Virus record (IMG/VR): IMGVR_UViG_3300023179_000037
Location: 1 to 64,000 of that record
Length of the DNA: 64,000 nt
Direction: 5' to 3' (one strand)
DNA from: a virus
Shown: piece by piece, positions 1-64,000 of the stretch
Position numbering within the stretch: position 1 is the first letter of the stretch
Layout: every line of letters begins with the position of its first letter
Translations under genes and position numbers: made by a program
Notes under the pieces: generated by a model
Told to the model about the DNA's origin: nothing
Database searches by the model: none
The model's input: the letters and a program-made list of their open reading frames with translations, nothing else

Positions 1-19
1 TACGTTGGTTCATTTTTTC

Positions 20-48
20 TTGACCTATATATAAAAAGATGTTAAACT
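20..48 (+). promoter_or_regulatory. sigma70-type promoter upstream of dpdA
   Basis: TTGACC(20-25), 17-nt spacer, TAAACT(43-48). Confidence 0.5.
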
Positions 49-50
49 TA

Positions 51-113
51 GACTGGGACAGCAAGAACTTGACCTCTTGTTGGGAATTGCTCGAACAATT
101 CCCTAACCAGCCA
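51..113 (+). ncRNA. structured leader RNA (three-way junction) upstream of dpdA
   Basis: Hairpins CAGCAAGA/TCTTGTTG and GGGAATTG/CAATTCCC, closed by CTGG/CCAG; GC-rich in an AT-rich context. Confidence 0.45.
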
Positions 114-142
114 TTATTATTTATAAACAAACGGTTTTTGTA

Positions 143-1438
143 ATGCAAAAGAAACAAAAAATCTTCGAGTACACAATTTCTGGCCCGGCATATATTCGCC
201 TTGGTGCAGAACAATGCAATGATCCAGAGACTCTTGATATGATTAAAAATCTTATTTTAAAAACATGTCATAACCAAAACAACCATACCTTTTCTTTACT
301 ATATAATGGATTTACTGAAAAGAATTTTGGTGCCAAATTACAAAAGTATCGACCAGCTATTAAGCAAATTCATGCAGACTCAGGTGGGCTACAAATTATT
401 ACTAGAGGATTGCAAAATACTCCAGAAGTAAGAGATAAGGTTTATACTAATCAAGGAACATACGCAGATATAGGTATGGCATTTGATGAAATTCCTGTCA
501 AAGCAACTCAAGACGGTAGATCATCCAAAATTGATACGAAGCGTAGATTTTTCGATAAAGAAAATTTTGATACTTATGCAACACAAACAGGCAAGAATGT
601 TAGGGCACAGATTGAAAAGTTTGCAGAATTAAAATCCAACTGTAAACCTTTTGTAATTATACATGGCGCTTCCCATCAAACTTATCAACAATGGGCGGAA
701 ACGATTCTAAGAGAAGTTTCACAACCATTGCATCATAGAATAGGGGGCGTGGCGATGGGATCTGCTGCTCTGGGGATGGGGCAATTGGAAGATGTAAAAA
801 GAGCATACTATGTTACATTGATGCCTTTTTCTAAACCTTTTCATCTGCATATTTTGGGGGTAGGTGCACTTAGACGCATGCTTCCTTATTTACTTTTCAG
901 TCAAACGGGTTTGTATGATGGAATTGATATTTCTTATGATTCCACTACTCATTCTATGTCTCTTGATAATGGGTTATTCTACTTCTCACATTATAAGAAG
1001 TCACCAGGATCTGCCTATGGAGGCACTTCAGTGAAGATGGGAAGAGAATACTCTAACATCTATAGAACAGTTACAGAAGAAATCAATTCGGTATGCGAGA
1101 CAGAATACACACCCGAAGAATATCATAAATTAATGAACAAACAAGTTACTGCATATTTAGATGAAGGCGGCAAATTTATTGACATTATGCGAGCAAGACT
1201 GGCATTTATTTTAACTAATATTCATAATTTTACTAAAGACGTATCAGAGCTGACACAATCTAAAGAACAATTTCTAAAATTTGCAAGAAATAAAGATTGT
1301 GAAAATGAATATGCAGCACTATTTGATGTTAAAAATTTAGATGATTTTCTACATTGGGAAAAGCATATTGGAAGATATATGGACTCGGAATCGGTAGTTG
1401 ATAAACCACCTTCATCACTAGAGGATTTATTTACATGA
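143..1438 (+). CDS. dpdA: TGT-fold 7-deazaguanine DNA transglycosylase (DpdA-like)
   Basis: TGT motifs ADSGGLQ, FDEIP, HILGVG, SYDSTTH; clustered with QueD-family genes. Confidence 0.8.
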   Translation: MQKKQKIFEYTISGPAYIRLGAEQCNDPETLDMIKNLILKTCHNQNNHTFSLLYNGFTEKNFGAKLQKYRPAIKQIHADSGGLQIITRGLQNTPEVRDKVYTNQGTYADIGMAFDEIPVKATQDGRSSKIDTKRRFFDKENFDTYATQTGKNVRAQIEKFAELKSNCKPFVIIHGASHQTYQQWAETILREVSQPLHHRIGGVAMGSAALGMGQLEDVKRAYYVTLMPFSKPFHLHILGVGALRRMLPYLLFSQTGLYDGIDISYDSTTHSMSLDNGLFYFSHYKKSPGSAYGGTSVKMGREYSNIYRTVTEEINSVCETEYTPEEYHKLMNKQVTAYLDEGGKFIDIMRARLAFILTNIHNFTKDVSELTQSKEQFLKFARNKDCENEYAALFDVKNLDDFLHWEKHIGRYMDSESVVDKPPSSLEDLFT

Positions 1439-1815
1439 TTATCAAACAAGACATTAGACCTCGTACAGAAACATTTATTAAGATTCGTACAGAATTTGAA
1501 GGTTACCATAGATATCCTATTGCTAGCCAAATTGATTCTCGTATCGCATTTCTTGAAAATGAACATAGACATATGTTTAAAGTCGAGGTCAAGATTTCTG
1601 TATCACATCTTGATAGGGAATTGGAATTCTTTTTAGTTAAATGGGCATTACAAGATTTTATTAAAGGTGGTAATATGAATCACAAATCATGTGAGATGAT
1701 TGCTACAGATATTCTTGAACAACATCTTATTCCGAAATATGGCGAAAGATATTATGAAATTATTGTGTCCGAAGACGGCGAGTCTGATGGTATTGTTGAA
1801 TATTTTCCGGGTTAA
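1435..1815 (+). CDS. dpdL: QueD-like T-fold protein, probable CDG decarboxylase (DpdL-type)
   Basis: LENEHRHMF fits the LxxxHRHxF signature I recall for DpdL; SCEMIA and VSEDGE T-fold C-terminal motifs; overlaps the dpdA stop. Confidence 0.6.
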   Translation: MIIKQDIRPRTETFIKIRTEFEGYHRYPIASQIDSRIAFLENEHRHMFKVEVKISVSHLDRELEFFLVKWALQDFIKGGNMNHKSCEMIATDILEQHLIPKYGERYYEIIVSEDGESDGIVEYFPG

Positions 1816-1817
1816 TT

Positions 1818-2990
1818 ATGCGTAAATTGTGGTATTGCGGACTAGAGCCGTATGAGGGCAGATATACTTTACAGCTTCAGCAATGGAGCGAAGCTGTATT
1901 TAAGCGCAGGGGTATTGATTATGAGGTAATTCATGGTGAACTACTAGATACATCTAAATCTATTGTGACGGGTCAAGTACTTGATGCACATGGCCGTAGT
2001 TATTATTCTTTGACTCAAATGGCCAAACTTGTAGCAAAGATGAAGGCGGGTGAAGTAACTTGGGAAGATACTATTTTCTTTGAGGATATGTTTACCCCCG
2101 GTATGGAAGCTTTGCCTTATATTATGGATCAGACAACAACAGATTATAGACCTCAGGTGTGGGTAAGATGTTTAGCGCAGACAATAGATCCAGATGATTT
2201 TCTTCATGTATGGGATATGCAAGATTGGATGCGACATTATGAGCATATGATAAATCATTTTGTGACTGGTGTATTAGCATCTAATGAAGAAATGGTGGCA
2301 CATATGAAAATTGCCGGTTGGAATGTTCCAACCTACAATATTTCTGGTCTTGCATTTAGTAAAGAAGAAGTGCAATCTCGAGTGCCTTATAGAAAAAAGT
2401 TTTACGATAGACAGAGGCGAGTGTGTTTTGCTGCTAGATTTGACCAAGAAAAACAACCTGGATTTTATATGGACATGGTTGAAAAAATAAAACCATATCA
2501 TGACATTGAATTTTGTGTTTTGTCGGGCGGACCACTACGCAGTAATGATCCCAATTATTTGGAGAGAGCACGTGAATTAGAAAATAAAGGTATTCTAAAG
2601 ATATATGAAAATTTATCTAAAAATGAATACTATAATATTTTGGCAGATTCAAGAATTTTATTTAACTGCGCCCTACAGGATTGGGTTTCTAATACTGCTT
2701 CAGAAGCTGACGCCCTTGGAACAAATTGCTTATATCCTGCTTATCGATCTTTTCCCGAGACATTTGCCAATGATGAAGAATGTTTGTATGTGCCTTGGTC
2801 AACAAAGGATGCTGAAACTAAGCTATTGTGGTTAATGAATAATCCGAGAACTGGACTAGGCAGATTATCAAATTGGACAAATGAAACTATAGATCGTTGT
2901 TTAGATATCATGGAGGATGGTTTTGCTAGTGAAAAATGGTATAGGGGAAACAATAGGTATAGAAATTATGTCTCAGAATCTAAATACTAA
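1818..2990 (+). CDS. GT-B fold glycosyltransferase
   Basis: FAARFDQEKQP and ALQDWVSNTASEADALG (GT4-like donor-binding region), YPAYRSFPE. Confidence 0.75.
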   Translation: MRKLWYCGLEPYEGRYTLQLQQWSEAVFKRRGIDYEVIHGELLDTSKSIVTGQVLDAHGRSYYSLTQMAKLVAKMKAGEVTWEDTIFFEDMFTPGMEALPYIMDQTTTDYRPQVWVRCLAQTIDPDDFLHVWDMQDWMRHYEHMINHFVTGVLASNEEMVAHMKIAGWNVPTYNISGLAFSKEEVQSRVPYRKKFYDRQRRVCFAARFDQEKQPGFYMDMVEKIKPYHDIEFCVLSGGPLRSNDPNYLERARELENKGILKIYENLSKNEYYNILADSRILFNCALQDWVSNTASEADALGTNCLYPAYRSFPETFANDEECLYVPWSTKDAETKLLWLMNNPRTGLGRLSNWTNETIDRCLDIMEDGFASEKWYRGNNRYRNYVSESKY

Positions 2991-3984
2991 AAATATTCTA
3001 GTTACTGGTGCTGCTGGTTATATTGGTGGCATTACTTGTATCGAGTTAAAAAGAAGAGGATACAATGTCTTTGGAGTGGATAGAAGATTTTTTGATCATT
3101 TAAAAGATTACTATGATGATTTTTATCATGGAGATTTTACTGACAATGAATCTTTTTTACTTATAAAGAAAGTAAATCCTGTTGCAATAATTCATTGTGC
3201 AGGAACAAGTTTAGTTGCTCCTAGTTTTATCTCTCCGGGGGATTATTTTAATAATAACGTAGCTAAAACAAATAAATTATTAAACTTTATTAAAGATGAA
3301 ATTCCTTCTACTAAATTTATTTTTAGTAGCAGTGCTGCTGTGTATGGTAATTGGTCTACATATCCTTATCGAGAATATAGTGACACAATACCTGTGTCAC
3401 CTTACGGTGAATCTAAGCTAATGGCGGAAAAGATATTATCATGGTATCATCAAGTATATAATTTAAATTATGTATCCTTAAGATATTTTAATGCATGCGG
3501 TGCAGATTATGATGCTGCTCATGGGCAAGAACCTTATGCTACACATATATTTGCTAAATTATTTGAAGCAGCATTAAATGATACAGTATTTACATTAAAT
3601 GGCGCAACTTATCGAACTAATGATAATACTTGTGTACGAGATTATGTTCATGTTTCAGATATAGCGGATGCTCATATTAAAAGTATTGAAAATAAAATCA
3701 CAGGCATATATAATTTAGCTACCTTAAGAGGCACATCAAATCTCGAATGTTTAGATTATGTAGAAAAGCTTTTAGATAAGAAAATTGTGGTAAATGTAGC
3801 TCCAGCAAGAAAAGGCGACCCTGCTATTCTTGTAGCTGATCCAACTAAGTTCCAAGTAGTAACAGGATGGAGAGCATGGCGAACTATTCCATTAGTGGTA
3901 AGCCATTTACAGAAATGGTATGAATCTTCTATATTTAAAAACTATAGTAATAAGCGGTCTCAGGACGCTCATCCCGCTTTATAA
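2968..3984 (+). CDS. galE: UDP-glucose 4-epimerase (GalE-like SDR)
   Basis: VTGAAGYIG, SSSAAVYG, YGESK, LRYFNACGA, CVRDYVHV; ATG at 2968 preferred. Confidence 0.85.
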   Translation: MSQNLNTKNILVTGAAGYIGGITCIELKRRGYNVFGVDRRFFDHLKDYYDDFYHGDFTDNESFLLIKKVNPVAIIHCAGTSLVAPSFISPGDYFNNNVAKTNKLLNFIKDEIPSTKFIFSSSAAVYGNWSTYPYREYSDTIPVSPYGESKLMAEKILSWYHQVYNLNYVSLRYFNACGADYDAAHGQEPYATHIFAKLFEAALNDTVFTLNGATYRTNDNTCVRDYVHVSDIADAHIKSIENKITGIYNLATLRGTSNLECLDYVEKLLDKKIVVNVAPARKGDPAILVADPTKFQVVTGWRAWRTIPLVVSHLQKWYESSIFKNYSNKRSQDAHPAL

Positions 3985-3996
3985 ATTCTGCGTGTC
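3952..3996 (+). promoter_or_regulatory. preQ1-I-like riboswitch aptamer (H-type pseudoknot)
   Basis: P1 AAGCGG/CCGCTT, loop ending CATC, A-rich tail, loop CAG pairing with tail CTG; directly upstream of queD. Confidence 0.55.
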
Positions 3997-4022
3997 ATCA
4001 AACTTACTCAAGGAGGCAAGAG

Positions 4023-4094
4023 ATGGCTTATACGTATACAGTATATCATAATAAATTTGTTAGTACGACGGAACATCATGATGTTTTATGTTAA
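4023..4094 (+). CDS. 23-aa leader ORF upstream of queD (MAYTYTVYHNKFVSTTEHHDVLC)
   Basis: Strong SD AGGAGG; in frame with queD; its stop overlaps the queD SD. Confidence 0.45.
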   Translation: MAYTYTVYHNKFVSTTEHHDVLC

Positions 4095-4103
4095 GGATTA
4101 ATT

Positions 4104-4613
4104 ATGACATTCCAACCAATAGTATACAAATTTACAAGTACAAAAGAATATGTTGATGAATTTCCATGTGCCTACAAACAATGGAAAGCTGACACTCACT
4201 GTAACAGAAATCACGGTTATAGCTTTTCAATGAAGTTTTATTTTGGGGCTAACGAATTAGATAAGCGGGGCTGGGTTTGTGATTACGGCGGTCTTAAAGA
4301 ATTAAAGCAAATTCTTAAAGATCAATTTGACCACCGCACTTTAATTGCTCAGGATGATCCGGATCTTGAAAAGTTTAAACAACTTGAGCAGGACGGCATC
4401 TTACAACTTACCATACTACCGGGCATGGGCTGCGAAATGATTGCCGATATGCTTTACAAATATGTAAATGGAGTTTATATTCCGCAGTACCTCGGAGAAG
4501 GCGAAGCCAAACGAATTTGGTGCTACAGAGTTGAAGTCCGAGAAACCCAGTCTAATATGGCTTTTAGAGAAGGCCACCGAGAGTGGAACGAGGACTTATT
4601 TGTAGATTTTTAG
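4104..4613 (+). CDS. queD: 6-carboxy-5,6,7,8-tetrahydropterin synthase (QueD-like)
   Basis: HCNRNHGY (CxxxHGx), DYGGLK, FDH, GCEMIA, VRET motifs. Confidence 0.85.
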   Translation: MTFQPIVYKFTSTKEYVDEFPCAYKQWKADTHCNRNHGYSFSMKFYFGANELDKRGWVCDYGGLKELKQILKDQFDHRTLIAQDDPDLEKFKQLEQDGILQLTILPGMGCEMIADMLYKYVNGVYIPQYLGEGEAKRIWCYRVEVRETQSNMAFREGHREWNEDLFVDF

Positions 4614-4692
4614 TAAATCGACATAAATAAACACAAAACAATATGATTTTTAGAGAAAACCGCAGTCACCGGCATAAGGATTTATTCCAGTT

Positions 4693-5739
4693 ATGAAAAT
4701 TTGTTTACTCGGTGATACACATTTTGGAGTTAGATCCGATTCTAAAATTTTTCATAAATATTTTCTATATTTCTATGAAAAAATATTTTTTCCTTATCTA
4801 GAGGAAAATAACATCAATACAATTATTCAATTAGGCGATTTATTTGATAGAAGAAAGTATATAAATTTTCTTACACTATCTGAGTCTAAAAAATATTTCT
4901 TTGATATAATTAAAAATAAAAATATAAAAACAATTGCTTTATTGGGCAATCATGATATTTTCTGGAAGGAAAGTTTATCAGTAAATTCTCCTGATTTATT
5001 ACTTGAAAATTATGAGACATTGTCCATTATTAAATCTCCAAAAACTTTAGAATTAAATATACCCATAGATATTATACCCTGGATATGTAAAGAAAATGAG
5101 GAGGAAGTTTTAGATTTCATAAAAAATTCCAATTCAAAAATTTGTATGGGACATTTTGAACTATCTGGATTTGAAATGATGCGAGGAGTTCCTAATCATG
5201 ATGGTATAGACAGTAAATTTTTAAATAAGTATGAGCGTGTTTATAGTGGTCATTTTCATACAGCATCTTCTAAAGGAAATATCACATATTTGGGTACTCC
5301 TTATGAATTGACGTGGTCAGATTATAATGACCCTAAAGGATTTTATATTCTTGATACTGATACATTGAAACTAGAATTTATTAAAAATCCTATTACAATG
5401 TTTGAAAAAATATATTACGATGACATTAAAAACGATATAATAGATACAAACAAATACGAAGATAAATTTATTAAACTGATTGTAGTAAATAAAACTGATT
5501 TTAAAAAGTTTGATTCTTTTGTTGATAATCTTTATAAAATTAATCCGAACGAAATAAAAATATTAGAAGATCTTTCTGAATTCGAATCTTCAGATATGGA
5601 GGAAAATCTAAATTTAGAAGATACGATGACACTCTTATCCGATTACGTAGATGGTATTGAAACTGATGCGAATAAAGATAGAATAAAATTATTATTGAAA
5701 GAGCTATATGTAGAAGCTCACGATTACGAGGAAACATGA
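4693..5739 (+). CDS. 47: recombination nuclease subunit gp47 (Mre11/SbcD-like)
   Basis: GDTHFG, LGDLFD, GNHD, GHFH metallophosphoesterase motifs; followed by gp46. Confidence 0.92.
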   Translation: MKICLLGDTHFGVRSDSKIFHKYFLYFYEKIFFPYLEENNINTIIQLGDLFDRRKYINFLTLSESKKYFFDIIKNKNIKTIALLGNHDIFWKESLSVNSPDLLLENYETLSIIKSPKTLELNIPIDIIPWICKENEEEVLDFIKNSNSKICMGHFELSGFEMMRGVPNHDGIDSKFLNKYERVYSGHFHTASSKGNITYLGTPYELTWSDYNDPKGFYILDTDTLKLEFIKNPITMFEKIYYDDIKNDIIDTNKYEDKFIKLIVVNKTDFKKFDSFVDNLYKINPNEIKILEDLSEFESSDMEENLNLEDTMTLLSDYVDGIETDANKDRIKLLLKELYVEAHDYEET

Positions 5740-7448
5740 TTTATTTTCAAAAGATTAAGTGGCGTAACTTTTTATCTACAGGAAATAATTTTACAGTAAT
5801 AGAATTAGACAGAAATCCCTCGACTTTAATTATAGGCGAAAATGGTGCCGGGAAGAGCACCATTCTTGATGCTATTTGTTATGGATTATTTGGAAAAGCA
5901 TTTAGAAATATAAACAAACCGCAATTAGTTAATTCAATAAATCAAAAGAATTGTTCTGTAGAATTAGAATTTCGTATAGGCAAAAAAGAATATAGAATAA
6001 TACGAAGTCAGCGTCCAGGTGTATTTGAGATATATCAAGATGGGAATTTACTAAATCAAGATGCTGCATTAAAGGATTATCAAAAATATCTTGAAGATAA
6101 AATATTAAAATTAAATTTTAAATCGTTTACTCAAATTGTAATATTAGGTTCAGCTTCTTTTACTCCTTTTATGCAATTAGCACAGGGCACTAGAAGAGAG
6201 GTGATTGAGGATATTCTTGATATACAAATTTTTAGTGTTATGAATAATATTCTCAAATTGAGACAAAGTGAAATAAGAGATATTTTACGAGAAAAAGAAA
6301 ACAAAATAGATATAGGTAAACAAAAAGTAAAGTTGCAACAGAATTATATTAAACAACTTGAAGATGATCAAAAGAAAAGAAATGATGACCTCCAGGCAAA
6401 AATCGAAATCGCTAGTGAAAATATCAAGAATTTTGAATTGCAGAGTAGAAGCTTTACAGAAGAATACGATACACTCTCAAACTCAGTTAAAGATGATATG
6501 GAGATCGCTACCAGAAAAGTTGAAGTGGCAAATCTTTATAAATCATTACAAGCACGAATTAAGAAAGTTGAAAGTGATATCATATTCTACGAAGAACATG
6601 ACTCATGCCCGACTTGTTCTCAAATTATATCTACAGAATTTAAAACAACAACAATCGGTAAACATACACACAAAAAAGAAGAAATCGGTGATGCAATTGA
6701 TACGCTCTACAACAAAATGCAAGCAATTGAAGCTAGAGCTAATGAAATCATTGAAATTAAACAACAAATTGTTGCCGTACAAACTAATATCACGGAAATA
6801 AATGCAAAAATTATTGCTCAACAAAATTATATAAAGGCGCTACAAGCAGATACAAAAGAAGAAAGTAATATAGAAGATAGTTTAGTCAATGCAAAGCTTA
6901 CTCTTAAGCATCTTGCCAAAGAAGTTATAACCGAGTCAGAAAGTAAAAGTAAATTAAAAGAAGATTCATATTATTTTGATGCTGTATCTACCTTACTAAA
7001 AGATACCGGAATAAAGACTAGAATTATAAAACAGTATCTTCCTGTCATAAATAAATTAGTAAATAAGTATTTGACTGCGATGGATTTTTTTGTATCATTT
7101 GAATTAGACGAAGCTTTTAACGAAGTAATAAAATCTAGACATAGAGACGATTTTAGCTACGCATCCTTTAGTGAGGGCGAAAAACAAAGAATAGATTTAG
7201 CATTGTTATTTACTTGGAGAACTATCGCTAAGATGAAAAATAGTGTTTCTACTAATTTATTGTTATTAGATGAAGTATTTGATTCTAGCTTAGATATTAA
7301 TGGAACAGATTTTGTTATGAATTTACTTAATACCATAGGTGAGGATGTAAATGTATTTGTAATATCTCATAAAGGAGATCAATTATTAGATAAATTTAGT
7401 AATGTTATAAAGTTTGAAAAATATCAAAATTTTTCTAGGATAGTATAA
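5736..7448 (+). CDS. 46: recombination ATPase subunit gp46 (Rad50/SbcC-like)
   Basis: GENGAGKS, CPTC zinc hook, FSEGEK signature, LLLLDE. Confidence 0.95.
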   Translation: MIYFQKIKWRNFLSTGNNFTVIELDRNPSTLIIGENGAGKSTILDAICYGLFGKAFRNINKPQLVNSINQKNCSVELEFRIGKKEYRIIRSQRPGVFEIYQDGNLLNQDAALKDYQKYLEDKILKLNFKSFTQIVILGSASFTPFMQLAQGTRREVIEDILDIQIFSVMNNILKLRQSEIRDILREKENKIDIGKQKVKLQQNYIKQLEDDQKKRNDDLQAKIEIASENIKNFELQSRSFTEEYDTLSNSVKDDMEIATRKVEVANLYKSLQARIKKVESDIIFYEEHDSCPTCSQIISTEFKTTTIGKHTHKKEEIGDAIDTLYNKMQAIEARANEIIEIKQQIVAVQTNITEINAKIIAQQNYIKALQADTKEESNIEDSLVNAKLTLKHLAKEVITESESKSKLKEDSYYFDAVSTLLKDTGIKTRIIKQYLPVINKLVNKYLTAMDFFVSFELDEAFNEVIKSRHRDDFSYASFSEGEKQRIDLALLFTWRTIAKMKNSVSTNLLLLDEVFDSSLDINGTDFVMNLLNTIGEDVNVFVISHKGDQLLDKFSNVIKFEKYQNFSRIV

Positions 7449-8032
7449 TGATTATTATTCGCAAAGATCAATTAAATTTAGTAGAACCTAATAATACTAT
7501 TTTAAACTCTTCCCCTGCTTTATATGATTTTGAAAAAAATAAAAGTAGCGCTTTAGCTATATCTAATGTTTTATTTGAAAGAATGAAGGAATTGGGGGGT
7601 ATCGGACTTAGTGCAAACCAAGTAGGCATAAATTTGAAAATATTTGTAATGGGAACCGATCATAATAAATTGGCAGTTTTTAATCCTGAAATCATTGAAT
7701 ATTTTGGTGAGGAAATTTCTTTTAAAGAAGGATGTTTGAGTTTTCCTGGGTTATTCATTTTCGTAAAAAGACCTGCAGGTATACGAGTTAAATTTCAAGA
7801 TATAGAGGGAAATTTAAAGGAGGGGGAATTTACTGGTTTAACTGCCAGAATTTTTCAACATGAGTATGATCATATGCAGGGAAAAGATTTTACAGAAAGA
7901 GTTTCAAAAATCAAGTTAGATCTTGCAAAAAAGAAATATCTTAATTTAAAAAAGAAAATAATTAAAAAACACGCAGTACAAACTATGATTGGTGCTTTAA
8001 ATGAATCAGAAAATTTAAATTTGCAAAAATAA
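7448..8032 (+). CDS. def: peptide deformylase
   Basis: GIGLSANQVG, EGCLS, QHEYDH. Confidence 0.93.
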   Translation: MIIIRKDQLNLVEPNNTILNSSPALYDFEKNKSSALAISNVLFERMKELGGIGLSANQVGINLKIFVMGTDHNKLAVFNPEIIEYFGEEISFKEGCLSFPGLFIFVKRPAGIRVKFQDIEGNLKEGEFTGLTARIFQHEYDHMQGKDFTERVSKIKLDLAKKKYLNLKKKIIKKHAVQTMIGALNESENLNLQK

Positions 8033-8044
8033 GCTTATTTAGTA

Positions 8045-8073
8045 TTGACATATATTACATTTGACTATATAAT
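8045..8073 (+). promoter_or_regulatory. sigma70 consensus early promoter
   Basis: TTGACA-17-TATAAT. Confidence 0.85.
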
Positions 8074-8096
8074 AAAAATATAGTGAAGGAGAGTAT

Positions 8097-10220
8097 ATGT
8101 CTGTAGCCAATATTACCAATTCCAAATCAGTCTTAGCCAAACTTCTAGCTCAGGAAAATATTACCGTAGAGCATAGACGTATTCATACGGCAGCCTTCGA
8201 TCCCGTCAATCGAGTACTTATTTTGCCCCTTTGGAAAGAAATGGGGCCAGATATTTATGACTTACTAGTAGGACATGAAGTAGGTCATGCCTGGGAAACT
8301 CCGGCAGAGGGATGGCATTCAGCAATTGAAGAAAAGGGCAAAGGATTTAAATCTTTTCTCAATGTAATTGAAGATGCTCGTATTGAGAAAAAAATAAAAA
8401 CTAGATATCCTGGACTTCGTGCTCCAATGTATCGAGGATATAAACTATTATTTGATCAAAAGTTTTTCGGTGTGTCTGAAACAAATATATCCGATCTTAA
8501 ATTGATTGATAGATTGAATTTGCATTTTAAAATTGGGCATTTGCTTAATGTTCCATTTTCTAGTCAAGAAAAAATATATGTTTATAGAATGATGCAGCTA
8601 GAAACATGGGATGACGTTTATGAACTGGCTTGTGAATTATTTGATTATACGAAGGATTTTGAATCCGAAACAAATTTTGACGATATTGATATAAATCAAG
8701 ATGAGAATGAAAATAGTGATAGTTTTGATTTAGATTCCTACTATGAATTTGATGAATCAGTAGAGAATAATGATTATTTAAAAGGAAGATTTGACTCTAC
8801 TGATCCGGAATCAATAACTGACAAGGCATTTAGAGAAAATGAATCATCTTTGATAGATGATACACTTAAACCTTATGTTTATGTGAATTTACCTATAATT
8901 AAAATAGAAGATTTTATTGTTCCTCATCGAGTTTTGTACACTAAAACTGATTTTAGTAACTTTGATACATATTTTAACGAACACGATGAGAATAGCTTTA
9001 ACAAAAGTAAACTTTTTACCGAATATAGAGAACGTAACACAAAATTTATTATGTATTTGGTTAAAGAATTTGAATTAAAAAGAAATGCGGCACAATATGC
9101 AAGAGCAAGTATTTCTAAAACTGGGGAATTAGACTGCGAAAAAATTTGGTCTTATAAACTACGAGAAGATCTATTTAAACGTGTTACTAAAATACCAAAT
9201 GGTAAAAACCATGGTATGGTAATGTTTATTGATTTATCTGGATCAATGACAAATAATATTACAAATACTATTGAACAGACCTTAGTATTAGCAGATTTTT
9301 GTCTTAAGGTAAATATTCCTTTCGAAGTTTATGCTTTTTCAGATTCTTATAAAAATTACGAAAATTATTTAGGGCATGAAAGAGGCTCCAAGGTAAGATT
9401 TTCAAGAAGGCATAAAGATTTAGTTATGGATAATAATTCTTTTAAATTATTAAATTTTTTATCCTCAACTATGTCTAAGAGTCAATACAGAGAAGCACAA
9501 ATTAGATTATTGCAGTATGGAGCAGCTTTTGAATATTTTAGAAAGGGGCCAGATAAAAATGGTAATGTGTCAATTCGATATAGAACAGCTGCTATACCCA
9601 AAGGATGGGAATTGGGAGGCACTCCTTTAGATGAGACAATATTATTTGCCAATTATTTTGTTGAAAAATTCAAAGAAGAAAGAAAACTTGATATTGTAAA
9701 TACTATTTTCTTAACCGATGGGCAAGGGGTCGAAACTAATGCCCTTGTTGATGAAAATGGTAGGGGTTGCAGATTCGCATATCTTACTTCCAGTAAAAGC
9801 TTCAATTTGATTCTTACAGATACCAAAAATAAAATCACAGTATCAGCTGCACCGGGAGAATTAGTAAGTAGTGCTCTTTTAAGAATGCTAAAGGCAAGAT
9901 CGGGTAGCAACGTTGTAGGTTATTTTATTTCTGATAGAAATGTAAGATATTCAACGTTCAATATTTTGCAATCTTATGGAAAATTTATTTCAGAAGATCA
10001 GATAACTAGTTTTATCAGGAAATACAAATATTTTGATATACAAAATATTGGTTTTGACAGTTATTTTGTAATAACCAATAAAGATTTACTTATTGAAGAT
10101 GATGAATTAAAAGTTGAAAAGACTGGTAAAAACGAATTAAGAAAGGCATTTATTAAAAATCAAAAAAATAAATTAATGAATAGAATTCTTTTAAATAAGT
10201 TTATTGAAAGAATCGCTTGA
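8097..10220 (+). CDS. CobT-like metallopeptidase/VWA protein
   Basis: HEVGH, NVIEDARIE, MIDAS DLSGSM...GGTP...FLTDG; paired with an AAA ATPase. Confidence 0.8.
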   Translation: MSVANITNSKSVLAKLLAQENITVEHRRIHTAAFDPVNRVLILPLWKEMGPDIYDLLVGHEVGHAWETPAEGWHSAIEEKGKGFKSFLNVIEDARIEKKIKTRYPGLRAPMYRGYKLLFDQKFFGVSETNISDLKLIDRLNLHFKIGHLLNVPFSSQEKIYVYRMMQLETWDDVYELACELFDYTKDFESETNFDDIDINQDENENSDSFDLDSYYEFDESVENNDYLKGRFDSTDPESITDKAFRENESSLIDDTLKPYVYVNLPIIKIEDFIVPHRVLYTKTDFSNFDTYFNEHDENSFNKSKLFTEYRERNTKFIMYLVKEFELKRNAAQYARASISKTGELDCEKIWSYKLREDLFKRVTKIPNGKNHGMVMFIDLSGSMTNNITNTIEQTLVLADFCLKVNIPFEVYAFSDSYKNYENYLGHERGSKVRFSRRHKDLVMDNNSFKLLNFLSSTMSKSQYREAQIRLLQYGAAFEYFRKGPDKNGNVSIRYRTAAIPKGWELGGTPLDETILFANYFVEKFKEERKLDIVNTIFLTDGQGVETNALVDENGRGCRFAYLTSSKSFNLILTDTKNKITVSAAPGELVSSALLRMLKARSGSNVVGYFISDRNVRYSTFNILQSYGKFISEDQITSFIRKYKYFDIQNIGFDSYFVITNKDLLIEDDELKVEKTGKNELRKAFIKNQKNKLMNRILLNKFIERIA

Positions 10221-10245
10221 CACTTTTTACTTTTTATAATATAAT
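10217..10245 (+). promoter_or_regulatory. sigma70 consensus early promoter
   Basis: TTGACA-17-TATAAT. Confidence 0.85.
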
Positions 10246-10275
10246 ATTATTATATATTTGAGGAGTTGCTAAAAA

Positions 10276-11439
10276 ATGAAATTGACAGAAATTGAAAAAC
10301 GAGATATTGTTGCCGATCTTGCTGAAAAATTTGGTGCATCAGCATCTAGAAAAATTATTATAAAGCACTTTAAAGATTCATCTCTCCCGGTTCCTAATTG
10401 GCTAATTAATGGTGACGAGTATCGTTTAGAACGAGGCATAATAAATTTATCCTTGCCCTTAGATCAAAATAAAATAATAATGAAAAAAGAAGAAACACAT
10501 ATGCCCGCATTACAAGCACAAGTAGTCCAAATTAAACAAAAGAAATTAGATCAACAAATAGATAATCTAGTTCCTATTAAAGATTATACTTATGTTCCTT
10601 TTGGATTTTTTAAAGATTTAGAAGAAATTATTAAGTCTGAATCATTTTATCCATTGTTTATTACTGGTTTATCTGGTAATGGTAAAACAACTATGGTTGA
10701 GCAAGTTTGTGCTAAGTTGAATAGAGAGTGTATTCGAGTAAATATTAGTATTGAAACGGATGAGGATGACCTTGTAGGTGGAAATACTTTAGTAGATGGA
10801 AATGTTGTCTTTAGAGAGGGTCCTGTAATTACTGCTATGCGTAGAGGAGCTATTCTACTTATTGATGAGATAGATAGAGGTAGCAATAAACTTATGTGTA
10901 TTCAAGGTATCTTGGAGGGCAAGCCTTTTTTTATTAAGAAAACCGGCGAAGTAGTACATCCAACTAATGGTTTTAATATCGTAGCAACTGCTAATACTAA
11001 AGGTAAAGGCACTGATGACGGTAAGTATATTGCTGCTCAAATTTTGGATGAAGCTTTTCTAGAACGTTTTCCAATCACTATTGAACAGGAATATCCTACT
11101 TTAGTAACCGAGAGAAAGATTATTCATAATAATATGAAACTGCTAGGGTGCACTGATGATGAGTTTGCGGATAAGTTGGTAGAATGGGCAGAAATTATTC
11201 GAAAAACTTATTTGGAAGGCGCAATTGATGAATTAATTTCTACACGACGTCTAGTACATATTGTTAAAGCATATTCAGTATTTAAAGATAAACTGAAAGC
11301 GATTAATCTGTGTATAAATCGCTTTGATTCTGATACTAAAAATGCTTTTATTGATTTGTATAATAAAATGGATTTGCCAAAACAACAGGAAACTGTACCA
11401 AGTCAGCCTTTATCTAACAATGATGAATTGCCTTTATAG
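10276..11439 (+). CDS. cobS: CobS/MoxR-like AAA+ ATPase
   Basis: GLSGNGKT, LLIDEID, ATANTKG, AFLERF, STRRL. Confidence 0.85.
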   Translation: MKLTEIEKRDIVADLAEKFGASASRKIIIKHFKDSSLPVPNWLINGDEYRLERGIINLSLPLDQNKIIMKKEETHMPALQAQVVQIKQKKLDQQIDNLVPIKDYTYVPFGFFKDLEEIIKSESFYPLFITGLSGNGKTTMVEQVCAKLNRECIRVNISIETDEDDLVGGNTLVDGNVVFREGPVITAMRRGAILLIDEIDRGSNKLMCIQGILEGKPFFIKKTGEVVHPTNGFNIVATANTKGKGTDDGKYIAAQILDEAFLERFPITIEQEYPTLVTERKIIHNNMKLLGCTDDEFADKLVEWAEIIRKTYLEGAIDELISTRRLVHIVKAYSVFKDKLKAINLCINRFDSDTKNAFIDLYNKMDLPKQQETVPSQPLSNNDELPL

Positions 11440-11446
11440 TGAGATT

Positions 11447-12208
11447 ATGTTTACATTAGATAATTTTCTAGTAATGGAATCTATGTATGGGAAGTTTATT
11501 CTTCCCAGGCATTGTACTCCGGGCCCACCTACACCTGATCCTGCATCTACTATGCTTCGCACAGGTAAGACACATATTGAGGACGAACTAAGCAATATTT
11601 TATATCTTGTTAGTAAATTGCCTGAGAATTCTATTATTGTGGATGGGGGAGCAAATATGGGATTTTTCTCTATTCCAGTAGCTCAGGCAGTTAAAGAAAG
11701 GGGCAGTAAAGTAATTGCGTTTGAACCACAGAAACAATTATTTTATGCTTTAGGTGGCACTATTGCATTAAATGAATTAGATAATGTTTTTTTACACAAT
11801 TTGGGTATAGGTGACAAACAAACTGTTGCTCAGCTTTCTGAGGTAAGTTATAGCCAAGTTTCAGATTATGGTATGGTATCTATTTCTGAAATTTTAAGTA
11901 TTAATGAAATACCATATCTAAGATATAATACATGTGAAGTTATTACTATTGATTCTATGAATCTTCCGCGCCTAGATTTTTTAAAGTTGGATATTGAGGG
12001 ATTTGAATGCCAAGCTTTAAGGGGTTCTCTAAATACTATAACTAAATTCAAACCTTGGATTTGGATCGAATACAATATGGCCGGTGAGCAAAATATTAAA
12101 AAAGAACTTGAAAATATTAAAGAGTATCGATATCAAATTATTGATTGGCAAAATATGTTGATTGGAACTAAAGAGCAATTTTCTTCTATTGGGTTTAGAC
12201 ATGGATAA
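11447..12208 (+). CDS. FkbM-family methyltransferase
   Basis: VDGGANMG, AFEPQ, LKLDIEGFE; ATG at 11447 preferred. Confidence 0.85.
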   Translation: MFTLDNFLVMESMYGKFILPRHCTPGPPTPDPASTMLRTGKTHIEDELSNILYLVSKLPENSIIVDGGANMGFFSIPVAQAVKERGSKVIAFEPQKQLFYALGGTIALNELDNVFLHNLGIGDKQTVAQLSEVSYSQVSDYGMVSISEILSINEIPYLRYNTCEVITIDSMNLPRLDFLKLDIEGFECQALRGSLNTITKFKPWIWIEYNMAGEQNIKKELENIKEYRYQIIDWQNMLIGTKEQFSSIGFRHG

Positions 12209-12986
12209 ACTATTACTGCATACTCATACCGGCCTTGGGGATCATATTATTACGAACGGAATGGCACATGCCTTTGCTGAAAGATATGATAAGGTATTAG
12301 TTATTCATATCAAACAATTAGGAGAATCAGTTAGAGCTCTCTATGCTGGTCATAACAAAATTCAAACTATTGAATTTCCCGATATTGATGTTACTCGTAA
12401 TGGTATGGATATGGTTAGAAAAACTGCAGAAATCGAAAATGCAGAATTAATTAGTATAGCTGATCCATATTTAGTGTATCCAAGACGTTATCTTTTAGAC
12501 AAAGACAATAATCTAACAGTGCAGCATGTCGCCACAAATTTCGATAGACAATTTTATGAATTAGCTGGAATGCATTTTTCTATTAGATATACTAAGAGTA
12601 GAATTCCAAACAGCACAAAAAGATCAAGAGAAATTCTTGGTGATTTATCAAAAGGGCAACCTTTCAGGCTAGTCCATAATACCAGTAGTCAAAATAATTC
12701 TGGATATCCTTTAGAATTTCAAAAGTTTACTAAATTTCATGATTTACCATTTATTGAAATTCTTCCAGGTATTACCAATAACGTATTTGACTTTGTGGAC
12801 TTAATTAAACATGCTTCAGAAATACACACGGTGGGTAGTTTCTTTCATCATATTGTGGATAGTATGATTCCTCAAACAAATGCAGAATTATTCTTTCATA
12901 ATATTATGATGAAACATGATACACAAATTAATTGCTTTTGGAATAATAATCGTTGGTCTATAGTAGAATACGACAGAAAATACTAA
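12201..12986 (+). CDS. putative glycosyltransferase (GLGD N-terminal motif)
   Basis: HTGLGDHIITNG...ASEIH; paralog of 20982..21686. Confidence 0.55.
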   Translation: MDKLLLHTHTGLGDHIITNGMAHAFAERYDKVLVIHIKQLGESVRALYAGHNKIQTIEFPDIDVTRNGMDMVRKTAEIENAELISIADPYLVYPRRYLLDKDNNLTVQHVATNFDRQFYELAGMHFSIRYTKSRIPNSTKRSREILGDLSKGQPFRLVHNTSSQNNSGYPLEFQKFTKFHDLPFIEILPGITNNVFDFVDLIKHASEIHTVGSFFHHIVDSMIPQTNAELFFHNIMMKHDTQINCFWNNNRWSIVEYDRKY

Positions 12987-13010
12987 TAAATAATTATTTT
13001 AATATGTTAT

Positions 13011-13883
13011 ATGAAAAAGTTAAAACTTGGATTTACTGATACTCATGATCACCTAGCTTCATTCTTTTATTCCCTATTATCCACTAGATATGAAATAGAA
13101 ATAGATAATAGTGACCCAGAATATTTAATTTTTGGTGATAATAATTTTGGCAATAATAATTTACGGTTCTCTAAAGATAAGTGTATAAAGATTTTTTATA
13201 CAGGTGAAAATCAGAGGCCCGAGGATTATGATTGCCATTATGCCATTTCTTTTGATCACATTTATGAACCATGGCATTATAGACTTCCTTTATTTGTAAT
13301 TTATATGTGGGCATGGAAGCATATTCACAATATGAAATATGATATGGATTTCATTCTTAGAGATAATGACATTCTAAAGAAAACATCTTTTGCTTCTTTT
13401 GTTGTATCTAATCCAAATTGTAGTGAAAGAAATAAATTCTTTAAGTCATTAAATGAATATAAGACAATTGACAGTGGAGGAAAACTATTCAATAATATAA
13501 ATGCTAATATAGATGGAGAGCAGGGCAAAATAGATTTTTTGTCTACTAGAAAATTTAATATCGCATTTGAACCTTTTTCATATCCTGGTTATACTACCGA
13601 AAAAATAATGCACGCATTTTATGCTGGGACAATCCCAATTTATTGGGGAAATGAATTAGCTAACTCAGACTTCAATAGAGATGCATTTATCAATGTACAT
13701 GATTTTTCATCATTTGACGATGCAATTAATTATATTATGAGGGTTGATAATGATGATTCACTTTATAATAAAATAGTAAAATCTCCCAAGTTTATCAATA
13801 ACATTCCTCCATCTTATCTTATTTTAGATAATTTTCTAAATTGGTTTGATGCAGTGGTATATAATAAGATACTACAACGATGA
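13011..13883 (+). CDS. alpha-1,3-fucosyltransferase-like protein (GT10)
   Basis: FYTGEN, SFVVSN, KFNIAFE...GYTTEKI...IPIYWG. Confidence 0.85.
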   Translation: MKKLKLGFTDTHDHLASFFYSLLSTRYEIEIDNSDPEYLIFGDNNFGNNNLRFSKDKCIKIFYTGENQRPEDYDCHYAISFDHIYEPWHYRLPLFVIYMWAWKHIHNMKYDMDFILRDNDILKKTSFASFVVSNPNCSERNKFFKSLNEYKTIDSGGKLFNNINANIDGEQGKIDFLSTRKFNIAFEPFSYPGYTTEKIMHAFYAGTIPIYWGNELANSDFNRDAFINVHDFSSFDDAINYIMRVDNDDSLYNKIVKSPKFINNIPPSYLILDNFLNWFDAVVYNKILQR

Positions 13884-14593
13884 AAATACATACATTTATC
13901 TTTAATTGGCGTAACCAATACAATAAAACACTTGAAAAAATTGAACAATTCAGAGAAATAGGAATCCACCCTACCGTTATTAATAGTGATGAAGCATTCT
14001 ATTTAGACAATTGGCACAACTTAGGGGATGATGCATATTTTACTGCGCAAATGCTTAAGGCATTGGAAGTTTTTGATGGGGAAGTTTTATTTCATATACA
14101 AGCGGATGCTAGTTATAATAGATGGGCAGAATTAATAGCAGATGCTAAAAAATATTATGATCTTTACAAATGGGGTATCTATGCCCCTAACGTAGATTAC
14201 ACTTGGTATGATTCATCTAGAACAGATTTGGATTGTTTTACTGTAGATGAAACACCATTAAAAATGGTGGCAAATACTGATTGTACATGTTGGTTTATTC
14301 ATAAAGATGTAATTAATAAAGCGACTGAGCGCGATATAAATTTCGCACCGTATAAAATGGGTTGGAGTTTTGATATAGTTTATCCTGCATTATCATATCT
14401 TATGAAACGTCCTGTATTGAGAGATTATTCTCACACTATTAAGCATCCAAGAGGAACTAATTACGATACACAACAAGCAGAAAAAGAAATGGCGGATCTT
14501 TATAACTCATTACCTGTAGATATACAAGAAGCTTTTTACTATATTAAGGGTGATAGAATGCAGTTGTCTAAATACTATATGGATCAACAATGA
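13880..14593 (+). CDS. putative glycosyltransferase (GT-A-like)
   Basis: HIQAD motif, GIYAP, GW; lies inside the glycan cluster. Confidence 0.45.
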   Translation: MKIHTFIFNWRNQYNKTLEKIEQFREIGIHPTVINSDEAFYLDNWHNLGDDAYFTAQMLKALEVFDGEVLFHIQADASYNRWAELIADAKKYYDLYKWGIYAPNVDYTWYDSSRTDLDCFTVDETPLKMVANTDCTCWFIHKDVINKATERDINFAPYKMGWSFDIVYPALSYLMKRPVLRDYSHTIKHPRGTNYDTQQAEKEMADLYNSLPVDIQEAFYYIKGDRMQLSKYYMDQQ

Positions 14594-15498
14594 TAATAGA
14601 TTTTCATCAAACTAATAGTTTTTTAAAACAAAAATTATTAGATAATGAATCATTTTATGCTTTAAGAATTGACAATACTGCAGGGTATGTTATTGAATGT
14701 CTCTTAAAAGGTGAAAACCCTGACCCAGGATTTTATACTGAAAAATCTATAATCGAGGCAGGTGTTGTGCCAACAACCAAAGAATATACATTAAATAGTT
14801 TGTATCCAATGACTATTGAATGTATGAAAAGATCTGATTTACTTGGTTTTGTTGATGTAGCAAATACACTTCATACTAAGAAAGATTTTTTAAATCATTT
14901 TTCCGGAAGACCTATATTTGCTGGATTACCAATGTTGGTTATGGATCCGGCGGCATTAGTAAATATTTCTGGTTATTATGAATGCACCGATCCTTGGACA
15001 AAATATTTAAAGGGAAAGAAGGTTTTAGTTGTATCTACTCACGCCGAATCTATTTTATATCAATGGGATAATATGAATAAAGTATGGGGCGATAAAAAAG
15101 ATTTAATTGTTCCTTTTGATTTAGTCGACGTAATTAGAAGCCCTTATCATCCTAGCATGGATAATAGACAGTATCCAAATTGTAAAAATTGGGAAGAAAC
15201 TGTAGAATACATTAAACACAAAATGGAGTCTTATGATTTTGATGTGCTGTTAGCAGGATCGACAACATCTGCTCCTTTCTATGCAGAACATGCTAAGAAT
15301 ATCGGCAAAGTGGGCATTCAAACTGGTGGCACAATACAACTCTTTTTTGGTATACTTGGTTATCGTTGGACACAGGTAGAGGGATATAAAAATTGGCATA
15401 AGATGTATAATGAACATTGGATAAATCCACTGCCTATTGATGAAGCCAAATTTCGTAAAGATAATCTTAGATTAGAAACTAATTTTGCATACTGGTAA
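14590..15498 (+). CDS. putative GT-D-fold-like glycosyltransferase
   Basis: GKKVLVVS...FDVLLAG...GKVGIQTGG pattern; cluster context. Confidence 0.45.
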   Translation: MIIDFHQTNSFLKQKLLDNESFYALRIDNTAGYVIECLLKGENPDPGFYTEKSIIEAGVVPTTKEYTLNSLYPMTIECMKRSDLLGFVDVANTLHTKKDFLNHFSGRPIFAGLPMLVMDPAALVNISGYYECTDPWTKYLKGKKVLVVSTHAESILYQWDNMNKVWGDKKDLIVPFDLVDVIRSPYHPSMDNRQYPNCKNWEETVEYIKHKMESYDFDVLLAGSTTSAPFYAEHAKNIGKVGIQTGGTIQLFFGILGYRWTQVEGYKNWHKMYNEHWINPLPIDEAKFRKDNLRLETNFAYW

Positions 15499-15499
15499 A

Positions 15500-16819
15500 A
15501 TGAAACAAGAAATAATTGATAATGTATCAAAGTTTTTCGTTGAAAAAGCTAAAAATAAAAAATGGACGGCAGGCAAAGACTTTGTAAATTATGCAGGACC
15601 ATACTTTGATGAGAGAGAATATGCTTCTGTCATGGATACATTACTTGATGGTTGGTTAGTAATGGGAGAGAAATGCCTAAAGTTTGAAAAAGAATTCCCA
15701 AAGTATTTTGGTAAATCACATGGCATAGTGACCAATTCAGGTTCAAGTTCTAATCTTCTTATGATGTCATCGTTGACATCTAAAAGAGGTTATAATCTAT
15801 CTAAAGGAACTAAAGTATTAGTGCCTGTAGCTGGATTTCCTACTACTTTTAATCCCATTTTGCAGGTAGGATTTGAGCCAATATTTTTAGATATTGAAAT
15901 TGATACATTAAATTTAGATTTAACCAAAGCAGAAGATTTAATTAAAAAATATAATATTAGAGTAATAACGTTTGCACACGTTTTAGGTAATCCCCCAAAC
16001 ATGCGTTGGATAATGGAATTAGTTAACAAATATGATTTATTATTTTTAGAAGATTGTTGTGATGCGTTGGGAACAACTTATGATGGAAAAGAGCTTGGCT
16101 CATTTGGCATAATGTCCACCTGTAGTTTTTATCCTGCTCATCATATAACTATGGGTGAGGGTGGTTATGTTGCTTGTAATACATATGAACAAGAAGTTAT
16201 TCTCAGATCATTTAGAGAATGGGGTAGAGGTTGTTACTGTGTAGGACCCGAGGCGAATAAATTACAATGCGGTACTTGTGGTAAAAGGTTTAGTGAATGG
16301 ATTCCGTGTTTAAAAGAACAGATTTTCGATCACAAATATGTATATGATGAGATAGGATATAATCTTAAACCCATTGAAGTTCAGGGGGCGATGGGTGTAG
16401 TTCAACTACAGAAATTAAATGAAATTCATTCATTACGAAAAAGAAACTACAAATTAATGTTTGAAATTTATAGTAAATATGAAGAATATTTTCATTTGCC
16501 TAGAGCACAAGAATATAGTGATCCCAGTTGGTTTGCATTTCCATTAACTATTAGAAAAGGTTCCCCTTTTAATAGAAATGATATAGTAGATTATCTTGAA
16601 ACAAATTTGATTCAGACAAGGCCGTATTTTGCTGGTAACTTATTACTACAACCTGCTTATTCTCATTTAATGAATTCTGAAGATGCTAAAAGAGAATTTC
16701 CCATAGCCACATTTGTGATGCAAAATACTTTCTTCCATGGCACTAGTCCGGTTATTACGAAAGAGCAAATTAATTACATTGGGTATACTGTAGATAATTT
16801 CATGAGTTTATTTAAATGA
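15500..16819 (+). CDS. rfbH: NDP-4-keto-6-deoxyglucose 3-dehydrase (RfbH/DdhC, PMP-dependent)
   Basis: NSGSSSNLL, EDCCDALG, SFYPAHHITMGEGG (His replaces the Schiff-base Lys), Cys-rich WGRGCYC...CGTC. Confidence 0.85.
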   Translation: MKQEIIDNVSKFFVEKAKNKKWTAGKDFVNYAGPYFDEREYASVMDTLLDGWLVMGEKCLKFEKEFPKYFGKSHGIVTNSGSSSNLLMMSSLTSKRGYNLSKGTKVLVPVAGFPTTFNPILQVGFEPIFLDIEIDTLNLDLTKAEDLIKKYNIRVITFAHVLGNPPNMRWIMELVNKYDLLFLEDCCDALGTTYDGKELGSFGIMSTCSFYPAHHITMGEGGYVACNTYEQEVILRSFREWGRGCYCVGPEANKLQCGTCGKRFSEWIPCLKEQIFDHKYVYDEIGYNLKPIEVQGAMGVVQLQKLNEIHSLRKRNYKLMFEIYSKYEEYFHLPRAQEYSDPSWFAFPLTIRKGSPFNRNDIVDYLETNLIQTRPYFAGNLLLQPAYSHLMNSEDAKREFPIATFVMQNTFFHGTSPVITKEQINYIGYTVDNFMSLFK

Positions 16820-17862
16820 GAGTATGTGATTACATAGCAGAATTTTTATATAACTACGGTGTCAGACGTGTTTATGGTTTGATGGGTGGGGGCGCATCTG
16901 GTCTTAATGATGGTTTTATAAAAAATGGTTTGATAGAATATGTTTGTTTTCATCATGAACAGGGTGCCGGATATGCTGGATATGCTGAAGCTAAATCTAC
17001 AAATAAACTAGCAGTTGTTAATCCGACAACAGGATGTGGTGGTACAAATTGTATGACGCCATTACTTAATAGTTGGCAGGATTCAATTCCTGTATTATTT
17101 TTATCTGGTAATGTTAGATTAACACATACTTCTAATTACATCAATAAAACTAAAAAGGTTAATATTCGAAAGTATGGTGTTCAAGAACACGATATAACTA
17201 ATACGGTAAAAAATATAACTAAGTATACAACAGTTATAGAAAATCCTGACGATGTACAATACGAATTACAAAAATCTATATACATCGCAACAAGCGGAAG
17301 ACCAGGGCCCGTGTGGATAGATATACCCAGTGATGTACAAACAGCAACAATGCCTAAAAATTCTAGAATCTTTTTATCTGATTCTAATAAAAATAAAAAA
17401 ACAATAGCATATAAATCATTTGAAGAAGTACTTCTTCAATCTAGTAAACCTATTGTATTGGCGGGCAACGGTATTCATCTAAGTAATACTAGAGATATAT
17501 TTAAAGATTTTATTGAATATCACAACATTCCTTTTGTGTCTACCTATTTAGGTAGGGATTTAATAGAATATGATCACGAATTGAATTTGGGAGCAATCGG
17601 CATAAAGGGAACTAGAGCAGCTAACTTTGCTTTGTATTATGGTGATTTATTACTAATATTGGGTTGCTCCTTAAATGCTACACATATGGGGTATGATGAA
17701 AAGCAATTTTCGCCTTTTTCATATAAAATAATGGTAGACATTGATAAAAATGAAACATTAAAATCTATTATTAATATAGATAAAATTTTTAATTTAGATT
17801 TAAGGATTTTCTTTGATGAATATCAATACAGAAAGACAAAAAAATTGGGCAACTCTTTGTAA
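16816..17862 (+). CDS. TPP-dependent enzyme, N-terminal and central domains (acetolactate synthase/YerE-like)
   Basis: HHEQGAG, TTGCGGTN, SGRPGPVWIDIP. Confidence 0.85.
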   Translation: MRVCDYIAEFLYNYGVRRVYGLMGGGASGLNDGFIKNGLIEYVCFHHEQGAGYAGYAEAKSTNKLAVVNPTTGCGGTNCMTPLLNSWQDSIPVLFLSGNVRLTHTSNYINKTKKVNIRKYGVQEHDITNTVKNITKYTTVIENPDDVQYELQKSIYIATSGRPGPVWIDIPSDVQTATMPKNSRIFLSDSNKNKKTIAYKSFEEVLLQSSKPIVLAGNGIHLSNTRDIFKDFIEYHNIPFVSTYLGRDLIEYDHELNLGAIGIKGTRAANFALYYGDLLLILGCSLNATHMGYDEKQFSPFSYKIMVDIDKNETLKSIINIDKIFNLDLRIFFDEYQYRKTKKLGNSL

Positions 17863-18589
17863 AACTTGGAAAGATAAGTGGCCTGTTTATACTAATGATT
17901 ATAATGATACTGATCGAGCAATAAACATTTATACATTTATAGAAGTTTTGAACGATGTAATGAATGAAAATCATATAGTAATAACAGATGCCGGATCGCC
18001 TTCATATGCTTTACCTCAAAATTTAAAATGTAAATCTAATCAACGTTTTATTTTCTCAGCAGCACAAGCGGATATGGGATTTTCTATTCCAGGATCTGTA
18101 GGAGTAGCCAAAGCTAATCCAAATAAGCATATTATTGTTGTAACGGGTGATGGTAGTTTTAATTCAAATCTACAAGAGCTGGCAGTTATAAAATATCATA
18201 GATTGCCAATAAGTATTTTTGTTTTGGATAATAATGGATACTTAAGTATTAAAAATACACAAAAGAAGTTTTTTGAAAATCGAGTATATGGTGTAAATCC
18301 TAGTACAGGTATAATGTTCGCAGATTTAGTTAAATCTGCTAAATTATTTAATTTAGATTACTATGTTTTAGATAGAATTTCCGATATGCAGAAAATTATT
18401 ATGGAAATACTTGATTCATCTAAACCTAAAATTGTACAGGTTATTTCTCAAGAAGAACAGGATATTATACCAACTCAAATGTTTAAAACGGTTAATGGTA
18501 GTAGAGTACAACCCGGATTAGACGATATGTATCCATTTATAGAAGAACAAGATTATATTGAAGAGAGGAAAAAAGCTTTAAATATATGA
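17816..18589 (+). CDS. TPP-dependent enzyme, C-terminal TPP-binding domain
   Basis: MGFSIPG, GDGSF...NNGY TPP motif. Confidence 0.85.
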   Translation: MNINTERQKNWATLCKTWKDKWPVYTNDYNDTDRAINIYTFIEVLNDVMNENHIVITDAGSPSYALPQNLKCKSNQRFIFSAAQADMGFSIPGSVGVAKANPNKHIIVVTGDGSFNSNLQELAVIKYHRLPISIFVLDNNGYLSIKNTQKKFFENRVYGVNPSTGIMFADLVKSAKLFNLDYYVLDRISDMQKIIMEILDSSKPKIVQVISQEEQDIIPTQMFKTVNGSRVQPGLDDMYPFIEEQDYIEERKKALNI

Positions 18590-19401
18590 AAATACTTGTA
18601 TTAGGTGCTAACGGCTTTATTGGTAATCACTTATGTCAATATTTAGTATCTAAAAAACATCATGTAATAATGTTTAATAAACACGTCGATGTTTTAAAAG
18701 ATAATAAATTGTATGATTATATAAAGGATATATCCCCTCATGTATTAATTAATTGTATTACTTTTGGAGGCAAAAAAGAAATATTATCAAATGATTTACA
18801 TTTTGCTATAGATAATTTAATATTGTTTTCTAATATTTTTAAGGCATCCAAATACTTTAAAAAATTTATAAATATAGGGTCCGGCGCAGAATTTTTAGAA
18901 GATAAGAATACGAATCTTGATTTTATCTCAGAAGTATCTATATGGGAAAAATATCCCAATTTTGGAGCATACGCTTCATCCAAAAATATTATAGCTAGAT
19001 TATGTGATATTACTGATAATTACTACACTTTAAGATTATTTGGTTGTTTTGGTCAAAATGAACCCGCATTTAGAATATTTACAGCATATAAGAACTCATT
19101 ATTAAATAATACTGTTTTTCAGTTATCTGATAAGTATTTTGATAATTTTTTTATAGAAGACTTTTGTAAAGTAATTGAATACTTTATAAATTACAATCCT
19201 GCGATCAAAGATATAAATTGTGTTTATACGGAGAAATTTAAACTAAGTCAACAGTTAGAACTACTTTCTTTTGTAAACAATTGGCCAATAAATTTTAAAA
19301 TAAAAGAGACAGGTACAAATTATACAGGATGTTCTAAAAATTTAGAAAGTCTAAATTTAAATTTGGTAGGGTTGACATCGGGATTAAAAACATACAAATG
19401 A
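18586..19401 (+). CDS. NAD-dependent epimerase/reductase (extended SDR)
   Basis: GANGFIG, GSGAEF, YASSK. Confidence 0.8.
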   Translation: MKILVLGANGFIGNHLCQYLVSKKHHVIMFNKHVDVLKDNKLYDYIKDISPHVLINCITFGGKKEILSNDLHFAIDNLILFSNIFKASKYFKKFINIGSGAEFLEDKNTNLDFISEVSIWEKYPNFGAYASSKNIIARLCDITDNYYTLRLFGCFGQNEPAFRIFTAYKNSLLNNTVFQLSDKYFDNFFIEDFCKVIEYFINYNPAIKDINCVYTEKFKLSQQLELLSFVNNWPINFKIKETGTNYTGCSKNLESLNLNLVGLTSGLKTYK

Positions 19402-20351
19402 GAAAAATAGTTTATGTAACAGGGTGTTTAGGTTTTATAGGTTACCATGTAACCAAAGCGTGTTTAGATAGGGGTTGGTATGTATATGGAATAGATAAAT
19501 GTACATATGCTGCTAATTGTAATTTATTAGACGATTTGCAGAGTTATGGTGAACATTTTAAATTTGACGTAATAGATATAAATGATATTTCAAGATTATA
19601 TGACTGTGATTATGTAATTAATACTGCTGCTGAAACACATGTAGACAACAGTATTGAGAGCTCGGATGTTTTTCTTAAAAGTAATGTTAATGGTGTTCAC
19701 AAATTACTTGAATTGATAAAATGTAAACCTAAATCAAGAAGACCTATTTTGTTACATTTTAGTACAGATGAAGTTTATGGGGATATTGAAATAGGCTCTC
19801 ATTCTGAGGAAGATCTTTTATTACCAAGCAATCCCTATAGTGCCACAAAAGCAGCTGCTGATATGCTTATCTTAGCATGGGCAAGAACATATAGTATTCC
19901 CTATATTATAGTTAGGCCTACTAATAATTATGGTATTGGTCAATATGTGGAAAAATTTATTCCGAAAGCAATTAAAAATTTAAGCCTTGGTAAAAAAATT
20001 GTAATGCACAATGAAGGATTACCTAAAAGAACATGGCTTCATGTATCCGATACTGCCAATGCAGTTATTACAATAATAGAAAAGAATGTAGTAAATGAAA
20101 TTTATAATATTTCTGGCAATGTAGAAAAACAAAATATAGATGTAGCTCAACAATTACTTGGTTTATTTTATAGTAATACTTCATATACATTTAATGATAA
20201 TTTTGATTTTTCGGAAGTAAGACCTGGTCAAGATGTACGTTATTCAATTAACGATAAAAAATTAAAAGATTTAGGTTGGGAGCCAAAAGCTATCTTTGAA
20301 AATGAATTGATTCAGATAATGAATTGGTATAGAAAGAATTTTATATGGTAA
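19398..20351 (+). CDS. rmlB: dTDP/NDP-glucose 4,6-dehydratase
   Basis: TGCLGFIG, AAETHVD, STDEVYG, PYSATK, RPGQDVRY. Confidence 0.88.
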   Translation: MRKIVYVTGCLGFIGYHVTKACLDRGWYVYGIDKCTYAANCNLLDDLQSYGEHFKFDVIDINDISRLYDCDYVINTAAETHVDNSIESSDVFLKSNVNGVHKLLELIKCKPKSRRPILLHFSTDEVYGDIEIGSHSEEDLLLPSNPYSATKAAADMLILAWARTYSIPYIIVRPTNNYGIGQYVEKFIPKAIKNLSLGKKIVMHNEGLPKRTWLHVSDTANAVITIIEKNVVNEIYNISGNVEKQNIDVAQQLLGLFYSNTSYTFNDNFDFSEVRPGQDVRYSINDKKLKDLGWEPKAIFENELIQIMNWYRKNFIW

Positions 20352-20989
20352 AATATTTTACGTTTAGTATTTGGGGAGATAATCCTAAATACACTTTCGG
20401 TGCTATTAGAAATGCTCAATTAGCACAAAAAATATTTCCAGATTGGAAGTGCTTATTTTACCATGACAATACTGTTCCTAATGCGGTCCTAAATATTCTA
20501 AGAAATTTCGACAACAGTGAAGTAATTGAAATCACAGATAATTCATTTGGAGCATTCTGGAGATTTGATATAATGTTTGACGGCGGGGACGTCGTATTAT
20601 CAAGAGATACTGATTCTAGATTAAGTGAGAGAGAAAAAGTTTTAATTGACCATTGGCTTGAAACTAATGCTAATTACATGGTAATTAGAGATCATCATAA
20701 TCATTATGAATTCCCAATACTTGCTGGTATGTGGGGGAAAAAATGTATTGCTCTTAATAGAAATTTTAAAGTTATTATGGAGCAATATAGATACACTAAA
20801 ACTTATACTGTAGATCAAGTATTTCTTAGAGACGTTGTATGGCCTTTGATTCAATATGAGACTCAAGTTTACGGTGTTAAAGAAGTAGAATGGATGAGGG
20901 ATAATTATGATTTTACTGGTCGTCATTTTATAGGACAAACATATACTGAAAATGACGAACCAGTATACGAGGGAAAAATAGATGAATGA
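20345..20989 (+). CDS. putative GT-A glycosyltransferase
   Basis: FSIWGDNPKY...WRF...SRDTDSR...DQVFL. Confidence 0.55.
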   Translation: MVKYFTFSIWGDNPKYTFGAIRNAQLAQKIFPDWKCLFYHDNTVPNAVLNILRNFDNSEVIEITDNSFGAFWRFDIMFDGGDVVLSRDTDSRLSEREKVLIDHWLETNANYMVIRDHHNHYEFPILAGMWGKKCIALNRNFKVIMEQYRYTKTYTVDQVFLRDVVWPLIQYETQVYGVKEVEWMRDNYDFTGRHFIGQTYTENDEPVYEGKIDE

Positions 20990-21686
20990 GGTGATTCTTT
21001 ACCATCATTTAGGTCTAGGTGATACATTTATTTGTAATGGGTTAGTGAATTATTTTTCAGAAAAATATGATCATATATTTTTGCCCTGCAAAATAGAATA
21101 CTTTCAAACTATAAGATGTTTATATAGTGAAAATGATAAAGTAACAGTATGTCCTATGCTTAATATTAATCCTGGTAATGAACAGCAAATTATACAAAAT
21201 TTTCAATGTGATAAAAATATTCCTTTAATAATGATTGGGTTTAAAGATATAGATCATAGTAATTTTGATAGACAATTCTATGAATTAAATGATTTATCCT
21301 TTGGATTTAGATATAGTAAATTTCAAATGCCAAAGTATGTTGAGAATAGTGATAAGTTATATAATTCTTTAGTGAAGGATGATTACATTCTTATTCATAA
21401 AAATACCAGTTTGGGTACAATGGAGATAGAGATTGATAGTGAACTGGATAAAATATACATAGATCCCACTATAACTAATAATCTTTTAGAATGGAAAGAT
21501 ATAGTATATAACGCTAAAGAAATTCATTGTGTGCCGAGTAGTGTTTATTGTTGGATTGATAGTATTTATGATAAAGTAGTCGGAAAATTATTTTATCATA
21601 ATATTAGAGAAGGCACTAAATTAAACGTGAATAATGATTATAATAAACATTCTTGGATAATTAAAGAATATGCTAGCAAATTATGA
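20982..21686 (+). CDS. putative glycosyltransferase, paralog of 12201..12986
   Basis: HHLGLGDTFICNG, NFDRQFYEL, AKEIH. Confidence 0.55.
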   Translation: MNEVILYHHLGLGDTFICNGLVNYFSEKYDHIFLPCKIEYFQTIRCLYSENDKVTVCPMLNINPGNEQQIIQNFQCDKNIPLIMIGFKDIDHSNFDRQFYELNDLSFGFRYSKFQMPKYVENSDKLYNSLVKDDYILIHKNTSLGTMEIEIDSELDKIYIDPTITNNLLEWKDIVYNAKEIHCVPSSVYCWIDSIYDKVVGKLFYHNIREGTKLNVNNDYNKHSWIIKEYASKL

Positions 21687-22302
21687 AAAAGATGAGTTTG
21701 GAGTTATTAAACAAATCGAAGTTACAAAAATATCTTATGATAAGAAATATATTAATGTTAGATACGATTCATATGGTGAATTAAATTCTTATATGAGCCA
21801 TTTAAGATTTGGGTATATAGTTGGCTCTATAGGTTACGTCCCTAAGTCTATTCTAGATGTTGGTTATGGTAATGGTTCATTTCTAAAGATTTGTGGAAAA
21901 CTAATAGATAATTGTTACGGAAATGATATTAATGGATATGCTATTCCCGATAATGCAGTTTTTGTTGAGGATATAACTAAGAATCACTATGATGTAATTA
22001 CATTCTTTGATTCCTTAGAACATTTTGAGAATTTAAATTTTATTGAAAATCTTAAATGTAATTATCTTGTTATATCTGTTCCATGGTGTCATTATTTTAG
22101 CAATGAATGGTTTAAAACTTGGAAACATAGAAGAGAGAATGAACATCTTTATCACTTTAATAAGGCATCATTAACTAATTTTATAAGTAGTTATAGATAT
22201 TCTTTAGTTACATCAAGTAATATAGAGGACACTATTAGAAAAGGTGTTGATAAAAATGAAAATATTTTAACTTGCATTTTCAAAAAAGATAATACTTTAT
22301 GA
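21670..22302 (+). CDS. class I SAM-dependent methyltransferase
   Basis: ILDVGYGNG, FFDSLEH. Confidence 0.8.
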   Translation: MLANYEKDEFGVIKQIEVTKISYDKKYINVRYDSYGELNSYMSHLRFGYIVGSIGYVPKSILDVGYGNGSFLKICGKLIDNCYGNDINGYAIPDNAVFVEDITKNHYDVITFFDSLEHFENLNFIENLKCNYLVISVPWCHYFSNEWFKTWKHRRENEHLYHFNKASLTNFISSYRYSLVTSSNIEDTIRKGVDKNENILTCIFKKDNTL

Positions 22303-23021
22303 GTAACGTTACTATTATTACTGCTACTACAGGTGCAGATTTTTTAGAAAAGAATATAAATTCTGTAATCAATCAACAAGTCTCAGCTGATGTTAAAATA
22401 CAACATTTAGTTGTTGTAGATGGGAATCATCATTTAGAAAAAGTTAGCAAACATTTAACAGGTAATGAAGATCTAATCGTATTGCCGTATGCTACAGGTA
22501 TTGAGCAATATAATGGCCATAGAATATATGGAGGTTGTACTTTCTTAGCCAAAGGCGACTTTATCATGTATTTAGATGAGGATAATTGGATTGACTCCAA
22601 TCATGTACAAAGTTTAGTTGATATTTCTAATGAATTATCTTTTTCATGTTCTTTAAGAAAGATAGTAGATATGGAAGGCAAATATATTTGTAATGATGAC
22701 TGCGAAAGTTTAGGTAATTGGAAATCAATTATAGATGACTTTTTTGTGGATGTTAATTGTTTCTTTTTACCTAAAAAACTAGCATTACAATTATCTCCTC
22801 TGTGGTTCAGACGAGCAAGACATCCAGACGATCAACCTGAAGTCGATAGAATATTGACTTCCACTCTAAAAGATAATAATATAAGATGTAATGTGTCAGG
22901 TTTTTACACTGTTAATTATAGAGCGGGTAATAGACTTGATTCAGTGCAACCCGAATTTTTCATTAATGGTAATCAGGTAATGAAAAACTTATATAATAAT
23001 AACTTACCTTGGGCAAAGTGA
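22299..23021 (+). CDS. GT2-family glycosyltransferase
   Basis: VVVDG, YLDEDN (DxD). Confidence 0.75.
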   Translation: MSNVTIITATTGADFLEKNINSVINQQVSADVKIQHLVVVDGNHHLEKVSKHLTGNEDLIVLPYATGIEQYNGHRIYGGCTFLAKGDFIMYLDEDNWIDSNHVQSLVDISNELSFSCSLRKIVDMEGKYICNDDCESLGNWKSIIDDFFVDVNCFFLPKKLALQLSPLWFRRARHPDDQPEVDRILTSTLKDNNIRCNVSGFYTVNYRAGNRLDSVQPEFFINGNQVMKNLYNNNLPWAK

Positions 23022-24007
23022 TGAAAGATTTTTTATTTTTTACATATAGTTTTGTACCCACTGCAATGTATTTATTCAAAGCTATAGAAAATTGTGGTTA
23101 TAATTGTGACTTGGTGACAGAATTAGATTTTGATTCTTTTGTTTGTGAGTCTAAATATAGAGTAGTTGTTGGATATTTACATGAACCAAATCATATTAGA
23201 GTCATAAACGAATTGCGAGAAGGAATATTAAAGGATAGTTATTTTATACAACATGATGATACTGATAATTATTGTATAAATTATTGGTTCAGCAAACCTC
23301 CAAATTTAATAATGCACCGAGAATTATTCTCGTACTCTAGAACACCTTATCCAGATGTGCCAGCTTACCCGATGCATTTTCCGATACCAAGTATCTATAA
23401 AGAGGAATATCAAAATAAAATTTATGATGTAACCTTTATAGGAGGACACACTAATCCAAGACGAGTGCATTTTGTCAATCACCTAAAATCTCTAATGGAA
23501 GGTAGCCTTAAACATTTGAATTGGTATTTTAAACATGAAGGCTATGGAGACGGTAAAGATTATCTTGTAAACAAAAATGATACGTTTAGAGTATACAATC
23601 AATCAAAAATAATTATACATAATCCCGGTAATAGTCAAGATTCAGTAAGGATATGGGAAGCAGTATCAGCTAAAGCAGTCTTATTGTCGCCTCAACTACC
23701 TAATCTAAGTTTAACTAAAGAGTTCATGGACTTTGATAAATATGTAGTATATAAAGATGACTTTTCAGATCTTGCAGATAAAATATTATGGATTTTAAAT
23801 GGTGACAATTGGAAAAGAATATCAGATATTTCTGTCAATGAATACTTAACACGCCAAGCACCGTATCATTGTTTTGTGTATTATTATAACATTATTATGC
23901 ATTACTGTGGTTTGGAGAAAAAACCAATTAAGAGAATGTCTGCTAGACCTATATTCATGGATATTAAATGGGGACATGAATTTGGGTATGGAGCCGATAT
24001 AGAATAA
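23021..24007 (+). CDS. GT-B glycosyltransferase-like protein
   Basis: YDVTFIG...SKIII...RIWEA pattern. Confidence 0.6.
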   Translation: MKDFLFFTYSFVPTAMYLFKAIENCGYNCDLVTELDFDSFVCESKYRVVVGYLHEPNHIRVINELREGILKDSYFIQHDDTDNYCINYWFSKPPNLIMHRELFSYSRTPYPDVPAYPMHFPIPSIYKEEYQNKIYDVTFIGGHTNPRRVHFVNHLKSLMEGSLKHLNWYFKHEGYGDGKDYLVNKNDTFRVYNQSKIIIHNPGNSQDSVRIWEAVSAKAVLLSPQLPNLSLTKEFMDFDKYVVYKDDFSDLADKILWILNGDNWKRISDISVNEYLTRQAPYHCFVYYYNIIMHYCGLEKKPIKRMSARPIFMDIKWGHEFGYGADIE

Positions 24008-24742
24008 GTGAAAATAATTAAAGATTTATATGGTTATTCTTCAAACAAATTAGAAATTATAGATGATAATGGTTTTATATTTGTTAGAAAATATGGCGAT
24101 AACCAAAGAAATTTAGAACGATTACTAGTATTAAAAAATTTGGATCTGCCTACTCCAAAGATATTACATTGCACTAATGAATATTATGATATGGAATTTA
24201 TTCAGGGCATGGATATCAAAAACTACCTTTTGAATCATTCGTCTGAAGGGTTGGCAAGTTTTTTAGTATCTCTGTTGGATACATTTAAAAAATATACTAA
24301 AGAAAAATGTTATATAGATGTATACAACAAAAAACTTTATAATGTAGATTTCTCTGATCTTAGCTTTAATAAGCAACAACTAATAGAAAAATTACCTAAA
24401 GTATTGCCGTCTTCTCTATACCACGGGGACTTAACTTTAGATAATATTTTATATGATATAAAAAATAATCGATTTGTTCTTATTGATCCATTAACTACTG
24501 ATTATGATTCATATGTATTTGATGTATCCAAATTAAAACAAGATTTAATATGTAAATGGTTTATACGAGATACAGATTTGATCTTAGATTCTAAGTTAAA
24601 GCATATAGATGATTTAATAAGTGATAATTTTTCCTATAATTATTTAGTTATACTAATGTTGTTAAGAATTTATCCTTATGTAAAAACCAAAAAAGATTAT
24701 ATTTTTTTAACTAATGAGATTAATAAATTATGGAAATTATAA
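24008..24742 (+). CDS. APH/choline-kinase-like phosphotransferase
   Basis: HGDLTLDNIL, LIDP. Confidence 0.75.
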   Translation: MKIIKDLYGYSSNKLEIIDDNGFIFVRKYGDNQRNLERLLVLKNLDLPTPKILHCTNEYYDMEFIQGMDIKNYLLNHSSEGLASFLVSLLDTFKKYTKEKCYIDVYNKKLYNVDFSDLSFNKQQLIEKLPKVLPSSLYHGDLTLDNILYDIKNNRFVLIDPLTTDYDSYVFDVSKLKQDLICKWFIRDTDLILDSKLKHIDDLISDNFSYNYLVILMLLRIYPYVKTKKDYIFLTNEINKLWKL

Positions 24743-25749
24743 TTCCGTGTGCTGGTCATTCTACTAGATTTCCTAATCTAAGACCTAAATATTTACTAAC
24801 AAATTATAGTGGCAAACTGATGGTCGAGAAGGCAGCTGAATGTTTTTCCTCGGACAAAAATAGATTAACTATTGCTATTTTAAAGGAACATGATGATGTT
24901 TATAATTCAAGTAAAATATTAACAAATACTTTTGGTAATACAATTAATATTGTAGTATTAGACAATTATACAAAAGGTCCCGCTGATACAGTTTATCAAT
25001 GCTTAAAAAAATTAGAATTAAATAAAAATGAACCTTTTCTAGTAAAAGATTGTGATAGTTTTTATCAAACAGATTTACCTGCGGGCAATTCTATTCATGT
25101 TTCAAGATTATCGTCTAATCCAAAAATAAAAAATCCAGCAGCTAAAAGTTTTACTATTTCAAATAATCAAGATATAATTTTATCCATTATTGAAAAGAAA
25201 ATAGTTAGTGATACTTTTTGTGTAGGCGGTTATCAATTTGAAAGAGTAGAAGATTACATTAATGCTATAGAAAAATTAGCAACATCTAATTCTGCTGAAA
25301 TATTTGTTTCTAATGTAATAGATTATTTGATTTCTAAAGGCAAGGTATTTACGCAAACTGAAGTTTCTAACTATATAGATGTTGGTACAGCGGAGGATTG
25401 GTTAGATTATAATAAAAAACCAACCTATTTTTGTGATATAGATGGTACTATTATAAAATCTAAAAGTGATATTGTTACCTATGAACCTTTGGTTGAAAAT
25501 ATTAAAATTCTATTGGAAAAAAAATCTAAAGGGTGTAAAATTATATTTTGTACAGCAAGACCGAACAAATTAAAAGATATAACTCGTACAATGTTGGATA
25601 ATCTTGGTTTTAATGGTTGTGAATTAATTATGGAAATACATCATTCATCTAGAGTTTTGATTAATGATTATGCAAAATCCAACCCGTATCCCTCAGCAGT
25701 TGCTATAAATCTGCGAAGAGATACTGATAATTTAGGAGAATTGATTTGA
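24730..25749 (+). CDS. nucleotidyltransferase fused to a HAD phosphatase
   Basis: IPCAGHSTRF...PK, KDCD; C-terminal DIDGT, TAR, IND. Confidence 0.8.
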   Translation: MEIIIPCAGHSTRFPNLRPKYLLTNYSGKLMVEKAAECFSSDKNRLTIAILKEHDDVYNSSKILTNTFGNTINIVVLDNYTKGPADTVYQCLKKLELNKNEPFLVKDCDSFYQTDLPAGNSIHVSRLSSNPKIKNPAAKSFTISNNQDIILSIIEKKIVSDTFCVGGYQFERVEDYINAIEKLATSNSAEIFVSNVIDYLISKGKVFTQTEVSNYIDVGTAEDWLDYNKKPTYFCDIDGTIIKSKSDIVTYEPLVENIKILLEKKSKGCKIIFCTARPNKLKDITRTMLDNLGFNGCELIMEIHHSSRVLINDYAKSNPYPSAVAINLRRDTDNLGELI

Positions 25750-26051
25750 TTGATTACAAGTACAATGAAATTAATTTATTGAATGAATTAAAAAACTATA
25801 TTGATAATACTTATTCTCAACATTATGCTCAAGGTAAAATTCAAACAACAGAATTTATAATTGACAATGGGCATGGTATTGGACATACTGCCGGAAATAT
25901 CATTAAGTATACCCAAAGATACGGCAAAAAAGAAGGAAGAAATAGGAAGGATATACTAAAGGTGTTACACTATGCTTTAATTATGCTGTATGTGCATGAT
26001 TTAGAGATAAAAAATAAAGAAGTGATAGAAACAATTCATCATCCAGTATGA
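25746..26051 (+). CDS. small phage nucleotide-kinase-like protein (T7 gp1.7-like)
   Basis: HY...GNIIKY..RYGKK.G...DILK..HY pattern. Confidence 0.6.
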   Translation: MIDYKYNEINLLNELKNYIDNTYSQHYAQGKIQTTEFIIDNGHGIGHTAGNIIKYTQRYGKKEGRNRKDILKVLHYALIMLYVHDLEIKNKEVIETIHHPV

Positions 26052-26058
26052 GGTTATT

Positions 26059-26715
26059 ATGCAAATTAGTAAAGAAACAATTGAAATTCTAAAGAATTTT
26101 GCCAGCATAAACAGCAATATTCTTATTCGTAAAGGTAAAACGCTAGCTACTATTAGTACAGCAAAAAATATTTTTGCTAAAGCAGCCGTAGCGGAAGATT
26201 TTCCTGTAGAAGTACCAATCTATGATTTGAATTCTTTGTTAGCATTGCTGACACTAATGGAAAATCAAAATGTCGAGTTCGGGGATAAATCGTTAACGAT
26301 TTCCAAAGATGGAGGAAAATTTGAGTATTTTTATTCTAATCTAGGCGTAATTGTAGCAGCCCCAGATAAAACCATTGAATTAGATAATCATTTTCAGTTT
26401 AAGTTATCCGCTGAGGATGTACAAATGATAATGAAAGCTGCAGCAATCACATCTGCCCCTACTATTTCTGTTACTTGTAAATATCAACAGGTTGTTCTTA
26501 CTATTGGTGATAAAAAGAATGATACTGCAAATACTTATAAGAAAACTATAGGTTCTGGGCTTGAAGATTTTGAATGCCATATTGCTGTGGAGAACTTTAA
26601 AATTATTCCTGATGCGTATTCGATTACTATTTCCAAAAAGAAATTTATGCATTTTAAAAATGAAACAAAATCTATAGAATATTTTATCGCAATGGAACCA
26701 GATTCTGTAGTTTAA
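26059..26715 (+). CDS. 45: sliding clamp gp45
   Basis: LKNFASINSNI, IYDLN, YFIAME; upstream of gp44. Confidence 0.92.
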   Translation: MQISKETIEILKNFASINSNILIRKGKTLATISTAKNIFAKAAVAEDFPVEVPIYDLNSLLALLTLMENQNVEFGDKSLTISKDGGKFEYFYSNLGVIVAAPDKTIELDNHFQFKLSAEDVQMIMKAAAITSAPTISVTCKYQQVVLTIGDKKNDTANTYKKTIGSGLEDFECHIAVENFKIIPDAYSITISKKKFMHFKNETKSIEYFIAMEPDSVV

Positions 26716-26720
26716 ATAAA

Positions 26721-27482
26721 ATGTATTTCTCTGAAAACAATCTCACCTCCGTTTTAATTGGCACTCCAATGTATGGAGGAATGTGTACTTATGCTTATAC
26801 TAGTAGTTTAATCAATAACATTATGGATTTAAGAAAAAATGATATTGGTGCTTACTGGTATTTTGTTGCCAATGAAAGTCTAATTACTCGAGGCAGAAAT
26901 TATTTAGTAGATTATTTTTTAACTCAAACCAATTGTACACATTTAATGTTTATAGATGCAGATATTACATATCCTGAAACATCTATACGCAGACTAATTG
27001 AAGCTGATAAAGAAATTATATGTGCTCCTTATCCCAAAAAATTTATTGATTGGGAAAATATTGCAAAAGTTGCTGCGTCTAAAAGTGAACCCATTCCCAA
27101 TATCCATGAATATGGTGCATCATATGTAATTAACTATATCGATTCTAGTAATATCCCGTTACCAGATAAAAATGGTGTAATAGAAATATTACATGGCGGC
27201 ACCGGATTTATGTGTATTAAAAGAGAAGTTTTTCTTAAAATGAAACCTCAGCTTAAGAAAGCGAGAGCGGCAAATTTTGGTAGATTTGATAACTGGTACA
27301 CTGAATATTTTATGACAGAGATAGATGAGGACGGAGTTTTTCAATCAGAGGATTGGTATTTCTGTAATAGATGGAGAAATCTAGGGGGCAAAATTCATTT
27401 AATTCCGAATATTAAATTAGATCATATGGGATCTCATATATACAGCGGGAATATTTTAAAAGCTGGCGCAAATATTACTTAA
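26721..27482 (+). CDS. GT-A fold glycosyltransferase-like protein
   Basis: IGTPMYGG, NESLITRGRN, MFIDAD, GTGFMCIKR, SEDWYFC. Confidence 0.6.
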   Translation: MYFSENNLTSVLIGTPMYGGMCTYAYTSSLINNIMDLRKNDIGAYWYFVANESLITRGRNYLVDYFLTQTNCTHLMFIDADITYPETSIRRLIEADKEIICAPYPKKFIDWENIAKVAASKSEPIPNIHEYGASYVINYIDSSNIPLPDKNGVIEILHGGTGFMCIKREVFLKMKPQLKKARAANFGRFDNWYTEYFMTEIDEDGVFQSEDWYFCNRWRNLGGKIHLIPNIKLDHMGSHIYSGNILKAGANIT

Positions 27483-27497
27483 AATAATGGAGTTGTT

Positions 27498-28439
27498 ATG
27501 GAAGTTCGTGAAGATCAATTTTTATGGGTTGAGCGTTATCGTCCTCGTAATTTGAGTGAATGTATTTTACCTGCCGCACAAAAACAAATATTTGAGGATA
27601 TGATTGCCAAGGGCGAAATACAAAATATGCTTTTGTGCGGTTCTGCTGGTGTTGGAAAAACAACTGTTGCTAGAGCTTTATGTGAAGAACTAAAAACAGA
27701 TTATATGATTATAAATGGATCAGAAGAATCTGGTATAGATGTTTTAAGAACAAAAATTAGACAGTTTGCATCTACTGTATCTTTTACTGGTAAAACTAAA
27801 GTAGTAATTTTAGATGAGGCGGATTATTTAAACCCAAACTCTACTCAACCTGCTCTTCGTAATTTCATTGAAGAATTTTCTTCAAACTGCAGATTTATTT
27901 TTACTTGTAATTTTAAAAACAGAATTATTGCTCCACTTCATTCTAGATGTGCAGTAATAGAATTTAAACTACAAAAAGAGGATAAACCCAAAATTGCAGC
28001 AAAATTCTTTAAACGTGTATCTGAAATTCTCACTCTGGAAAATATAAATTTTGACCCAAAAGTAATAGCAAAAGTTATTGAGAAATATTTTCCAGACAAC
28101 AGAAGAACTATTAATGAATTACAAAGATATTCCAGTTCTGGTAAAATTGATGAGGGTATACTAATAAACGTTGGTGAACTGATTATAAATGATTTAGTAA
28201 GTTCTTTGAAGGAAAAAGACTGGAAAAGAATGAGAACTTGGGTAGTAAACAATATTGATAGTGAACCTGTTACTATCATGAGAAAACTATATGATACATT
28301 AACTGAAAATGTAGTACAAGTGCCGCAATTAGTTATTATCTTAGCAGATTATCAATATAAGTCTGCATTTGTTGCTGATCAAGAAATTAATCTGGTAGCT
28401 TGTTTAACTGAGATAATGGCTACGGTTGAATTTAAATGA
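27498..28439 (+). CDS. 44: clamp loader large subunit gp44
   Basis: WVERYRP, GSAGVGKT, DEAD, SRC. Confidence 0.95.
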   Translation: MEVREDQFLWVERYRPRNLSECILPAAQKQIFEDMIAKGEIQNMLLCGSAGVGKTTVARALCEELKTDYMIINGSEESGIDVLRTKIRQFASTVSFTGKTKVVILDEADYLNPNSTQPALRNFIEEFSSNCRFIFTCNFKNRIIAPLHSRCAVIEFKLQKEDKPKIAAKFFKRVSEILTLENINFDPKVIAKVIEKYFPDNRRTINELQRYSSSGKIDEGILINVGELIINDLVSSLKEKDWKRMRTWVVNNIDSEPVTIMRKLYDTLTENVVQVPQLVIILADYQYKSAFVADQEINLVACLTEIMATVEFK

Positions 28440-28939
28440 AGTCGAAGAAGTCTAAAGTAACAATTTCTAATGATAAAGAAATTACGAGTGAAGGATACTT
28501 ATTTGATGATATAAAACATAAAGATACAATAGAAGAAAAATGGACCGCCCCAAATATCTCTCCTTTTGATTTCATAAATGCTATTCATTATTCAAAAGAA
28601 AATCTTATTGTGGATGAATGGTCCGAAAAACAATACTCCCCATATATAGTAAACAAAGGATTATCATATGGGCAGGATACCGCTATTCCTGCTAATGAAA
28701 TGAATTCCCGTCCACATTTACCAAAAAGCCTTCAGTTTTCGTTTTTAATAAATATAGTTAAGCCTAAAAAAAGATTTAACAAATGGATTAAGGCTGAAAA
28801 GATTGAAGCGTTAGAAGTAATAAAGGAATACTATGGATATAGCACAGATAAAGCCCGCCAAGTACTTCTGCTTCTTAACGATGTTCAACTTGAAATAATA
28901 AGAACAAGACTAACTAAAGGTGGTAAAAATGGCGGATGA
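28436..28939 (+). CDS. 62: clamp loader small subunit gp62
   Basis: YSPYIVNKGLS, ANEMN, KKRFNKW, YYGYS; position. Confidence 0.88.
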   Translation: MKSKKSKVTISNDKEITSEGYLFDDIKHKDTIEEKWTAPNISPFDFINAIHYSKENLIVDEWSEKQYSPYIVNKGLSYGQDTAIPANEMNSRPHLPKSLQFSFLINIVKPKKRFNKWIKAEKIEALEVIKEYYGYSTDKARQVLLLLNDVQLEIIRTRLTKGGKNGG

Positions 28940-29354
28940 TTTATTCCACATCGATTTTCCGGGGTATGCTCCATTAGAAGTAACGCTTACTCATCCTGAT
29001 GATTTCTTAAAGGTTAGAGAAACTCTTACTCGCATCGGGGTAGCATCTAGAAAAGATAAAGTATTGTATCAATCTTGTCATATTCTTCATAAACAAGGTA
29101 GATATTTTATAGTACATTTTAAAGAATTATTTGCTTTAGATGGAAAACAAGCTGATTTAACAGATAATGATTTGCAGCGTAGAAATACTATAGCAAAATT
29201 ATTAGTTGATTGGGGATTGGTAAAAATAAATGAACCTAATTTATTTTTTGATATTGCTCCATTATCTCAAATTAAAGTTATTGCTTTTAAAGATAAGGAT
29301 GACTGGGATTTACAAACTAAGTATAATATTGGTAAGAAAAAACAATCTGCATAA
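28929..29354 (+). CDS. regA: translational repressor RegA
   Basis: FLKVRETLTRIG, LYQSCHILHKQGRYFIVHFKELF. Confidence 0.95.
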   Translation: MADDLFHIDFPGYAPLEVTLTHPDDFLKVRETLTRIGVASRKDKVLYQSCHILHKQGRYFIVHFKELFALDGKQADLTDNDLQRRNTIAKLLVDWGLVKINEPNLFFDIAPLSQIKVIAFKDKDDWDLQTKYNIGKKKQSA

Positions 29355-29375
29355 TAAATAATATTGTCTATATTA

Positions 29376-29467
29376 ACTAGCATGTCAGTGAAGGCTAGTA
29401 AAATATACACTGATGCCAATGCCATTTGGGTTGGCTTTACTTAACTCGCTAAATAGGAGAACTATAA
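29376..29467 (+). promoter_or_regulatory. hsp20 leader: pseudoknot plus ROSE-like RNA thermometer
   Basis: ACTAGC/GCTAGT with TCAGTG/CACTGA pseudoknot; CTCGCT pairs with SD AGGAG with a bulged G. Confidence 0.55.
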
Positions 29468-29956
29468 ATGACACTAATGTTTCCTTCATTATTTAAAGAT
29501 ATGGATAAATTTCTTGTTGGTTTTGATGATACATACAATCGTATGTCGAAATTTCATGATGATCTGACCAAAAATGTTCCCAATTATCCTCCATATAATA
29601 TTCGTAAATTAGACGAAAACAAATATATTATAGAATTGGCTGTTGCAGGTTTTGCTAAATCTGATATTGAAATTGTTTTCGAAGATAATAAATTGATTAT
29701 TAGCGGTAAATCCCAAGATGATTCCGATAATGCCAATTTTCTTTTTAAAGGAATTGCAAATAGAGCATTTACTCGCACATTTTTACTTGATGATCAAATA
29801 GAAATAAATGATGCAGCAATGATGAACGGAATGCTTAAAATAGCTTTGGAAAAAATTATTCCGGATCATAAAAAGCCCAAGAAGATTCAAGTAAAAGATG
29901 GAGAAGCAAAAACATCTAGTAAACAATTATTGACGGAAAACGAGCATGATATCTAA
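29468..29956 (+). CDS. hsp20: small heat shock protein Hsp20 (IbpA-like)
   Basis: NYPPYNI, LAVAGF, GIANRAFTRTF, NGML. Confidence 0.93.
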   Translation: MTLMFPSLFKDMDKFLVGFDDTYNRMSKFHDDLTKNVPNYPPYNIRKLDENKYIIELAVAGFAKSDIEIVFEDNKLIISGKSQDDSDNANFLFKGIANRAFTRTFLLDDQIEINDAAMMNGMLKIALEKIIPDHKKPKKIQVKDGEAKTSSKQLLTENEHDI

Positions 29957-30092
29957 TCTTTTTGCTTTTTTAGCAAATACTTTAGATAAATGGTCATATA
30001 TTTCTACCGCAGAACTTTATCTTTCTAAAAGCGTAGACAGAGCAGATTTCGATTATAGAGAAAAAAATCTAAAATATCGAAGTTTACTATGA
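29946..30092 (+). CDS. 48-aa protein, DUF3563-like
   Basis: Hand-translated MISNLF...ELYLSKSVDRADFDYREKNL; resembles the YLxxSxDxxDxExR pattern from recall. Confidence 0.45.
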   Translation: MISNLFAFLANTLDKWSYISTAELYLSKSVDRADFDYREKNLKYRSLL

Positions 30093-30187
30093 ATTTTATT
30101 AAGAAATTAATATTCACTATGATTGAAGGTAGAAGAATGAGAATTGAAAAACAAGTGCAAAATTATGTTAAGAGGTATAGGCAATAA
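30089..30187 (+). CDS. 32-aa hypothetical protein
   Basis: ATGA overlap with the preceding ORF; MNFIKKLIFTMIEGRR... Confidence 0.35.
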   Translation: MNFIKKLIFTMIEGRRMRIEKQVQNYVKRYRQ

Positions 30188-30359
30188 AAGATTTTGTACT
30201 TTCGATACTATTAAACTAGGGAACTGGTTAGTAAAAATTAGTTCCCTAGATAGTCAAATTATGATTCATAGTATGAATCTGTTTACTGACGAATATGAAC
30301 TTCGTGTTTTTATGAACGATCTTGAAGCATTTTATTTTTTAGAGAGATATAATGATTAA
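30165..30359 (+). CDS. hypothetical protein
   Basis: ORF in tightly packed operon. Confidence 0.5.
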   Translation: MLRGIGNKRFCTFDTIKLGNWLVKISSLDSQIMIHSMNLFTDEYELRVFMNDLEAFYFLERYND

Positions 30360-30633
30360 AATTATTAAACTTATCACTGCAGAAGAAATTCTTGGTGATA
30401 TGACAATTGAAGATGAAGTATTAAAAATTAAAGAACCCTGTGCTATTATAATGATTCCCTCGCAATCCTCTGTTAATCAACATAGTATGGCACTTATGCC
30501 TTATGCTGGTTATACTAAAAACCATAGGATTGAAGTTAATATGAATAAGATTGTTTGGATAGCTGAGCCGGCGGAAGAAGTTTATAATCAATATAATAAA
30601 ATTTTTGGTACTGGAATTCAAATAGTTGTATAA
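30352..30633 (+). CDS. conserved T4-like hypothetical protein (Sm-like fold)
   Basis: IKLITAEEILG...YNQYNKIFGTGI pattern. Confidence 0.6.
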   Translation: MIKIIKLITAEEILGDMTIEDEVLKIKEPCAIIMIPSQSSVNQHSMALMPYAGYTKNHRIEVNMNKIVWIAEPAEEVYNQYNKIFGTGIQIVV

Positions 30634-30636
30634 TTC

Positions 30637-30945
30637 ATGAAAAAAATTACACATGGTCCTGTGGTTTATATCAATCCTATCTCAGGATTGCCCAAATGTT
30701 CTCCAAAAGACTGTGTGAATAAGTTTCAAAGTTTTTGTGAAATAAAAGAAACCAATTATAAATGGATTGGCGGGCCCGTATTTCATGAATACTATTTTTC
30801 AATTTGTAGAGAATGTAATACTAGAACTATTACTACTTTTGATAAAAAAAGAACAGACCAATCTTACAAAAATGCTATTAAAAATAATGGTAAAGATCCA
30901 GCAATTGAGGAAAAAATAAATGACAACAGAGAAAAAACACAATAG
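30637..30945 (+). CDS. hypothetical protein with Cys motifs
   Basis: ORF; CREC. Confidence 0.5.
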   Translation: MKKITHGPVVYINPISGLPKCSPKDCVNKFQSFCEIKETNYKWIGGPVFHEYYFSICRECNTRTITTFDKKRTDQSYKNAIKNNGKDPAIEEKINDNREKTQ

Positions 30946-31042
30946 AGTTGAAAAGAAAACTAGACAAAATGGTGGCAAAAAAGCTACAATGAATAAATAC
31001 GTTAAAAGATCACATAAAGAATACCGAGGACAAGGAAAATAG
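30920..31042 (+). CDS. 40-aa basic protein ending YRGQGK
   Basis: SD GAGG; hand-translated. Confidence 0.5.
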   Translation: MTTEKKHNRVEKKTRQNGGKKATMNKYVKRSHKEYRGQGK

Positions 31043-31051
31043 CATACTTGA

Positions 31052-31125
31052 TGCGGGTTGGTGAAAAGGTATCACAGAGGACTCATAATCCTCAGTCTCT
31101 AGTTCGAATCTAGAACCCGCTACCA
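31052..31125 (+). tRNA. tRNA with CAT anticodon (Met or Ile2)
   Basis: GCGGGT/ACCCGC acceptor, GAGGA-CTCATAA-TCCTC, TTCGAAT T-loop, encoded CCA. Confidence 0.9.
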
Positions 31126-31222
31126 AATATATCAATCGTTACAAATAGATTTTGTAATATCTTTATTACCCATTATAATATAAGGAGCGTACCAGTACAT
31201 CAATAGGTACGCCACTGATACA

Positions 31223-31834
31223 TCAAAAACTAATTGGTTTAATTGTTGGTTTACCAATTGGTCTTACTCCTGGTGTTGGTTCGCTAGATACTGGTTCAGA
31301 ATCCAATGGTTCGGGCCCAAAGTTTCCTCGCACAGACATCGAATCATTATTACCCATTCCTGCACTCATGGATAAAGGAGCTGGACCAAATGGTCTTGGA
31401 CTCGCTGGTTTATTTAAACCATTCATTGCATTCGCTTGAGCTGCTGCACCTGCCATTGCTGCCTCTTTACCTGAACCTGCTAGCATGATACCAGATAAAG
31501 TACCACATAAAAATGTTGCAACAGGAATAATAAGTTCAAAGAATTTTTGATCTATTGGACTTATAGCATTTAAAGGTTGCGTGACAAACATGATACTATA
31601 AAGAACAGTAAAAACAATCCCAATAAGAGTGAGCGCCAAGCAGACTCCGATAATGAATTTAAGCCTGACCATAAGTTCATTTTCAGTGTATCTTTCACCT
31701 GGTTTTGATCTATCTGAATGTTTTTTCTCTTCATTAGCATTTGATTCAATCTTTTTAGTATTTGGTGAAGTAATAGTTTGATTTTCAATATCATTTGTTT
31801 TTTCCGGTTCCGTAAACATATTTTTTAAATTCAT
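31223..31834 (-). CDS. two-TM membrane protein
   Basis: Two hydrophobic segments; Pro-rich tail. Confidence 0.65.
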   Translation of the reverse strand: MNLKNMFTEPEKTNDIENQTITSPNTKKIESNANEEKKHSDRSKPGERYTENELMVRLKFIIGVCLALTLIGIVFTVLYSIMFVTQPLNAISPIDQKFFELIIPVATFLCGTLSGIMLAGSGKEAAMAGAAAQANAMNGLNKPASPRPFGPAPLSMSAGMGNNDSMSVRGNFGPEPLDSEPVSSEPTPGVRPIGKPTIKPISF

Positions 31835-32061
31835 TTGTTAGCTCCTTTACATTCAGAACAACTATTTTTGCTAGGTGTGGAGTAGGATGCTACACCCTCT
31901 TGTCCTTTAAAAATGTGCTCAGGGCAATCCCTTGATACTTCGCAATAAGGTTTTTTACAATAATCTTTTTCCCAATTATCCGGATTTTGGCATGGGTATC
32001 TGTATCTAGAATCACATCCTGCTAGAAAAAGAATACTAAGAAGTAGAATAATCTTTTTCAT
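31831..32061 (-). CDS. small Cys-rich lipoprotein
   Basis: Lipobox LAGC; RYPCQNP.NW...CKKP.C. Confidence 0.7.
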   Translation of the reverse strand: MKKIILLLSILFLAGCDSRYRYPCQNPDNWEKDYCKKPYCEVSRDCPEHIFKGQEGVASYSTPSKNSCSECKGANK

Positions 32062-32085
32062 TTACATCTTTCCAAGAAATTTTTA

Positions 32086-32433
32086 TTAATTAATGACTTT
32101 ATCATTATAGTCATTCTCCTTTTTTTTATTCAAGTATTTATCTAAAATAGCATTTCCAACCCAAGTAGCCATGTAACCGACGAAATACCATTCACTAAAT
32201 CTTTCTTCTACAATTAAGTACACAAATCCCCACGTACTTACTATCCAAGCGCCAAATCTAACAAATTTCTTTTCATCAAGTTTACCATCGGAACATATTA
32301 AATCTTTAAGATCAAGACTATTTTCGCTATTACGATGCCAAACCCAAAGTAATAAAATAAGAAATACAACCACTATAATCAAAATGGTAGACATTGTAAA
32401 TTGTGTTTTATTGATATCAATCCAATCTATCAT
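32086..32433 (-). CDS. membrane protein (holin-like topology)
   Basis: About three hydrophobic segments; basic C-terminus. Confidence 0.5.
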   Translation of the reverse strand: MIDWIDINKTQFTMSTILIIVVVFLILLLWVWHRNSENSLDLKDLICSDGKLDEKKFVRFGAWIVSTWGFVYLIVEERFSEWYFVGYMATWVGNAILDKYLNKKKENDYNDKVIN

Positions 32434-33116
32434 TTATTTGCTAAAGGATTATCCAGAGCTTTCTTGAGCTTATCATCTATGTCCCTCTCCAGTTTTTTCA
32501 TTTTGGCATCGATGTCTTTGTTGTTGGCATTTATGGCCTTAGTATTTTCTGCTGTCATTGAAGATACAGCCTTGGTATTTTCTGCTGCCATGCGATTCAT
32601 TTCTTTAGTAGCAGCATTAATTGATGCATCAGCTTGCTTTTGAATGTTTCTTACATCAGTTTTTACTTCAGCTACCGTCTTATCAATTTCTCTTTGTTGA
32701 GTTTTGTTACCACGTTCTACATCTTCAACTGTTTTCTCGAGGCGACGAATATCTGCCTTCAAATCATTTTTAATATCACGGGTGTATTCTGCAGTTTTAT
32801 CGCTTCCTTCTTGAACTGCCTTGGCTGTCTTGCTGGCATTTTCCTCTATCAGAGCTAATCGCTTGTCAAATTCCGAAAAGTCCGGACTGACATATTCAGC
32901 AATTTTTTTCTTCATGCTCATGTAGTCTTTGTATATCTCAAAGGTACCATACAGACCACCTAGAATAGATGACACCAAAGTAAATGCTACCATGAGTTTT
33001 GCTGGCGTAAATTCGTAACCGCCTATACTAATAACTGTATCTTTACTAGCATACTTTTTAACTGCTGCTTCGGCATCGTCAATTTTTTTGTTGACGTCTT
33101 TGATTTCTTCGGTCAT
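32430..33116 (-). CDS. membrane-anchored coiled-coil protein
   Basis: One TM segment, then long heptad-like region ending ALDNPL. Confidence 0.65.
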   Translation of the reverse strand: MTEEIKDVNKKIDDAEAAVKKYASKDTVISIGGYEFTPAKLMVAFTLVSSILGGLYGTFEIYKDYMSMKKKIAEYVSPDFSEFDKRLALIEENASKTAKAVQEGSDKTAEYTRDIKNDLKADIRRLEKTVEDVERGNKTQQREIDKTVAEVKTDVRNIQKQADASINAATKEMNRMAAENTKAVSSMTAENTKAINANNKDIDAKMKKLERDIDDKLKKALDNPLANK

Positions 33117-33124
33117 TTTAACCC

Positions 33125-33220
33125 CTATTCTTCTTTTTTACCGGTAGAAGCTGCCAGAATCATTAAACCAAATACGAATAATATAACGTGAAACAATGGC
33201 AAATAATTGTAGTTTTCCAT
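33125..33220 (-). CDS. 31-aa single-TM peptide
   Basis: MENYNYLPLFHVILFVFGLMILAASTGKKEE; SD AGGAG. Confidence 0.45.
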   Translation of the reverse strand: MENYNYLPLFHVILFVFGLMILAASTGKKEE

Positions 33221-33221
33221 G

Positions 33222-35843
33222 TTATCTCCTGTATTGTTGATCGACCATTTCCTGATGAAGTCTGTCGCTTGATAGTTGTCTTAATGCCCTTACATTATCC
33301 ACAGTTCGTTGATTTCTGTATATCTCTTTGGGAGCATAAAAATTAACATCTGATAAAGCAACCAAATAGGTATTAAATCCCACTGGCGCTCTGGCCAGAT
33401 TATCTATAGAAACTCCAGCAGCTGCATCGTTGTCTTGAATATTTTGTTTTGTGGTATACTGAGTATTAGTTTGTCTTTCTGGTTCCGGAGTAGTTGGTTT
33501 TGTATCTAGAATGTTGTTTATAGGATTAGTTCTATCGATTAAAAAATTACCTGCAGTTTGAGGAATTTCTAACTGTGTAACAGGAGCTATGGCAACTGTC
33601 TGTGTTGTAACTGGTTGAACTTCTGCACTTTGTATTTGTGGAGGTTGTACTAGGTTTATCTGTATGGCTCCAGCATTGGTAACAATATTTTCTGACTGTA
33701 ATTGTTCCTGTTTATCAGATAACTGCATCATCGGCGGAGTATATTGACTACTTGTTTGTGTTTGAGTTGCAGCAACAGCAGAACTAGTTGGTGGCAGTAA
33801 AGGACTAGCAGTGCCTGTTTCAGATCTTCTTTCCTCGATAATTGGCGCTGTACTCACATTTATATTTACAAAGGTTTGTACTGAACCTGTATTTTGTTGA
33901 ATGGTCTGATTAGATGTATTAAAGATTTGTACCGGATTAACTATGACTACACTAGTATTTGTACTAGTTTGCTCGGTCTGTGCAACAGATGTTATGGGTT
34001 TTAATGATACCATGCCTAAAACTTCTGCACTATTCTGAGTATTTTGTTGGTTATTTACTGTAGCACTGGAATCTGATTTATTGAAAACTATGCTAGTGCT
34101 GCCTGGTGCTGGGCCAACTATAAAGGTTTCAGATTTATTTGTGCCAGCTATGGATTCTGTAGAGCCAGAAGATTTCTGAGAACTTATATCTGAAGAACTT
34201 TTCTGAGCCAAATCCAAAGCCAATGTTTCTGCCTGTTTTATGCCTGCTACAGCGCTTATCTGTGCATTTTCTACAGCAGTCTGACTAGCCTGCAGAGCTA
34301 TGTTGTTCTCTCTTTGTTGATTTTGTTTGATTATAGATAATGCCAGAGCTGTAGAATCAGACTGTGCAGGATTATCAAGTCTTGAAATAGATTTGCCTGT
34401 TGATTCAGATACGCTCATGGTCAATGAAGTTACGGGCGATGGTGCTCCAGGTGGAGGGGCGGAACCTGGAAGTGGGGGAGATCCCAGTGGAGGTTTACCA
34501 GAATCACTATCAATAATGGCTACTTTTATTTTGGGATTAGTAGATTCTGGATCTTCCAGAGGAGCAGGTATTTTTCCTGCAGGAGGCGGAGTGGATGCAG
34601 TAATAATTTCATTCAATGATGTTTGTTGAATTTTATTTTGTTCGTCTGCCAATCGTTTTATTTCAGCATTAAAGTTGCTGCAGTTTGGACTATATAATGG
34701 CTGTGTATAACAGGGATCTGGACTCCATATGGGTTTAGTATAGGGTGCTATGCCCATGTTGTCGCCATATCCTCCCCATACATTCCAACTTATTCTGCCC
34801 ATGTTAAGACTATTCTGCGATTCAACAAAAAGAACTCGTCCAGATCTGCTGCCCCCACTGTAATTTCCTTCGACCCACCAGCTATCATTGTACAGACTAG
34901 TACCAAATTTATCGTTTATATTAAAACTAACATTTCTTCCATTGGCGCCACTGGAAGCCCAACAAATTATAAAACTAGCAGTACAATAATCACCAGCATA
35001 ATACCCGAATCCATAGTCAAAACCATGTAACTGTACACCGCCACCTATGTGAGGAAGTGTTTTAGCAATATCATAGTTCCACCAAAAGGTTGGACTCAAA
35101 GATCCTTGTACAACACTGCTAAATCCCGGACAACCTGAACTAAAAGCAGGATTTAGTATGCAGGGATCTACACTGTAATTCACATGCATGTAGGCATCTT
35201 TTACCTGCGGTCCATAGCATTGGTTTCCAGAACAGGCCCAAAATCCTGTATCCATGCCAGTGATGCTTAGCTTGGCTGTGCCCACTGTTGACAACATCTT
35301 GGCCCCGGAAAATGTATAGGTTTCGGCCAAGGATTGCCAGGTAGGATTATAAGGGGGATTTCCGTCATTGATATTTTTTAAACCAAGCTGATGCAGTTGT
35401 GAATGCTCTATGGCTCCGGACTTGTTAAAATATTCAAAGGTTGCACTCAGATTATCCTGCATTCCAGATACATCTTCACAATATCCACCGATTTTATTTG
35501 CACAGGGAAATCTATACTGAAAACCATAGCTTATTCCAGTAACAAAAATAGCGCTCGTGTTCTGATAATTAACTGGAAAATTACCTGCATTTACTGTTTG
35601 CGATACTGTGCTGTTGGAATAAGAAAAAGTATAACCATCGGTCACAAAACTACCAGGCATTCCGCTGACATTCCAGCCATTGTTGGTTTTTAGGCTACTG
35701 TCATAGTTTAGTAAATTGCCGGTCTGTAGATCTATGCTATAACCGCTGGGCGTATTAATGGATCCTGAACTGGTAGCCTGAGCCAGAACAGCAGAGCTCT
35801 GCGTCAGCAACAATAAGCACAGTATAATCTTTAAAAAATTCAT
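33222..35843 (-). CDS. large secreted protein, Cys-paired beta domains and S/T/Q/P-rich stalk
   Basis: Signal peptide ending AVLA; repeated DPC...P...P.C motifs. Confidence 0.7.
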   Translation of the reverse strand: MNFLKIILCLLLLTQSSAVLAQATSSGSINTPSGYSIDLQTGNLLNYDSSLKTNNGWNVSGMPGSFVTDGYTFSYSNSTVSQTVNAGNFPVNYQNTSAIFVTGISYGFQYRFPCANKIGGYCEDVSGMQDNLSATFEYFNKSGAIEHSQLHQLGLKNINDGNPPYNPTWQSLAETYTFSGAKMLSTVGTAKLSITGMDTGFWACSGNQCYGPQVKDAYMHVNYSVDPCILNPAFSSGCPGFSSVVQGSLSPTFWWNYDIAKTLPHIGGGVQLHGFDYGFGYYAGDYCTASFIICWASSGANGRNVSFNINDKFGTSLYNDSWWVEGNYSGGSRSGRVLFVESQNSLNMGRISWNVWGGYGDNMGIAPYTKPIWSPDPCYTQPLYSPNCSNFNAEIKRLADEQNKIQQTSLNEIITASTPPPAGKIPAPLEDPESTNPKIKVAIIDSDSGKPPLGSPPLPGSAPPPGAPSPVTSLTMSVSESTGKSISRLDNPAQSDSTALALSIIKQNQQRENNIALQASQTAVENAQISAVAGIKQAETLALDLAQKSSSDISSQKSSGSTESIAGTNKSETFIVGPAPGSTSIVFNKSDSSATVNNQQNTQNSAEVLGMVSLKPITSVAQTEQTSTNTSVVIVNPVQIFNTSNQTIQQNTGSVQTFVNINVSTAPIIEERRSETGTASPLLPPTSSAVAATQTQTSSQYTPPMMQLSDKQEQLQSENIVTNAGAIQINLVQPPQIQSAEVQPVTTQTVAIAPVTQLEIPQTAGNFLIDRTNPINNILDTKPTTPEPERQTNTQYTTKQNIQDNDAAAGVSIDNLARAPVGFNTYLVALSDVNFYAPKEIYRNQRTVDNVRALRQLSSDRLHQEMVDQQYRR

Positions 35844-37426
35844 TAGTTATACTCGCCCGATGTATAACCCTTTACTGTTTTTGCTTCGGCGGGCTGAGTT
35901 TTATAATCATACTGAGGTATTTTTTCGGGATTGGCTTGCCATAAATCTTTGGCCTGATCACCTATTTTTCCTTCATAAGGACAGGGAGTACCAGCTGCCA
36001 TCATGGCTTCCCATACTCTGCGATCCTGACACATGGTAGCCACAGCAGCAACCTTCATGCCCATGTCAAATAAGGTTTTACTAAGCTTTAATCTTTCGCA
36101 GTTTAAATCTCGTTGAGTACCACCCAATGCCATACCGAACATCTGAGTTTGCAGCGCACCGCTGGCACCTGTAGTGCACAGATCAGCACCCCCGCCAGAC
36201 ATCATGGCAGGAGCTATGGCTGTTGGGGGCGGCTGTATGACACGCTGTGTAATAGTGGTTTCGTTGATGTTTCTATTGGTCATGTCTCCAGTCTGGACAT
36301 TCTGATTAATATTAGTGTTGTTATTCTGATTTATATTTGTGTTGGTTGATGTAGCAGTGGACTGATTAATGTTGCGATTGGTCATGTCTCCAGTCTGGAC
36401 ATTGGTATTATTATTGTTGGTTGTAGCTGTCGTCTGGTTAATGTTGCGATTGGTCATGTCTCCAGTCTGAACATTGTTGTTGGTGTTTACATTGTTGGCT
36501 GTACTGGTGCTATTGTTGTTATTATTATAGGTCATGGTGCCAGTATTGACGTTATTATTGGTGTTAACACTGGTGGAGTTATTGGTGTTTATGCTGGTAC
36601 TCGTCGATGTATTGATGTTGCGATTGGTCATATCTCCAGTATTAATATTATTATTTGTAGCAGTGCTGGTACTGGTATTGACATTGTTGTTATTGTAGGT
36701 AACAGTTCCAGACATAATAGTTCTATTGGTACTGTCACTAGTACTGGTATTTTGATTGATGTTGGTTATTTGTCCAGACTGAATATTGTGATTTGTATTA
36801 ACATTAGTCGCAGTACTGGTGCTGGTATTTTGATTGATGTTAGTTATCTGCCCAGACTGAATATTATTGTTGGTATTTACATTGTTATTTGTACTGGTGC
36901 TAGTACTGGTATTTTGATTGATGTTGGTTATCTGCCCAGACTGAATATTATTGTTGGTATTTACATTGTTGTTTGTACTTACACTGGTGCTGGTTGATGT
37001 GTTGTTATTGTTATTGGTCATGGTACCAGTATTTACATTATTATTGTTGTAGGTAACCGATCCACTCATATTATTGTTGTTGTTATTGGTTACTGTGCCG
37101 CTCTGCACATTATTATTGGTATTTACATTTGTGCTTGTACTGGTGCTGGCGTTGACATTATTGTTGGTATTAGTACTAATACTGTTTACTGTACTGTTAT
37201 TAGTATTTGTACTTGTACTAACACTGGTATTATTGGTTTGTACAGAACTGGTGCTGTTAGATGTCGAATTGGTATCTACAAGACTTTTGGAATCGTAACT
37301 GCCTTGGTTTATGGGGTTAGTAGTACTGGTAGTAGTTCCGTTAGATGTTGACTGAGTACTGGTGTTTTGCGCTGATGCTATCGCCGTAAACATAATTAAA
37401 AGCGCTGCTAGAGCCGCTTTTAACAT
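35843..37426 (-). CDS. secreted Asn/Thr-rich repeat protein with Cys-containing C-terminal domain
   Basis: Signal peptide ending ASA; N/T repeats; C-terminal CERLKLSKTL...MCQD...GTPCP. Confidence 0.75.
   Translation of the reverse strand: MLKAALAALLIMFTAIASAQNTSTQSTSNGTTTSTTNPINQGSYDSKSLVDTNSTSNSTSSVQTNNTSVSTSTNTNNSTVNSISTNTNNNVNASTSTSTNVNTNNNVQSGTVTNNNNNNMSGSVTYNNNNVNTGTMTNNNNNTSTSTSVSTNNNVNTNNNIQSGQITNINQNTSTSTSTNNNVNTNNNIQSGQITNINQNTSTSTATNVNTNHNIQSGQITNINQNTSTSDSTNRTIMSGTVTYNNNNVNTSTSTATNNNINTGDMTNRNINTSTSTSINTNNSTSVNTNNNVNTGTMTYNNNNNSTSTANNVNTNNNVQTGDMTNRNINQTTATTNNNNTNVQTGDMTNRNINQSTATSTNTNINQNNNTNINQNVQTGDMTNRNINETTITQRVIQPPPTAIAPAMMSGGGADLCTTGASGALQTQMFGMALGGTQRDLNCERLKLSKTLFDMGMKVAAVATMCQDRRVWEAMMAAGTPCPYEGKIGDQAKDLWQANPEKIPQYDYKTQPAEAKTVKGYTSGEYN
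36255..37025 (-). repeat. imperfect coding tandem repeats (NIQSGQITNINQNTSTS x3; TGDMTNRNIN x4)
   Basis: Visible in protein and DNA; boundaries approximate. Confidence 0.8.
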
Positions 37427-37533
37427 GAAGTTCTCCTTTTAAGTTAGTAATGAGCAACGTCACTTTAACAAAATCAGAGTTCAACAATAAATATTAATGC
37501 ACATACACCATAAGTATTTTGATCAAACTTCTA

Positions 37534-37562
37534 TTGACATCCCTGTCTATTTTATTTATAAT
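37534..37562 (+). promoter_or_regulatory. sigma70 consensus promoter for gp43
   Basis: TTGACA-17-TATAAT. Confidence 0.85.
37553..37560 (-). promoter_or_regulatory. T4-type late promoter TATAAATA for the minus-strand operon
   Basis: TATTTATA on the + strand, about 125 nt upstream of the 37426 start. Confidence 0.55.
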
Positions 37563-37585
37563 TATAGAGTCTATGGAGATTCTTG

Positions 37586-39046
37586 ATGCGCTTTTATACT
37601 AATGTAGTAAGTTTTGGTAACAAAATACTTGTTCGAGGAATAAACAACGGTAAAAGAGTACAAGATCGAATTGATTTCGGCCCAACTCTTTTTATTAGAT
37701 CAAACAAATCATCTGAATATAAATCCTTATATGGTCAAAACTTAGAATCAATTGCCTTTGAATCAATTAATGAAACTAGGGATTTTATAAAGCGATATAA
37801 AGAAGTAAAAGATTTCCCCATATTTGGTAATACTAATTTTGCATATCAATATATTACTAAAGAATTTCCTGAAGATATAGAATTCGATATTAGTCAGATA
37901 AAAATATGGACAATCGATATTGAAACTTCTGCAGAATTTGGTTTTCCCGATGTTTCTGATCCGATTGAAGAACTATTACTAATTACCATTCAAGATTTTA
38001 ATACTAAAGAAATAGTTTCGTTCGGCACTAGACATTGTAATTCTATAAAAGAAAATCATACATATCATCGCTGTAAAGATGAATATGATCTCTTTAAGAA
38101 ATTTATTGACTTTATGTCTAACGACTATCCTCATATTATTACGGGTTGGAATATTGAATTTTTTGACATTCCTTATCTATGCAATAGAATTCGTAAGATT
38201 CTCGGTGAGGATATTTTAAAACAATTATCTCCCTGGAATGTGGTCAATCAAAGAGAAATTAGTAGATTCAAAAGTATAGAAACAGTTTTTGATATTTTGG
38301 GGATATCTATTTTAGATTATTTAGATTTATATAGAAAATTCACATATACTGCACAAGAATCCTACAAATTAGATCACATTGCTAAAGTAGAACTTGGAAA
38401 AGAAAAAATTGACTATGGTGAATACGATTCGTTTAGAATGTTTTATAAAAATAATTGGCAAAAGTTTGTTGAATATAACGTAGTTGACGTTGAACTTGTA
38501 GATCAACTTGAAGATAAAATGAAGTTGATTGAATTGATTCTTACAATGGCATATGATGCTAAATGTAATTACGTTGATGTATTTTCAGCAGTAAGGACAT
38601 GGGATTGTATTTTGTGGAATCATCTTTGGAAAAAGAACATTGTTGCTCATCAGAGGGATGAGTCTAGAAGTGGTAGACAAATTGAAGGGGCATTTGTACA
38701 AGAACCCAAACCCGGTAAATATGATTGGGTGGTATCTTTCGATGCAACAAGTCTATATCCAAGTATTATTATGCAGTATAATATGTCACCCGAAACAATT
38801 ATGCCGGGAAAAGAAGATGTAACAGTTGATACATTAATTAATAAAGAGCATTCACTTGATACATTGAAAAAAGATAAACTTTGTATGGCAGCAAATGGTT
38901 ATAAGTTTAAAACAGATAAGCAAGGTATTTTTCCTGAAATTGTACAAAAATTATTTGATGACCGGCAAAAGTATAAAAAATTGATGATTGCCGCTCAAAA
39001 AGAGATGCAGTTAATAGAAGAAGAAATACGAAGAAGATCGTCATAA
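37586..39046 (+). CDS. 43: DNA polymerase gp43A (exonuclease, motif A, first finger helix)
   Basis: DIET, GWNIEFFDIPY, YNVVDV, SFDATSLYPS; ends within the fingers domain. Confidence 0.93.
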   Translation: MRFYTNVVSFGNKILVRGINNGKRVQDRIDFGPTLFIRSNKSSEYKSLYGQNLESIAFESINETRDFIKRYKEVKDFPIFGNTNFAYQYITKEFPEDIEFDISQIKIWTIDIETSAEFGFPDVSDPIEELLLITIQDFNTKEIVSFGTRHCNSIKENHTYHRCKDEYDLFKKFIDFMSNDYPHIITGWNIEFFDIPYLCNRIRKILGEDILKQLSPWNVVNQREISRFKSIETVFDILGISILDYLDLYRKFTYTAQESYKLDHIAKVELGKEKIDYGEYDSFRMFYKNNWQKFVEYNVVDVELVDQLEDKMKLIELILTMAYDAKCNYVDVFSAVRTWDCILWNHLWKKNIVAHQRDESRSGRQIEGAFVQEPKPGKYDWVVSFDATSLYPSIIMQYNMSPETIMPGKEDVTVDTLINKEHSLDTLKKDKLCMAANGYKFKTDKQGIFPEIVQKLFDDRQKYKKLMIAAQKEMQLIEEEIRRRSS

Positions 39047-39234
39047 TATTCAAAAAGCAATAGAGAAAAGAATTGGAAGTAAGGATTCCCTCGAAACCAT
39101 CTTTAAAAGAGCAAACTCGGTGAAGAATTTTTATTCTAACAATGTGAGCATTTTAAAGGACGTACCAAAATCAGCAGAACATAAACCGCCATCAATATGA
39201 AAAGATGGCATTTTGAACGTTGCAAAAGGAAAAT
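39047..39234 (+). pseudogene. homing endonuclease remnant between gp43A and gp43B
   Basis: Frame-broken GSKDSLET..KR and PKSAEHK (NUMOD3-like), then NMKRWHFERCK. Confidence 0.6.
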
Positions 39235-40342
39235 ATGAACCTTAAAAATCTTTCTATGGAGGAACTGCAAGCGCTTCGAAAAGACACTGAGAAGAAAATT
39301 TCTAGTTTGAATAATTATCAAATGGCTAGAAAAATTCAACTCAATAGTCTTTTCGGTGCGCTTGGTTAACTAAGGTAACGAATACTTTAGATTTTATGAT
39401 GATAGAATAGCAGAAGGCATTACAATTACTGGGCAGTATACAATTAGGACTGTAGGCAAAGCTCTAAATGAATATCTTAATAAGGTATGTAGTACTAACG
39501 ACTATACTTATTCTTTTTATTCAGATACTGATGCATGTTATATTACGCTTGATCCCTTAGTGCAAAAATTTTATAAAGATATGCCTAAGGACAAAGTTGT
39601 GGAAATTCTTGATAAAATCTGCGATGAAAAGATAGAAAAGGCAATCAATAAGGCATGCGATGATCTCATGTCTTATACCAATTCCTTTGAACGAAAGGTA
39701 TACTTTAAACGAGAAGTAATTGCTGATAGAGGTATTTGGGTAGCAAAGAAAAGATATGCTTTGAATGTCTATAACAATGAAGGCGTACAGTATAAAGAGC
39801 CAAAGTTAAAAGTAATGGGTTTAGAAATTGTTAGATCTTCCACTCCAGAGCCTGTTAGAAAGGCATTAAAAGAAGCAGTAAATTTAGCATTGACTAAAAC
39901 AGAATTACATATTCAAAAATATATTAAAGATTTCGAAGAGGAGTATAAGACACTTAAAGTAGAAGATATTGCTTTTCCTAGAAGTGTAAATGGTATTAAC
40001 AAATATAGTGACAAGTCAAGTATTTATAGACAAAGTACTCCAATGCACGTAAGAGGTTCTCTTTTATATAATTTCCATTTAAAGAATAAAAACTTAGATA
40101 AAAAATATGAGTTGATTAGAGAGGGAGACAAGATTAAATTTATATATTTGAAAGAACCAAATACTATAGGAGAAAATTGTATTGCATTTATTTCATCCAT
40201 ACCCGACGAATTTCAATTGACACAGTATGTCGATTATAATATAATGTTTGAGAAGTCTTTTCTTGAACCATTAACAACTATTTTAAATGGTATTGGTTGG
40301 AATGCTAAACCAATAGCAACTTTGGAAGGTTTGTTTGCATAG
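39235..40342 (+). CDS. 43: DNA polymerase gp43B, interrupted by a 10-nt coding gap at 39367-39376
   Basis: SD AGGA; MNLKN...QMARKIQLNSLFGALG* continues in the +1 frame as NEYFRFYD...YSDTD...KKRYA...TLEGLFA. Confidence 0.88.
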
Positions 40343-40351
40343 GAGTTTTTT

Positions 40352-41413
40352 ATGTCTCTATTAGAAAAATTAAAAAAGAATTCTACAATAAAGGAAACAG
40401 AAGTATTGGACAAGTCCAAATTCTTTTTGAAAAAGGATATGATTCAAACTTCTGTACCAATGATAAATGTTGCTTTATCGGGATCTTTAGAAGGAGGATT
40501 GTCGCCGGGACTTACAGTATTTGCCGGCCCATCCAAGCATTTTAAAACCGCGTTTTCTTTACTATGTGCAAAGGCTTATTTAGACAAATATGAAGATGCT
40601 ATTATTTTATTTTACGATTCTGAGTTTGGTAGCCCTCAGTCTTATTTTGATAACTTCAGTATCGACACATCCCGTGTTCTTCATACGCCCATAACTGATA
40701 TTGAGCAATTAAAATTTGATAGTATGCAACAGATCAATAATATTGAGCGCGGAGATCACGTAATGATTGTAGTTGATTCTGTAGGCAATCTTGCATCCAA
40801 GAAAGAAGTAGAAGATGCTTTAGAAGGCAAATCGGTTGCGGACATGACACGTGCTAAACAAATGAAATCTTTGTTTAGAATGATTACCCCACATCTAACA
40901 ATCAAAGATATCCCAATGGTTGTAGTTAACCACACATATTCGGAAATAGGATTATTTCCGAAACAAATTGTTTCCGGTGGCACTGGATTAGTTTACTCAG
41001 CAGATAATATTTTCATTATTGGACGCCAACAAGAAAAAGATGGTGCTGATGTAGTAGGGTTTAACTTTATTATAAATGTAGAGAAATCTAGATTCGTCAG
41101 AGAAAAATCTAAAATTCCGATCGAGGTATCTTTTGAGGGTGGTATCAGCACATGGTCGGGTCTACTTGATGTTGCTATGGATGGTGGATTTGTTGTTAAA
41201 CCTAGTAACGGTTGGTATTCGCATAAAGGGACTGAAAAGAAACATAGACATAAGGATACGTATACTAAAGAGTTTTGGATGCCTATTTTAACTAGCAAAG
41301 AGTTCCGAGATTATATAGAATCAAGATTTAAAATTGCTGGTACAGATATGTTACAAACAAGATTAACAGATGAGGATTTAGACCAGGAGTTTGATAATGC
41401 TAGTGAAGTATGA
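40352..41413 (+). CDS. uvsX: UvsX RecA-like recombinase
   Basis: AGPSKHFKT, YDSEFG, DSVGNLAS, SGGTG. Confidence 0.95.
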   Translation: MSLLEKLKKNSTIKETEVLDKSKFFLKKDMIQTSVPMINVALSGSLEGGLSPGLTVFAGPSKHFKTAFSLLCAKAYLDKYEDAIILFYDSEFGSPQSYFDNFSIDTSRVLHTPITDIEQLKFDSMQQINNIERGDHVMIVVDSVGNLASKKEVEDALEGKSVADMTRAKQMKSLFRMITPHLTIKDIPMVVVNHTYSEIGLFPKQIVSGGTGLVYSADNIFIIGRQQEKDGADVVGFNFIINVEKSRFVREKSKIPIEVSFEGGISTWSGLLDVAMDGGFVVKPSNGWYSHKGTEKKHRHKDTYTKEFWMPILTSKEFRDYIESRFKIAGTDMLQTRLTDEDLDQEFDNASEV

Positions 41414-41690
41414 ACCATGGAATATTGAAGATACTACTTGGGGTATAGAAATTGTAGAAGGAGAATTCAAGGGAACAAAAATTAGTATTAATGATATTTC
41501 TATGCCAAAAGAAAATGGGGATGAGATGTTATTAGATTTTAATTTTATAAAAATACCTGAGGGAAAGACTGATCAAGATATGAATTCCGATGAATTTAAT
41601 ATTACAATAAATTTTATTCTCAACGATATCTTAACTAAAGCTATAGATGAATTTCAAAATAGAAACCGTAATACTTCAAAATCTGATTAA
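41397..41690 (+). CDS. hypothetical protein in the gp40 position
   Basis: Acidic ORF between uvsX and gene 41. Confidence 0.6.
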   Translation: MLVKYEPWNIEDTTWGIEIVEGEFKGTKISINDISMPKENGDEMLLDFNFIKIPEGKTDQDMNSDEFNITINFILNDILTKAIDEFQNRNRNTSKSD

Positions 41691-42276
41691 TAACGAAGAA
41701 TACATGCGTAAAGTTATTCCGTTTTTAAAACGAGAATATTTTACTAGTAATATGGAGCAACAAATATATGATGAGGTAAAAAAATTTATAGATGAATACA
41801 ATACGTTGCCCAGCAGAGATGCGTTAGTTATTGCTTTTCAAAATAATAGAAACCTAAATGAAGAGCAATACAAAGAGGTAATAGAATATGTAAATACACT
41901 TGAAACGACAAACCACAATAAAGATTGGCTCTTGGATCAGACTGAAAAATTTTGCAAAGACAAAGCAATTTATAATGCAATACTGAGCTCTATTTCCATT
42001 ATTGATGGTCGTAATAAAAATTTATCTACAGATGGAATACCAAGTTTATTACAAGAAGCTCTTGCAGTATGTTTCGATAATAATGTAGGGCATGACTATA
42101 TTGACAATGCGAATGCTAGATATGATTTTTATCATAAGGTAGAGTCAAGAATACCCTTTGATCTTGATTATTTTAATAAGATCACTAATGGTGGTCTTCC
42201 TAATAAGACATTAAATGTAGTTTTAGCTGGGTGTGTACACCCCAATACTAAAGTTAGAATTCGTTTTAAAAAGTAG
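41647..42276 (+). CDS. 41: replicative helicase gp41 N-part fused to a split-intein N-fragment
   Basis: TEKFCKDKAIYNA, VGHDY, ITNGGLPNKTLNVVLAG, then CVHPNTKVRIRFKK*. Confidence 0.9.
   Translation: MNFKIETVILQNLINNEEYMRKVIPFLKREYFTSNMEQQIYDEVKKFIDEYNTLPSRDALVIAFQNNRNLNEEQYKEVIEYVNTLETTNHNKDWLLDQTEKFCKDKAIYNAILSSISIIDGRNKNLSTDGIPSLLQEALAVCFDNNVGHDYIDNANARYDFYHKVESRIPFDLDYFNKITNGGLPNKTLNVVLAGCVHPNTKVRIRFKK
42232..42273 (+). mobile_element. split intein N-fragment (14 aa)
   Basis: Block A-like CVHPNTKVRI starting at Cys1 within the Walker A loop. Confidence 0.85.
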
Positions 42277-42406
42277 CACCAAGGCGATATCCTTAATTGG
42301 TTTTCTCGTCCTCTTTGAACCCAAATAGCCCGTTTCTCTTTAGAAAAACCATGAAAACCTATTTTATTATCCCTGCAATATTCTATTTGTATTTTTAGGA
42401 GTTTTA
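42277..42406 (-). pseudogene. probable antisense homing endonuclease remnant
   Basis: Minus strand reads YCRDNKIGFHGFSKEKRAIWVQRGRENQ; lies between the intein halves. Confidence 0.45.
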
Positions 42407-42793
42407 ATGAAAGATTGGATAGTAAAAGATGTAGAAATTCAAGAAATAAACAATCTTTTGCAACAAGGATATGAAGTTCAAGTTGATAGCCCCGATGGTT
42501 GGATAGATGTAGATCTATTTGTCGATAAGGGAATGTGGCCAGAATATGTTCTAAATACATCTAATGGATATATTGTTAAATGTAATGAAAATCATTTATT
42601 TGAAACAACCTCTGGTTGGGTAAGAGCCAAAGAATTATTGGATTTCCAATCTTCTCAGGTCATAACTGTTCTAACAGATAAAGGATGGCTTACTGCAAAT
42701 ATTGAAAAAACGAGTAACCTTATTCCCATAGTAGATATCAGAGTCAATCATCCAAACCATAGGTACTATACCAATGGAGTAAGTTCGCATAAT
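42407..42793 (+). mobile_element. split intein C-fragment (129 aa)
   Basis: Block B-like CNENHLF, block F/G IVDIRV..NHRYYTNGVSSHN, +1 Thr. Confidence 0.85.
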
Positions 42794-43609
42794 ACAGGTG
42801 TTGGAAAATCTTTATTTATGTGTCACGTTGCTGCATCTATTTTATCGCAAGGTAAAAATGTTCTGTATATTACTTTGGAGATGGCAGAGGAAAGAATTGC
42901 CGAAAGAATAGATGCCAATTTAATGAATATAACAATGGATCAATTAAAAGATTTACCTAAGCCGCTATTCACTAATAGAATAGAAAAAATACGAAATAAA
43001 ACTAATGGTAAATTAGTTATCAAAGAATATCCAACTACTAGCGCACACGTGGGACATTTTAAATCTTTACTTAACGAATTACAACTAAAAAGACAATTCA
43101 AACCCCATATAATTGTTGTAGATTATTTAAATATCTGCGCATCATCTAGATTTAAAGCTGGTGCTAATATAAATTCCTATACATTAATTAAATCTATTGC
43201 TGAAGAACTAAGAGGATTGGCAGTAGAAGAGAACTTACCCATTTTATCTGCGACTCAAACTACCAGAGGCGGGTATGGAAATACTGACGTTGAACTTACA
43301 GATACTTCAGAATCATTTGGTCTTCCTGCTACAGTTGATCTCATGTTTGCTCTTATTGCAACTGAAGAACTAGATCAATTAAATCAGATAATGGTCAAAC
43401 AACTTAAAAATAGATATAACGATCCAACAATAAATAAAAGATTCGTAATAGGTATTGATAGAGCAAAAATGAAATTATATGATTTGGAACAGACAGCACA
43501 AAAGGGTTTATCTGATTCTGGTATTAAGTTAGATGAGAATAAACTTGAGCAATATGATTTAAGTAATGTTTTTAAAAAATCCAGAGATTTTTCTGGTATC
43601 AAAATATAG
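42407..43609 (+). CDS. 41: split-intein C-fragment fused to helicase gp41 C-part
   Basis: SD AGGAG; ...YYTNGVSSHN then TGVGKS, ITLEMAEE, VDYL, SATQT, SESFGLP, KNRY. Confidence 0.9.
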   Translation: MKDWIVKDVEIQEINNLLQQGYEVQVDSPDGWIDVDLFVDKGMWPEYVLNTSNGYIVKCNENHLFETTSGWVRAKELLDFQSSQVITVLTDKGWLTANIEKTSNLIPIVDIRVNHPNHRYYTNGVSSHNTGVGKSLFMCHVAASILSQGKNVLYITLEMAEERIAERIDANLMNITMDQLKDLPKPLFTNRIEKIRNKTNGKLVIKEYPTTSAHVGHFKSLLNELQLKRQFKPHIIVVDYLNICASSRFKAGANINSYTLIKSIAEELRGLAVEENLPILSATQTTRGGYGNTDVELTDTSESFGLPATVDLMFALIATEELDQLNQIMVKQLKNRYNDPTINKRFVIGIDRAKMKLYDLEQTAQKGLSDSGIKLDENKLEQYDLSNVFKKSRDFSGIKI

Positions 43610-43617
43610 GAGGCAAC

Positions 43618-43773
43618 ATGCTTTTTCCGCACCCAAACAAACAAACAGTCCAAGAACAAATTGATGAAGAAAAATTACTTCTTAAAGAAGTATTAAATGA
43701 TAAACCAAAAAAAATTAAGAAGATAGAAGAAGAATTATTTAATCAAGAACCATCTTCTATATTAGATAAATAA
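43618..43773 (+). CDS. 51-aa hypothetical protein
   Basis: SD AGGAGG; hand-translated. Confidence 0.5.
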   Translation: MLFPHPNKQTVQEQIDEEKLLLKEVLNDKPKKIKKIEEELFNQEPSSILDK

Positions 43774-43873
43774 TAGTAACAGAAAGCTTGGGAAATAGAA
43801 GCATTTAAGTTAGAGGGGGAAATGTTAAATTATTTTAGGAGAAATACTGGTACATAATTAAGAAAGGATTAGT

Positions 43874-44035
43874 ATGAACTCAATAACATTTACGTTAATT
43901 GACCTTGGACAAATTGCTTTACTATTGGCAGCATGTTATGGATGTTATATTAAGGGAGTTAATAAGGGAATAGGCGATACTTTAGAGTTCTTTGAGGAAC
44001 AAGGATTAATAGAAAAAGAAGAAATAAGCGAATAA
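43874..44035 (+). CDS. 53-aa membrane protein
   Basis: SD AAGGA; N-terminal hydrophobic segment. Confidence 0.5.
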   Translation: MNSITFTLIDLGQIALLLAACYGCYIKGVNKGIGDTLEFFEEQGLIEKEEISE

Positions 44036-44078
44036 TAGTTACGATGTTGTTTTTTCACAACACTAAGTACCCGAGCAT

Positions 44079-44107
44079 TTGACTCGGGTTACTTTTTCTA
44101 TTATAAT
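44079..44107 (+). promoter_or_regulatory. sigma70-type promoter with overlapping palindrome
   Basis: TTGACT-17-TATAAT; ACCCGAG/CTCGGGT inverted repeat spans the -35. Confidence 0.7.
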
Positions 44108-44113
44108 AATGAT

Positions 44114-44494
44114 ATGAACTTAGAAATCGGAAAATTCGTAGAGCTCAAAATACGTCAATATTCTTATCTTTATAAGAATGAGGGGTGGATTGAGAAAACT
44201 ATAAAAGGACAAATCGTTCCTAATCCCAAATGGTTAGACGACGATTACGTTAGTATTTTGACAGATCAATCACATTTTCCTGTTTCAATGGTTTTTAAAC
44301 AAAACATTATAGGGCTAGATATAGCAAAAGGTAGAACTGCTAGTAGATTTTTTAATGTAAAATCAAAAAAGACAGGTAAACAATATAAAGTAATTTCAAG
44401 TAATGGTTCAGTTACTTGTGATTGTATTGGTTTTCAGTATCGTAAGTCATGTAAGCATTCATTGGCTGTAAAGAAATTTATTCAAAATGCTTGA
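44114..44494 (+). CDS. SWIM zinc-finger protein
   Basis: CDCIGFQYRKSCKH. Confidence 0.75.
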   Translation: MNLEIGKFVELKIRQYSYLYKNEGWIEKTIKGQIVPNPKWLDDDYVSILTDQSHFPVSMVFKQNIIGLDIAKGRTASRFFNVKSKKTGKQYKVISSNGSVTCDCIGFQYRKSCKHSLAVKKFIQNA

Positions 44495-44519
44495 CATTGT
44501 ATACAAATGAATTTATAAT
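44491..44519 (+). promoter_or_regulatory. sigma70 consensus early promoter
   Basis: TTGACA-17-TATAAT. Confidence 0.85.
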
Positions 44520-44567
44520 TTAAGTGTAGTAGTTAATTTATTCAATTTTTTGAGAGGTAATATTATT

Positions 44568-44993
44568 ATGTCAGATTCATATTTCACAGTAGCGGGTGTT
44601 TCTACTCAAAATGGTTCCACTAAGGTTCGTTTTGCCAATGACCTAGCATCTCGTGTTAAATTGCTTGCAAGGGGTGGCCATAGTCCATTGGAACTTATTC
44701 AGCTTCCAACAGCAATGACGAAGGCAGAAGCTTGCCAATACTTGCTAGATTTTGGGGGTGTTTTTACGCAGTGGAACGCGCTTATCACAGAAACTATTGG
44801 TAAGAAATCCGGTGTTTCGGCTGTACATAAAGCTGCAGCAACATCTAAAGCGCCGAAAGTTGCTAAGGCGCAGGCAACGGTCAATGCTCCTGTTAAGACC
44901 AAAGCTGTAAAGCAACCCAAGATTGTCGTAGCCCCCAAAGCTGAAGACGAGGATCTTGAGATCGAAGAGCTGAAGCAAATTGCAGCCGTATAA
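44568..44993 (+). CDS. hypothetical protein with K/A/P-rich tail
   Basis: KVRFAND motif; basic tail. Confidence 0.65.
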   Translation: MSDSYFTVAGVSTQNGSTKVRFANDLASRVKLLARGGHSPLELIQLPTAMTKAEACQYLLDFGGVFTQWNALITETIGKKSGVSAVHKAAATSKAPKVAKAQATVNAPVKTKAVKQPKIVVAPKAEDEDLEIEELKQIAAV

Positions 44994-45086
44994 CGTCGGG
45001 AGACGTTAATTAAGGGGGAGCGGCATACAATGCCTGTTCTTAAATAACAATAGTGTGCCCAAATACGCATATCCATACCAACAATT

Positions 45087-45170
45087 ACCACCGAGCCCGA
45101 TATCGGTCTTCTAAATCGATCCTTAGATTCGGGTGGAAGGCATGAGGTTCGATTCCTCCCGGTGGTGCCA
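45087..45170 (+). ncRNA. non-canonical tRNA-like RNA, UCU anticodon, no D-arm
   Basis: ACCACCG/CGGTGGT + GCCA; ATCGGT-CTTCTAA-ATCGAT; GAGG-TTCGATT-CCTC. Confidence 0.7.
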
Positions 45171-45230
45171 AAACATAAAAAAACAAATGATATTGCTTGT
45201 TACTAATAACTAATTACTATAAAATAGAGC

Positions 45231-45788
45231 ATGAATAGAAATTTAGAGCATTACATGAAATTTTATCGAAATCATCTAAATAATGATTTGGTAAAAAGAA
45301 CAATGGGTGAATTACTAACTACTGATTATAATAAACATACATTTTACAATGTAACAAGTAATTCTAATCATTCGTATGATGACGATTTGTTTATAACTTA
45401 CAATACTTCAACATCTGACGAAATTATGAAAAGAATCTGGGAAGGAATTTATTCCTACTATCAAGATATGAATTTTTCTTGGTTTTCAGGTTGGAAAGGA
45501 TTTTCTAAAGTTAGATTTAACAAGTATCCTGTAGGAACAAATATGAAACCGCACTGCGACCATATACATAGTTTATTTGATGGTAGTATAAAAGGTATTC
45601 CTATTTTAAGTGTTTTAGGAAGCTTAAATGATGACTATGAAGGCGGTGAATTAATTTTTTTCGATAACCAAAAAATAGTATTAAATGCTGGTGACATAGT
45701 TATTTTTCCTTCTAATTTTTTATTTCCTCATGCTGTGAAAAATGTTACTAAAGGAACAAGATATAGTTTTGTATCTTGGGTTTGGTAA
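45231..45788 (+). CDS. 2OG-Fe(II) oxygenase (prolyl-4-hydroxylase-like)
   Basis: HCD, LNDDYEGGEL, FPS...H.V..VTKGTRYS. Confidence 0.88.
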   Translation: MNRNLEHYMKFYRNHLNNDLVKRTMGELLTTDYNKHTFYNVTSNSNHSYDDDLFITYNTSTSDEIMKRIWEGIYSYYQDMNFSWFSGWKGFSKVRFNKYPVGTNMKPHCDHIHSLFDGSIKGIPILSVLGSLNDDYEGGELIFFDNQKIVLNAGDIVIFPSNFLFPHAVKNVTKGTRYSFVSWVW

Positions 45789-45793
45789 GTATT

Positions 45794-45876
45794 GGGGATG
45801 TGGTGAAATTGGTAGACACACCTGGTTTAAGCCCAGACGTTTCGACGTGAGAGTTCGAATCTCTCCATCCCCACCA
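45794..45876 (+). tRNA. tRNA-Leu(TAA)
   Basis: GGGGATG/CATCCCC, TTTAAGC loop, long variable arm, ACCA. Confidence 0.92.
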
Positions 45877-45890
45877 ATAGGTTTCTTTGT

Positions 45891-45964
45891 GCGACCATAG
45901 CTCAGAGGTCAGCAGCGCCCGGCTCATAACCGGTGGGTCCCTGGTTCGAATCCAGGTGGTCGCA
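45891..45964 (+). tRNA. tRNA with CAT anticodon, no encoded CCA
   Basis: GCGACCA/TGGTCGC, CCGG-CTCATAA-CCGG, CCTGG-TTCGAAT-CCAGG. Confidence 0.8.
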
Positions 45965-45980
45965 CAAAGAAACTTATAGG

Positions 45981-45988
45981 TATAAATA
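45981..45988 (+). promoter_or_regulatory. T4-type late promoter
   Basis: TATAAATA upstream of 46017. Confidence 0.55.
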
Positions 45989-46016
45989 ACTAATTAAATT
46001 TTTACGAGGCAAAATT

Positions 46017-46589
46017 ATGGTAAGAGAATGGGTAGTTTTTGAAAAAGCATTTTCACCGGACGCATGCGACACTCTAATAGCTTTATGTAATATGTTGCCA
46101 AAAGAAAATGCCAATATTGGTCCCGCAGGCACTACGGTAAATGATGATTATCGAAAAAGTGATATTGCTTTTATACAAGTAGATAATACTAAATTTAGTG
46201 GTCTTTTCGACAGTTTGTGGAAATTAATTTGGGCATCAAATTCCCAATTTTTTGATTTTCATATTAGTAAATTAGACTTTATGCAGTATGCCGAATATAC
46301 AGCTGATAAGAAAAGTGAGTATAAAAAGCATCAAGATGTTTTTTGGATAAATAATGCTCCGTATTATCATAGAAAACTTACTGCTGTTCTACAATTAAGT
46401 GATGAAACCGCTTATGAGGGTGGAAATTTGGAATTTTATGATCTAAACGAAAACCCAGACAATACTATAGTCAGAAAACAAGGAAGTCTAATAATTTTTC
46501 CCTCTTTTTATTATCATTGTGTAACCCCTGTTACTAAAGGTAAAAGAGAAAGTATTACAGCTTGGGTTGATGGACCCAAATGGCGATAA
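46017..46589 (+). CDS. 2OG-Fe(II) oxygenase (PKHD-type)
   Basis: HQD, RKLTAVLQLS, YEGG, H.VTPVTKG.R, W..GP.WR. Confidence 0.88.
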   Translation: MVREWVVFEKAFSPDACDTLIALCNMLPKENANIGPAGTTVNDDYRKSDIAFIQVDNTKFSGLFDSLWKLIWASNSQFFDFHISKLDFMQYAEYTADKKSEYKKHQDVFWINNAPYYHRKLTAVLQLSDETAYEGGNLEFYDLNENPDNTIVRKQGSLIIFPSFYYHCVTPVTKGKRESITAWVDGPKWR

Positions 46590-46592
46590 AGT

Positions 46593-47405
46593 ATGAATAT
46601 TCTAATCACCGGACATAAAGGGTTTATTGGTCAGAATATGGTGAAGGCATTATCTGATCATAATCTTTACTTTTATGAATGGGGAGATAATGTAAATATT
46701 AATGATATAAAAAAGTTAGATTGGGTTGTTCATCTTGGAGCCATAACTTCTACCACTGAAACTAATGTTGAAAAAGTATATAGACAAAACGTAGAATTTA
46801 CATTAGTTCTTAGTAAAATATGCAGAGAATTAAATATAAATTTACAATATGCAAGCTCTGCTAGTGTTTATGGCTCTAACACAAATTTTGAGGAAAATGC
46901 GCCAAAATCTCCTCAAAGCCCATATGCCTGGTCAAAATTTTTAATAGACAAGTATATGGACGGAATGTATTTTAAAAACAAACAAAATATTATTGTACAA
47001 GGTTTAAGATATTTTAATGTCTATGGTCCCCACGAAGACCATAAAGGTGATCAAGCTAGTCCTTTCTTTAAATTTAAAAAACAAGCAGAAGAGACAGGAG
47101 TGATAACTATTTTTGAAAATAGTGAAAACTATAGAAGAGATTTCATTCATGTAGATACAGTATGTAATATTCACAAAATAATGTTAAGAAAAGAAGTATC
47201 AGGAATTTTTAATGTCGGTATGGGGGACACTAAATCTTTTCTAGAGATTGCAAAAGAGATTGCAGATGTATATAATGCAAAAATAGAATTTATTCCTATG
47301 CCAGAAAATATTAAAAGGCAGTATCAAGCTTATACTTGTGCAGATGTAACTAAACTAAATGAGGTATTAAATGGCACGAATAACGTCGGAAGTGGCATCG
47401 AATAA
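46593..47405 (+). CDS. hldD: ADP-L-glycero-D-manno-heptose 6-epimerase-like SDR
   Basis: HLGAITSTT, YASSASVYG, YAWSK, RYFNVYGPHEDHKG, YQAYTCAD. Confidence 0.82.
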   Translation: MNILITGHKGFIGQNMVKALSDHNLYFYEWGDNVNINDIKKLDWVVHLGAITSTTETNVEKVYRQNVEFTLVLSKICRELNINLQYASSASVYGSNTNFEENAPKSPQSPYAWSKFLIDKYMDGMYFKNKQNIIVQGLRYFNVYGPHEDHKGDQASPFFKFKKQAEETGVITIFENSENYRRDFIHVDTVCNIHKIMLRKEVSGIFNVGMGDTKSFLEIAKEIADVYNAKIEFIPMPENIKRQYQAYTCADVTKLNEVLNGTNNVGSGIE

Positions 47406-47595
47406 AATTGGTAGTAAATATGACATGATTTTAATTGCTGCGGTTCGAGCAAGAGAACTGTCAAGGGGATATAAATCTACATTAGGAGAAAAAAATAGGC
47501 CTATTGTTACTGCCATTAAAGAAATTGAACAAGGTATAATTGGCAGAGAATATCTTAGGAAAGTAAAAAATGCTTCAAAAACAAAAAGGAAGTAA
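47371..47595 (+). CDS. rpoZ: RNA polymerase omega subunit homolog
   Basis: MARIT...KYDMILIAAVRARELSRG...PIVTAIKEIEQG. Confidence 0.85.
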   Translation: MARITSEVASNKIGSKYDMILIAAVRARELSRGYKSTLGEKNRPIVTAIKEIEQGIIGREYLRKVKNASKTKRK

Positions 47596-47737
47596 AACAG
47601 TTTGTATTCATTCTAGAACTTTTGGTGGTTATAGATTATTTTTATATAATGCGTATTATGATTCCCAGGAAGAATTATACTTCGAATCATTAGAACAAGC
47701 AGAAGATTATGCAAATATTTGGCTAACTTCAGATTGA
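47570..47737 (+). CDS. 55-aa hypothetical protein
   Basis: Hand-translated; ends LEQAEDYANIW. Confidence 0.45.
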   Translation: MLQKQKGSKTVCIHSRTFGGYRLFLYNAYYDSQEELYFESLEQAEDYANIWLTSD

Positions 47738-47762
47738 CATCTATATCAAATAATATTAAAAT
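47734..47762 (+). promoter_or_regulatory. sigma70-type promoter
   Basis: TTGACA-17-TAAAAT. Confidence 0.75.
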
Positions 47763-47817
47763 AAGAAATGGTGACATTCGCACACCTTAATGCGAATTTT
47801 TTTTAAATGGAGTAATT

Positions 47818-48066
47818 ATGCTTAAAACTCGTGTATTGAAAGTACTACAATCTGGTCATCAGTTTACCCCAGCACAACTTGCAGGTTTGACAAATTCTTC
47901 TGAAGACAGCATTCGCCCTCGTATTAGCGAGCTTCGTTCTGAAGGATATGCTATCTATACCAATACCACTAAAAATGGAAAATCAGCATATCGTCTTGGT
48001 AAACCAAGTCGTGCTATGGTAGCTGCTGCATATAAACAAGCAGGCAGTGAAGCATTTTCAGCCTAA
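47818..48066 (+). CDS. winged-helix HTH DNA-binding protein
   Basis: FTPAQLA...RISELRSEGYAIY...YRLG. Confidence 0.75.
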   Translation: MLKTRVLKVLQSGHQFTPAQLAGLTNSSEDSIRPRISELRSEGYAIYTNTTKNGKSAYRLGKPSRAMVAAAYKQAGSEAFSA

Positions 48067-48073
48067 TTGATAT

Positions 48074-48097
48074 GCCGAGGGACTCCCTCGGCTTTTT
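48074..48097 (+). terminator. intrinsic terminator
   Basis: GCCGAGGG/CCCTCGGC followed by T5. Confidence 0.8.
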
Positions 48098-48100
48098 ACT

Positions 48101-48661
48101 ATGAATACATTTGATTTTACTGAGAAGGCATTAGTTAAAGAAGCTAGACGTCTTAATCTTGTCAAGAAAGTTGGCGAACGAAACTTAACTGAAGATGAAA
48201 CTAGTCTATTGGTAGCGTTTACTAAATACGAATACCAACTAAAGAAAGAAAAACTTAAGAATCTACCTGAAAGTAAATTACGAAAACTAAAAGAAAGGCA
48301 TGGTGCCAGTTATCGTAGACGCAAAGCTGATCCTTTACGTTTCGGTAAAATGGAACATACTGCTCTCAAAACAAGAGCAAAATCAAAAGATCTTAAATTT
48401 GATCTTACTCCAGAATACATTCAAAAGAAATTTGACGAATGTGACGGAAAATGTGCTATTACCAAAATTCCCTTTAGTATGGAGATGGGTACCAAAGGAA
48501 AACGAAATCCTTATAGACCCAGTGTAGATCGAATTAACTCAAATAGAGGATATATTAAAGGGAATATTCAAGTAGTATTAGCTGTCGTAAATACTATGAA
48601 AATGGATTATACCAATGATATTTTACACCCTGTAGTTAAAGCATGGGCAGAAAATATTTAA
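48101..48661 (+). CDS. His-Me/HNH-like endonuclease-family protein
   Basis: GKCAIT...PSVDRINSNRGYIKGNIQVV...VN..K. Confidence 0.7.
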   Translation: MNTFDFTEKALVKEARRLNLVKKVGERNLTEDETSLLVAFTKYEYQLKKEKLKNLPESKLRKLKERHGASYRRRKADPLRFGKMEHTALKTRAKSKDLKFDLTPEYIQKKFDECDGKCAITKIPFSMEMGTKGKRNPYRPSVDRINSNRGYIKGNIQVVLAVVNTMKMDYTNDILHPVVKAWAENI

Positions 48662-48678
48662 TTTTAATCACTATCTTC

Positions 48679-48703
48679 AGGGGCCTTCGGGCCCTTTCTT
48701 TTT
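48679..48703 (+). terminator. intrinsic terminator with UUCG tetraloop
   Basis: GGGCC-TTCG-GGCCC followed by a T-rich run. Confidence 0.85.
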
Positions 48704-48755
48704 GATTTTCTAGAACTAATAAATATTAGAATAAATTTGTTCTAATGGAGAAAAA

Positions 48756-49880
48756 ATGGCCTCACTTTTTAAAAATTTTAGGCAAAAACTTGATGAAGCT
48801 AGGGGATTTATTAGCAGCTATGGTAATGAAGCAGAAAAACATAAAATGAAATATCTAGATCCATACGTTGGTTCTGAAAATCCCACACATGAGGTTGGAA
48901 CCAAACATGAAAATTTAAAAATTGGATCTAAAGTTAGATTACATTCTGTCTATACTGGAAATGATAAAAAAAATTATGCTGTAGTTTCCGGTGAAGATAA
49001 AAAACAAGTTACTATTCCTGTTTCTAAGTTATTAAAACCCGGTGAGGAAAAGGTTAATCTTGGTACTAAATACGAATCAGACTTTGTGGATAGACTTAGA
49101 AAACATGGATTAGTTCCAGAAAAATTTCAAGCTGCAGGATCTACTGCAGGCGCAGATGTTATGGTTTTGAATAAAAAGAAAAATATTACACACCCAGGTC
49201 GAGTGATGAGTGGGGATAGTGTGTTTCAAGGCGAGGTCAAACAAGATATAACCGCAGCTATGGGGCAGTTAACAATTAGACACAATAAAGAAAAAGGATG
49301 GCATATTCCAGATGATGCAAGAGCCAAAAGACCTAAATATGCCGCCGAAATAGAAAAGGCAGGCATTTTAGAACACATGAATAAAACAATACCCGATCCA
49401 AATACAGCAGAAACAACCGCTAGTGGTAGAGCCAAAAGTATTGTTTTGAAACATTCTGATCTATCTCCTGCAGATGCGTATTTACAAGATCATCATGTTG
49501 ATTTTGTTCAAGTAGGTTCGGGGTTCGGTACCTATAAGGTAGGAGACAAGGATAAAACAGAGCATGGATTGCCCGGATTACGAGGTAACGGGAAATGGAC
49601 TATTAGAGAAAAACAAGCAGGCAATAAGAATTCTAGAACAGTAATGTTTCAACCCGATGGTAAAAAGGGTTTGATAAAAAGTCATGTAAATTTAGATGAT
49701 GATAAACATTTAGAAGATTTTAAAAAGACTCTTGGTCATAGTGTAGTAAATAAAACTAAAGAAAACCAAAACGTACCTGAAACAAAGCAATCTGCAACTA
49801 AAAATGCACAGTTATCTGCAGAACCTTCTCATATTATTGTCCATGCTGGTGATACGAATAAAAAAATAAGAATAAAATAA
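48756..49880 (+). CDS. putative PD-(D/E)xK nuclease-like protein
   Basis: KYE...AGADV...GEVK spacing. Confidence 0.45.
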   Translation: MASLFKNFRQKLDEARGFISSYGNEAEKHKMKYLDPYVGSENPTHEVGTKHENLKIGSKVRLHSVYTGNDKKNYAVVSGEDKKQVTIPVSKLLKPGEEKVNLGTKYESDFVDRLRKHGLVPEKFQAAGSTAGADVMVLNKKKNITHPGRVMSGDSVFQGEVKQDITAAMGQLTIRHNKEKGWHIPDDARAKRPKYAAEIEKAGILEHMNKTIPDPNTAETTASGRAKSIVLKHSDLSPADAYLQDHHVDFVQVGSGFGTYKVGDKDKTEHGLPGLRGNGKWTIREKQAGNKNSRTVMFQPDGKKGLIKSHVNLDDDKHLEDFKKTLGHSVVNKTKENQNVPETKQSATKNAQLSAEPSHIIVHAGDTNKKIRIK

Positions 49881-51043
49881 TGTATTCCTTTAAGTCATAT
49901 TTTTATGAATCAGTGACGGATGAGAGCAAACTAACTCATCTTGAACATTTAGAAGACCATGTGATAAATGCTGGATCGGAAGGATTTCACCATGCTGTTA
50001 ACAATCTAGTACAGACGCACAATCTTTTAACTGGAAAAAAATCTAATGCTTCCATTTCCACAAAATATGATGGAAGTCCAAGTATAATAGCCGGACATAA
50101 TCCTGAGAATGGTAAATTCTTTGTGGCATCAAAATCCGTATTCAATAAAAACCCAAAATTAAATTATACAATCGAGGATATAGCTAAAAATCATGGCCAT
50201 GCGCCTGGATTAGTATCTAAATTAAGTCATGCATTAAAATATCTACCAAAGGTGATACCCCCGGGTAAAGTATATCAAGGCGATCTAATGTATAGTAAAG
50301 ATGACGGTGATGTGCAAGAGACTAAAGATAGTTATCACTTTAAACCCAATACTATTACTTATTCAGTAAAAAAGAATAATCCAGAAGCCAATAAAATTAA
50401 AAAAGCTAAATTAGGTGTTGCTTTTCATACTGCATATAGTGGACCTAGTTTAGACAATATGAAGGCAGAATATAATGCCGACACCGGACATCTAAAAGCT
50501 AACGACAATGTTCATATCATCAATACAAAGTTTGATCATACCGCTGCTACGTTAACTCCTAAAGCAAATGAAGAATATAATAAACATTTTTCTGCTGCTA
50601 TTGCTGAACACAATAAATTACAAAATTATGGACATCAGAATGGCCATGAGGATAGAATGAAGGAATATATTAATCAAACAGTTAAAGATGAATCAACGCC
50701 TAATACTAATGATTACAAAAAGTATCTAAAATCTTGGCATAGTAAACAGATAGATAAGGTGAAGACTCAAGTAGCCAAACAAAGAAAAACTAATGAGATG
50801 AATAGTGTTCTAAATCACGTTGATACTCATAAATCTCATTTTGATTCAAGTTTTAAGATACACCATCATCTACAAAAGGCTAAAGACATTTTGACACACT
50901 CTATGGCAGCTGCAGACTTTGATTATAACCATAGTATAAATGGAAAAGCAGCAAAACCAGAAGGTTTTGTAGTTGCCATAAATAACCGACCAACTAAATT
51001 TGTTGACAGAGAAGAATTTAGTAAAGCTAATTTTCAAAGATGA
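49880..51043 (+). CDS. conserved T4-like protein with ligase-type KxDG motif
   Basis: THLEHLED, KYDGSP, YQGDLMY, PEGFV, KFVDREEFS. Confidence 0.6.
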   Translation: MYSFKSYFYESVTDESKLTHLEHLEDHVINAGSEGFHHAVNNLVQTHNLLTGKKSNASISTKYDGSPSIIAGHNPENGKFFVASKSVFNKNPKLNYTIEDIAKNHGHAPGLVSKLSHALKYLPKVIPPGKVYQGDLMYSKDDGDVQETKDSYHFKPNTITYSVKKNNPEANKIKKAKLGVAFHTAYSGPSLDNMKAEYNADTGHLKANDNVHIINTKFDHTAATLTPKANEEYNKHFSAAIAEHNKLQNYGHQNGHEDRMKEYINQTVKDESTPNTNDYKKYLKSWHSKQIDKVKTQVAKQRKTNEMNSVLNHVDTHKSHFDSSFKIHHHLQKAKDILTHSMAAADFDYNHSINGKAAKPEGFVVAINNRPTKFVDREEFSKANFQR

Positions 51044-51555
51044 AATCATTTAGAGATTACAATAAACAAAAAGAAATTATTAGAGATTTCGTAGAATATA
51101 CTAGTAAAGAACTTGGACTTAAAGAAGTCCCTAAAGTTTTCTTTAGTGATTCAAAAAAAGAAGCATTTGATAATACAAGCTTCGGACATTATAATCCAAG
51201 CGAAAACAAAATAATGGTAAATACTGCAGGTAGGCATCTTGCAGACATACTCAGAACATTAGGTCACGAAATGGTTCATCATAAACAAAACGAAGATGGT
51301 AGACTTCATGCATTAGCTGGTGAAACAGGATCATCCTTTGAAAATGAAGCAAATTCTATGGCTGGTATACTTCTTCGTAATTTCGGTAGATCTAATCCAA
51401 CTATATACGAAGACTATGAAAACCATTATCGCTTCGATTGGGGAACTCCCGAAGGAACAAAATATATGATGAGCTTACATCCTTGGAATATAATATCACC
51501 TACAACAGCTAAAGAAATAATCAAAAATAAAATTAAAAATAGAAATTTAAAGTAA
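51040..51555 (+). CDS. zincin-like metallopeptidase
   Basis: RTLGHEMVH...ENEANSMAG. Confidence 0.7.
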   Translation: MKSFRDYNKQKEIIRDFVEYTSKELGLKEVPKVFFSDSKKEAFDNTSFGHYNPSENKIMVNTAGRHLADILRTLGHEMVHHKQNEDGRLHALAGETGSSFENEANSMAGILLRNFGRSNPTIYEDYENHYRFDWGTPEGTKYMMSLHPWNIISPTTAKEIIKNKIKNRNLK

Positions 51556-51601
51556 CTTTATCATCTAGGCTCATAGTAAATAATAACACCTTGTCAATAG
51601 A

Positions 51602-52366
51602 ATGTCTATAAAATCTATCAAAGAAAAGCAACTTTTGGTCAACTTAGCCAATTATTTTGGACAGAAAGTCGATAAATCTATAATTGAGGATGTGAATATA
51701 CGCAATAATTTAGTTAATAATATAAAAGAAAATATTCGCTCTAATGTTTTTGAAGATTTATCGGATGCATTGGATCTTATAAAGAATGAAACAAATAAAG
51801 TATCACAATTGCAAAATAATACTTTACCAAATATATCAGATCATCTAATAGAAAAAAAAGTTATTATAGTAGAAGAAAAAAATGAAGAGATAGGTTTTAG
51901 CCGAAGTCTTACTGATCTTGCCTCGGAAGCTATTACTGCTAGCGCAAAAAGAGACTCCTTCCAGCAACCTGATCCCTTGTTGGTGGCGCCAGATATAAAT
52001 TCTATTCAAAAGAAAATTAGATATCTTGAGCAATGGATAGCTAAATTATCTGAAACAGGTCCAGGAGGGGGAGCAGGATCAGTAGCTAGATTAGATCATG
52101 AAACTAAACTGGTAACTACTCCTTATTATGAAATAACAACCAAAGATTTTTATATAGGTATAAATTACAATGGTAATGTTACTATTACTTTGCCAAGTAT
52201 TATAAATGCTGGTAGAATGTATATTATAAAAGATGAATCTGGAAACTGTTCTGTAAATCCAATAACTGTTTTAGGGACAGTTGACAATGATGCAGGTGGT
52301 TTTATTTTACAACAAGATAATGGCGGTGTACAATTAATTTATAGAAATGGTTGGAGAATAGTATGA
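51602..52366 (+). CDS. hypothetical protein with tail-fibre-like C-terminal module
   Basis: GPGGG linker; ITLP...IIKDESG...NGW. Confidence 0.55.
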   Translation: MSIKSIKEKQLLVNLANYFGQKVDKSIIEDVNIRNNLVNNIKENIRSNVFEDLSDALDLIKNETNKVSQLQNNTLPNISDHLIEKKVIIVEEKNEEIGFSRSLTDLASEAITASAKRDSFQQPDPLLVAPDINSIQKKIRYLEQWIAKLSETGPGGGAGSVARLDHETKLVTTPYYEITTKDFYIGINYNGNVTITLPSIINAGRMYIIKDESGNCSVNPITVLGTVDNDAGGFILQQDNGGVQLIYRNGWRIV

Positions 52367-53649
52367 CTTATCTATTTACTACTAGTAATACAGCTACTAT
52401 AGTTAACGAAGTAGAAATAAAAAATAATTCTGGCAATGCTATATCTGTGGTACTTGCCGAAACTAATTACGATTCTTTTGGTAGATTTAGAACTACAACG
52501 CCCTATACTCTATTTGATTCCTCACAAAGATATGCCGATAATGGCAAATTTGCAACATCTAATACTGCAACCACCAGCTATTCTTTTCAGGCAAATACAG
52601 CTAGCATAGATATGGTGGTTGATACAACAGCTAATGCTAAAGTTTATAGAGAAAGCTACAGAGTATTTGCCTATCAACCAGGCAAATCCTTGCAGATTAT
52701 TAACACATTTGTCATGAATGCCAGCAAGGCAAATCTCAGACAGCGTGTAGGATATTTTAGTACAGACAATGGTATTTTTCTAGAGCAGTCAGATGATGTA
52801 TATTTTGTAAAACGATCCAAGGTAACTGGATCAGTTATAGATACAAAAATTGCACAATCTAATTGGAACATAGATCCCATGAATGGAACTGGTCCTTCAG
52901 GATTGACGTTAAATCTAAACTATCCGCAAATCTTTTGGATGGACATAGAATGGTTGGGTGTTGGCACAGTAAGAATGGGATTTGTAGTTAATGGTCGATT
53001 TATTCATTGTCATTCCATACACCATGCAAATCTTTCTAGCTCGCCTGCTGGCGCTTATATGCAAACAGCATGTCTGCCGGTAAGATATGAAATAGAAAAC
53101 ACTGGAGCAACTGCGAGTTCTTCTACTCTTAAGCAAATATGCTCTACAGTGATTTCAGAGGGTGGTTATGAACTAGCAGGAAAAATGCGAACCATAGGTA
53201 TGCAACCTATTACTGCTGCTAATTATAATCTAGCAACAGCCAATGTATTTTATCCAGTGGCCAGTATTAGATTAAAATCCACTCATTTAGATGCCATTGT
53301 CATTCCTAAGAACATAGCTTTGGTTGGTACAACACAAAGTGATTTTAGATACAAGATTATTTCTAATGCTAATGTTACTGGAGGTTCTTGGGTTTCTGAC
53401 GGCGCAGATTCTGCTGTAGAATACAACCTCTCTGGCACTTCTTTTACTGGAGGAACAGACTTAAGATCTTCTTATCTAATATCTACAGGTAGCCAGAGCT
53501 TAACTGTTGATCTCAGAGATGGTGATTTTAAATTTCAATTAGAAAGAGATAGTTTTACTGCAACTCCCATAACCTTTACCCTAGTAGCTGCTGCTAAAAA
53601 TAATAATGATAAAGTATTGGCTTCTATAGATTGGGAAGAAATCACATAG
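52363..53649 (+). CDS. putative structural beta-sandwich protein
   Basis: DSFGRFR, YQPGKS, DIEWLGVG, CSTVISEGG. Confidence 0.55.
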   Translation: MTYLFTTSNTATIVNEVEIKNNSGNAISVVLAETNYDSFGRFRTTTPYTLFDSSQRYADNGKFATSNTATTSYSFQANTASIDMVVDTTANAKVYRESYRVFAYQPGKSLQIINTFVMNASKANLRQRVGYFSTDNGIFLEQSDDVYFVKRSKVTGSVIDTKIAQSNWNIDPMNGTGPSGLTLNLNYPQIFWMDIEWLGVGTVRMGFVVNGRFIHCHSIHHANLSSSPAGAYMQTACLPVRYEIENTGATASSSTLKQICSTVISEGGYELAGKMRTIGMQPITAANYNLATANVFYPVASIRLKSTHLDAIVIPKNIALVGTTQSDFRYKIISNANVTGGSWVSDGADSAVEYNLSGTSFTGGTDLRSSYLISTGSQSLTVDLRDGDFKFQLERDSFTATPITFTLVAAAKNNNDKVLASIDWEEIT

Positions 53650-53672
53650 TAATTAACCAAAATATCTAATTT

Positions 53673-53680
53673 TATAAATA
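53673..53680 (+). promoter_or_regulatory. T4-type late promoter
   Basis: TATAAATA upstream of 53710. Confidence 0.6.
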
Positions 53681-53709
53681 AATAGATAACTATATTCTAA
53701 TGGACAACT

Positions 53710-55434
53710 ATGGCAATTAACGAATCAAAACACGAGGATCATGCTTTTGCAATAGGCGGATTCTCGCCCTTTACCCTAGGTCATCAAGCTGTAGCAAGGG
53801 AAATGCAAAAGGGTAAACACGCCAGTGTTAGTGTATACACCACTAAAGCTACCACTAGACCTATTCCTGTTGACAAAAAAGTAGAATATATCAAAAAATC
53901 TGTTGCGCCTTCCATACATGTGGGTGCAACAGTTACTCCACTTCACGCTCTATCAGATATGCACTCTAGAGGTTTGAGAGGATCCGTCACTTTCTATGGT
54001 GGTTCTGACAGAAAACCTATAGTTGACAGATTAAAACAATATAATGGTAAAGAGGGAGGACATGGTTATTATAAATTTGATGCTATTCATTTCAAACAGG
54101 TAGGCGGAGAAAGAAAAGAGGGAGCAAGTGGTCTAGCTGGTATTTCTGGTACTGCTGCCAGAGCTTCTAAGTCGCCCGAAGAACTGAAAAAGTTTATTCC
54201 GAAAGAATTGCACAAGCACGCTACTGAGATATTTAATCATATTCAAGATAAAACAAGTCAAAAGAAACCTATAAGGGAAAGATATATAAACGAGGAATTA
54301 TTTAATCTGTTAGATACTGTAGAGACGAAAGAGGGCCATATTGGAGAAATAGTATACAGAGGTTCAAATTATGTTACTATTCAATTACCAAATAATCAAA
54401 CAGTTAAGTCTTGGATTTATGAAATAAAAGAATCAAAACAAAATAAAATAGTAATAGAAAATACATTACCTGCAGAAAAAGAAAATACCTATGTTGTTAG
54501 ATATAGGCATAAAATAAATGAAAAAATTCCTGCTCTATTATTACCATCAAAAAAATTAATAGAAGAAATGGGACAAGTAAAATACGATGATTATACTACT
54601 AAAAATTTAGAAATAGATAAAACAGCTGGAAGATTACTAAAATCTATATCAACTAGAAATGATCTTAATCCAAAATATGTTAAACAGGCTATCATGGCAG
54701 TAGATAAAATGTTTGATATTGAAAAACAGGCAGCTAAAGGTAAAATTCCACCGGAAAAAGTGCACGATTTTACAATGTATGCTTCTATTGCGCATGATAC
54801 TCTTAATCTTCTTGGATATCAAGATAAAGAAATAATGTTTGTACAAAAACATTACATAGATTTTTCTAAAAATGTTGATGAAGATGATGCGGATCTTCAA
54901 GATGATGCCCCTGGACATTTAGTTGGGATTCATGGTGGGGGTGAAATCGATGAATGGACCGCCCCAGAAGAAAATAGATTTATTCAAAAGGGAAGAGCAA
55001 GTCCTGGCATGTTTAAAAAAATATCAACTGCTGACTACGAGACCAGAACCAGCCCTGATGGTAAAACTTATAAAGTAAAAAAACAAATTATTAGTAAAGG
55101 TCATCAAAAAATAGATGATAAAGATAAATCTAATGTACAACCATTTGTAGGAATGTACGAGGAAAAAATGAAATTTAACTACGATAAACCTATTAAAAAT
55201 CTAACTCATGATACAACTAAACCTGATAATAGAGTAGGATTAGTACCATTTAGTGATTTTTTAAAAATGAAACTTGATCAAAAAAATAAAGTATTTGGAA
55301 CAGAGATAGGAGGATCAAGTATTCAACAGCCTCCCCCAACATCTAATCAGACGAATTCAAAAAGTTTAGATTTAATTTCTAAAACAAAACAGGCAAAAAC
55401 AGCAGCAAAAAGAATTCAAATGGGACTTGATTGA
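53710..55434 (+). CDS. cytidylyltransferase-like (HIGH superfamily) multidomain protein
   Basis: GGFSPFTLGH, GSDR, GISGTAAR. Confidence 0.65.
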   Translation: MAINESKHEDHAFAIGGFSPFTLGHQAVAREMQKGKHASVSVYTTKATTRPIPVDKKVEYIKKSVAPSIHVGATVTPLHALSDMHSRGLRGSVTFYGGSDRKPIVDRLKQYNGKEGGHGYYKFDAIHFKQVGGERKEGASGLAGISGTAARASKSPEELKKFIPKELHKHATEIFNHIQDKTSQKKPIRERYINEELFNLLDTVETKEGHIGEIVYRGSNYVTIQLPNNQTVKSWIYEIKESKQNKIVIENTLPAEKENTYVVRYRHKINEKIPALLLPSKKLIEEMGQVKYDDYTTKNLEIDKTAGRLLKSISTRNDLNPKYVKQAIMAVDKMFDIEKQAAKGKIPPEKVHDFTMYASIAHDTLNLLGYQDKEIMFVQKHYIDFSKNVDEDDADLQDDAPGHLVGIHGGGEIDEWTAPEENRFIQKGRASPGMFKKISTADYETRTSPDGKTYKVKKQIISKGHQKIDDKDKSNVQPFVGMYEEKMKFNYDKPIKNLTHDTTKPDNRVGLVPFSDFLKMKLDQKNKVFGTEIGGSSIQQPPPTSNQTNSKSLDLISKTKQAKTAAKRIQMGLD

Positions 55435-55865
55435 TGGAACAATTGCAATTAGTTTTAAATAAAGTTTTAGCTGACACATTTGGTATGTATTATAAGGCAC
55501 ATACTTATCATTGGAATATTGAAGGTCCCAATTTTCCTCAATATCATACTTTTTTAAACAATCTATATGAAGAATTATTTGAAGCTGTAGATAATATAGC
55601 TGAATTTTTAAAAGCTATAGATGGATATCCACCGAAAAAATTATCGGCATTACAAAATATGATGTCCATAATTGAATCTGAACCTGATACGGCATTAGAG
55701 ATGATTAATGATTTAAACATTACTAATAACTTAGTTTTGATTTCATTAATGAGGGCATATCAATTAGCAGATGATGCTGATGAATTAGGTTTAGCTAATT
55801 TTATTCAAGATAGAATAGGTGTTCATCAGAAACATGGTTGGATGTTAAAAACAATACTAAAATGA
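55434..55865 (+). CDS. dps: Dps/ferritin-like protein
   Basis: HTYHWNIEGPNF..YH, D.IAE, H.K..WML. Confidence 0.88.
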   Translation: MEQLQLVLNKVLADTFGMYYKAHTYHWNIEGPNFPQYHTFLNNLYEELFEAVDNIAEFLKAIDGYPPKKLSALQNMMSIIESEPDTALEMINDLNITNNLVLISLMRAYQLADDADELGLANFIQDRIGVHQKHGWMLKTILK

Positions 55866-56332
55866 AAAAATTTAACGAATTTCTAACTGAAGGTAGAATT
55901 AAAGAAGAACAACTTAATGATTGGATTTCTGTTTTTACCTGGGAAGATATAAGTGATTTGTATGGTCTACACGAATTTGAATCTACCCCCGAAACTTTAT
56001 CTGAAAAAATTTCTGCCACAACAAGATTAAGAAAAAGTCAGCAACTAAAAACTAAATCTGCAAAATTACAAATGGCAAGGCAGATGAAGCTACTTCGTAC
56101 TTCTACACCGGCAATATTGAATAGAAGAGCTAAAGAAGCAGCGAGAAGAATGTTGATAAAAAAGCTTTTACAAGGTAAAGATAAATCACAATTATCTGCT
56201 CAAGAAAGGGATAGAATAGAACAAAGCGTATCTAATCTTATTTCTACAAATCCCGTATTTGTTCAAAAAATGATTATGAAAGTTAAAAAATTAGAACAAT
56301 CAAGATTAATCAGTAAAAATAATACTAAATGA
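55862..56332 (+). CDS. basic protein with capsid-targeting-like N-terminus
   Basis: MKKFNEFLTE; basic helical C-part. Confidence 0.6.
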   Translation: MKKFNEFLTEGRIKEEQLNDWISVFTWEDISDLYGLHEFESTPETLSEKISATTRLRKSQQLKTKSAKLQMARQMKLLRTSTPAILNRRAKEAARRMLIKKLLQGKDKSQLSAQERDRIEQSVSNLISTNPVFVQKMIMKVKKLEQSRLISKNNTK

Positions 56333-58830
56333 AGATTCCTATAACTAATGAGGATCTAAGAACCTGGTTTAGACAAAAATGGGTTCGAATGGATACTAAA
56401 GGTAATATAAAGGGTGACTGCGCTAGAGAAGAAGGTGAAGGTAAACCAAAATGCTTGCCCTTGGCTAAAGCATCATCAATGAGTAAAACTGATAGAGCAG
56501 CTGCAGTAAAAAGAAAAAGAAGAGAAGATCCTATAGCAGATAGATTCGGTAAAGGCGGTAAACCAATAAATGTTAGGACAGAGAAAATGGATTTAGAGGA
56601 AGAAAATAAACCAACGAAACCTGATCTATGGGCAAGAGCAAAGGCATTGGCAAAATCTAAATTCGATGTTTACCCTTCTGCTTATGCTAATGGTTGGGCG
56701 GCTAAATGGTATAAATCTAAAGGTGGGAGTTGGAAATCTGTCAGTGAGGGTATAGATGACGAAGGTGGAATGGCTAAAGGTGATTTGGAAACTATAGCAT
56801 CTAAAGCTAAAGAATTGTCTAAAATGATGAAAAAAAATAAACAACTTGATGCTTGGGTACAATCTAAAATAACTAAAGCTGATGATTATATCGGTTCAGT
56901 GCATGATTTTTTAAAGAATGGAAAACAAGAAGTAGATGAACAAATGCAAAAGAAAACATTTTTTACACTTAGAGAACAACTTGATTCTGTTTGTATAGAT
57001 TGTGATGATTCTCTTTATGGATCGGTAGAAGAAGATTTTGAACCAACAGGTGAAGAACAATATGAGAATTGGGATCTACAGGAATCTACATATTCGTACG
57101 ATCCTTTCAAATCAATTACAAAATTTAATACAACGTCTAAAGGGCACACAGTTGTAGGTATAACCAAGGATGAGCAAGGACGAAAAGGTGCAAATATTTT
57201 AAAACATAAAAGTGGAGGATATTTTGCATCACCCGGATCATTAACTAGACCAGAGGGCGATATACATAAAACACCCGAAGAAGCTGCTAAAGCATTTCAT
57301 ACGAAGCGTAATGAAAAACTAGTTGAAGCTGAAACACCATTGTCCTATATGCTTAAAAATCCAGGCAAAAAAGTGCCCTTTCATTTAGATCCAAATAGAC
57401 CATTTGACCCAGATATGCCTAAGAAAAATCCAGTGGCCAAAGCAGGCAAATATGGGCAAGGTTTCTCTACAGCAAAACACTTGGCTAAACAGGGCATGGC
57501 AAGTGTTAGTAAAAAGAAAATCAAAGAAACACATGATCAAGCATATCAATCATCTTATGGTGATAATAATGCTATAGATATTTTACAAAACTGGAAAAAT
57601 GAGGTTCCGGCGCAATATGCTGAGCATTTAATGAATACTTTTGGTGAACCCGATGATATAACTAGTGATCTGGTAATATGGAAAAATACCGATGGATTTA
57701 AACGAATAGAAATTAAAGATGAATATGTAATGCATACTAGTCCAGAACCACATTATGATTATTGTTATTGTTTTATTGATCTTAAAGTGCCTCATATGCT
57801 TGCTACATCATTAGCTGATTGTAGCGAAAGTATTTTAATAGATTTTTTAAAAAATGAGGTAGGTGCAAGATGTGCAAGCTTAGCGGCAAATGCTGTGACA
57901 CTAAATTTTGTAATGGATGTAGTTGCCGGCAGAGCGAAACCAACTAAACAAGAATATGAATCTAGAATAATGAAAATGCATGATGCATTTGATCAGGGAA
58001 AAACCTTTAAAATAGATTGGTGGCCAGACGAAAGTCATGATACTGATCCCAATAATCCTTACTACGCTGAGGATACTGAGGGTGATTTGTATGAAGCAAA
58101 AAATCTTGCACAGCAAGCAGCAATTGCAATTGCTATGAAAAAAGCAGGTATACCCCCTAAGAATGTAGATGAAGCCAAATATCAAAAATTAACTCCTCGA
58201 CAAAAATTTACTAATTCTTTAGCACGTGCAGGCTATGATGTAAATGCCAGTTCAAAACGAATACAAGACTTATTAGCTAAGCAAAAGAAAGAGCGTGAAG
58301 AAAGAGAAAAGCAAAGTGTGGCGGAAGGCGCTAAATGGCGTAAACACCCAGATGCATATGATGTAGATGATGAGGGTAATAAAACACCTCGTAATCCTAA
58401 TAGTTCTAAGTTTGGTTACGATCCACTTCAACGCAGAGCAGATACAGCAAATGATGCTAAAACTTCCAAAGGTAAGGTATCAGCATTAAAAACCTCATTG
58501 AAAATGGCTAAAGGTCAGAAAGGTGTGGCGGAAGGCATTGAACTACAAGAAGCAGAAAAGAATGGTAGAACTGTTCAGCTAAATAAACCATTTAGAACAT
58601 CTGATGGCAAAGGAAAATTTGCTGTTTATACAAAGAATGATAAAGGCAATGTGGTAAAGGTTAATTTTGGAGATACTACAGGATTAACCATAAAGACTGG
58701 TAATCCAGAAAGACGTCGAAGTTTTAGAGCTAGACATAATTGTGATGATCCGGGGCCTCGTTATAAAGCGCGTTTCTGGGCATGCAAAAGTTGGTCCAAA
58801 GATACTGTTTCTGCAGGCTTAGGTACTTAA
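56329..58830 (+). CDS. modular, polyprotein-like putative internal virion protein
   Basis: Unrelated modules separated by hydrophobic-X-Glu sites. Confidence 0.6.
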   Translation: MKIPITNEDLRTWFRQKWVRMDTKGNIKGDCAREEGEGKPKCLPLAKASSMSKTDRAAAVKRKRREDPIADRFGKGGKPINVRTEKMDLEEENKPTKPDLWARAKALAKSKFDVYPSAYANGWAAKWYKSKGGSWKSVSEGIDDEGGMAKGDLETIASKAKELSKMMKKNKQLDAWVQSKITKADDYIGSVHDFLKNGKQEVDEQMQKKTFFTLREQLDSVCIDCDDSLYGSVEEDFEPTGEEQYENWDLQESTYSYDPFKSITKFNTTSKGHTVVGITKDEQGRKGANILKHKSGGYFASPGSLTRPEGDIHKTPEEAAKAFHTKRNEKLVEAETPLSYMLKNPGKKVPFHLDPNRPFDPDMPKKNPVAKAGKYGQGFSTAKHLAKQGMASVSKKKIKETHDQAYQSSYGDNNAIDILQNWKNEVPAQYAEHLMNTFGEPDDITSDLVIWKNTDGFKRIEIKDEYVMHTSPEPHYDYCYCFIDLKVPHMLATSLADCSESILIDFLKNEVGARCASLAANAVTLNFVMDVVAGRAKPTKQEYESRIMKMHDAFDQGKTFKIDWWPDESHDTDPNNPYYAEDTEGDLYEAKNLAQQAAIAIAMKKAGIPPKNVDEAKYQKLTPRQKFTNSLARAGYDVNASSKRIQDLLAKQKKEREEREKQSVAEGAKWRKHPDAYDVDDEGNKTPRNPNSSKFGYDPLQRRADTANDAKTSKGKVSALKTSLKMAKGQKGVAEGIELQEAEKNGRTVQLNKPFRTSDGKGKFAVYTKNDKGNVVKVNFGDTTGLTIKTGNPERRRSFRARHNCDDPGPRYKARFWACKSWSKDTVSAGLGT
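58316..58536 (+). repeat. 14-nt direct repeat GTGTGGCGGAAGGC flanking an in-frame 207-nt module
   Basis: Copies at 58316-58329 and 58523-58536. Confidence 0.85.
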
Positions 58831-58871
58831 TCAAATAAATATAATAATAAGAATTAATAAAAGGAACTACA

Positions 58872-60173
58872 ATGATTAGAATCACTAATAATCTTTTTGA
58901 GGCGATTCAAAAAGTTACGCAAGGCAATAATAATCCTTCAAAACTAAATGAAGAGCATCTGGATGTTTCTGACGATGTCATTTCTAAAATGGTAGATGAA
59001 CTATCGGATGACGAATTTGTTGAAGCTTTGGAAGAAGCCAGTTATTCAGCTAAAGCTGCTCGTGCTGGTAAAGACATTGGTAAGCCGGGCAAAATGTTTG
59101 CGAAGATTGCTGCTTCTGCTGCCAAGCGTTATGGTTCGGAAGAGCGAGGCAAGAAAGTTGCTGGTGCTGTTCTAGCTAAACTTCGCAAAATGGAAGAAGC
59201 TGAAGAGTTGGATGAATTAGATAAATCTACTTTAGGTTCTTATGTTAAAAAAGCTGCCAGGGATGTGCAACAAAATACTTATAGATCGGGATTATCTGCT
59301 GCTAGAGGTGTTACTAATGAACCAAGTATTAGTAAGACTCAAAAAAGACAAACGGGTATTGCTAAAGCAGTGAATAGACTTACTAGTGAAGATATTGAGC
59401 AGACCAATGAAGCACAGACCAGTGCTGCAGCCAGATATGCTAAAGCTAAAATGAGTTCGCAAGCTAAAACAACTATGAAGCATGTTGCTAATCCTACTGC
59501 TGGAGAAATGCAAGCTGCAAAGGATATCAAACCTGGTATTGCTGGGTATCGTGACCGTGCAGCAATGCTTAAGTCTGCAGAAAAAGACGGGCGCCTAAAA
59601 GAAGGTATGGATTCAGTAGGCAAAGAGGATTCGGATATCAACAATGACGGTAAGACAGATAAGTCAGATTCTTATTTACTCAATCGCCGTAAAGCAATTA
59701 AGACTGCAATGAAGGAACAAATAGAAGTAAAGTATTATGTTGAAGAAACGGCAACTGTTGAAGTTCCCGCAGATCCAACTTATGCTGATTATCTTGATGC
59801 AGTACAAACTATTGTAGGTTCAGATGATCATGAATTACAACAAGATATAATAGCTATTGCTGAAGAAGCATTTGACAAACAAGAGTTTAATATTATTCTT
59901 GAAGCGGCAATCACAAAACAGCAAAAGAAAGATTTAAAACAAAAAATGAATTATTATTTTGGTGATTTTAAACCAACAATGAAACCAGAAACTATTAAAA
60001 GAACTGTTGGCGCCAGACATGACATTGAAACAAAAGGCGGAGTAACAAAAGCAACTGCTAGGCTCGCTCATACCACCGGAGAAAGTCCAGAAGAAGCAAA
60101 AGCAAGAAGAGCTGTCGATAAAAGAGAAAAGCAACTTGCAAAGATGGCTAAAGTTCTAAAATCAAGAAAATAG
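58872..60173 (+). CDS. modular basic/acidic putative internal head or core protein
   Basis: Repeated LxE sites alternating with K/A-rich blocks. Confidence 0.55.
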   Translation: MIRITNNLFEAIQKVTQGNNNPSKLNEEHLDVSDDVISKMVDELSDDEFVEALEEASYSAKAARAGKDIGKPGKMFAKIAASAAKRYGSEERGKKVAGAVLAKLRKMEEAEELDELDKSTLGSYVKKAARDVQQNTYRSGLSAARGVTNEPSISKTQKRQTGIAKAVNRLTSEDIEQTNEAQTSAAARYAKAKMSSQAKTTMKHVANPTAGEMQAAKDIKPGIAGYRDRAAMLKSAEKDGRLKEGMDSVGKEDSDINNDGKTDKSDSYLLNRRKAIKTAMKEQIEVKYYVEETATVEVPADPTYADYLDAVQTIVGSDDHELQQDIIAIAEEAFDKQEFNIILEAAITKQQKKDLKQKMNYYFGDFKPTMKPETIKRTVGARHDIETKGGVTKATARLAHTTGESPEEAKARRAVDKREKQLAKMAKVLKSRK

Positions 60174-60194
60174 CCAATACAAAAGGGGAAAAAA

Positions 60195-60728
60195 ATGTCT
60201 CAATGGGGAAAATTAGATAGAATAAACCTATCTGGTGTAACAGCAATAGCAAATTTAAACAGTACAACTGTAACAACTACTACTAGTTCTTTTGTAACTG
60301 CCAATGTTAAAGTCGGTGATGCATTAGTTATTGAGAACGTGGCTTATAGAGTAAATCAAATTAATAATGCAAATACAATTGTTTTAGATGTAGCGTATAC
60401 GAGTGCTAATTCTGCTATCTTAACTTTAGGAGTACAACAGTCACCAAAAGAATTAACCACATATGGTTGGGGTAATGCTGCGATTGGTTTGTGGAATTCT
60501 AAACGTAACGTGTACGGCGTAGATAGTGTTGAAGTTGGTGTTAATGCAAATAAGGCAAATGGTATTAGTCACACCGGTTGGGTAAGATATGAACGATATA
60601 CTTCATCTAACGGTAGTACTAGAAATAAATCAGAAGTATTAGTGGCAATGTCTAAGAATTTTAATAGAAATAATGCCGGTACACTACAAACTGATGCAAA
60701 CGACGATACGATAATCAAAGACGCATAA
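60195..60728 (+). CDS. putative virion structural protein
   Basis: MSQWG...HTGWV...R.KSEVLVAM pattern. Confidence 0.6.
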   Translation: MSQWGKLDRINLSGVTAIANLNSTTVTTTTSSFVTANVKVGDALVIENVAYRVNQINNANTIVLDVAYTSANSAILTLGVQQSPKELTTYGWGNAAIGLWNSKRNVYGVDSVEVGVNANKANGISHTGWVRYERYTSSNGSTRNKSEVLVAMSKNFNRNNAGTLQTDANDDTIIKDA

Positions 60729-60736
60729 GTTTTTAA

Positions 60737-63700
60737 ATGGCTGATCTTAAAGTCTCTGAACTAGAATCAGCTAATGTAGTACAGAGAGGTGATTTACTTT
60801 ATATTGTTCAGGATGGAACCAGTAAAAATGTAAATGCTGGTATTCTATTTGCATCCTTATCTGATCCTAGATTAGCTGGTAATGTACAACTAGGTGGAAA
60901 CGTACAAGTACTTTCCACTTCTGGTGTAATTAGTTTAACTGTTCCCAGAACAGAATTAATTGGTGGTAATGTTGCTAATACCACCGCTATTACTGATGGT
61001 ACAGCATTACCGGCAACAATCTTTATGTATACTCCCAATGTGTCTGGTACAGGATTGGGATTTACATTCACTGAAGGCGTAAGTTTTACTAAGAATATAG
61101 TTGTTAGTTACGCTAACAATAAAATAAAGTTAAACGGTTACTTCCCAAATGAATGGGCAGGATCGGGTGTAAATAAACCATTCCCAAGCGGATTGACCTT
61201 TGTTAAAGGCGCAAATTATGTCTTTAATGTTAGTGATCCTACCAATATTGGAAATACTTTATCGTTTTCCACATCCATAGATGGTACCAATACTCTAGGT
61301 ACTGAATACACTGCCAACGTTGTTAGAAACGGAACTGCAGGTTCTGCTGGTGCTAATATAACATTTATTCCTGCTAATGTAAGAATAGATGATGGTGGCC
61401 TAAAATATATTGATATCGCAAAAGGAACAGATGGCCAATTAAAGATTATTACTTTAACTAGCACCAGTGGAGGTAGCTATAGTTTAAGTAGTAATATTTT
61501 AAATAATCTTAATATAAAATTTACTAAATCTGGCGAAACAGCTTTCTTAATGTATTCAGGCAATGCTTGGATATTAGTTGGAGCAACGCCTGGATTTCAA
61601 ACCACATTCTCTGGTACTTCCGATGATGTGCCTGAGGGATCGAAATTATATTTTACTAATGCGAGAGCAAGAGCAGCAATTTCTGCATTTGATAATAGTA
61701 TTATATACGATTCTGTTTCTGGTACTATAAAAGCAAATGCTGCGTTCTTAGGCAACATTAGTATTTCTTCTATAGCAACTACAGATGAAATTCCCGAAGG
61801 ACCAATTGCTTTAGCAAATTTAAATTATGGTAGATCATATTTTACAAATGCTAGAGCTATTGCTGCAGTTACAGACGTTATACGATCTCAAACTGCTAAT
61901 CTTAATGCTGTAGCAAATATAACCTTTGCCAATGTAGCCAATGTTATTTACGTTACTTGTACTGGTAATGATGCTAATGATGGAAGGTCTATACAAAAAC
62001 CTTTGGCTAATATTCATACCGCATTAGCTAGATCAAAGGCATGGGATACTATTAAAGTAAGTAGTGGGCAATATGTGTTGTATAATCAACCTGTTACTAT
62101 TCCCACAAGAGTTTCTTTAGTTGGTGATAGTTTAAGAACTACTTCAGTATATCCATATCAAGCTAATGTTGATATGTTTTATGTTAATAATGGATGTTAT
62201 GTAACCGGATTCACATTTAGAAATCATGTTTCACCTGCTGCAGTATTTTCATACAATCCTAATGGATCTGCTGGATTTATTGTAACTAGTCCATATATTC
62301 AAAATTGTTCATCAATTACAACTACTGGTTGTGGTATGAGAGTTAATGGAAATTATGTTTCCGGTTTACGATCCATGGTAGTAGATTCCTATACCCAAAC
62401 CAATGAGGGTGGTATTGGAATTCATATGTTAAATAGAGGATATACGCAACTGGTATCTGTTTTTACTATTTGCTGTAATATTGCTATTTTATGTGAAAAT
62501 GGCGGATTTTGTTCTATTACCAATTCCAATTCATCCTTTGGTACTTATGGTTTGGTAGCTAGGGGAGTAAGTTTTCCTTTGTACTTTGGAACATTATTGT
62601 ATCAAGATGGCAATAATTTGACTCTGGGTAATTTAAATCAAAAACCAAATTATGGAGATGCAGTTTTAATTGCTGATTTTGATCAAAGTAAGTGCTCAAG
62701 AGATACGGGATTGATAGTAGATGCATTATTATTTGATTTAGCATACAACGGTAATACTGAAGCTACTTTTGCTGGGTTGCAGTATTTTGCTCAGTCAAGT
62801 TCTGCAATACCTGGGCAAGCCACTGAAACAATCAATGCCTTAAATTATGCGAAAAGATTGGCAACCAATGTTATTCTTAATATTGCAGTAACTCCTACAT
62901 ATCAATTAGCAAATTCGCAAGTTATTGTTGCGGGCCCAGTGGGGGGCCAAGATGGTGTTTATAAAATAAATAATGAATTTTATCTAATTACTGATATCAT
63001 TCAAAATGGGACGGTTGGAGTAACTGATAGAATAATTCCAAATAAGTATCCTGCTAATAGTGCTCCAAATATTAATCTATCAGCTAATATTCTTTATGCA
63101 AATAAAAATTTTATTCAGTCAGAAGTAGTAGCTTATGTTGCTAATGTATATCCCGCTTTCTCTTTTAATACAGCTAAATGTTTTAGAGATGTTGGCTATA
63201 TTATAGATAGTATTGTATTTGATTTAAGACACGATGGAAATAAACAAGCCATTACATCCGGGGTATACTATTATAACTTTAATGCGAATGTTTCACAAAT
63301 TAATAATCAAGTAGTGCAAACGAGATACGCATACAATTATATTGGTAGTTTAGTAACAAATTTAATACAAAATAAATCTGTAGCCAACTACAATGAGGCA
63401 AAGTGCAGGCGTGATACCGGATTGATAGTTGATTCATTGGTTATTGATTTGGCATATCAAAGTAATACTCAAGCAGTATTTGCCGGTTTACAATATTGGG
63501 CCCAAAGTTCTTCTGCTATTCCAGGTCAAGCTACAGAAACAATAGCAGCAATTGGATATGCCAAAAATTTAGCTACTAATGTTTTAGCTAATGTAACTAT
63601 TACTAATCTTAGACAAACCAATGTAGCTCAAGTTAGGGGATTGGGTGGTACAGCTATTGAAAAAGCGAATGTAGCAACGAATTTTGATCTAGTTGCCAAT

Positions 63701-64000
63701 ATTATTGGTGGTGGAACAGTAGGTGTAACTGATAGAATTATATCTAATAGATATCCAAAAACAGCAAATGCAACCATTAATAATGCAGCTAATTTATTGT
63801 ATTTAAATAATACTTTTATATCATCAGAAGTAGTAGCTTTTGTAAATCAAACTTATCCTTCTTTTACGTACAATGCTAATACTTGTGCAAGAGATGTTGG
63901 TTTTATTGTAGATAGTATTGTATTTGATTTAAGACATGGTGGAAATAGACAATCCATTATGTCTGGTGTCTATTATTATAACTTTAGCGCTAGTAATACT
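60737..64000 (+). CDS. large tail-fibre/baseplate-type structural protein (runs off the window end)
   Basis: MADLKVSEL start; DDVPEG..LYFTNARA repeats; beta-helix cap YVTCTGNDANDG; repeated KCxRDxGxIxD units; no stop found in the portion translated and no + strand ORF terminates here in the track. Confidence 0.75.
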   Translation, partial: MADLKVSELESANVVQRGDLLYIVQDGTSKNVNAGILFASLSDPRLAGNVQLGGNVQVLSTSGVISLTVPRTELIGGNVANTTAITDGTALPATIFMYTPNVSGTGLGFTFTEGVSFTKNIVVSYANNKIKLNGYFPNEWAGSGVNKPFPSGLTFVKGANYVFNVSDPTNIGNTLSFSTSIDGTNTLGTEYTANVVRNGTAGSAGANITFIPANVRIDDGGLKYIDIAKGTDGQLKIITLTSTSGGSYSLSSNILNNLNIKFTKSGETAFLMYSGNAWILVGATPGFQTTFSGTSDDVPEGSKLYFTNARARAAISAFDNSIIYDSVSGTIKANAAFLGNISISSIATTDEIPEGPIALANLNYGRSYFTNARAIAAVTDVIRSQTANLNAVANITFANVANVIYVTCTGNDANDGRSIQKPLANIHTALARSKAWDTIKVSSGQYVLYNQPVTIPTRVSLVGDSLRTTSVYPYQANVDMFYVNNGCYVTGFTFRNHVSPAAVFSYNPNGSAGFIVTSPYIQNCSSITTTGCGMRVNGNYVSGLRSMVVDSYTQTNEGGIGIHMLNRGYTQLVSVFTICCNIAILCENGGFCSITNSNSSFGTYGLVARGVSFPLYFGTLLYQDGNNLTLGNLNQKPNYGDAVLIADFDQSKCSRDTGLIVDALLFDLAYNGNTEATFAGLQYFAQSSSAIPGQATETINALNYAKRLATNVILNIAVTPTYQLANSQVIVAGPVGGQDGVYKINNEFYLITDIIQNGTVGVTDRIIPNKYPANSAPNINLSANILYANKNFIQSEVVAYVANVYPAFSFNTAKCFRDVGYIIDSIVFDLRHDGNKQAITSGVYYYNFNANVSQINNQVVQTRYAYNYIGSLVTNLIQNKSVANYNEAKCRRDTGLIVDSLVIDLAYQSNTQAVFAGLQYWAQSSSAIPGQATETIAAIGYAKNLATNVLANVTITNLRQTNVAQVRGLGGTAIEKANVATNFDLVANIIGGGTVGVTDRIISNRYPKTANATINNAANLLYLNNTFISSEVVAFVNQTYPSFTYNANTCARDVGFIVDSIVFDLRHGGNRQSIMSGVYYYNFSASNT

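Follow-up and report, generated by a model that had tools for sequence, protein, structure and literature searches.

The closest described system is that of the Cellulophaga phage phiST, which comprises FolE, QueD, QueE, DpdL, and DpdA3, and phiST DNA carries dDG (Cui, Hutinet et al., NAR 2023, PMC10516641). LxxxHRHxF is the signature of DpdL, and decarboxylation of 7-carboxy-7-deazaguanine (CDG) by DpdL has been proposed for phiST (PMC10516641). When dpdA and dpdL of the Acidovorax phage ACP17 were expressed in E. coli, no product was obtained (PMC10516641), and no report on the DNA base of ACP17 was found in the literature searched. In addition, HuiG, which has a family-4 N-terminal domain (PF13439), transfers a sugar onto a free preQ0-derived 7-deazapurine to give the N-glycosides huimycin and dapiramicin (bioRxiv 10.64898/2026.04.15.718813), showing that such chemistry can proceed on a base that offers no hydroxyl. 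However, these compounds are actinomycete secondary metabolites with a preQ0 core, their pathway uses QueC, and no DpdA, DpdL, or DNA is involved.

In the mannosyl-Q and galactosyl-Q of animal tRNA, a sugar is also borne by a 7-deazaguanine base in nucleic acid, and the enzyme that adds the mannose is of the GT-B type. However, the nucleic acid is RNA, and the sugar sits on a cyclopentenediol hydroxyl of a side chain beyond the reach of the phage pathway. The alpha- and beta-glucosyltransferases of T-even phages and the phage glycosyltransferases for 5hmC and 5-hydroxycytosine are likewise GT-B enzymes and decorate phage DNA after replication against nucleases, but their acceptor is a pyrimidine hydroxyl. 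To our knowledge, and in the literature searched, all sugar-decorated DNA bases are pyrimidines, such as glucosyl- and arabinosyl-5hmC, base J, and glycosylated 5-hydroxycytosine. No description of a DNA modification system joining a glycosyltransferase (GT) to a deazaguanine was found in that literature.

Here we analyzed a window of 64,000 nucleotides (positions 1 to 64,000 of the IMG/VR record IMGVR_UViG_3300023179_000037) from an uncultured T4-like phage. The whole contig is 112 kb long and 66% complete, and lacks the genes upstream of dpdA. Judging from its gene content, we lean slightly toward the view that the virion DNA of this phage carries a hexose-decorated 7-deazaguanine.

Layout of the dpd operon

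The gene calls of a preliminary description, dpdA-dpdL-glycosyltransferase-galE-queD, were upheld. The ORF list of the window contains the five ORFs, all on the plus strand. These and the other features considered are as follows.

2..214, minus strand: 5' part of a homing-endonuclease-like ORF, truncated by the contig start (ORF list)
143..1438, plus strand: ORF1, DpdA-like DNA-guanine transglycosylase, 431 aa (TGT fold, phrog_10773, HADSGGLQ motif, SSLEDLFT tail)
1412..1435, plus strand: C-terminal tail SSLEDLFT of DpdA, putative sliding-clamp docking peptide (same form as the polymerase tail ATLEGLFA)
1435..1815, plus strand: ORF2, DpdL, 126 aa, QueD paralog without the catalytic Cys, proposed CDG decarboxylase (LENEHRHMF signature, phrog_17812)
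1818..2990, plus strand: ORF3 (GT1), GT-B glycosyltransferase of GT4-like type, 390 aa, from a phage-specific family (AF2 fold, conserved residues, co-occurrence with DpdL)
2968..3984, plus strand: ORF4, GalE-family UDP-hexose 4-epimerase (start 2968 more likely, 2917 alternative; TIGR01179, motifs, PDB matches)
4104..4613, plus strand: ORF5, QueD (CPH4 synthase) of phage type, 169 aa (Pfam PTPS, phrog_2389, CxxxHGY)
26059..26715, plus strand: gp45 sliding clamp, presumably the partner for the tails of DpdA and the polymerase (Pfam gp45-slide_C, 6e-9)
39560..40342, plus strand: C-terminal piece of the split gp43 (family-B DNA polymerase), ending in ATLEGLFA (ORFs, translation)

The five genes are tightly packed. 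The dpdA and dpdL genes overlap by 4 nt (ATGA), dpdL and GT1 are 2 nt apart, either galE start lies before the GT1 stop and gives an overlap of 23 nt (start 2968) or 74 nt (start 2917), and a 119-nt spacer separates galE from queD. No terminator-like site was found in positions 1-5000 (2.5 expected), and a sigma-70 promoter scan gave matches at chance level only. An Rfam scan of the window returned three tRNAs and nothing further. Only 142 bases of the contig precede dpdA. L004, a near-identical relative, has as the counterpart of the truncated ORF a 333-aa minus-strand gene with a DUF7487 match (3.6e-12) and a NUMOD3 motif, located between a second GT gene and dpdA; between positions 1-160 of the window and L004 4700-4880, the mean identity per column, counting gap columns, is 93%.

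Deazaguanine genes and the DpdA-like transglycosylase

The LENEHRHMF of ORF2 fits the DpdL signature LxxxHRHxF, which replaces the CxxxHGH of QueD, and LxxxH[RF]HxF was present in 19/19 DpdL representatives at <50% identity. ORF2 matched phrog_17812 (2e-20) and, by tblastn, the DpdLs of phiST (CGPG_00067; 2e-8, 31%) and ACP17 (7e-14, 40%). ORF5 matched Pfam PTPS (68 bits vs a cut-off of 22) and phrog_2389 (3e-36), while its TIGR03367 score of 40.8 was under the cut-off of 89. It has the signature CNRNHGY instead of CxxxHGH, and the CxxxHGY variant is also found in the QueD of phiST and ACP17. It had been suggested that folE, queE, and queC may lie upstream. For queE and folE this agrees with the near-identical relatives L004 and L007, where both are located upstream; a second GT gene also lies upstream in a near-identical relative. 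For queC it does not: searches of the contig, of two complete relatives, and of BUCT-ZZ01 gave no QueC. QueE is 49% identical to a BUCT-ZZ01 protein annotated as QueE. Counting the upstream genes of L004 and L007, the DpdL-type gene set (FolE, QueD, QueE, and DpdA, no QueC) is complete. The locus resembles phiST in the LxxxHRHxF of DpdL, the CxxxHGY of QueD, a TGT-fold transglycosylase, the absence of QueC, and genes adjoining replication genes. FolE, QueE, and QueD would convert GTP to CDG, and by analogy with phiST we propose that DpdL converts CDG to 7-deazaguanine without QueC.

The identity of ORF1 came from fold search alone. Its AF2 model (pLDDT 91) had only TGTs among the top 50 Foldseek matches, and about 305 residues were aligned with the TIM-barrel of tRNA-guanine transglycosylase (VIA Z 22, rmsd 3.6 A). 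At the sequence level, ORF1 matched no Pfam or NCBIfam family, not even Pfam TGT (PF01702) at E 10, and no PDB entry with either the single protein or a profile. The missing Pfam TGT match is expected because the phage subfamilies are divergent, and Cui et al. detected such transglycosylase subfamilies only through HHpred (PMC10516641). Homologs of ORF1, including the ACP17 protein, carry the annotation queuine tRNA-ribosyltransferase. In TGT-fold transglycosylases the substrate-binding Asp belongs to a DSGG(F/L)Q motif; in ORF1, HADSGGLQ (D79-S80-G81-G82) is invariant in 42 homologs, as is Y265-D266-S267-T268 (YDSTTH) among the homologs, and by its sequence motif D266 is a candidate nucleophile. 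ORF1 is of the ACP17 type (34% identical to ACP17 DpdA, 2e-61; ORF2 is 40% identical to ACP17 DpdL). In contrast, no similarity was detectable to phiST DpdA3 (259 aa vs 431 aa), for which hhalign with the ORF1 family profile gave a probability of 0.5%, a weak test of a profile against a single sequence. ORF1 is predicted to exchange guanine in the phage DNA for a 7-deazaguanine.

The C-terminal tail of ORF1 bears on its substrate. The pattern L[ED]x[LFM][FY]x0-2 ends 2/292 ORFs of the window, namely DpdA and the C-terminal piece of gp43, a family-B polymerase whose PF00136 match lies at 38603-39010. In T4, such C-terminal tails bind the sliding clamp. The polymerase-like tail was kept in 27/29 DpdA homologs and 21/23 homologs of the second GT (GT2), and it was found in 0/96 to 0/145 members per family in the other cluster families. 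Sharing this tail form with the DNA polymerase points to action of DpdA on DNA, and the tail probably keeps the enzyme at replicating DNA. Both the second GT and the tail were overlooked in the preliminary description.

The GT1 glycosyltransferase and its linkage to DpdL

GT1 matched Pfam Glycos_transf_1 at 24.4 bits (E 2.4e-5), under the gathering cut-off of 26.4, and many of its homologs have a recorded precomputed PF00534 match. Its AF2 model (pLDDT 94) has the two-Rossmann-domain GT-B fold, and its structural matches include the GT4 enzymes SPS, BshA, MshA, SenB, and BGluT (Z 25-28), with 320-348 residues aligned for SPS, BshA, and MshA. R207, E211, K212, D288, and E296 are conserved; among 64 homologs (28-60% identity), R207 and K212 do not vary, and conservation of D288-x7-E296 reaches at least 90%. 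By their spacing, R207 and K212 are candidates for the donor-binding Arg/Lys pair of GT4 enzymes, and D288-x7-E296 is a candidate for the EX7E-like motif of the GT4 C-terminal domain, as in MshA.

The analogy to T-even DNA glucosyltransferases drawn earlier proved weak, as the nearest structures are GT4 enzymes with mostly small-molecule acceptors, and the T4 alpha- and beta-glucosyltransferases were not among the best 50 PDB matches. GT1 might still act apart from deazaguanine and glycosylate a different DNA base, for instance a hydroxymethyl-pyrimidine like that of the T-even phages, since the GT-B fold is common to DNA glucosyltransferases and a cyanophage 'DNA alpha-GT' model ranked 29 (TM 0.5) in the viral fold search with GT1. 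We consider this extremely unlikely, given those PDB matches and a linkage specific to DpdL; in addition, and different from the T-even phages, no hydroxymethylase gene was found in the 112-kb contig (66% complete), nor any gene of the thymidylate-synthase or dCMP-hydroxymethylase family.

Another explanation is that the cluster, or its GT1, GalE, QueD, and FolE part, makes a pterin glycoside of the cyanobacterial tetrahydrobiopterin glucoside type that is not directed at DNA, with GT1 as the pterin glycosyltransferase. Biopterin synthesis starts with FolE and a PTPS-family protein, the BGluT pterin glucosyltransferases match GT1 structurally (Z 24-25), and the host of the nearest cultured relative is Synechococcus elongatus PCC 7942. 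However, BGluT matched no better than dozens of other GT4 enzymes, the same operon holds QueE and a TGT-fold enzyme, and the SDR is GalE-like rather than a sepiapterin reductase. GT1 also follows DpdL and is present in phages of Pseudomonas, Burkholderia, Acidovorax, and Sinorhizobium, and a pterin product therefore seems quite improbable.

The preliminary description would have been refuted by a lack of co-occurrence between this GT family and dpd genes, but the co-occurrence was found to be strict; its central inference stands at the level of genomics, with a glycosylated deazaguanine as a prediction. DpdL was present at 110/110 GT1 loci (viral loci after removal of redundancy, each with a homolog of GT1 and 3 kb or more of flanking sequence), although many of these are from related T4-like phages and hence not independent; the contexts of distant homologs were taken from IMG/VR scans. 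As DpdL occurs in only 29/50,697 phage records, the association is far beyond chance. FolE was found at 92/110 of the loci, QueE at 79/110, and at 98/110 a TGT-like protein that belongs to either of two types. The second type is a 532-aa protein with a DSGGFQ motif, for which ESM Atlas gave a lead to TGT (score 0.94; PF01702 on 17% of members), while hhalign of the ORF1 profile against it gave nothing informative. The GT1-DpdL pairing was also found in six cultured lineages (BUCT-ZZ01, ACP17, BUDD/X1, BCSR5, Phosso, and PA5oct-like) with varying gene order. In the dpdA-GT-dpdL-queE cluster of ACP17, for example, the 342-aa protein between dpdA and dpdL belongs to the GT1 family (profile 1e-41; BFVD TM 0.73-0.82), but this cluster has another gene order and neither GalE nor a second GT.

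GT1 is absent from seven cultured DpdL lineages. Among them is phiST, where a search with positive controls found no GT1 anywhere in the genome, and which has no GalE or second GT. Because of these seven lineages, GT1 is seen to be an add-on to the DpdL pathway. IMG/VR scans seeded with the DpdLs of phages lacking the GT (phiST, Ahp1) gave no matches, so the share of GT1 among DpdL phages is known for cultured phages only (6 with and 7 without).

Proposed sugar supply and possible alternative roles of GT1

ORF4 scored 251.1 bits with TIGR01179, just short of the equivalog cut-off of 262.3. It had 35 PDB sequence matches at E 1e-20 or better (best 7e-52), nearly all UDP-Glc/Gal 4-epimerases, and contains GAAGYIGG (NAD, GxxGxxG) and YGESK (catalytic YxxxK). 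GalE is frequent at GT1 loci (83/110) but not universal, and no GalE annotation was present within the 7-12 kb of flanking sequence retrieved for the cultured phages that carry GT1. Some GT1 clusters encode further sugar-nucleotide genes (PMM, UDP-Glc dehydrogenase, cytidylyltransferase), and some contain purine phosphoribosyltransferase genes.

GT1 and GalE could instead be ordinary glycan genes, serving a host surface polysaccharide or a virion protein, that simply lie beside the dpd genes. The phage has a large sugar island, which as previously described is separate from the operon (about 11.3-25.7 kb; GT10 fucosyltransferase, DegT aminotransferase, dehydratases, and methyltransferases), and many GT1 homologs carry the JGI label 'glycosyltransferase involved in cell wall biosynthesis'. 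However, DpdL is present at every GT1 locus, the pairing outlasts gene reshuffling in six cultured lineages without a common glycan island, and the operon genes overlap one another. The family is also nearly absent from isolate bacterial genomes, as its prokaryotic matches were seven MAG contigs and one marginal match (Faecalibacillus isolate, E 8e-4, 64 residues). An ordinary glycan role is highly unlikely.

It is also conceivable, though doubtful, that the virion DNA contains plain 7-deazaguanine or dCDG and that GT1 works on a free small molecule of the pathway, so that the sugar never enters DNA. GT1 may then make a transient glycosylated intermediate, provide the base in a carrier form, or remove the toxicity of base made in excess. 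In agreement with this, its closest structures (BshA, MshA, SenB, LmbT, and sucrose-phosphate synthase) mostly have small-molecule acceptors, GT1 has an acidic pI (5.4) and no clamp tail, the purine phosphoribosyltransferase genes show free-base chemistry in some clusters, and phiST makes dDG without GT1. On the other hand, a strict and long-lasting linkage to DpdL in phages that differ widely suggests that GT1 contributes to the final product, the second GT of the relatives bears the polymerase-like tail, and sugar-nucleotide supply genes are present in the same clusters.

The sequence data establish the folds, the signatures, the layout of the operon, and the strict linkage of GT1 to DpdL. 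For a sugar-bearing deazaguanine in DNA, we infer every catalytic step and their sequence, as well as which atom accepts the sugar and which sugar it is. After DpdL and DpdA have acted as described above, the GalE-like epimerase would maintain the UDP-hexose supply, and GT1 would put the sugar on deazaguanine, either in DNA or as the free base before insertion. The nearest structures, which include a pterin glucosyltransferase, together with the acidity of GT1 and its missing clamp tail, speak against this proposal; given the small-molecule acceptors of these structures, GT1 may act on the free base. The absence of a hydroxyl in 7-deazaguanine also speaks against it, because the sugar would have to be N- or C-linked, and GT4-type enzymes do not usually form such linkages. 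We give an even chance to the full proposal, in which a GT4-type enzyme that coevolved with DpdL makes an N- or C-linked hexosyl-7-deazaguanine and clamp-tethered enzymes install it at the replication fork, in this phage and its many relatives, among them the six cultured lineages. The product, a purine with a sugar, would shield the DNA from host nucleases.

If this is true, hexosyl-7-deazaguanine would be the first purine with a sugar known from DNA and a new chemical class of DNA modification, and GT1 would have a new enzyme activity on a base without a hydroxyl. It would possibly account for the lack of product from DpdA and DpdL alone in E. coli. Thousands of GT1 homologs were found in freshwater and marine viromes, and in these abundant phages of the environment the modification could therefore influence restriction, CRISPR targeting, and sequencing chemistry. 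Since six cultured phage lineages carry the enzyme, the prediction is open to direct testing, and in its favor the DNA of one of these phages, PA5oct, resists cutting at G-containing restriction sites.

A five-gene deazaguanine and glycosyltransferase operon

The viral contig is linear, 111,975 bp long and 66% complete (CheckV), and the window covers its first 64 kb. The phage is a T4-like myovirus of low GC content (about 30-35%), and its T4-like gene set includes gp47/gp46 nuclease subunits, peptide deformylase, CobT/CobS-like proteins, the gp45 clamp, and a split family-B polymerase. A DNA-level search of the cultured-phage collection revealed no close relative of the contig. Positions 143-4613 are occupied by five ORFs in the same orientation (+ strand), coding in order for a DpdA-like protein, DpdL, the GT-B glycosyltransferase GT1, a GalE-like epimerase, and QueD. 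The DpdA-like and DpdL genes overlap by 4 nt, 2 nt separate DpdL from GT1, GT1 and the epimerase gene overlap by 23 nt, and a spacer of 119 nt precedes queD, confirming the tight coupling of the glycosyltransferase and GalE to the DpdA/DpdL-like genes and queD claimed in the preliminary description. No terminator-like sites were found within the first 5 kb of the window.

ORF1 (431 aa) had no match in Pfam or NCBIfam. It is included in phrog_10773, and its homologs include Stenotrophomonas and Xanthomonas phage proteins annotated as queuine tRNA-ribosyltransferase, as well as a protein of the Acidovorax phage ACP17. All top Foldseek matches of its predicted fold (pLDDT 91, 42-sequence alignment) were tRNA-guanine transglycosylase (TGT), with Z 22 and an rmsd of 3.6 A over about 305 residues (VIA-align). 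The motifs HADSGGLQ and YDSTTH showed no variation within the family. ORF2 (126 aa) carries the motif LENEHRHMF, which fits LxxxHRHxF, the defining DpdL signature (Cui, Hutinet et al., PMC10516641), and it matched the DpdL proteins of ACP17 (7e-14) and of phiST, a Cellulophaga phage with dDG in its DNA (2e-8). ORF5 is a PTPS/QueD protein with the signature CxxxHGY, a variant common to the QueD proteins of phiST and ACP17. The system of the window belongs, as a variant, with the 7-deazaguanine systems already known from phages.

ORF3 (390 aa, GT1) scored slightly under the cut-off of Pfam Glycos_transf_1. Its predicted structure (pLDDT 94) has a GT-B fold, matched at Z 25-28 by GT4 enzymes, including sucrose-phosphate synthase, BshA, MshA, SenB, and pterin glucosyltransferases. 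R207, K212, and D288-x7-E296 were invariant or at least 90% conserved among 64 homologs (28-60% identity), a conservation pattern compatible with an active donor site. ORF4 belongs to the GalE family of epimerases. Its score for TIGR01179 was 251 (cut-off 262), and UDP-glucose 4-epimerases made up nearly all of its best PDB sequence matches.

Upstream genes and linkage of GT1 to DpdL

The contig starts 142 bases 5' of dpdA, within an ORF of the minus strand. The near-identical IMG/VR locus L004 differs from window 1-160 at about five aligned bases, and its proteins are 87-96% identical to DpdA, DpdL, and GT1 of the window. The order in L004 is a 202-aa ORF (probably gp55), queE, folE, a 450-aa second glycosyltransferase (GT2), a 333-aa gene on the opposite strand, and dpdA.

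L004 3876-4877, minus strand: homing-endonuclease-like gene, 333 aa (DUF7487, NUMOD3 motif); its counterpart, window 2-214, minus strand, contains the contig start

This gene sits between GT2 and dpdA in the lineage of the window and is missing from a further locus, L007, which has the same upstream order. In L007, a protein of 281 aa shares 49% identity with QueE of the Synechococcus phage BUCT-ZZ01, whose GT1 is 65% identical to GT1 of the window. A 457-aa protein of L007 has weak matches to the GT4 N- and C-domains and shares 40% identity with its positional equivalent in BUCT-ZZ01. The suggestion that folE, queE, and queC may lie upstream thus held for folE and queE, in L004 and L007, but not for queC, which was not found in the contig, in two relatives of 222 and 190 kb with a completeness rating of 100%, or in the complete BUCT-ZZ01 genome. 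The absence of QueC suggests that the pathway ends at 7-carboxy-7-deazaguanine (CDG), which would be handed over to DpdL, as proposed for phiST.

At least 7982 of 8000 scored metagenome candidates were GT1 homologs, forming 795 clusters at 50% identity. With GT1 and three remote homologs (about 30% identity) as seeds, 173 IMG/VR loci were gathered, and all their ORFs were searched with purpose-built profiles. Once redundancy was removed, 110 loci had 3 kb or more of sequence flanking GT1 on each side, and the counts refer to these.

Genes accompanying GT1 in 110 non-redundant loci
DpdL: 110/110
FolE: 92/110
GalE-like SDR: 83/110, directly adjacent in 55
QueE: 79/110
485-532-aa DSGGFQ protein: 77/110
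ORF1-type DpdA: 21/110
Second glycosyltransferase: 21/110

Co-occurrence of this glycosyltransferase family with dpd genes had been set as a test, and DpdL was present in every locus. The 485-532-aa DSGGFQ protein was linked to TGT-domain clusters in the ESM Atlas and is a candidate for a second DpdA type. Some clusters with this protein add phosphomannomutase, UDP-glucose dehydrogenase, cytidylyltransferase, and purine phosphoribosyltransferase. In loci without ORF1-type DpdA, proteins of about 245 aa (phrog_12062), 485-532 aa, and about 173 aa accompany GT1 and DpdL (72-77/110). A purine (xanthine-guanine type) phosphoribosyltransferase gene lies within several of the deazaguanine-glycosyltransferase clusters, hinting that the modified base is handled at the nucleotide level.

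L045 4134-6953: the three companion proteins
L053 4260-7336: the three companion proteins
L001 3733-4194: phosphoribosyltransferase
L053 10853-11377: phosphoribosyltransferase

DpdL was found in 29 of 50,697 cultured-phage records. A GT1-family protein lies within about 3 kb of it in BUCT-ZZ01, ACP17, BUDD/X1, BCSR5, Phosso, and the PA5oct group, directly adjoining DpdL in most of these six lineages, with varying gene order. GT1 was not found in the whole genomes of phiST, Bakedbeans, MA9V-3, Ahp1, RHph_I1_18, D479, and Roos; part of this search was run with three positive controls. Among prokaryote genomes, relatives of GT1 were limited to seven MAG contigs and one marginal Faecalibacillus isolate match. 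The presence of DpdL in all 110 GT1 loci and all six lineages, the DpdL phages lacking GT1, and the few prokaryote matches indicate that GT1 is a phage-specific add-on. Judging from gene content, GT1 was never seen without DpdL, and DpdL appears able to work without GT1. That GT1 and GalE are ordinary glycan genes placed here by chance fits these data poorly and is highly improbable.

Proposed glycosylation of 7-deazaguanine

In the reading that we consider the best, and somewhat more probable than all others together, FolE, QueD, and QueE would convert GTP to CDG, DpdL would convert CDG to 7-deazaguanine, and DpdA would put this base into DNA. GT1 would transfer a hexose onto 7-deazaguanine before or after its insertion, drawing on UDP-sugars that GalE would keep in balance. 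Since 7-deazaguanine has no hydroxyl, the sugar would have to be attached through an N- or C-glycosidic bond. In huimycin biosynthesis, a family-4-type glycosyltransferase acts on a free 7-deazapurine (bioRxiv 10.64898/2026.04.15.718813). A pyrimidine target of GT1 also fits the data poorly, and is the least probable alternative. A pterin-glycoside pathway, to which FolE, PTPS, and the BGluT structural matches could point, is very unlikely; it leaves unexplained QueE, the TGT-fold enzyme, the DpdL linkage, and the non-cyanobacterial hosts.

It is also conceivable, if rather doubtful, that GT1 acts on a free intermediate only and that the DNA carries plain dDG. The structural neighbours of GT1 and its acidic character (pI 5.4) favour this, whereas the strict GT1-DpdL linkage and the sugar supply genes encoded alongside argue against it.

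Hexosylation of 7-deazaguanine in DNA is compatible with two earlier observations. Expression of ACP17 dpdA and dpdL in E. coli did not produce dDG, and those who did the experiment suspected that some enzymes were lacking (PMC10516641); in ACP17, GT1 is located between these two genes. In addition, the DNA of PA5oct contains a modified G of unidentified kind. No description of a glycosylated deazaguanine in DNA was found in the literature searched.

The C-terminal tails of the proteins were also compared. The pattern L[ED]x[LFM][FY] followed by at most two residues at the C-terminus occurred in only 2 of the 292 window ORFs of at least 50 aa, namely DpdA (SSLEDLFT) and the C-terminal piece of the polymerase gp43 (ATLEGLFA). 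In T4, C-terminal peptides of such form dock proteins onto the gp45 clamp, which this phage also encodes. The tail was retained in 27/29 DpdA homologs and 21/23 GT2 homologs, in just 3/152 GT1 homologs (GT1 of the window has none), and in none of the DpdL, GalE, QueE, and FolE homologs. This polymerase-like tail supports the view that DpdA, and GT2 in relatives, may act on DNA post-replicatively.

Other features of the window

The gp43 family-B polymerase is encoded in two pieces, the ORFs at 37583-39046 (487 aa) and 39374/39560-40342. The interval of about 330-500 bases is rich in stops in the frame that was read, and Rfam at the gathering threshold detected no intron between the pieces. A sugar island, a minus-strand block in a genome otherwise on the plus strand, and tRNA genes were also observed.

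11324-25749: large sugar island with FkbM methyltransferase, GT10 fucosyltransferase, DegT aminotransferase, and TPP enzyme
31223-37426, minus strand: block of ORFs of 203, 115, 228, 873, and 527 aa
31053-31121 and 45794-45965: three tRNA genes, two tRNA-Met (CAT) and one tRNA-Leu (TAA)

Further products of the sugar island are two dehydratase/epimerases of the SDR type, another methyltransferase, an APH-like kinase, and a HAD phosphatase. Its TPP enzyme is split over two ORFs (16816-18589), and several of the island's ORFs have no family assignment. The minus-strand block has a higher GC content (0.36-0.41) and a reversed skew.

Follow-up and report, generated by a model that had tools for sequence, protein, structure and literature searches.

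Among described RNAs, the class I preQ1 riboswitch (preQ1-I, RF00522), a small H-type pseudoknot with a P1 of 5 bp and a short P2 built from the loop and the 3' tail, is the closest to the element reported here. Its specificity cytosine lies directly 5' of the P1 3' strand and is preceded by U in type I, for example in Carnobacterium antarcticum, or by A in types II and III, and a UU motif stands atop the P1 5' strand in types I and III (PMC11625349). L3 is short and A-rich and runs straight into the P2 3' strand. In all described members the P2 3' strand contains Shine-Dalgarno (SD) bases or there is competition with an antiterminator, and the ligand acts as an OFF signal (PMC11625349, Table 1). 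Compact pseudoknot aptamers in which a ligand-stabilised P2 gates ribosome access are also found among SAM-II/SAM-V, fluoride and guanidine-III riboswitches. In phages, 5' leader pseudoknots are known as translational operators of the adjacent gene, and the T4 gene 32 leader is the precedent for such an operator read by a protein.

We analyzed a 64,000-nt stretch of viral DNA (the window; positions 1 to 64,000 of IMG/VR record IMGVR_UViG_3300023179_000037), in which a sequence-only reading had noticed a preQ1-I-like leader upstream of a gene read as queD. All the letters quoted in that reading are present where it had placed them; its observation stands, and its interpretation is supported in part. 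The leader encodes an H-type pseudoknot of about 44 nt at positions 3953-3996, which is conserved and covarying among relatives (Table 1). Family-wide, the domain consists of a P1 of 5 bp, an L1 made of NCU and a variable stretch, a P2 of 4-7 bp, the L2 sequence UCAUC and the L3 consensus UUAYAAAYUCUGC. The window copy scores 56.9 bits with model R1, within the family range of 50-69 bits, and keeps all invariant bases, a P2 of 5 bp and a sequestering helix of 6 bp. In our view, a cis-regulatory RNA specific to phages has one of its copies at positions 3953-4027; it is probably a translational ON riboswitch, and we treat it as a candidate for this function.

Table 1 Features of the pseudoknot element and its surroundings in the window
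Feature	Position	Strand	Remarks
GalE-like NAD-dependent epimerase ORF	2917-3984	+	Upstream; last 10 codons form the 5' two-thirds of the aptamer
Sigma-70-like promoter match TTTACA-18-TATATT	3906-3935	+	In the 3' end of the epimerase ORF; ends 17 nt before P1
P1 5' strand AGCGG	3953-3957	+	Pairs with 3974-3978; paired in 100% of 113 distinct sequences
L1 UCUCAG	3958-3963	+	Begins with conserved NCU; remainder varies in length and sequence (alignment A1)
P2 5' strand GACGC	3964-3968	+	Partner of GUGUC 3992-3996; covaries in relatives
L2 UCAUC	3969-3973	+	Nearly invariant; invariant C3973 directly 5' of the P1 3' strand
P1 3' strand CCGCU	3974-3978	+	Partner of AGCGG 3953-3957
L3 UUAUAAAUUCUGC	3979-3991	+	Invariant A3981, A3983, A3985, U3987, C3988, G3990 and C3991
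P2 3' strand GUGUC (switching sequence)	3992-3996	+	Shares 3994-3996 with the 5' arm of the sequestering helix
AUG-sequestering helix, 5' arm GUCAUC	3994-3999	+	Pairs with GAUGGC 4022-4027, -5.0 kcal/mol
SD AGGAGG of the sORF	4011-4016	+	Enclosed by the sequestering helix
Sequestering helix, 3' arm GAUGGC	4022-4027	+	Holds start codon AUG 4023-4025
23-codon sORF, MAYTYTVYHNKFVSTTEHHDVLC and stop	4023-4094	+	Relic of a PTPS 5' end
Weak SD AAGGA of the intact PTPS gene	4093-4097	+	Overlaps the sORF stop UAA 4092-4094; 6 nt before AUG 4104
PTPS/QueD-like gene, 169 aa	4104-4613	+	Motif C-x3-HGY; Pfam PTPS 7.6e-19

The single-sequence fold of positions 3940-4110 was no better than that of shuffles (z -0.34), and the same was true of the expression platform (z -1.17); the support for the structure is comparative. 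We found the motif before a PTPS/QueD-like gene in 180 loci of uncultured phages, and the gene link is exclusive to PTPS (gene present in 177 of 180 loci, median +72 nt). Among 80 loci fetched by PTPS homology, 60 carried the motif, and the covariance model added five, four of them new. A scan with a 22-nt pattern that was blind to the downstream gene returned at least 120 viral contigs. In about 116, the start of a PTPS gene lies 23-41 nt downstream, and in the exceptions PTPS was still next in the operon. The PTPS genes reached in this way include subfamilies just 30-37% identical to that of the window. Outside phages, the motif occurred on one contig of a bacterial MAG. When two versions of the leader were compared by blastn with 50,697 phage records, cultured phages yielded chance matches only, and the best cultured-phage homologue of the PTPS gene (Acidovorax phage ACP17 gp119, 49% identical) lacks the leader and has no match to model R1. 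The element is thus almost confined to uncultured phages, unlike preQ1-I. A possible second copy in the same genome (87541-87578, minus strand, 17.6 bits) has no P1 and lies antisense within an ORF, and was rejected.

Covariation across related leaders, the check proposed in the sequence-only reading, supports both stems. In P1, three of the five pairs have changed on both sides across 113 distinct sequences, with the compensatory changes coming from few of them (14/114), and RNAalifold recovered this stem unaided. For P2, the covariation score observed on alignment A1 was reached by none of 500 shuffles. Within the subtype of the window, five of seven P2 pairs have changed on both sides (0/500 shuffles match the observed score); the paired fraction of cells is 88%, and sliding the partner brings it down to 54% or less. 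At least 4 bp of P2 are retained by more than 20 distinct haplotypes; variants in relatives include GACAU:AUGUC, GACUU:AAGUC, GGCAU:AUGCC, GGCG:CGCC and GGUG:CAUC. In about 25 sequences P2 is weak in the main register (e.g., GCAU:AAGC), and an alternative one, AGCAU:AUGCU, would be needed. A CAG:CUG pairing, by which the pseudoknot had initially been thought to close, is not conserved: the loop CAG occurs in 5 of 114 unique sequences, and CUG lies inside the invariant YUCUGC. The second pairing proposed in the same reading, GACGC:GUGUC, is the true P2.

The unpaired L2 and L3 are nearly invariant and the stems variable, an invariance that is partly inflated, as 120 loci were fetched with a pattern fixing these very bases; L2 reads UCAUC in 103 of 114 sequences, and the dinucleotide directly 5' of the P1 3' strand is UC in 108, CC in four and AC in two. 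L1 starts with UCU, CCU or ACU in 112/114 sequences. Conservation as the C-terminus of an upstream protein was rejected, as the genes found upstream are of different kinds (FolE, HIT, epimerase, PRT-like and others), and an upstream ORF enters the aptamer in only 7 of the 180 loci. The element combines what is generally seen in riboswitches, i.e., a structured 5' leader, related genes downstream, covarying stems and conserved unpaired bases; its architecture and conservation suggest that it binds a ligand.

The PTPS gene product belongs to the same PTPS/T-fold family (PF01242) as QueD and its phage paralog DpdL. It matches PHROG 2389 ("QueD-like"), the closest solved structures are those of QueD/PTPS (E 3e-4), and its motif C-N-R-N-H-G-Y aligns to the CxxxHGH of these structures. 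The motif cysteine and the first histidine are kept, and the resulting CxxxHGY differs both from CxxxHGH of QueD and from LxxxHRHxF of DpdL (PMC10516641). With the QueD model TIGR03367 the protein reaches 40.8 bits, below the equivalog cut-off of 89.25. The earlier placement of the element "upstream of queD" therefore needs correction on two counts: the gene falls short of QueD in score and motif, and the relic ORF intervenes.

The sequence-only reading had also assigned the locus to a deazaguanine DNA-modification cluster with a DpdL-like gene, for which we found no support. The 112-kb record of this virus (66% complete) contains a single PTPS-family gene and no match to PF01702, PF06508, PF01227 or PF04055; DpdA/TGT, QueC, QueE, FolE and radical-SAM genes were not detectable at the Pfam level, which is no proof of absence for distant DpdA3/DpdA4, as these demand HHpred-level sensitivity (PMC10516641). 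The FolE, QueE-like and PRT-like proteins of relatives gave no tblastn match in the record either. In the window, the neighbours of the PTPS gene encode sugar-nucleotide enzymes and gp46/47-like nucleases. In relatives, FolE and QueE-like genes are associated with the element; complete relatives (jumbo phages) possess FolE, and searches of them for QueC, QueF and a Pfam-detectable TGT were negative.

The P2 3' strand also has a partner in the expression platform. The minimum free energy folds of 105 of 112 leaders have it paired to the SD/AUG region, and the platforms concerned follow at least three different designs. In the window, the extended platform fold amounts to -11.1 kcal/mol and the P2 duplex to -4.4 kcal/mol. 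The GACGC:GUGUC and GUCAUC:GAUGGC pairings are mutually exclusive, and the switch that the sequence-only reading had drawn between them, with a helix sequestering SD and AUG, is the conserved one. Since the P2 3' strand also buries the SD or AUG, formation of the knot should free translation. The feedback control that had been assumed does not follow from this wiring, which predicts ON upon knot formation; the element seems to be built to turn translation on, and not for end-product feedback. ON control of a biosynthetic enzyme is unusual, which counts against this reading. Control by an intrinsic terminator was rejected, as positions 3700-4700 contain no terminator-like site and the stems are not followed by a U-tract. 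The promoter match in the window (10/12) is not above chance for the region; among relatives, 20 of 112 have a match of at least 10/12 whose end lies 5-11 nt before P1, compared with 0 of 107 control windows.

We then asked how the element relates to catalogued RNAs. The topology, the 5-bp P1, the A-rich first half of L3 and the position next to a QueD-family gene, with FolE and QueE-like genes in relatives, are what a divergent preQ1-I would show, and the UC that 108 of 114 sequences have before the P1 3' strand is the type I hallmark (PMC11625349), with a putative ligand-pairing role for C3973. Such an RNA would bind preQ1 or preQ0 and exert end-product control of 7-deazaguanine synthesis, as the sequence-only reading proposed. 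However, the phage L1 is long and variable and starts with UC, CC or AC followed by U, never with the UU found atop P1 in preQ1-I, and the 13-nt L3 is A-rich in its first half only and carries in its second half the invariant YUCUGC, which is absent from preQ1-I. The Rfam scan of the whole window at the gathering threshold gave no preQ1 match. At E<=10, no family, preQ1 included, was found on a 351-nt slice (3850-4200), on the loci of ten relatives or on a 96-nt canonical copy, for which matches down to 9 bits were listed; the matches that appeared (SNORD25, a group II fragment, PK-IAV, sR45 and IRES_Pesti) were dismissed as chance. In addition, the P2 3' strand is anti-SD/anti-AUG, so that binding would activate, whereas described preQ1-I members are OFF switches (PMC11625349), and the complete relatives yielded none of QueC, QueF and Pfam-detectable TGT, as mentioned above. 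Membership of preQ1-I is therefore quite improbable. SAM-II/SAM-V, fluoride and guanidine-III RNAs likewise gave no Rfam match, and they differ from the phage element in conserved bases and gene association. A literature search on PTPS/queD phage riboswitches returned nothing relevant.

A protein of the phage or of its host could set the same toggle, for example through autogenous repression or activation by PTPS itself. The RNA and the PTPS gene move as a module across very different genomic contexts, which autoregulation would explain equally well, and T-fold enzymes bind purine/pterin-like rings (PMC10516641, a review of DpdL/QueD). Nevertheless, the unpaired bases are nearly invariant even before PTPS subfamilies that are 30-37% identical, where a co-evolving protein partner should have changed the RNA more. 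Metabolite aptamers are usually small, with invariant joining regions and variable stems. The leader has this pattern, and its conservation resembles a small-molecule pocket, in contrast to the protein-read operators of the T4 gene 32 type. We therefore regard a protein-dependent operator as unlikely and favour a ligand-binding ON switch.

The arrangement in the window deviates from that of most relatives. The stop codon UAA of the epimerase ORF (3982-3984) falls inside L3. Homology to the epimerases of relatives ends at 3921, so the overlap with the aptamer is a non-homologous run-on tail. On a polycistronic mRNA, ribosomes terminating at 3982-3984 would unfold the aptamer, which speaks against a switch in the window. 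Furthermore, the buried AUG of the sequence-only reading does not start PTPS but opens the 23-codon sORF, and the PTPS gene starts only at 4104. In relatives, the AUG equivalent to 4023 is the PTPS start, and the sORF resembles PTPS N-termini (best local score 45; shuffles 27.9 +/- 4.2, with 0/300 reaching 45). The intact gene starts 9 nt past the relic stop, and structure hiding its start at 4104 was not significant (z -0.13). Control of PTPS would here run via translational coupling or re-initiation. As the regulated ORF is a relic, the window copy could be functionally uncoupled from PTPS.

These observations bear on a further explanation, a ligand-independent structured leader that sets mRNA stability, protects the 5' end or, in the course of infection, works as a thermometer or kinetic gate, with the window copy perhaps a decaying leftover that has no role. 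The overlap with the upstream ORF, the relic sORF between the element and PTPS and the unremarkable single-sequence folding energy are in line with it. Yet a stability hairpin needs no near-invariant unpaired bases across hundreds of phages, the window copy is intact and scores within the family range, and the relic ORF has stayed open, with its end precisely at the PTPS ribosome-binding site. This explanation thus appears rather unlikely, and we return to the ligand-responsive ON switch as the best reading.

In this switch, the aptamer-like pseudoknot would be followed by an expression platform, with the P2 3' strand alternating between the loop partner that closes the knot and the SD/start-codon partner that closes the sequestering helix. 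In the window, GUGUC 3992-3996 would pair with GACGC 3964-3968 or, as part of GUCAUC 3994-3999, with GAUGGC 4022-4027. A small planar ligand would stabilize the knot, so that the switching strand leaves the sequestering helix and the SD and AUG are freed. Candidate ligands are a pterin or a 7-deazapurine/guanine-like intermediate of the FolE-PTPS-QueE route. The AUG freed in the window would start only the 23-codon relic, from which PTPS would be reached by coupling or re-initiation. An ON direction in vivo would follow from these pairings. Whether the family represents a new, phage-only riboswitch class seems evenly balanced to us: in such a class, a preQ1-I-like knot would activate the first committed enzyme of a FolE-PTPS-QueE(-phosphoribosyltransferase) deazapurine/pterin pathway, triggered by a substrate of the pathway or a guanine-like signal, with coupling through a leader-peptide-like relic ORF in the window.

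Riboswitches encoded by phages are rare, and we know of no described preQ1-like element that follows ON logic. With hundreds of natural variants, clean covariation and a length of about 45 nt, the element is directly testable. It could lead to a new ligand and explain how the synthesis of modified purines or pterins is timed or gated by phages; to synthetic biology, it could offer an activating RNA switch of very small size. In the window itself, the aptamer sits within the ORF upstream and the enzyme gene is preceded by a relic leader ORF, a natural "uncoupled" arrangement that is relevant to the movement and decay of such modules.

The sequence-only reading had described a preQ1-I-like riboswitch ahead of queD, and each string that it quoted was found at its coordinates. 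The last 10 codons of the epimerase ORF contain the hairpin and the greater part of the tail. The buried AUG is not that of the PTPS gene: it opens a short ORF (sORF), and the PTPS gene begins farther downstream. Folded as a single sequence, the region of the element was no better than shuffled sequence (z -0.34), so the window taken alone proves nothing; the platform folded by itself did no better (z -1.17).

Coordinates of the features (window positions unless a relative's locus is named)
Feature	Position	Strand	Remark
P1 5' strand, AGCGG	3953-57		pairs with CCGCU
P1 3' strand, CCGCU	3974-78		
Hairpin loop, 16 nt	UCAUC 3969-73		UCAUC at its end
Tail, UUAUAAAUUCUGC	3979-91		
P2 3' strand, GUGUC	3992-96		
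GUCAUC	3994-99		arm of the AUG-sequestering helix
SD, AGGAGG	4011-16		
GAUGGC	4022-27		other arm; contains AUG 4023
GalE-like NAD-dependent epimerase ORF	2917-3984		355 aa; stop UAA 3982-84 within the tail
sORF	4023-4094		23 codons, from AUG 4023
PTPS-family gene	start 4104		behind weak AAGGA (4093-97) overlapping the sORF stop
Weaker promoter match	3906-35		TTTACA-18-TATATT
gp47/gp46-like SbcCD nuclease pair, peptide deformylase, CobS/CbbQ-like AAA_5 ATPase	4693-8032 and 10276-11439		
tRNA gene	31052-31122	+	Rfam tRNA, 55-60 bits
tRNA gene	45794-45873	+	Rfam tRNA, 55-60 bits
tRNA gene	45891-45964	+	Rfam tRNA, 55-60 bits
Pathway-gene examples in relatives	L119:3783-6510, L002:1867-3510, L057:4769-5620, L105:1963-2511		

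Most of 80 viral contigs collected by PTPS-protein homology carry a conserved block immediately 5' of the PTPS gene, AGCGG-NCU-variable-UCAUC-CCGCU-UUAYAAAYUCUGC, with a hairpin after it that covers the SD or the AUG. Of these 80 loci, 60 matched a loose pattern for the block, and a covariance model gave five more loci with it (four of them new), farther upstream. A 22-nt pattern scan, run blind to gene identity, matched at least 120 viral contigs and, among 185,579 prokaryote species genomes, a single contig, L201 (CAZXGO010000106.1, 8 kb, from a Chitinophagales MAG; motif at 109-162 on the minus strand), with a PTPS start behind the motif. This piece is probably a phage fragment binned into the MAG, and as a pointer to a Bacteroidota host it is at most a weak hint. 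Among the matches listed, a PTPS-family ORF begins 23-41 nt past the motif in about 116 of 120 pattern loci, including subfamilies just 30-37% identical to the window's protein; in the exceptions, one gene of the same operon (an ORF of 113, 243 or 293 aa) stands between the two. The collected motif loci had the PTPS gene at a median of +72 nt in 177 of 180 cases. The motif was absent from the 50,697 cultured-phage records searched, and no description of it was found in the literature.

In an alignment of 114 unique motif sequences (A1), P1 was paired in 100% of cells and was recovered unaided by RNAalifold; two-sided changes are seen at three of its five pairs (AGUGG/CCACU, ACCGG/CCGGU, AUCGG/CCGAU, UGCGG/CCGCA, AGAGG/CCUCU), a covariation based on 14 sequences. 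The pseudoknot proposed first joins CAG (3961-63) with CUG (3988-90). This pairing lacks conservation: only 5 of the 114 sequences have CAG in the loop, and CUG belongs to the invariant YUCUGC. The pairing GACGC:GUGUC, proposed as an alternative, is conserved, and it is the true P2: the bases directly 5' of UCAUC pair with those directly 3' of CUGC. Relatives have GACAU:AUGUC, GACUU:AAGUC, GGCAU:AUGCC, GGCG:CGCC, GGCA:UGCC, GGCU:AGCC, GGUG:CAUC, GGGC:GUCC, UGACG:CGUCA or AUGGCAU:AUGUCAU, among others, and more than 20 P2 haplotypes retain at least four contiguous pairs. Within the window's own subtype (A2, 36 sequences), P1 and a 7-bp P2 gave 88% paired cells, compared with at most 54% when the 3' partner was slid. 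Changes in both partners occur at five of the seven P2 pairs, and none of 500 shuffles attained the observed covariation score. Pairing in the main P2 register is poor for about 25 sequences, which may use one shifted downstream (AGCAU:AUGCU). The invariance of L2 and L3 is inflated in part by ascertainment through the pattern. The window copy retains all invariant bases and scored 56.9 bits with the covariance model R1 (family range, 50-69).

Two further matches were seen. One contig carries a second, divergent copy (L083:6-54, 33.7 bits) with a fully covaried P1 (ACCAG/CUGGU) and an altered L3 (CUUCGC, not YUCUGC), upstream of a 309-aa SAM-methyltransferase-like gene that itself lies just ahead of a normal switch-PTPS module; this copy could be either a variant aptamer or a duplicate in decay. 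A 17.6-bit R1 match in the window's own record, beyond the window (G000:C1:87541-87578, minus strand), lacks P1, lies antisense within a 129-aa ORF and was judged a chance match.

Nested MFE folding was applied to 112 complete leaders: in 105 the P2 3' strand was paired to the SD/start-codon region, and in 90 the SD or AUG was sequestered. This pairing spans at least three platform designs: CCUAUG...CAUAGG over the SD, and GUCRUC...GAUGGC or GCCAUUG...CAAUGGC over the AUG. The window's own sequestering helix (-5.0 kcal/mol; -11.1 for the extended platform fold) outweighs its P2 duplex (-4.4), so the closed state should dominate unless the knot is stabilised. Since P2 and the sequestering helix compete for 3994-96, which they have in common, formation of the knot would release the AUG, giving an ON switch; this wiring does not fit the end-product feedback that had been suggested. 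Of 112 contexts upstream of P1, 20 have a strong TTGACA/TATAAT match ending 5-11 nt before it, against none of 107 control windows, which locates the element at the start of transcripts made by the host polymerase.

The likeness to preQ1-I is partial. Shared are the H-type topology, the 5-bp P1, the A-rich start of L3 and the UC that adjoins the P1 3' strand on its 5' side in 108 of 114 sequences, the hallmark of preQ1-I type I (PMC11625349). However, the Rfam preQ1 models did not match the element, even at E≤10 on short queries, L1 begins with NCU instead of UU, L3 has 13 nt with the invariant YUCUGC, unlike preQ1-I, and the P2 3' strand is anti-SD and not SD. The ON logic is also opposite to all described preQ1-I mechanisms, which work by SD occlusion or transcription termination (PMC11625349). 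Because of the Rfam result, L1, L3 and the anti-SD strand, we regard the element as a switch working with a preQ1-I-type pseudoknot and not as a member of that family.

The protein encoded downstream belongs to the PTPS/T-fold family (Pfam, 7.6e-19; PHROG, 'QueD-like') and scored 40.8 bits against the QueD equivalog model, below the cut-off of 89.25. It carries the motif CxxxHGY, in place of CxxxHGH as in canonical QueD or LxxxHRHxF as in the paralog DpdL (PMC10516641). As this is the only PTPS-family gene in the record, a DpdL-like gene was not confirmed. Nor was a deazaguanine DNA-modification cluster: TGT/DpdA, QueC, FolE, radical-SAM/QueE and PRT-like genes were not detected in the IMG/VR virus record, which is 66% complete (112 kb, the window being its first 64 kb), and distant DpdA forms escape Pfam (PMC10516641). 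In many motif phages, FolE and PTPS are joined by a divergent QueE-like radical-SAM enzyme, and in some there is an XPRT/HGPRT-like phosphoribosyltransferase next to them. Within 5 kb, FolE lies upstream in 84 of 180 motif loci, the QueE-like gene downstream in 61 and a phosphoribosyltransferase-like gene in 23. FolE is present in all five of the large relatives, of which three are 98-100% complete; in the same five, TGT was absent at the Pfam level and QueC-like matches were fragments only. Complete genomes lacked both QueC and any TGT/DpdA that Pfam could detect. The pathway of these relatives may thus be a nucleotide route based on CDG and not base exchange by DpdA. From this gene context, a pterin or a 7-deazapurine/guanine-like compound would be the most plausible ligand class, and given the ON logic, a substrate or feed-forward signal seems more plausible than an end product.

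The gp46/gp47-like nucleases, peptide deformylase and CobS-like ATPase point to a T4-like aquatic myovirus as the source; their DNA-level similarity is restricted to Pelagibacter phage HTVC008M and Prochlorococcus P-SSM2-type myoviruses. In some relatives, the switch-PTPS module is in synteny with a glycosyltransferase-like gene (1818-2990; cluster 57-72% identical) and the epimerase; 52 of 180 motif loci have the epimerase cluster no more than 5 kb upstream.

The sORF product, MAYTYTVYHNKFVSTTEHHDVLC, aligns to PTPS N-termini (MA..VxYKFxSTKEYHDAFPC) with a score of 45, compared with 27.9 ± 4.2 for shuffles, none of 300 reaching it; by this alignment, the sORF is a relic of a PTPS 5' end that once came after the switch. 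The complete PTPS gene starts 9 nt past the relic's stop. In its closest relatives, the switch is likewise displaced from the gene: in L002 (90% identical PTPS) the order is FolE, switch, two small ORFs (L002:2623-2998) and PTPS; in L004, L006 and L007 the switch lies about 1.1 kb upstream, with an unrelated 323-aa ORF between switch and gene in L004 (L004:2033-3004), where a short relic (MAKFI...) comes after the controlled AUG, like that of the window. L031 and L144 have a 293-aa gene in between (L031:2118-2999; L144:4922-5803). Because of these displacements, the switch-gene junction looks like a recurrent site of insertion and recombination, a gene-insertion hotspot. If the window switch still controls PTPS, it would do so through translational coupling or re-initiation across UAA 4092-94 and AUG 4104; structure hiding the start at 4104 was not significant. 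On a polycistronic mRNA, ribosomes completing the epimerase ORF would unfold the aptamer, so the switch would act mainly on transcripts from the internal promoter-like site. We conclude that the window element is genuine and a strong candidate for a riboswitch class that is new and specific to phages, and that the window copy is intact yet sits in an unusual, partly uncoupled arrangement.

Follow-up and report, generated by a model that had tools for sequence, protein, structure and literature searches.

A candidate 10-nt translational bypass at the edge of a homing endonuclease cassette in a T4-like phage DNA polymerase gene

RESULTS

A DNA polymerase gene open in three pieces

In an uncultured T4-like myovirus, the family B DNA polymerase gene (gene 43) is interrupted in motif B by a 10-nt out-of-frame gap associated with two matched GGT codons, and a translational bypass, in which the ribosome would hop from one GGT to the other, is the best-supported mechanism for making the downstream polymerase subunit (43B), judging from the sequence. 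The window, that is the whole stretch of DNA analysed, corresponds to the first 64 kb of a 111,975-bp IMG/VR viral record. No close DNA match to the window was obtained among deposited phages in a phage-collection search; the nearest named phages are cyanophages, with approximately 50% amino acid identity to the window polymerase (gp43). The polymerase gene is open in three pieces, at 37583-39046, at 39235-39369 and, in the +1 frame, from the GGT at 39374 to the TAG ending at 40342 (Table 1). The first piece encodes gp43A, whose true start is probably the ATG at 37586, and the other two encode gp43B. No second polymerase gene was seen in the 112 kb of the record, the completeness of which is estimated at 66%.

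Table 1. Features of the interrupted polymerase gene and of the RNA around the gap (window coordinates)
Feature	Position	Strand	Remarks
gp43A, N-terminal polymerase fragment, 487 aa	37583..39046	+	83% identity to L002 polymerase residues 1-485
gp43A last 14 codons, EMQLIEEEIRRRSS	39002-39043	+	cassette-borne C-terminal extension; L002 homology stops after ...MIAAQK
GIY-YIG (Seg-like) homing endonuclease, deletion remnant, 188 nt	39047..39234	+	aligns with the intact L082 gene
gp43B ORF1, 44 codons, ending at take-off GGT 39364-39366	39235..39366	+	N-terminal extension, then motif B
97-nt RNA hairpin	39268..39364	+	-40.5 kcal/mol, z -7.5, 0/200 shuffles
Small hairpin, UGC-G-CUUGG / UUAA / CUAAG-GUA	39357..39377	+	holds take-off codon, stop and landing codon
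Untranslated gap, TAACTAAGGT, 10 nt (candidate bypass)	39367..39376	+	not present in gap-free relatives
gp43B ORF2, 321 aa + stop, NEYFRFYDD via YSDTD to C-terminus	39377..40342	+	resume codon AAC 39377

ORF1 of gp43B begins with an ATG at 39235 that is preceded by AAGGA. Its 44-aa translation consists of a cassette-specific N-terminal extension of about 21 aa and a re-coded homologous region (ISSLNNYQMARKIQLNSLFGALG, motif B), and it finishes with the motif B sequence KIQLNSLFGALG, directly followed by a TAA at 39367-39369. The conserved polymerase sequence continues in the +1 frame, where ORF2, which is 87% identical to residues 507-830 of the polymerase of L002 (a cassette-free relative), stays open to the TAG at 40340-40342. 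The junction between the two ORFs reads CTT GGT TAA CTA AGG TAA C. That is, the take-off GGT is adjoined by the first TAA, a second TAA follows in the +1 frame at 39371-39373, and the gap ends with the landing GGT at 39374-39376, the take-off and landing codons being the same in the five alleles described below. Frame 0 is stopped at 39367 and 39376 and the +1 frame at 39371, all three frames being closed to frameshifting and readthrough; rescue by a +1 shift, a -1 shift or readthrough is therefore ruled out by the stops in the gap. The earliest ATG, GTG or TTG in the downstream frame is a GTG at 39560, located 3′ of the catalytic DTD motif.

Deleting the 10 nt in silico gives ...NSLFGALG|NEYFRFYDD, which is equal in length to the ...NSLFGAWGNE(F/Y)FRFYDD of more than 50 relatives, and the fused 43B would count 365 aa (44 + 321). 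On the basis of the reading frames, a hop from GGT to GGT would be the sole translational route restoring the polymerase. An earlier sequence-only reading of this DNA had described the start of gp43B with its Shine-Dalgarno sequence, the continuation from 39377 in the +1 frame, the matched GGT codons with the adjoining stop, the second TAA blocking a simple frameshift or readthrough, the first usable downstream start beyond the DTD motif and a subunit of about 365 aa, and each of these points holds.

The 10-nt insert is a recurrent allele

We retrieved 80 relatives of the downstream part of the polymerase, and in all 55 for which the junction could be read the coding sequence is continuous at this point (...NSLFGAWGNE(F/Y)FRFYD...). 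In two of the relatives, L002 and L015, the listed ORFs include one polymerase gene each, of 829-830 aa. The same 10-nt insert was found in three other viral contigs by an exact-pattern scan (L082, L083 and L084) and in a fourth contig by a scan of metagenomes (L086). The metagenome scan also returned a contig (L087) that carries the cassette described in the next section and breaks off before the gap. The four other gap-bearing contigs come from at least three other metagenomes, and their polymerase flanks are 10-38% different from those of the window. Because independently assembled, divergent contigs carry the identical 10 nt, the insert is by this comparison an allele that recurs in nature rather than a product of misassembly. 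The polymerase frames are open in all five gap bearers, with no internal stops reported.

Scans of viral and metagenome contigs with degenerate patterns of the N-terminal extension gave the same cassette only, with no variant of the gap, and so did a scan with a degenerate pattern of motif B followed by TAA or TAG. The five gaps are identical, and no covariation occurs among them.

The gap lies at the edge of a homing endonuclease cassette

Comparison among the bearers and with the cassette-free L002 indicates that the gap forms the 3′ boundary of a mobile homing endonuclease cassette. This cassette is made up, in order, of a C-terminal tail for 43A, a GIY-YIG endonuclease gene, the new N-terminal part of 43B, motif B in re-coded form and the gap. 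Relative to L002, the codons of the fingers tip have been swapped for the 14-codon tail, the endonuclease, approximately 21 unique codons and a copy of motif B. In the window the endonuclease gene is represented by a remnant that retains an internal piece and the 3′ end (...NMKRWHFERCKRKI) and that derives from an L087-type gene. An intact endonuclease gene is found in L082 (1698-2495; 265 aa; Pfam PF01541, E = 3.7e-6; PHROG 314, E = 6e-43), where it sits exactly between 43A and 43B and its stop codon overlaps the 43B start (ATGA). A second intact copy, in L087 (115-912, minus strand), shares 70% protein and 75% DNA identity with that of L082. The endonuclease genes of L083/L086 and of L084 carry deletions differing from that of the window; there are thus at least three different deletions, while every polymerase frame remains open. 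The endonuclease has relatives elsewhere (47 loci), none of which is inserted in this polymerase except for the known bearers.

Among the bearers, sequence identity forms an island that covers the cassette (96-100% over 39293-39382 and 91-99% over 39203-39292, versus 62-90% in the polymerase flanks), and ORF1 of gp43B is 91-100% identical among cassette bearers. Cassette-level identity stops at about position 39393, i.e. about 17 nt beyond the landing codon, and bases 39340-39393 are identical in both endonuclease lineages, whose endonuclease DNA is 25% apart. A tree built from the downstream part of the polymerase places all five bearers in a single subclade, where they are interleaved with the cassette-free L002 and L003, a distribution that requires two to three gains or losses of the cassette. 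Taken from these alignments and this tree, the island of identity and the pattern of bearers are the signature of homing with short co-conversion tracts. The strong conservation around the gap could in part come from repeated gene conversion beside the cleavage site rather than from selection.

RNA structures around the gap

A 97-nt hairpin is predicted immediately upstream of the gap (Table 1). At its base, an 18-nt inverted repeat (39268-39285 with 39347-39364) forms a helix whose 3′ arm stops on the first base of the take-off codon. In this helix the N-terminal codons for QALRKD, which are free to vary, are paired with those of motif B for SLFGALG. The helix corresponds to inverted repeat I6; of the 25 repeats listed in the 64-kb window, no other outside the tRNA region is G+C-rich. 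The hairpin is retained in L082 (z = -5.9) and L084 (z = -7.0), and no comparable hairpin was found in the cassette-free L002 and L003 or in the Aeromonas phages 25, Aes012 and 50AhydR13PP (z from -1.95 to +1.7). The 97-nt hairpin is specific to gap-bearing alleles.

The sequence-only reading had drawn a different structure, a hairpin CTTGG-TTAA-CTAAG around the take-off codon and the stop. This small hairpin does form. With two further pairs it spans 39357-39377 and comprises a UUAA loop on a stem of eight pairs and a single bulge; its predicted stability is low (-4.9 kcal/mol, z = -1.3, with 17 of 200 shuffles folding equally well). The same computation gives -14.7 kcal/mol and z = -4.2 for the take-off hairpin of T4, to whose A-site stem-loop in gene 60 the small hairpin may correspond. 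The 97-nt hairpin, which that reading had missed, is the stronger signal of the two.

The five alleles vary at 16 columns, none of which lies in the basal arms of the 97-nt hairpin, in the small hairpin or in the gap (P ~7e-4, or P = 0.03 when the test is limited to third codon positions, the columns being non-independent events), and RNAalifold returned no pair with changes on both sides. Two other pairings were set aside: an AU-rich hairpin downstream of the gap (39391-39408), which is not retained in L082, and a long-range pairing of ACCUUA (39239-39244) with UAAGGU (39371-39376), which is broken in L084.

A distant relative of the split gene 43 of Aeromonas phage 25

In Aeromonas phage 25 and related Tulanevirus members, gene 43 is divided into 43A, the endonuclease gene seg43(25) and a 43B that contains a group IA2 intron (Petrov et al. 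2010, as reported in PMC2988022), and for phage 25 alone the two parts are described in that review as co-purifying polypeptides that make up an active polymerase (PMC2988022). In the genome of phage 25 (NC_008208) the layout is 43A, a 267-aa endonuclease and joined 43B. This organization resembles that of the window cassette in several respects. The split is at the same fingers tip, and in both cases 43A terminates soon after KK(L/M)M(I/L)AA. The endonuclease is 43% identical to that of L082 over its full length (E = 8e-72), and 43B exon 1, which encodes the N-terminal extension, is 46% identical to window ORF1 over 41 aa (E = 8e-9). Moreover, there is a second interruption in motif B, at ...GAL|GN (...NSLYGAL|GNNFFRFYD in phage 25). 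In phage 25, however, this interruption is a true, self-splicing group I intron of approximately 345 nt (Rfam RF00028, 64 bits, E = 7e-16), with a splice junction within a Leu codon, whereas the window has 10 nt and no ribozyme, with possible placements of the insert that lie 2-5 nt further 3′. The starts of the two interruptions are T|TAAACTAAC in phage 25 and T|TAACTAAGG in the window. A further difference is the 97-nt hairpin of ORF1, which belongs to the gap-bearing cassette only.

Cultured relatives of phage 25 form the same decay series as the gap bearers, with the endonuclease present or lost and the intron present or absent: 50AhydR13PP has the split and the endonuclease with no intron, and Aes012 has the split with neither. 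No short gap of the present kind was found at three gap-site junctions of cultured Aeromonas phages, with or without intron. From these similarities, the window cassette belongs, as a distant member, to the seg43(25) split-gp43 family, with 10 nt at a place where an intron can stand. The sequence-only reading had hinted that the gap is a collapsed group I intron, and the phage 25 intron next to the site lends support to this hint.

A group I intron search of 38800-39800 with Rfam gave no match at E-values up to 1, and a bigger intron covering 39047-39376 was ruled out, as motif B is encoded nowhere outside that stretch. Ten bases cannot self-splice, and with no match in Rfam the gap could be no more than the remnant of an intron. 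An origin from a collapsed group I intron is plausible, and not more than that: the similarity covers few bases and the precise boundaries are not the same.

DISCUSSION

Proposed mechanism

We consider it likely that 43B is made by a hop in which peptidyl-tRNA-Gly moves from one GGU to the next, with refolding of the 97-nt hairpin as the driving force. This reading is favoured because the cassette is gene 60-like, the gap is invariant in five diverged genomes and the hairpin is specific to gap-bearing alleles. In the proposed course of events, a Seg-type GIY-YIG cassette would have entered gp43 at the tip of the fingers domain in a T4-like phage lineage, splitting it into 43A and 43B. The cassette would have given 43A its short tail, and 43B a new start and N-terminus, a re-coded motif B and a 10-nt out-of-frame 3′ edge, and in the window the endonuclease gene would later have decayed to the present remnant. 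During translation of 43B, peptidyl-tRNA-Gly would sit on the GGU at 39364-39366 with UAA in the A site. Its anticodon would then release, the mRNA would slide by 10 nt, the tRNA would re-pair at the GGU at 39374-39376 and decoding would restart at the AAC at 39377, with IQLNSLFGALGNEYFR as the predicted junction peptide.

The 97-nt hairpin would be the driver of the slide. Its 3′ arm would be inside the ribosome at take-off, and the last approximately 10 basal pairs would form only as bases exit the channel, a number that matches the length of the slide. We infer this role from a geometric argument, and the slide geometry fits a model in which pairing of the mRNA leaving the ribosome is the proposed driver of gene 60 bypassing (bioRxiv 10.1101/2024.12.09.627546).

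Alternative explanations

Alternatively, the polymerase might work in three pieces, i.e. 43A, a free 44-aa peptide and a separately started third fragment, and no hop would be involved. The split gp43 of phage 25, which works as two polypeptides according to the review cited above, offers a precedent, and two Shine-Dalgarno-like sequences are found in the region, UAAGG in the gap (39371-39375) and AAGG 7 nt upstream of an ATT at 39425. UAAGG overlaps the landing codon, no start-like codon follows it at normal spacing, and no ATG, GTG or TTG occurs ahead of the catalytic DTD motif. The ATT is the only start-like codon with a Shine-Dalgarno-like sequence, but reinitiation there is ruled out, the codon being TTA in L082 and ATA in L084, and a start at this point would lose the conserved NEYFRFYDDRIAEGIT. 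A separate third fragment is disfavoured because there is no conserved alternative start. It would also leave unexplained the matched GGT codons, the restoration of the consensus with zero change in length and a hairpin that ends at take-off, and we regard it as unlikely.

A variant in two steps would yield the same protein as the single hop: tRNA-Gly would slip by +1 on GGU-U, the AAC at 39368-39370 would be read as Asn, and a 9-nt in-frame hop of peptidyl-tRNA-Asn to the AAC at 39377 would pass over the UAA at 39371. The sequence GGU-U-AAC-UAA-GGU-AAC does duplicate both GGU and AAC, and 9-nt stop-hops from one matched codon to the other have been recorded with synthetic constructs (PMC5009743). 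However, it would take two rare events where the single hop takes one, tRNA-Gly would re-pair poorly on GUU, and no stimulator of a +1 shift is evident, which makes this course quite unlikely.

It could also be that the allele is non-functional, the gap being a lethal scar in defective genomes that are complemented in mixed infections, or that a second polymerase is encoded in the unsequenced third of the genome. The incomplete record (66%) leaves room for such a gene, and identical gaps would fit a young element. Against this stand five genotypes from several metagenomes in which all polymerase frames are open while the endonuclease gene has suffered at least three independent deletions, as well as the absence of a second polymerase from the 112 kb. 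The 25% divergence in DNA between the endonuclease lineages means that the cassette is not very young. Furthermore, a homing cassette that wrecked an essential gene would convert and kill the helpers. This explanation is improbable.

Removal of the 10 nt at the RNA level, by splicing, editing or cutting and ligation, is brought to mind by the phage 25 cassette, in which a self-splicing group I intron stands 2-5 nt away and starts like the gap, but 10 nt cannot form a ribozyme and Rfam detects no intron in 38800-39800. We know of no bacterial or phage system that removes such a mini-insert from mRNA, and we hold this route to be very improbable. Lastly, an assembly or sequencing artefact, conceivable for a metagenome-assembled contig such as the window, is effectively refuted by the identical insert in four other independently assembled, divergent contigs.

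Origin of the gap and implications

The gap probably destroys the endonuclease target in motif B, in which case the cassette would be immune to its own enzyme. It may be the leftover of a group I intron like the one present at this site in phage 25, and GGT may occur twice as a side effect of the insertion process. For the gap of gene 60, too, an origin from a degenerate intron has been proposed (PMC5009743). A more specific scenario, which we advance only tentatively and hold to be rather doubtful, is that the 10 nt are the stump of an intron that once shielded the cassette from its own endonuclease, as the intact intron of phage 25 would do to this day, and that the loss of the ribozyme was rescued by the hairpin-driven hop. 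If this scenario were true, the cassettes would form a natural series from intron to bypass, an origin long proposed and never documented for T4 gene 60, and bypassing could arise independently, in another gene and with other signals. The existence of a cultured homologue, phage 25, with an intact group I intron at nearly this position makes the idea of a bypass derived from a degenerate intron directly testable.

If the preferred hop from GGU to GGU is true, bypassing would be a recurrent answer to the invasion of essential phage genes by endonucleases and introns. The cassette described here would be a second, unrelated-looking case, with a gap five times shorter, no peptide signal of the gene 60 type and an upstream hairpin that is very strong. 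Such a cassette would, in addition, provide a minimal system for asking which signals suffice, in particular whether exit refolding of the mRNA can drive the slide. In practical terms, gene callers will report gap-bearing polymerases as broken.

Comparison with T4 gene 60 and with stop-hops

Programmed bypassing has been known for decades from one case, T4 gene 60. Huang (1988) and Bonocora (2011) are reportedly the sources on this bypass and on the MobA element. The T4 event is a 50-nt translational bypass located within a MobA homing endonuclease element (Manning and Atkins, bioRxiv 10.1101/2022.08.31.505936). The published bypass cassettes are all one element, located in the topoisomerase gene, and the survey of them never uses the word 'polymerase' (10.1101/2022.08.31.505936); we found no published case of a bypass or gap in a polymerase. 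Low-level hops over a stop between matched codons have in addition been obtained with synthetic E. coli constructs (Weiss et al. 1987, as cited in PMC5009743). As in the hop proposed here, peptidyl-tRNA re-pairs in those constructs with an identical codon a few bases 3′ while a stop is in the A site. They differ in being of low efficiency, artificial and devoid of stimulators, whereas the present candidate is in a natural, essential gene and is accompanied by what appears to be a dedicated RNA structure.

The similarities between the window cassette and that of T4 are extensive. In both, a free-standing endonuclease divides an essential gene of replication, and the elements follow one another as C-terminal extension, endonuclease, N-terminal extension, homologous region and 3′-edge gap (10.1101/2022.08.31.505936). 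Take-off is from a Gly codon close to position 45 of the downstream gene (codon 44 here and 46 in T4), a stop adjoins it, and the take-off and landing codons are matched. A further stem-loop lies upstream, and the take-off codon itself may sit inside a hairpin here as it does in T4, although the one predicted here is weak. In both families, the endonuclease is often lost and the gap is retained.

There are also clear differences. The host gene is that of the polymerase here and that of the topoisomerase II large subunit in gene 60-type cassettes, which MobA or a replacement mobilizes, and the gap is 10 nt long, whereas that of T4 measures 50 nt and the shortest one published 20 nt. ORF1 shows no similarity to the N-terminus of gp60 and has no KKYK signal: a BLASTP comparison of the 44-aa ORF1 with gp60 residues 1-46 (KKYK..., Y16, Q19, V22, T40) gave no local alignment. 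Gene 60 has a Shine-Dalgarno-like triplet 5-7 nt before the landing codon; no such element was found here, UAAGG being the sole purine-rich element. Compared with T4, the hairpin at the take-off codon is much weaker and the one further upstream much stronger. Finally, bypassing is proven in T4, while the present case is a candidate read from sequence. Because the host gene, the peptide, the mini Shine-Dalgarno element and the length of the gap differ, the window cassette is best described as an analogue, and not a member, of the published gene 60 family. The candidate would thus represent a rare short form of the T4 gene 60 bypass, in a polymerase gene.

Sequence features around the 43B start and across ORF1

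In L082, one of the other contigs carrying the cassette and the identical gap, the stop codon of the endonuclease gene overlaps the start codon of 43B within an ATGA motif (L082:2492-2495), and the same overlap is present in L087, a cassette contig that breaks off before the gap. This arrangement suggests that 43B may be translationally coupled to the endonuclease gene where the latter is intact. L087 (OGWG01005590.1) departs abruptly from the cassette sequence after ...AGAAAAATT, and its final ~17 bases, past the N-terminal extension, resemble cloning-vector sequence. The terminus is probably chimeric or untrimmed, and L087 is therefore uninformative on the gap.

Within the window, ACCUUA in codons 2-3 of 43B (39239-39244) is perfectly complementary to UAAGGU (39371-39376), which contains both the Shine-Dalgarno-like element of the gap and the landing codon. 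This candidate pairing would span the whole of ORF1, the first 44 codons of 43B. The complementarity is broken in L084, another contig with the identical gap.

Flanking features

In the window, uvsX (40352-41413) comes immediately after the polymerase gene, whereas the cassette-bearing contig L083 has an additional ORF in between, for which Pfam and PHROG searches returned no match. The strongest of the window's inverted repeats encloses tRNA-Met.

Features near the polymerase gene and tRNA genes
Feature	Location	Strand	Remarks
265-aa ORF	L083:10960-11757	-	between polymerase gene end and uvsX
tRNA-Leu gene	window 45794-45876		immediately precedes repeat-bracketed tRNA-Met
Inverted repeat, 25 nt	window 45873-45981		92% complementary; flanks tRNA-Met on both sides
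tRNA-Met gene	window 45891-45965		enclosed by the repeat

Polymerase annotation in Aeromonas phages

A join is annotated for the polymerase of phage 25 and Aes508, whereas in the deposited genomes of UP87 (L144) and AS-gz (L146) it is given as three unjoined 'DNA polymerase' CDS. These flank what appears to be the same group I intron. An intein is additionally present further along the polymerase in Aes508 and AS-gz.
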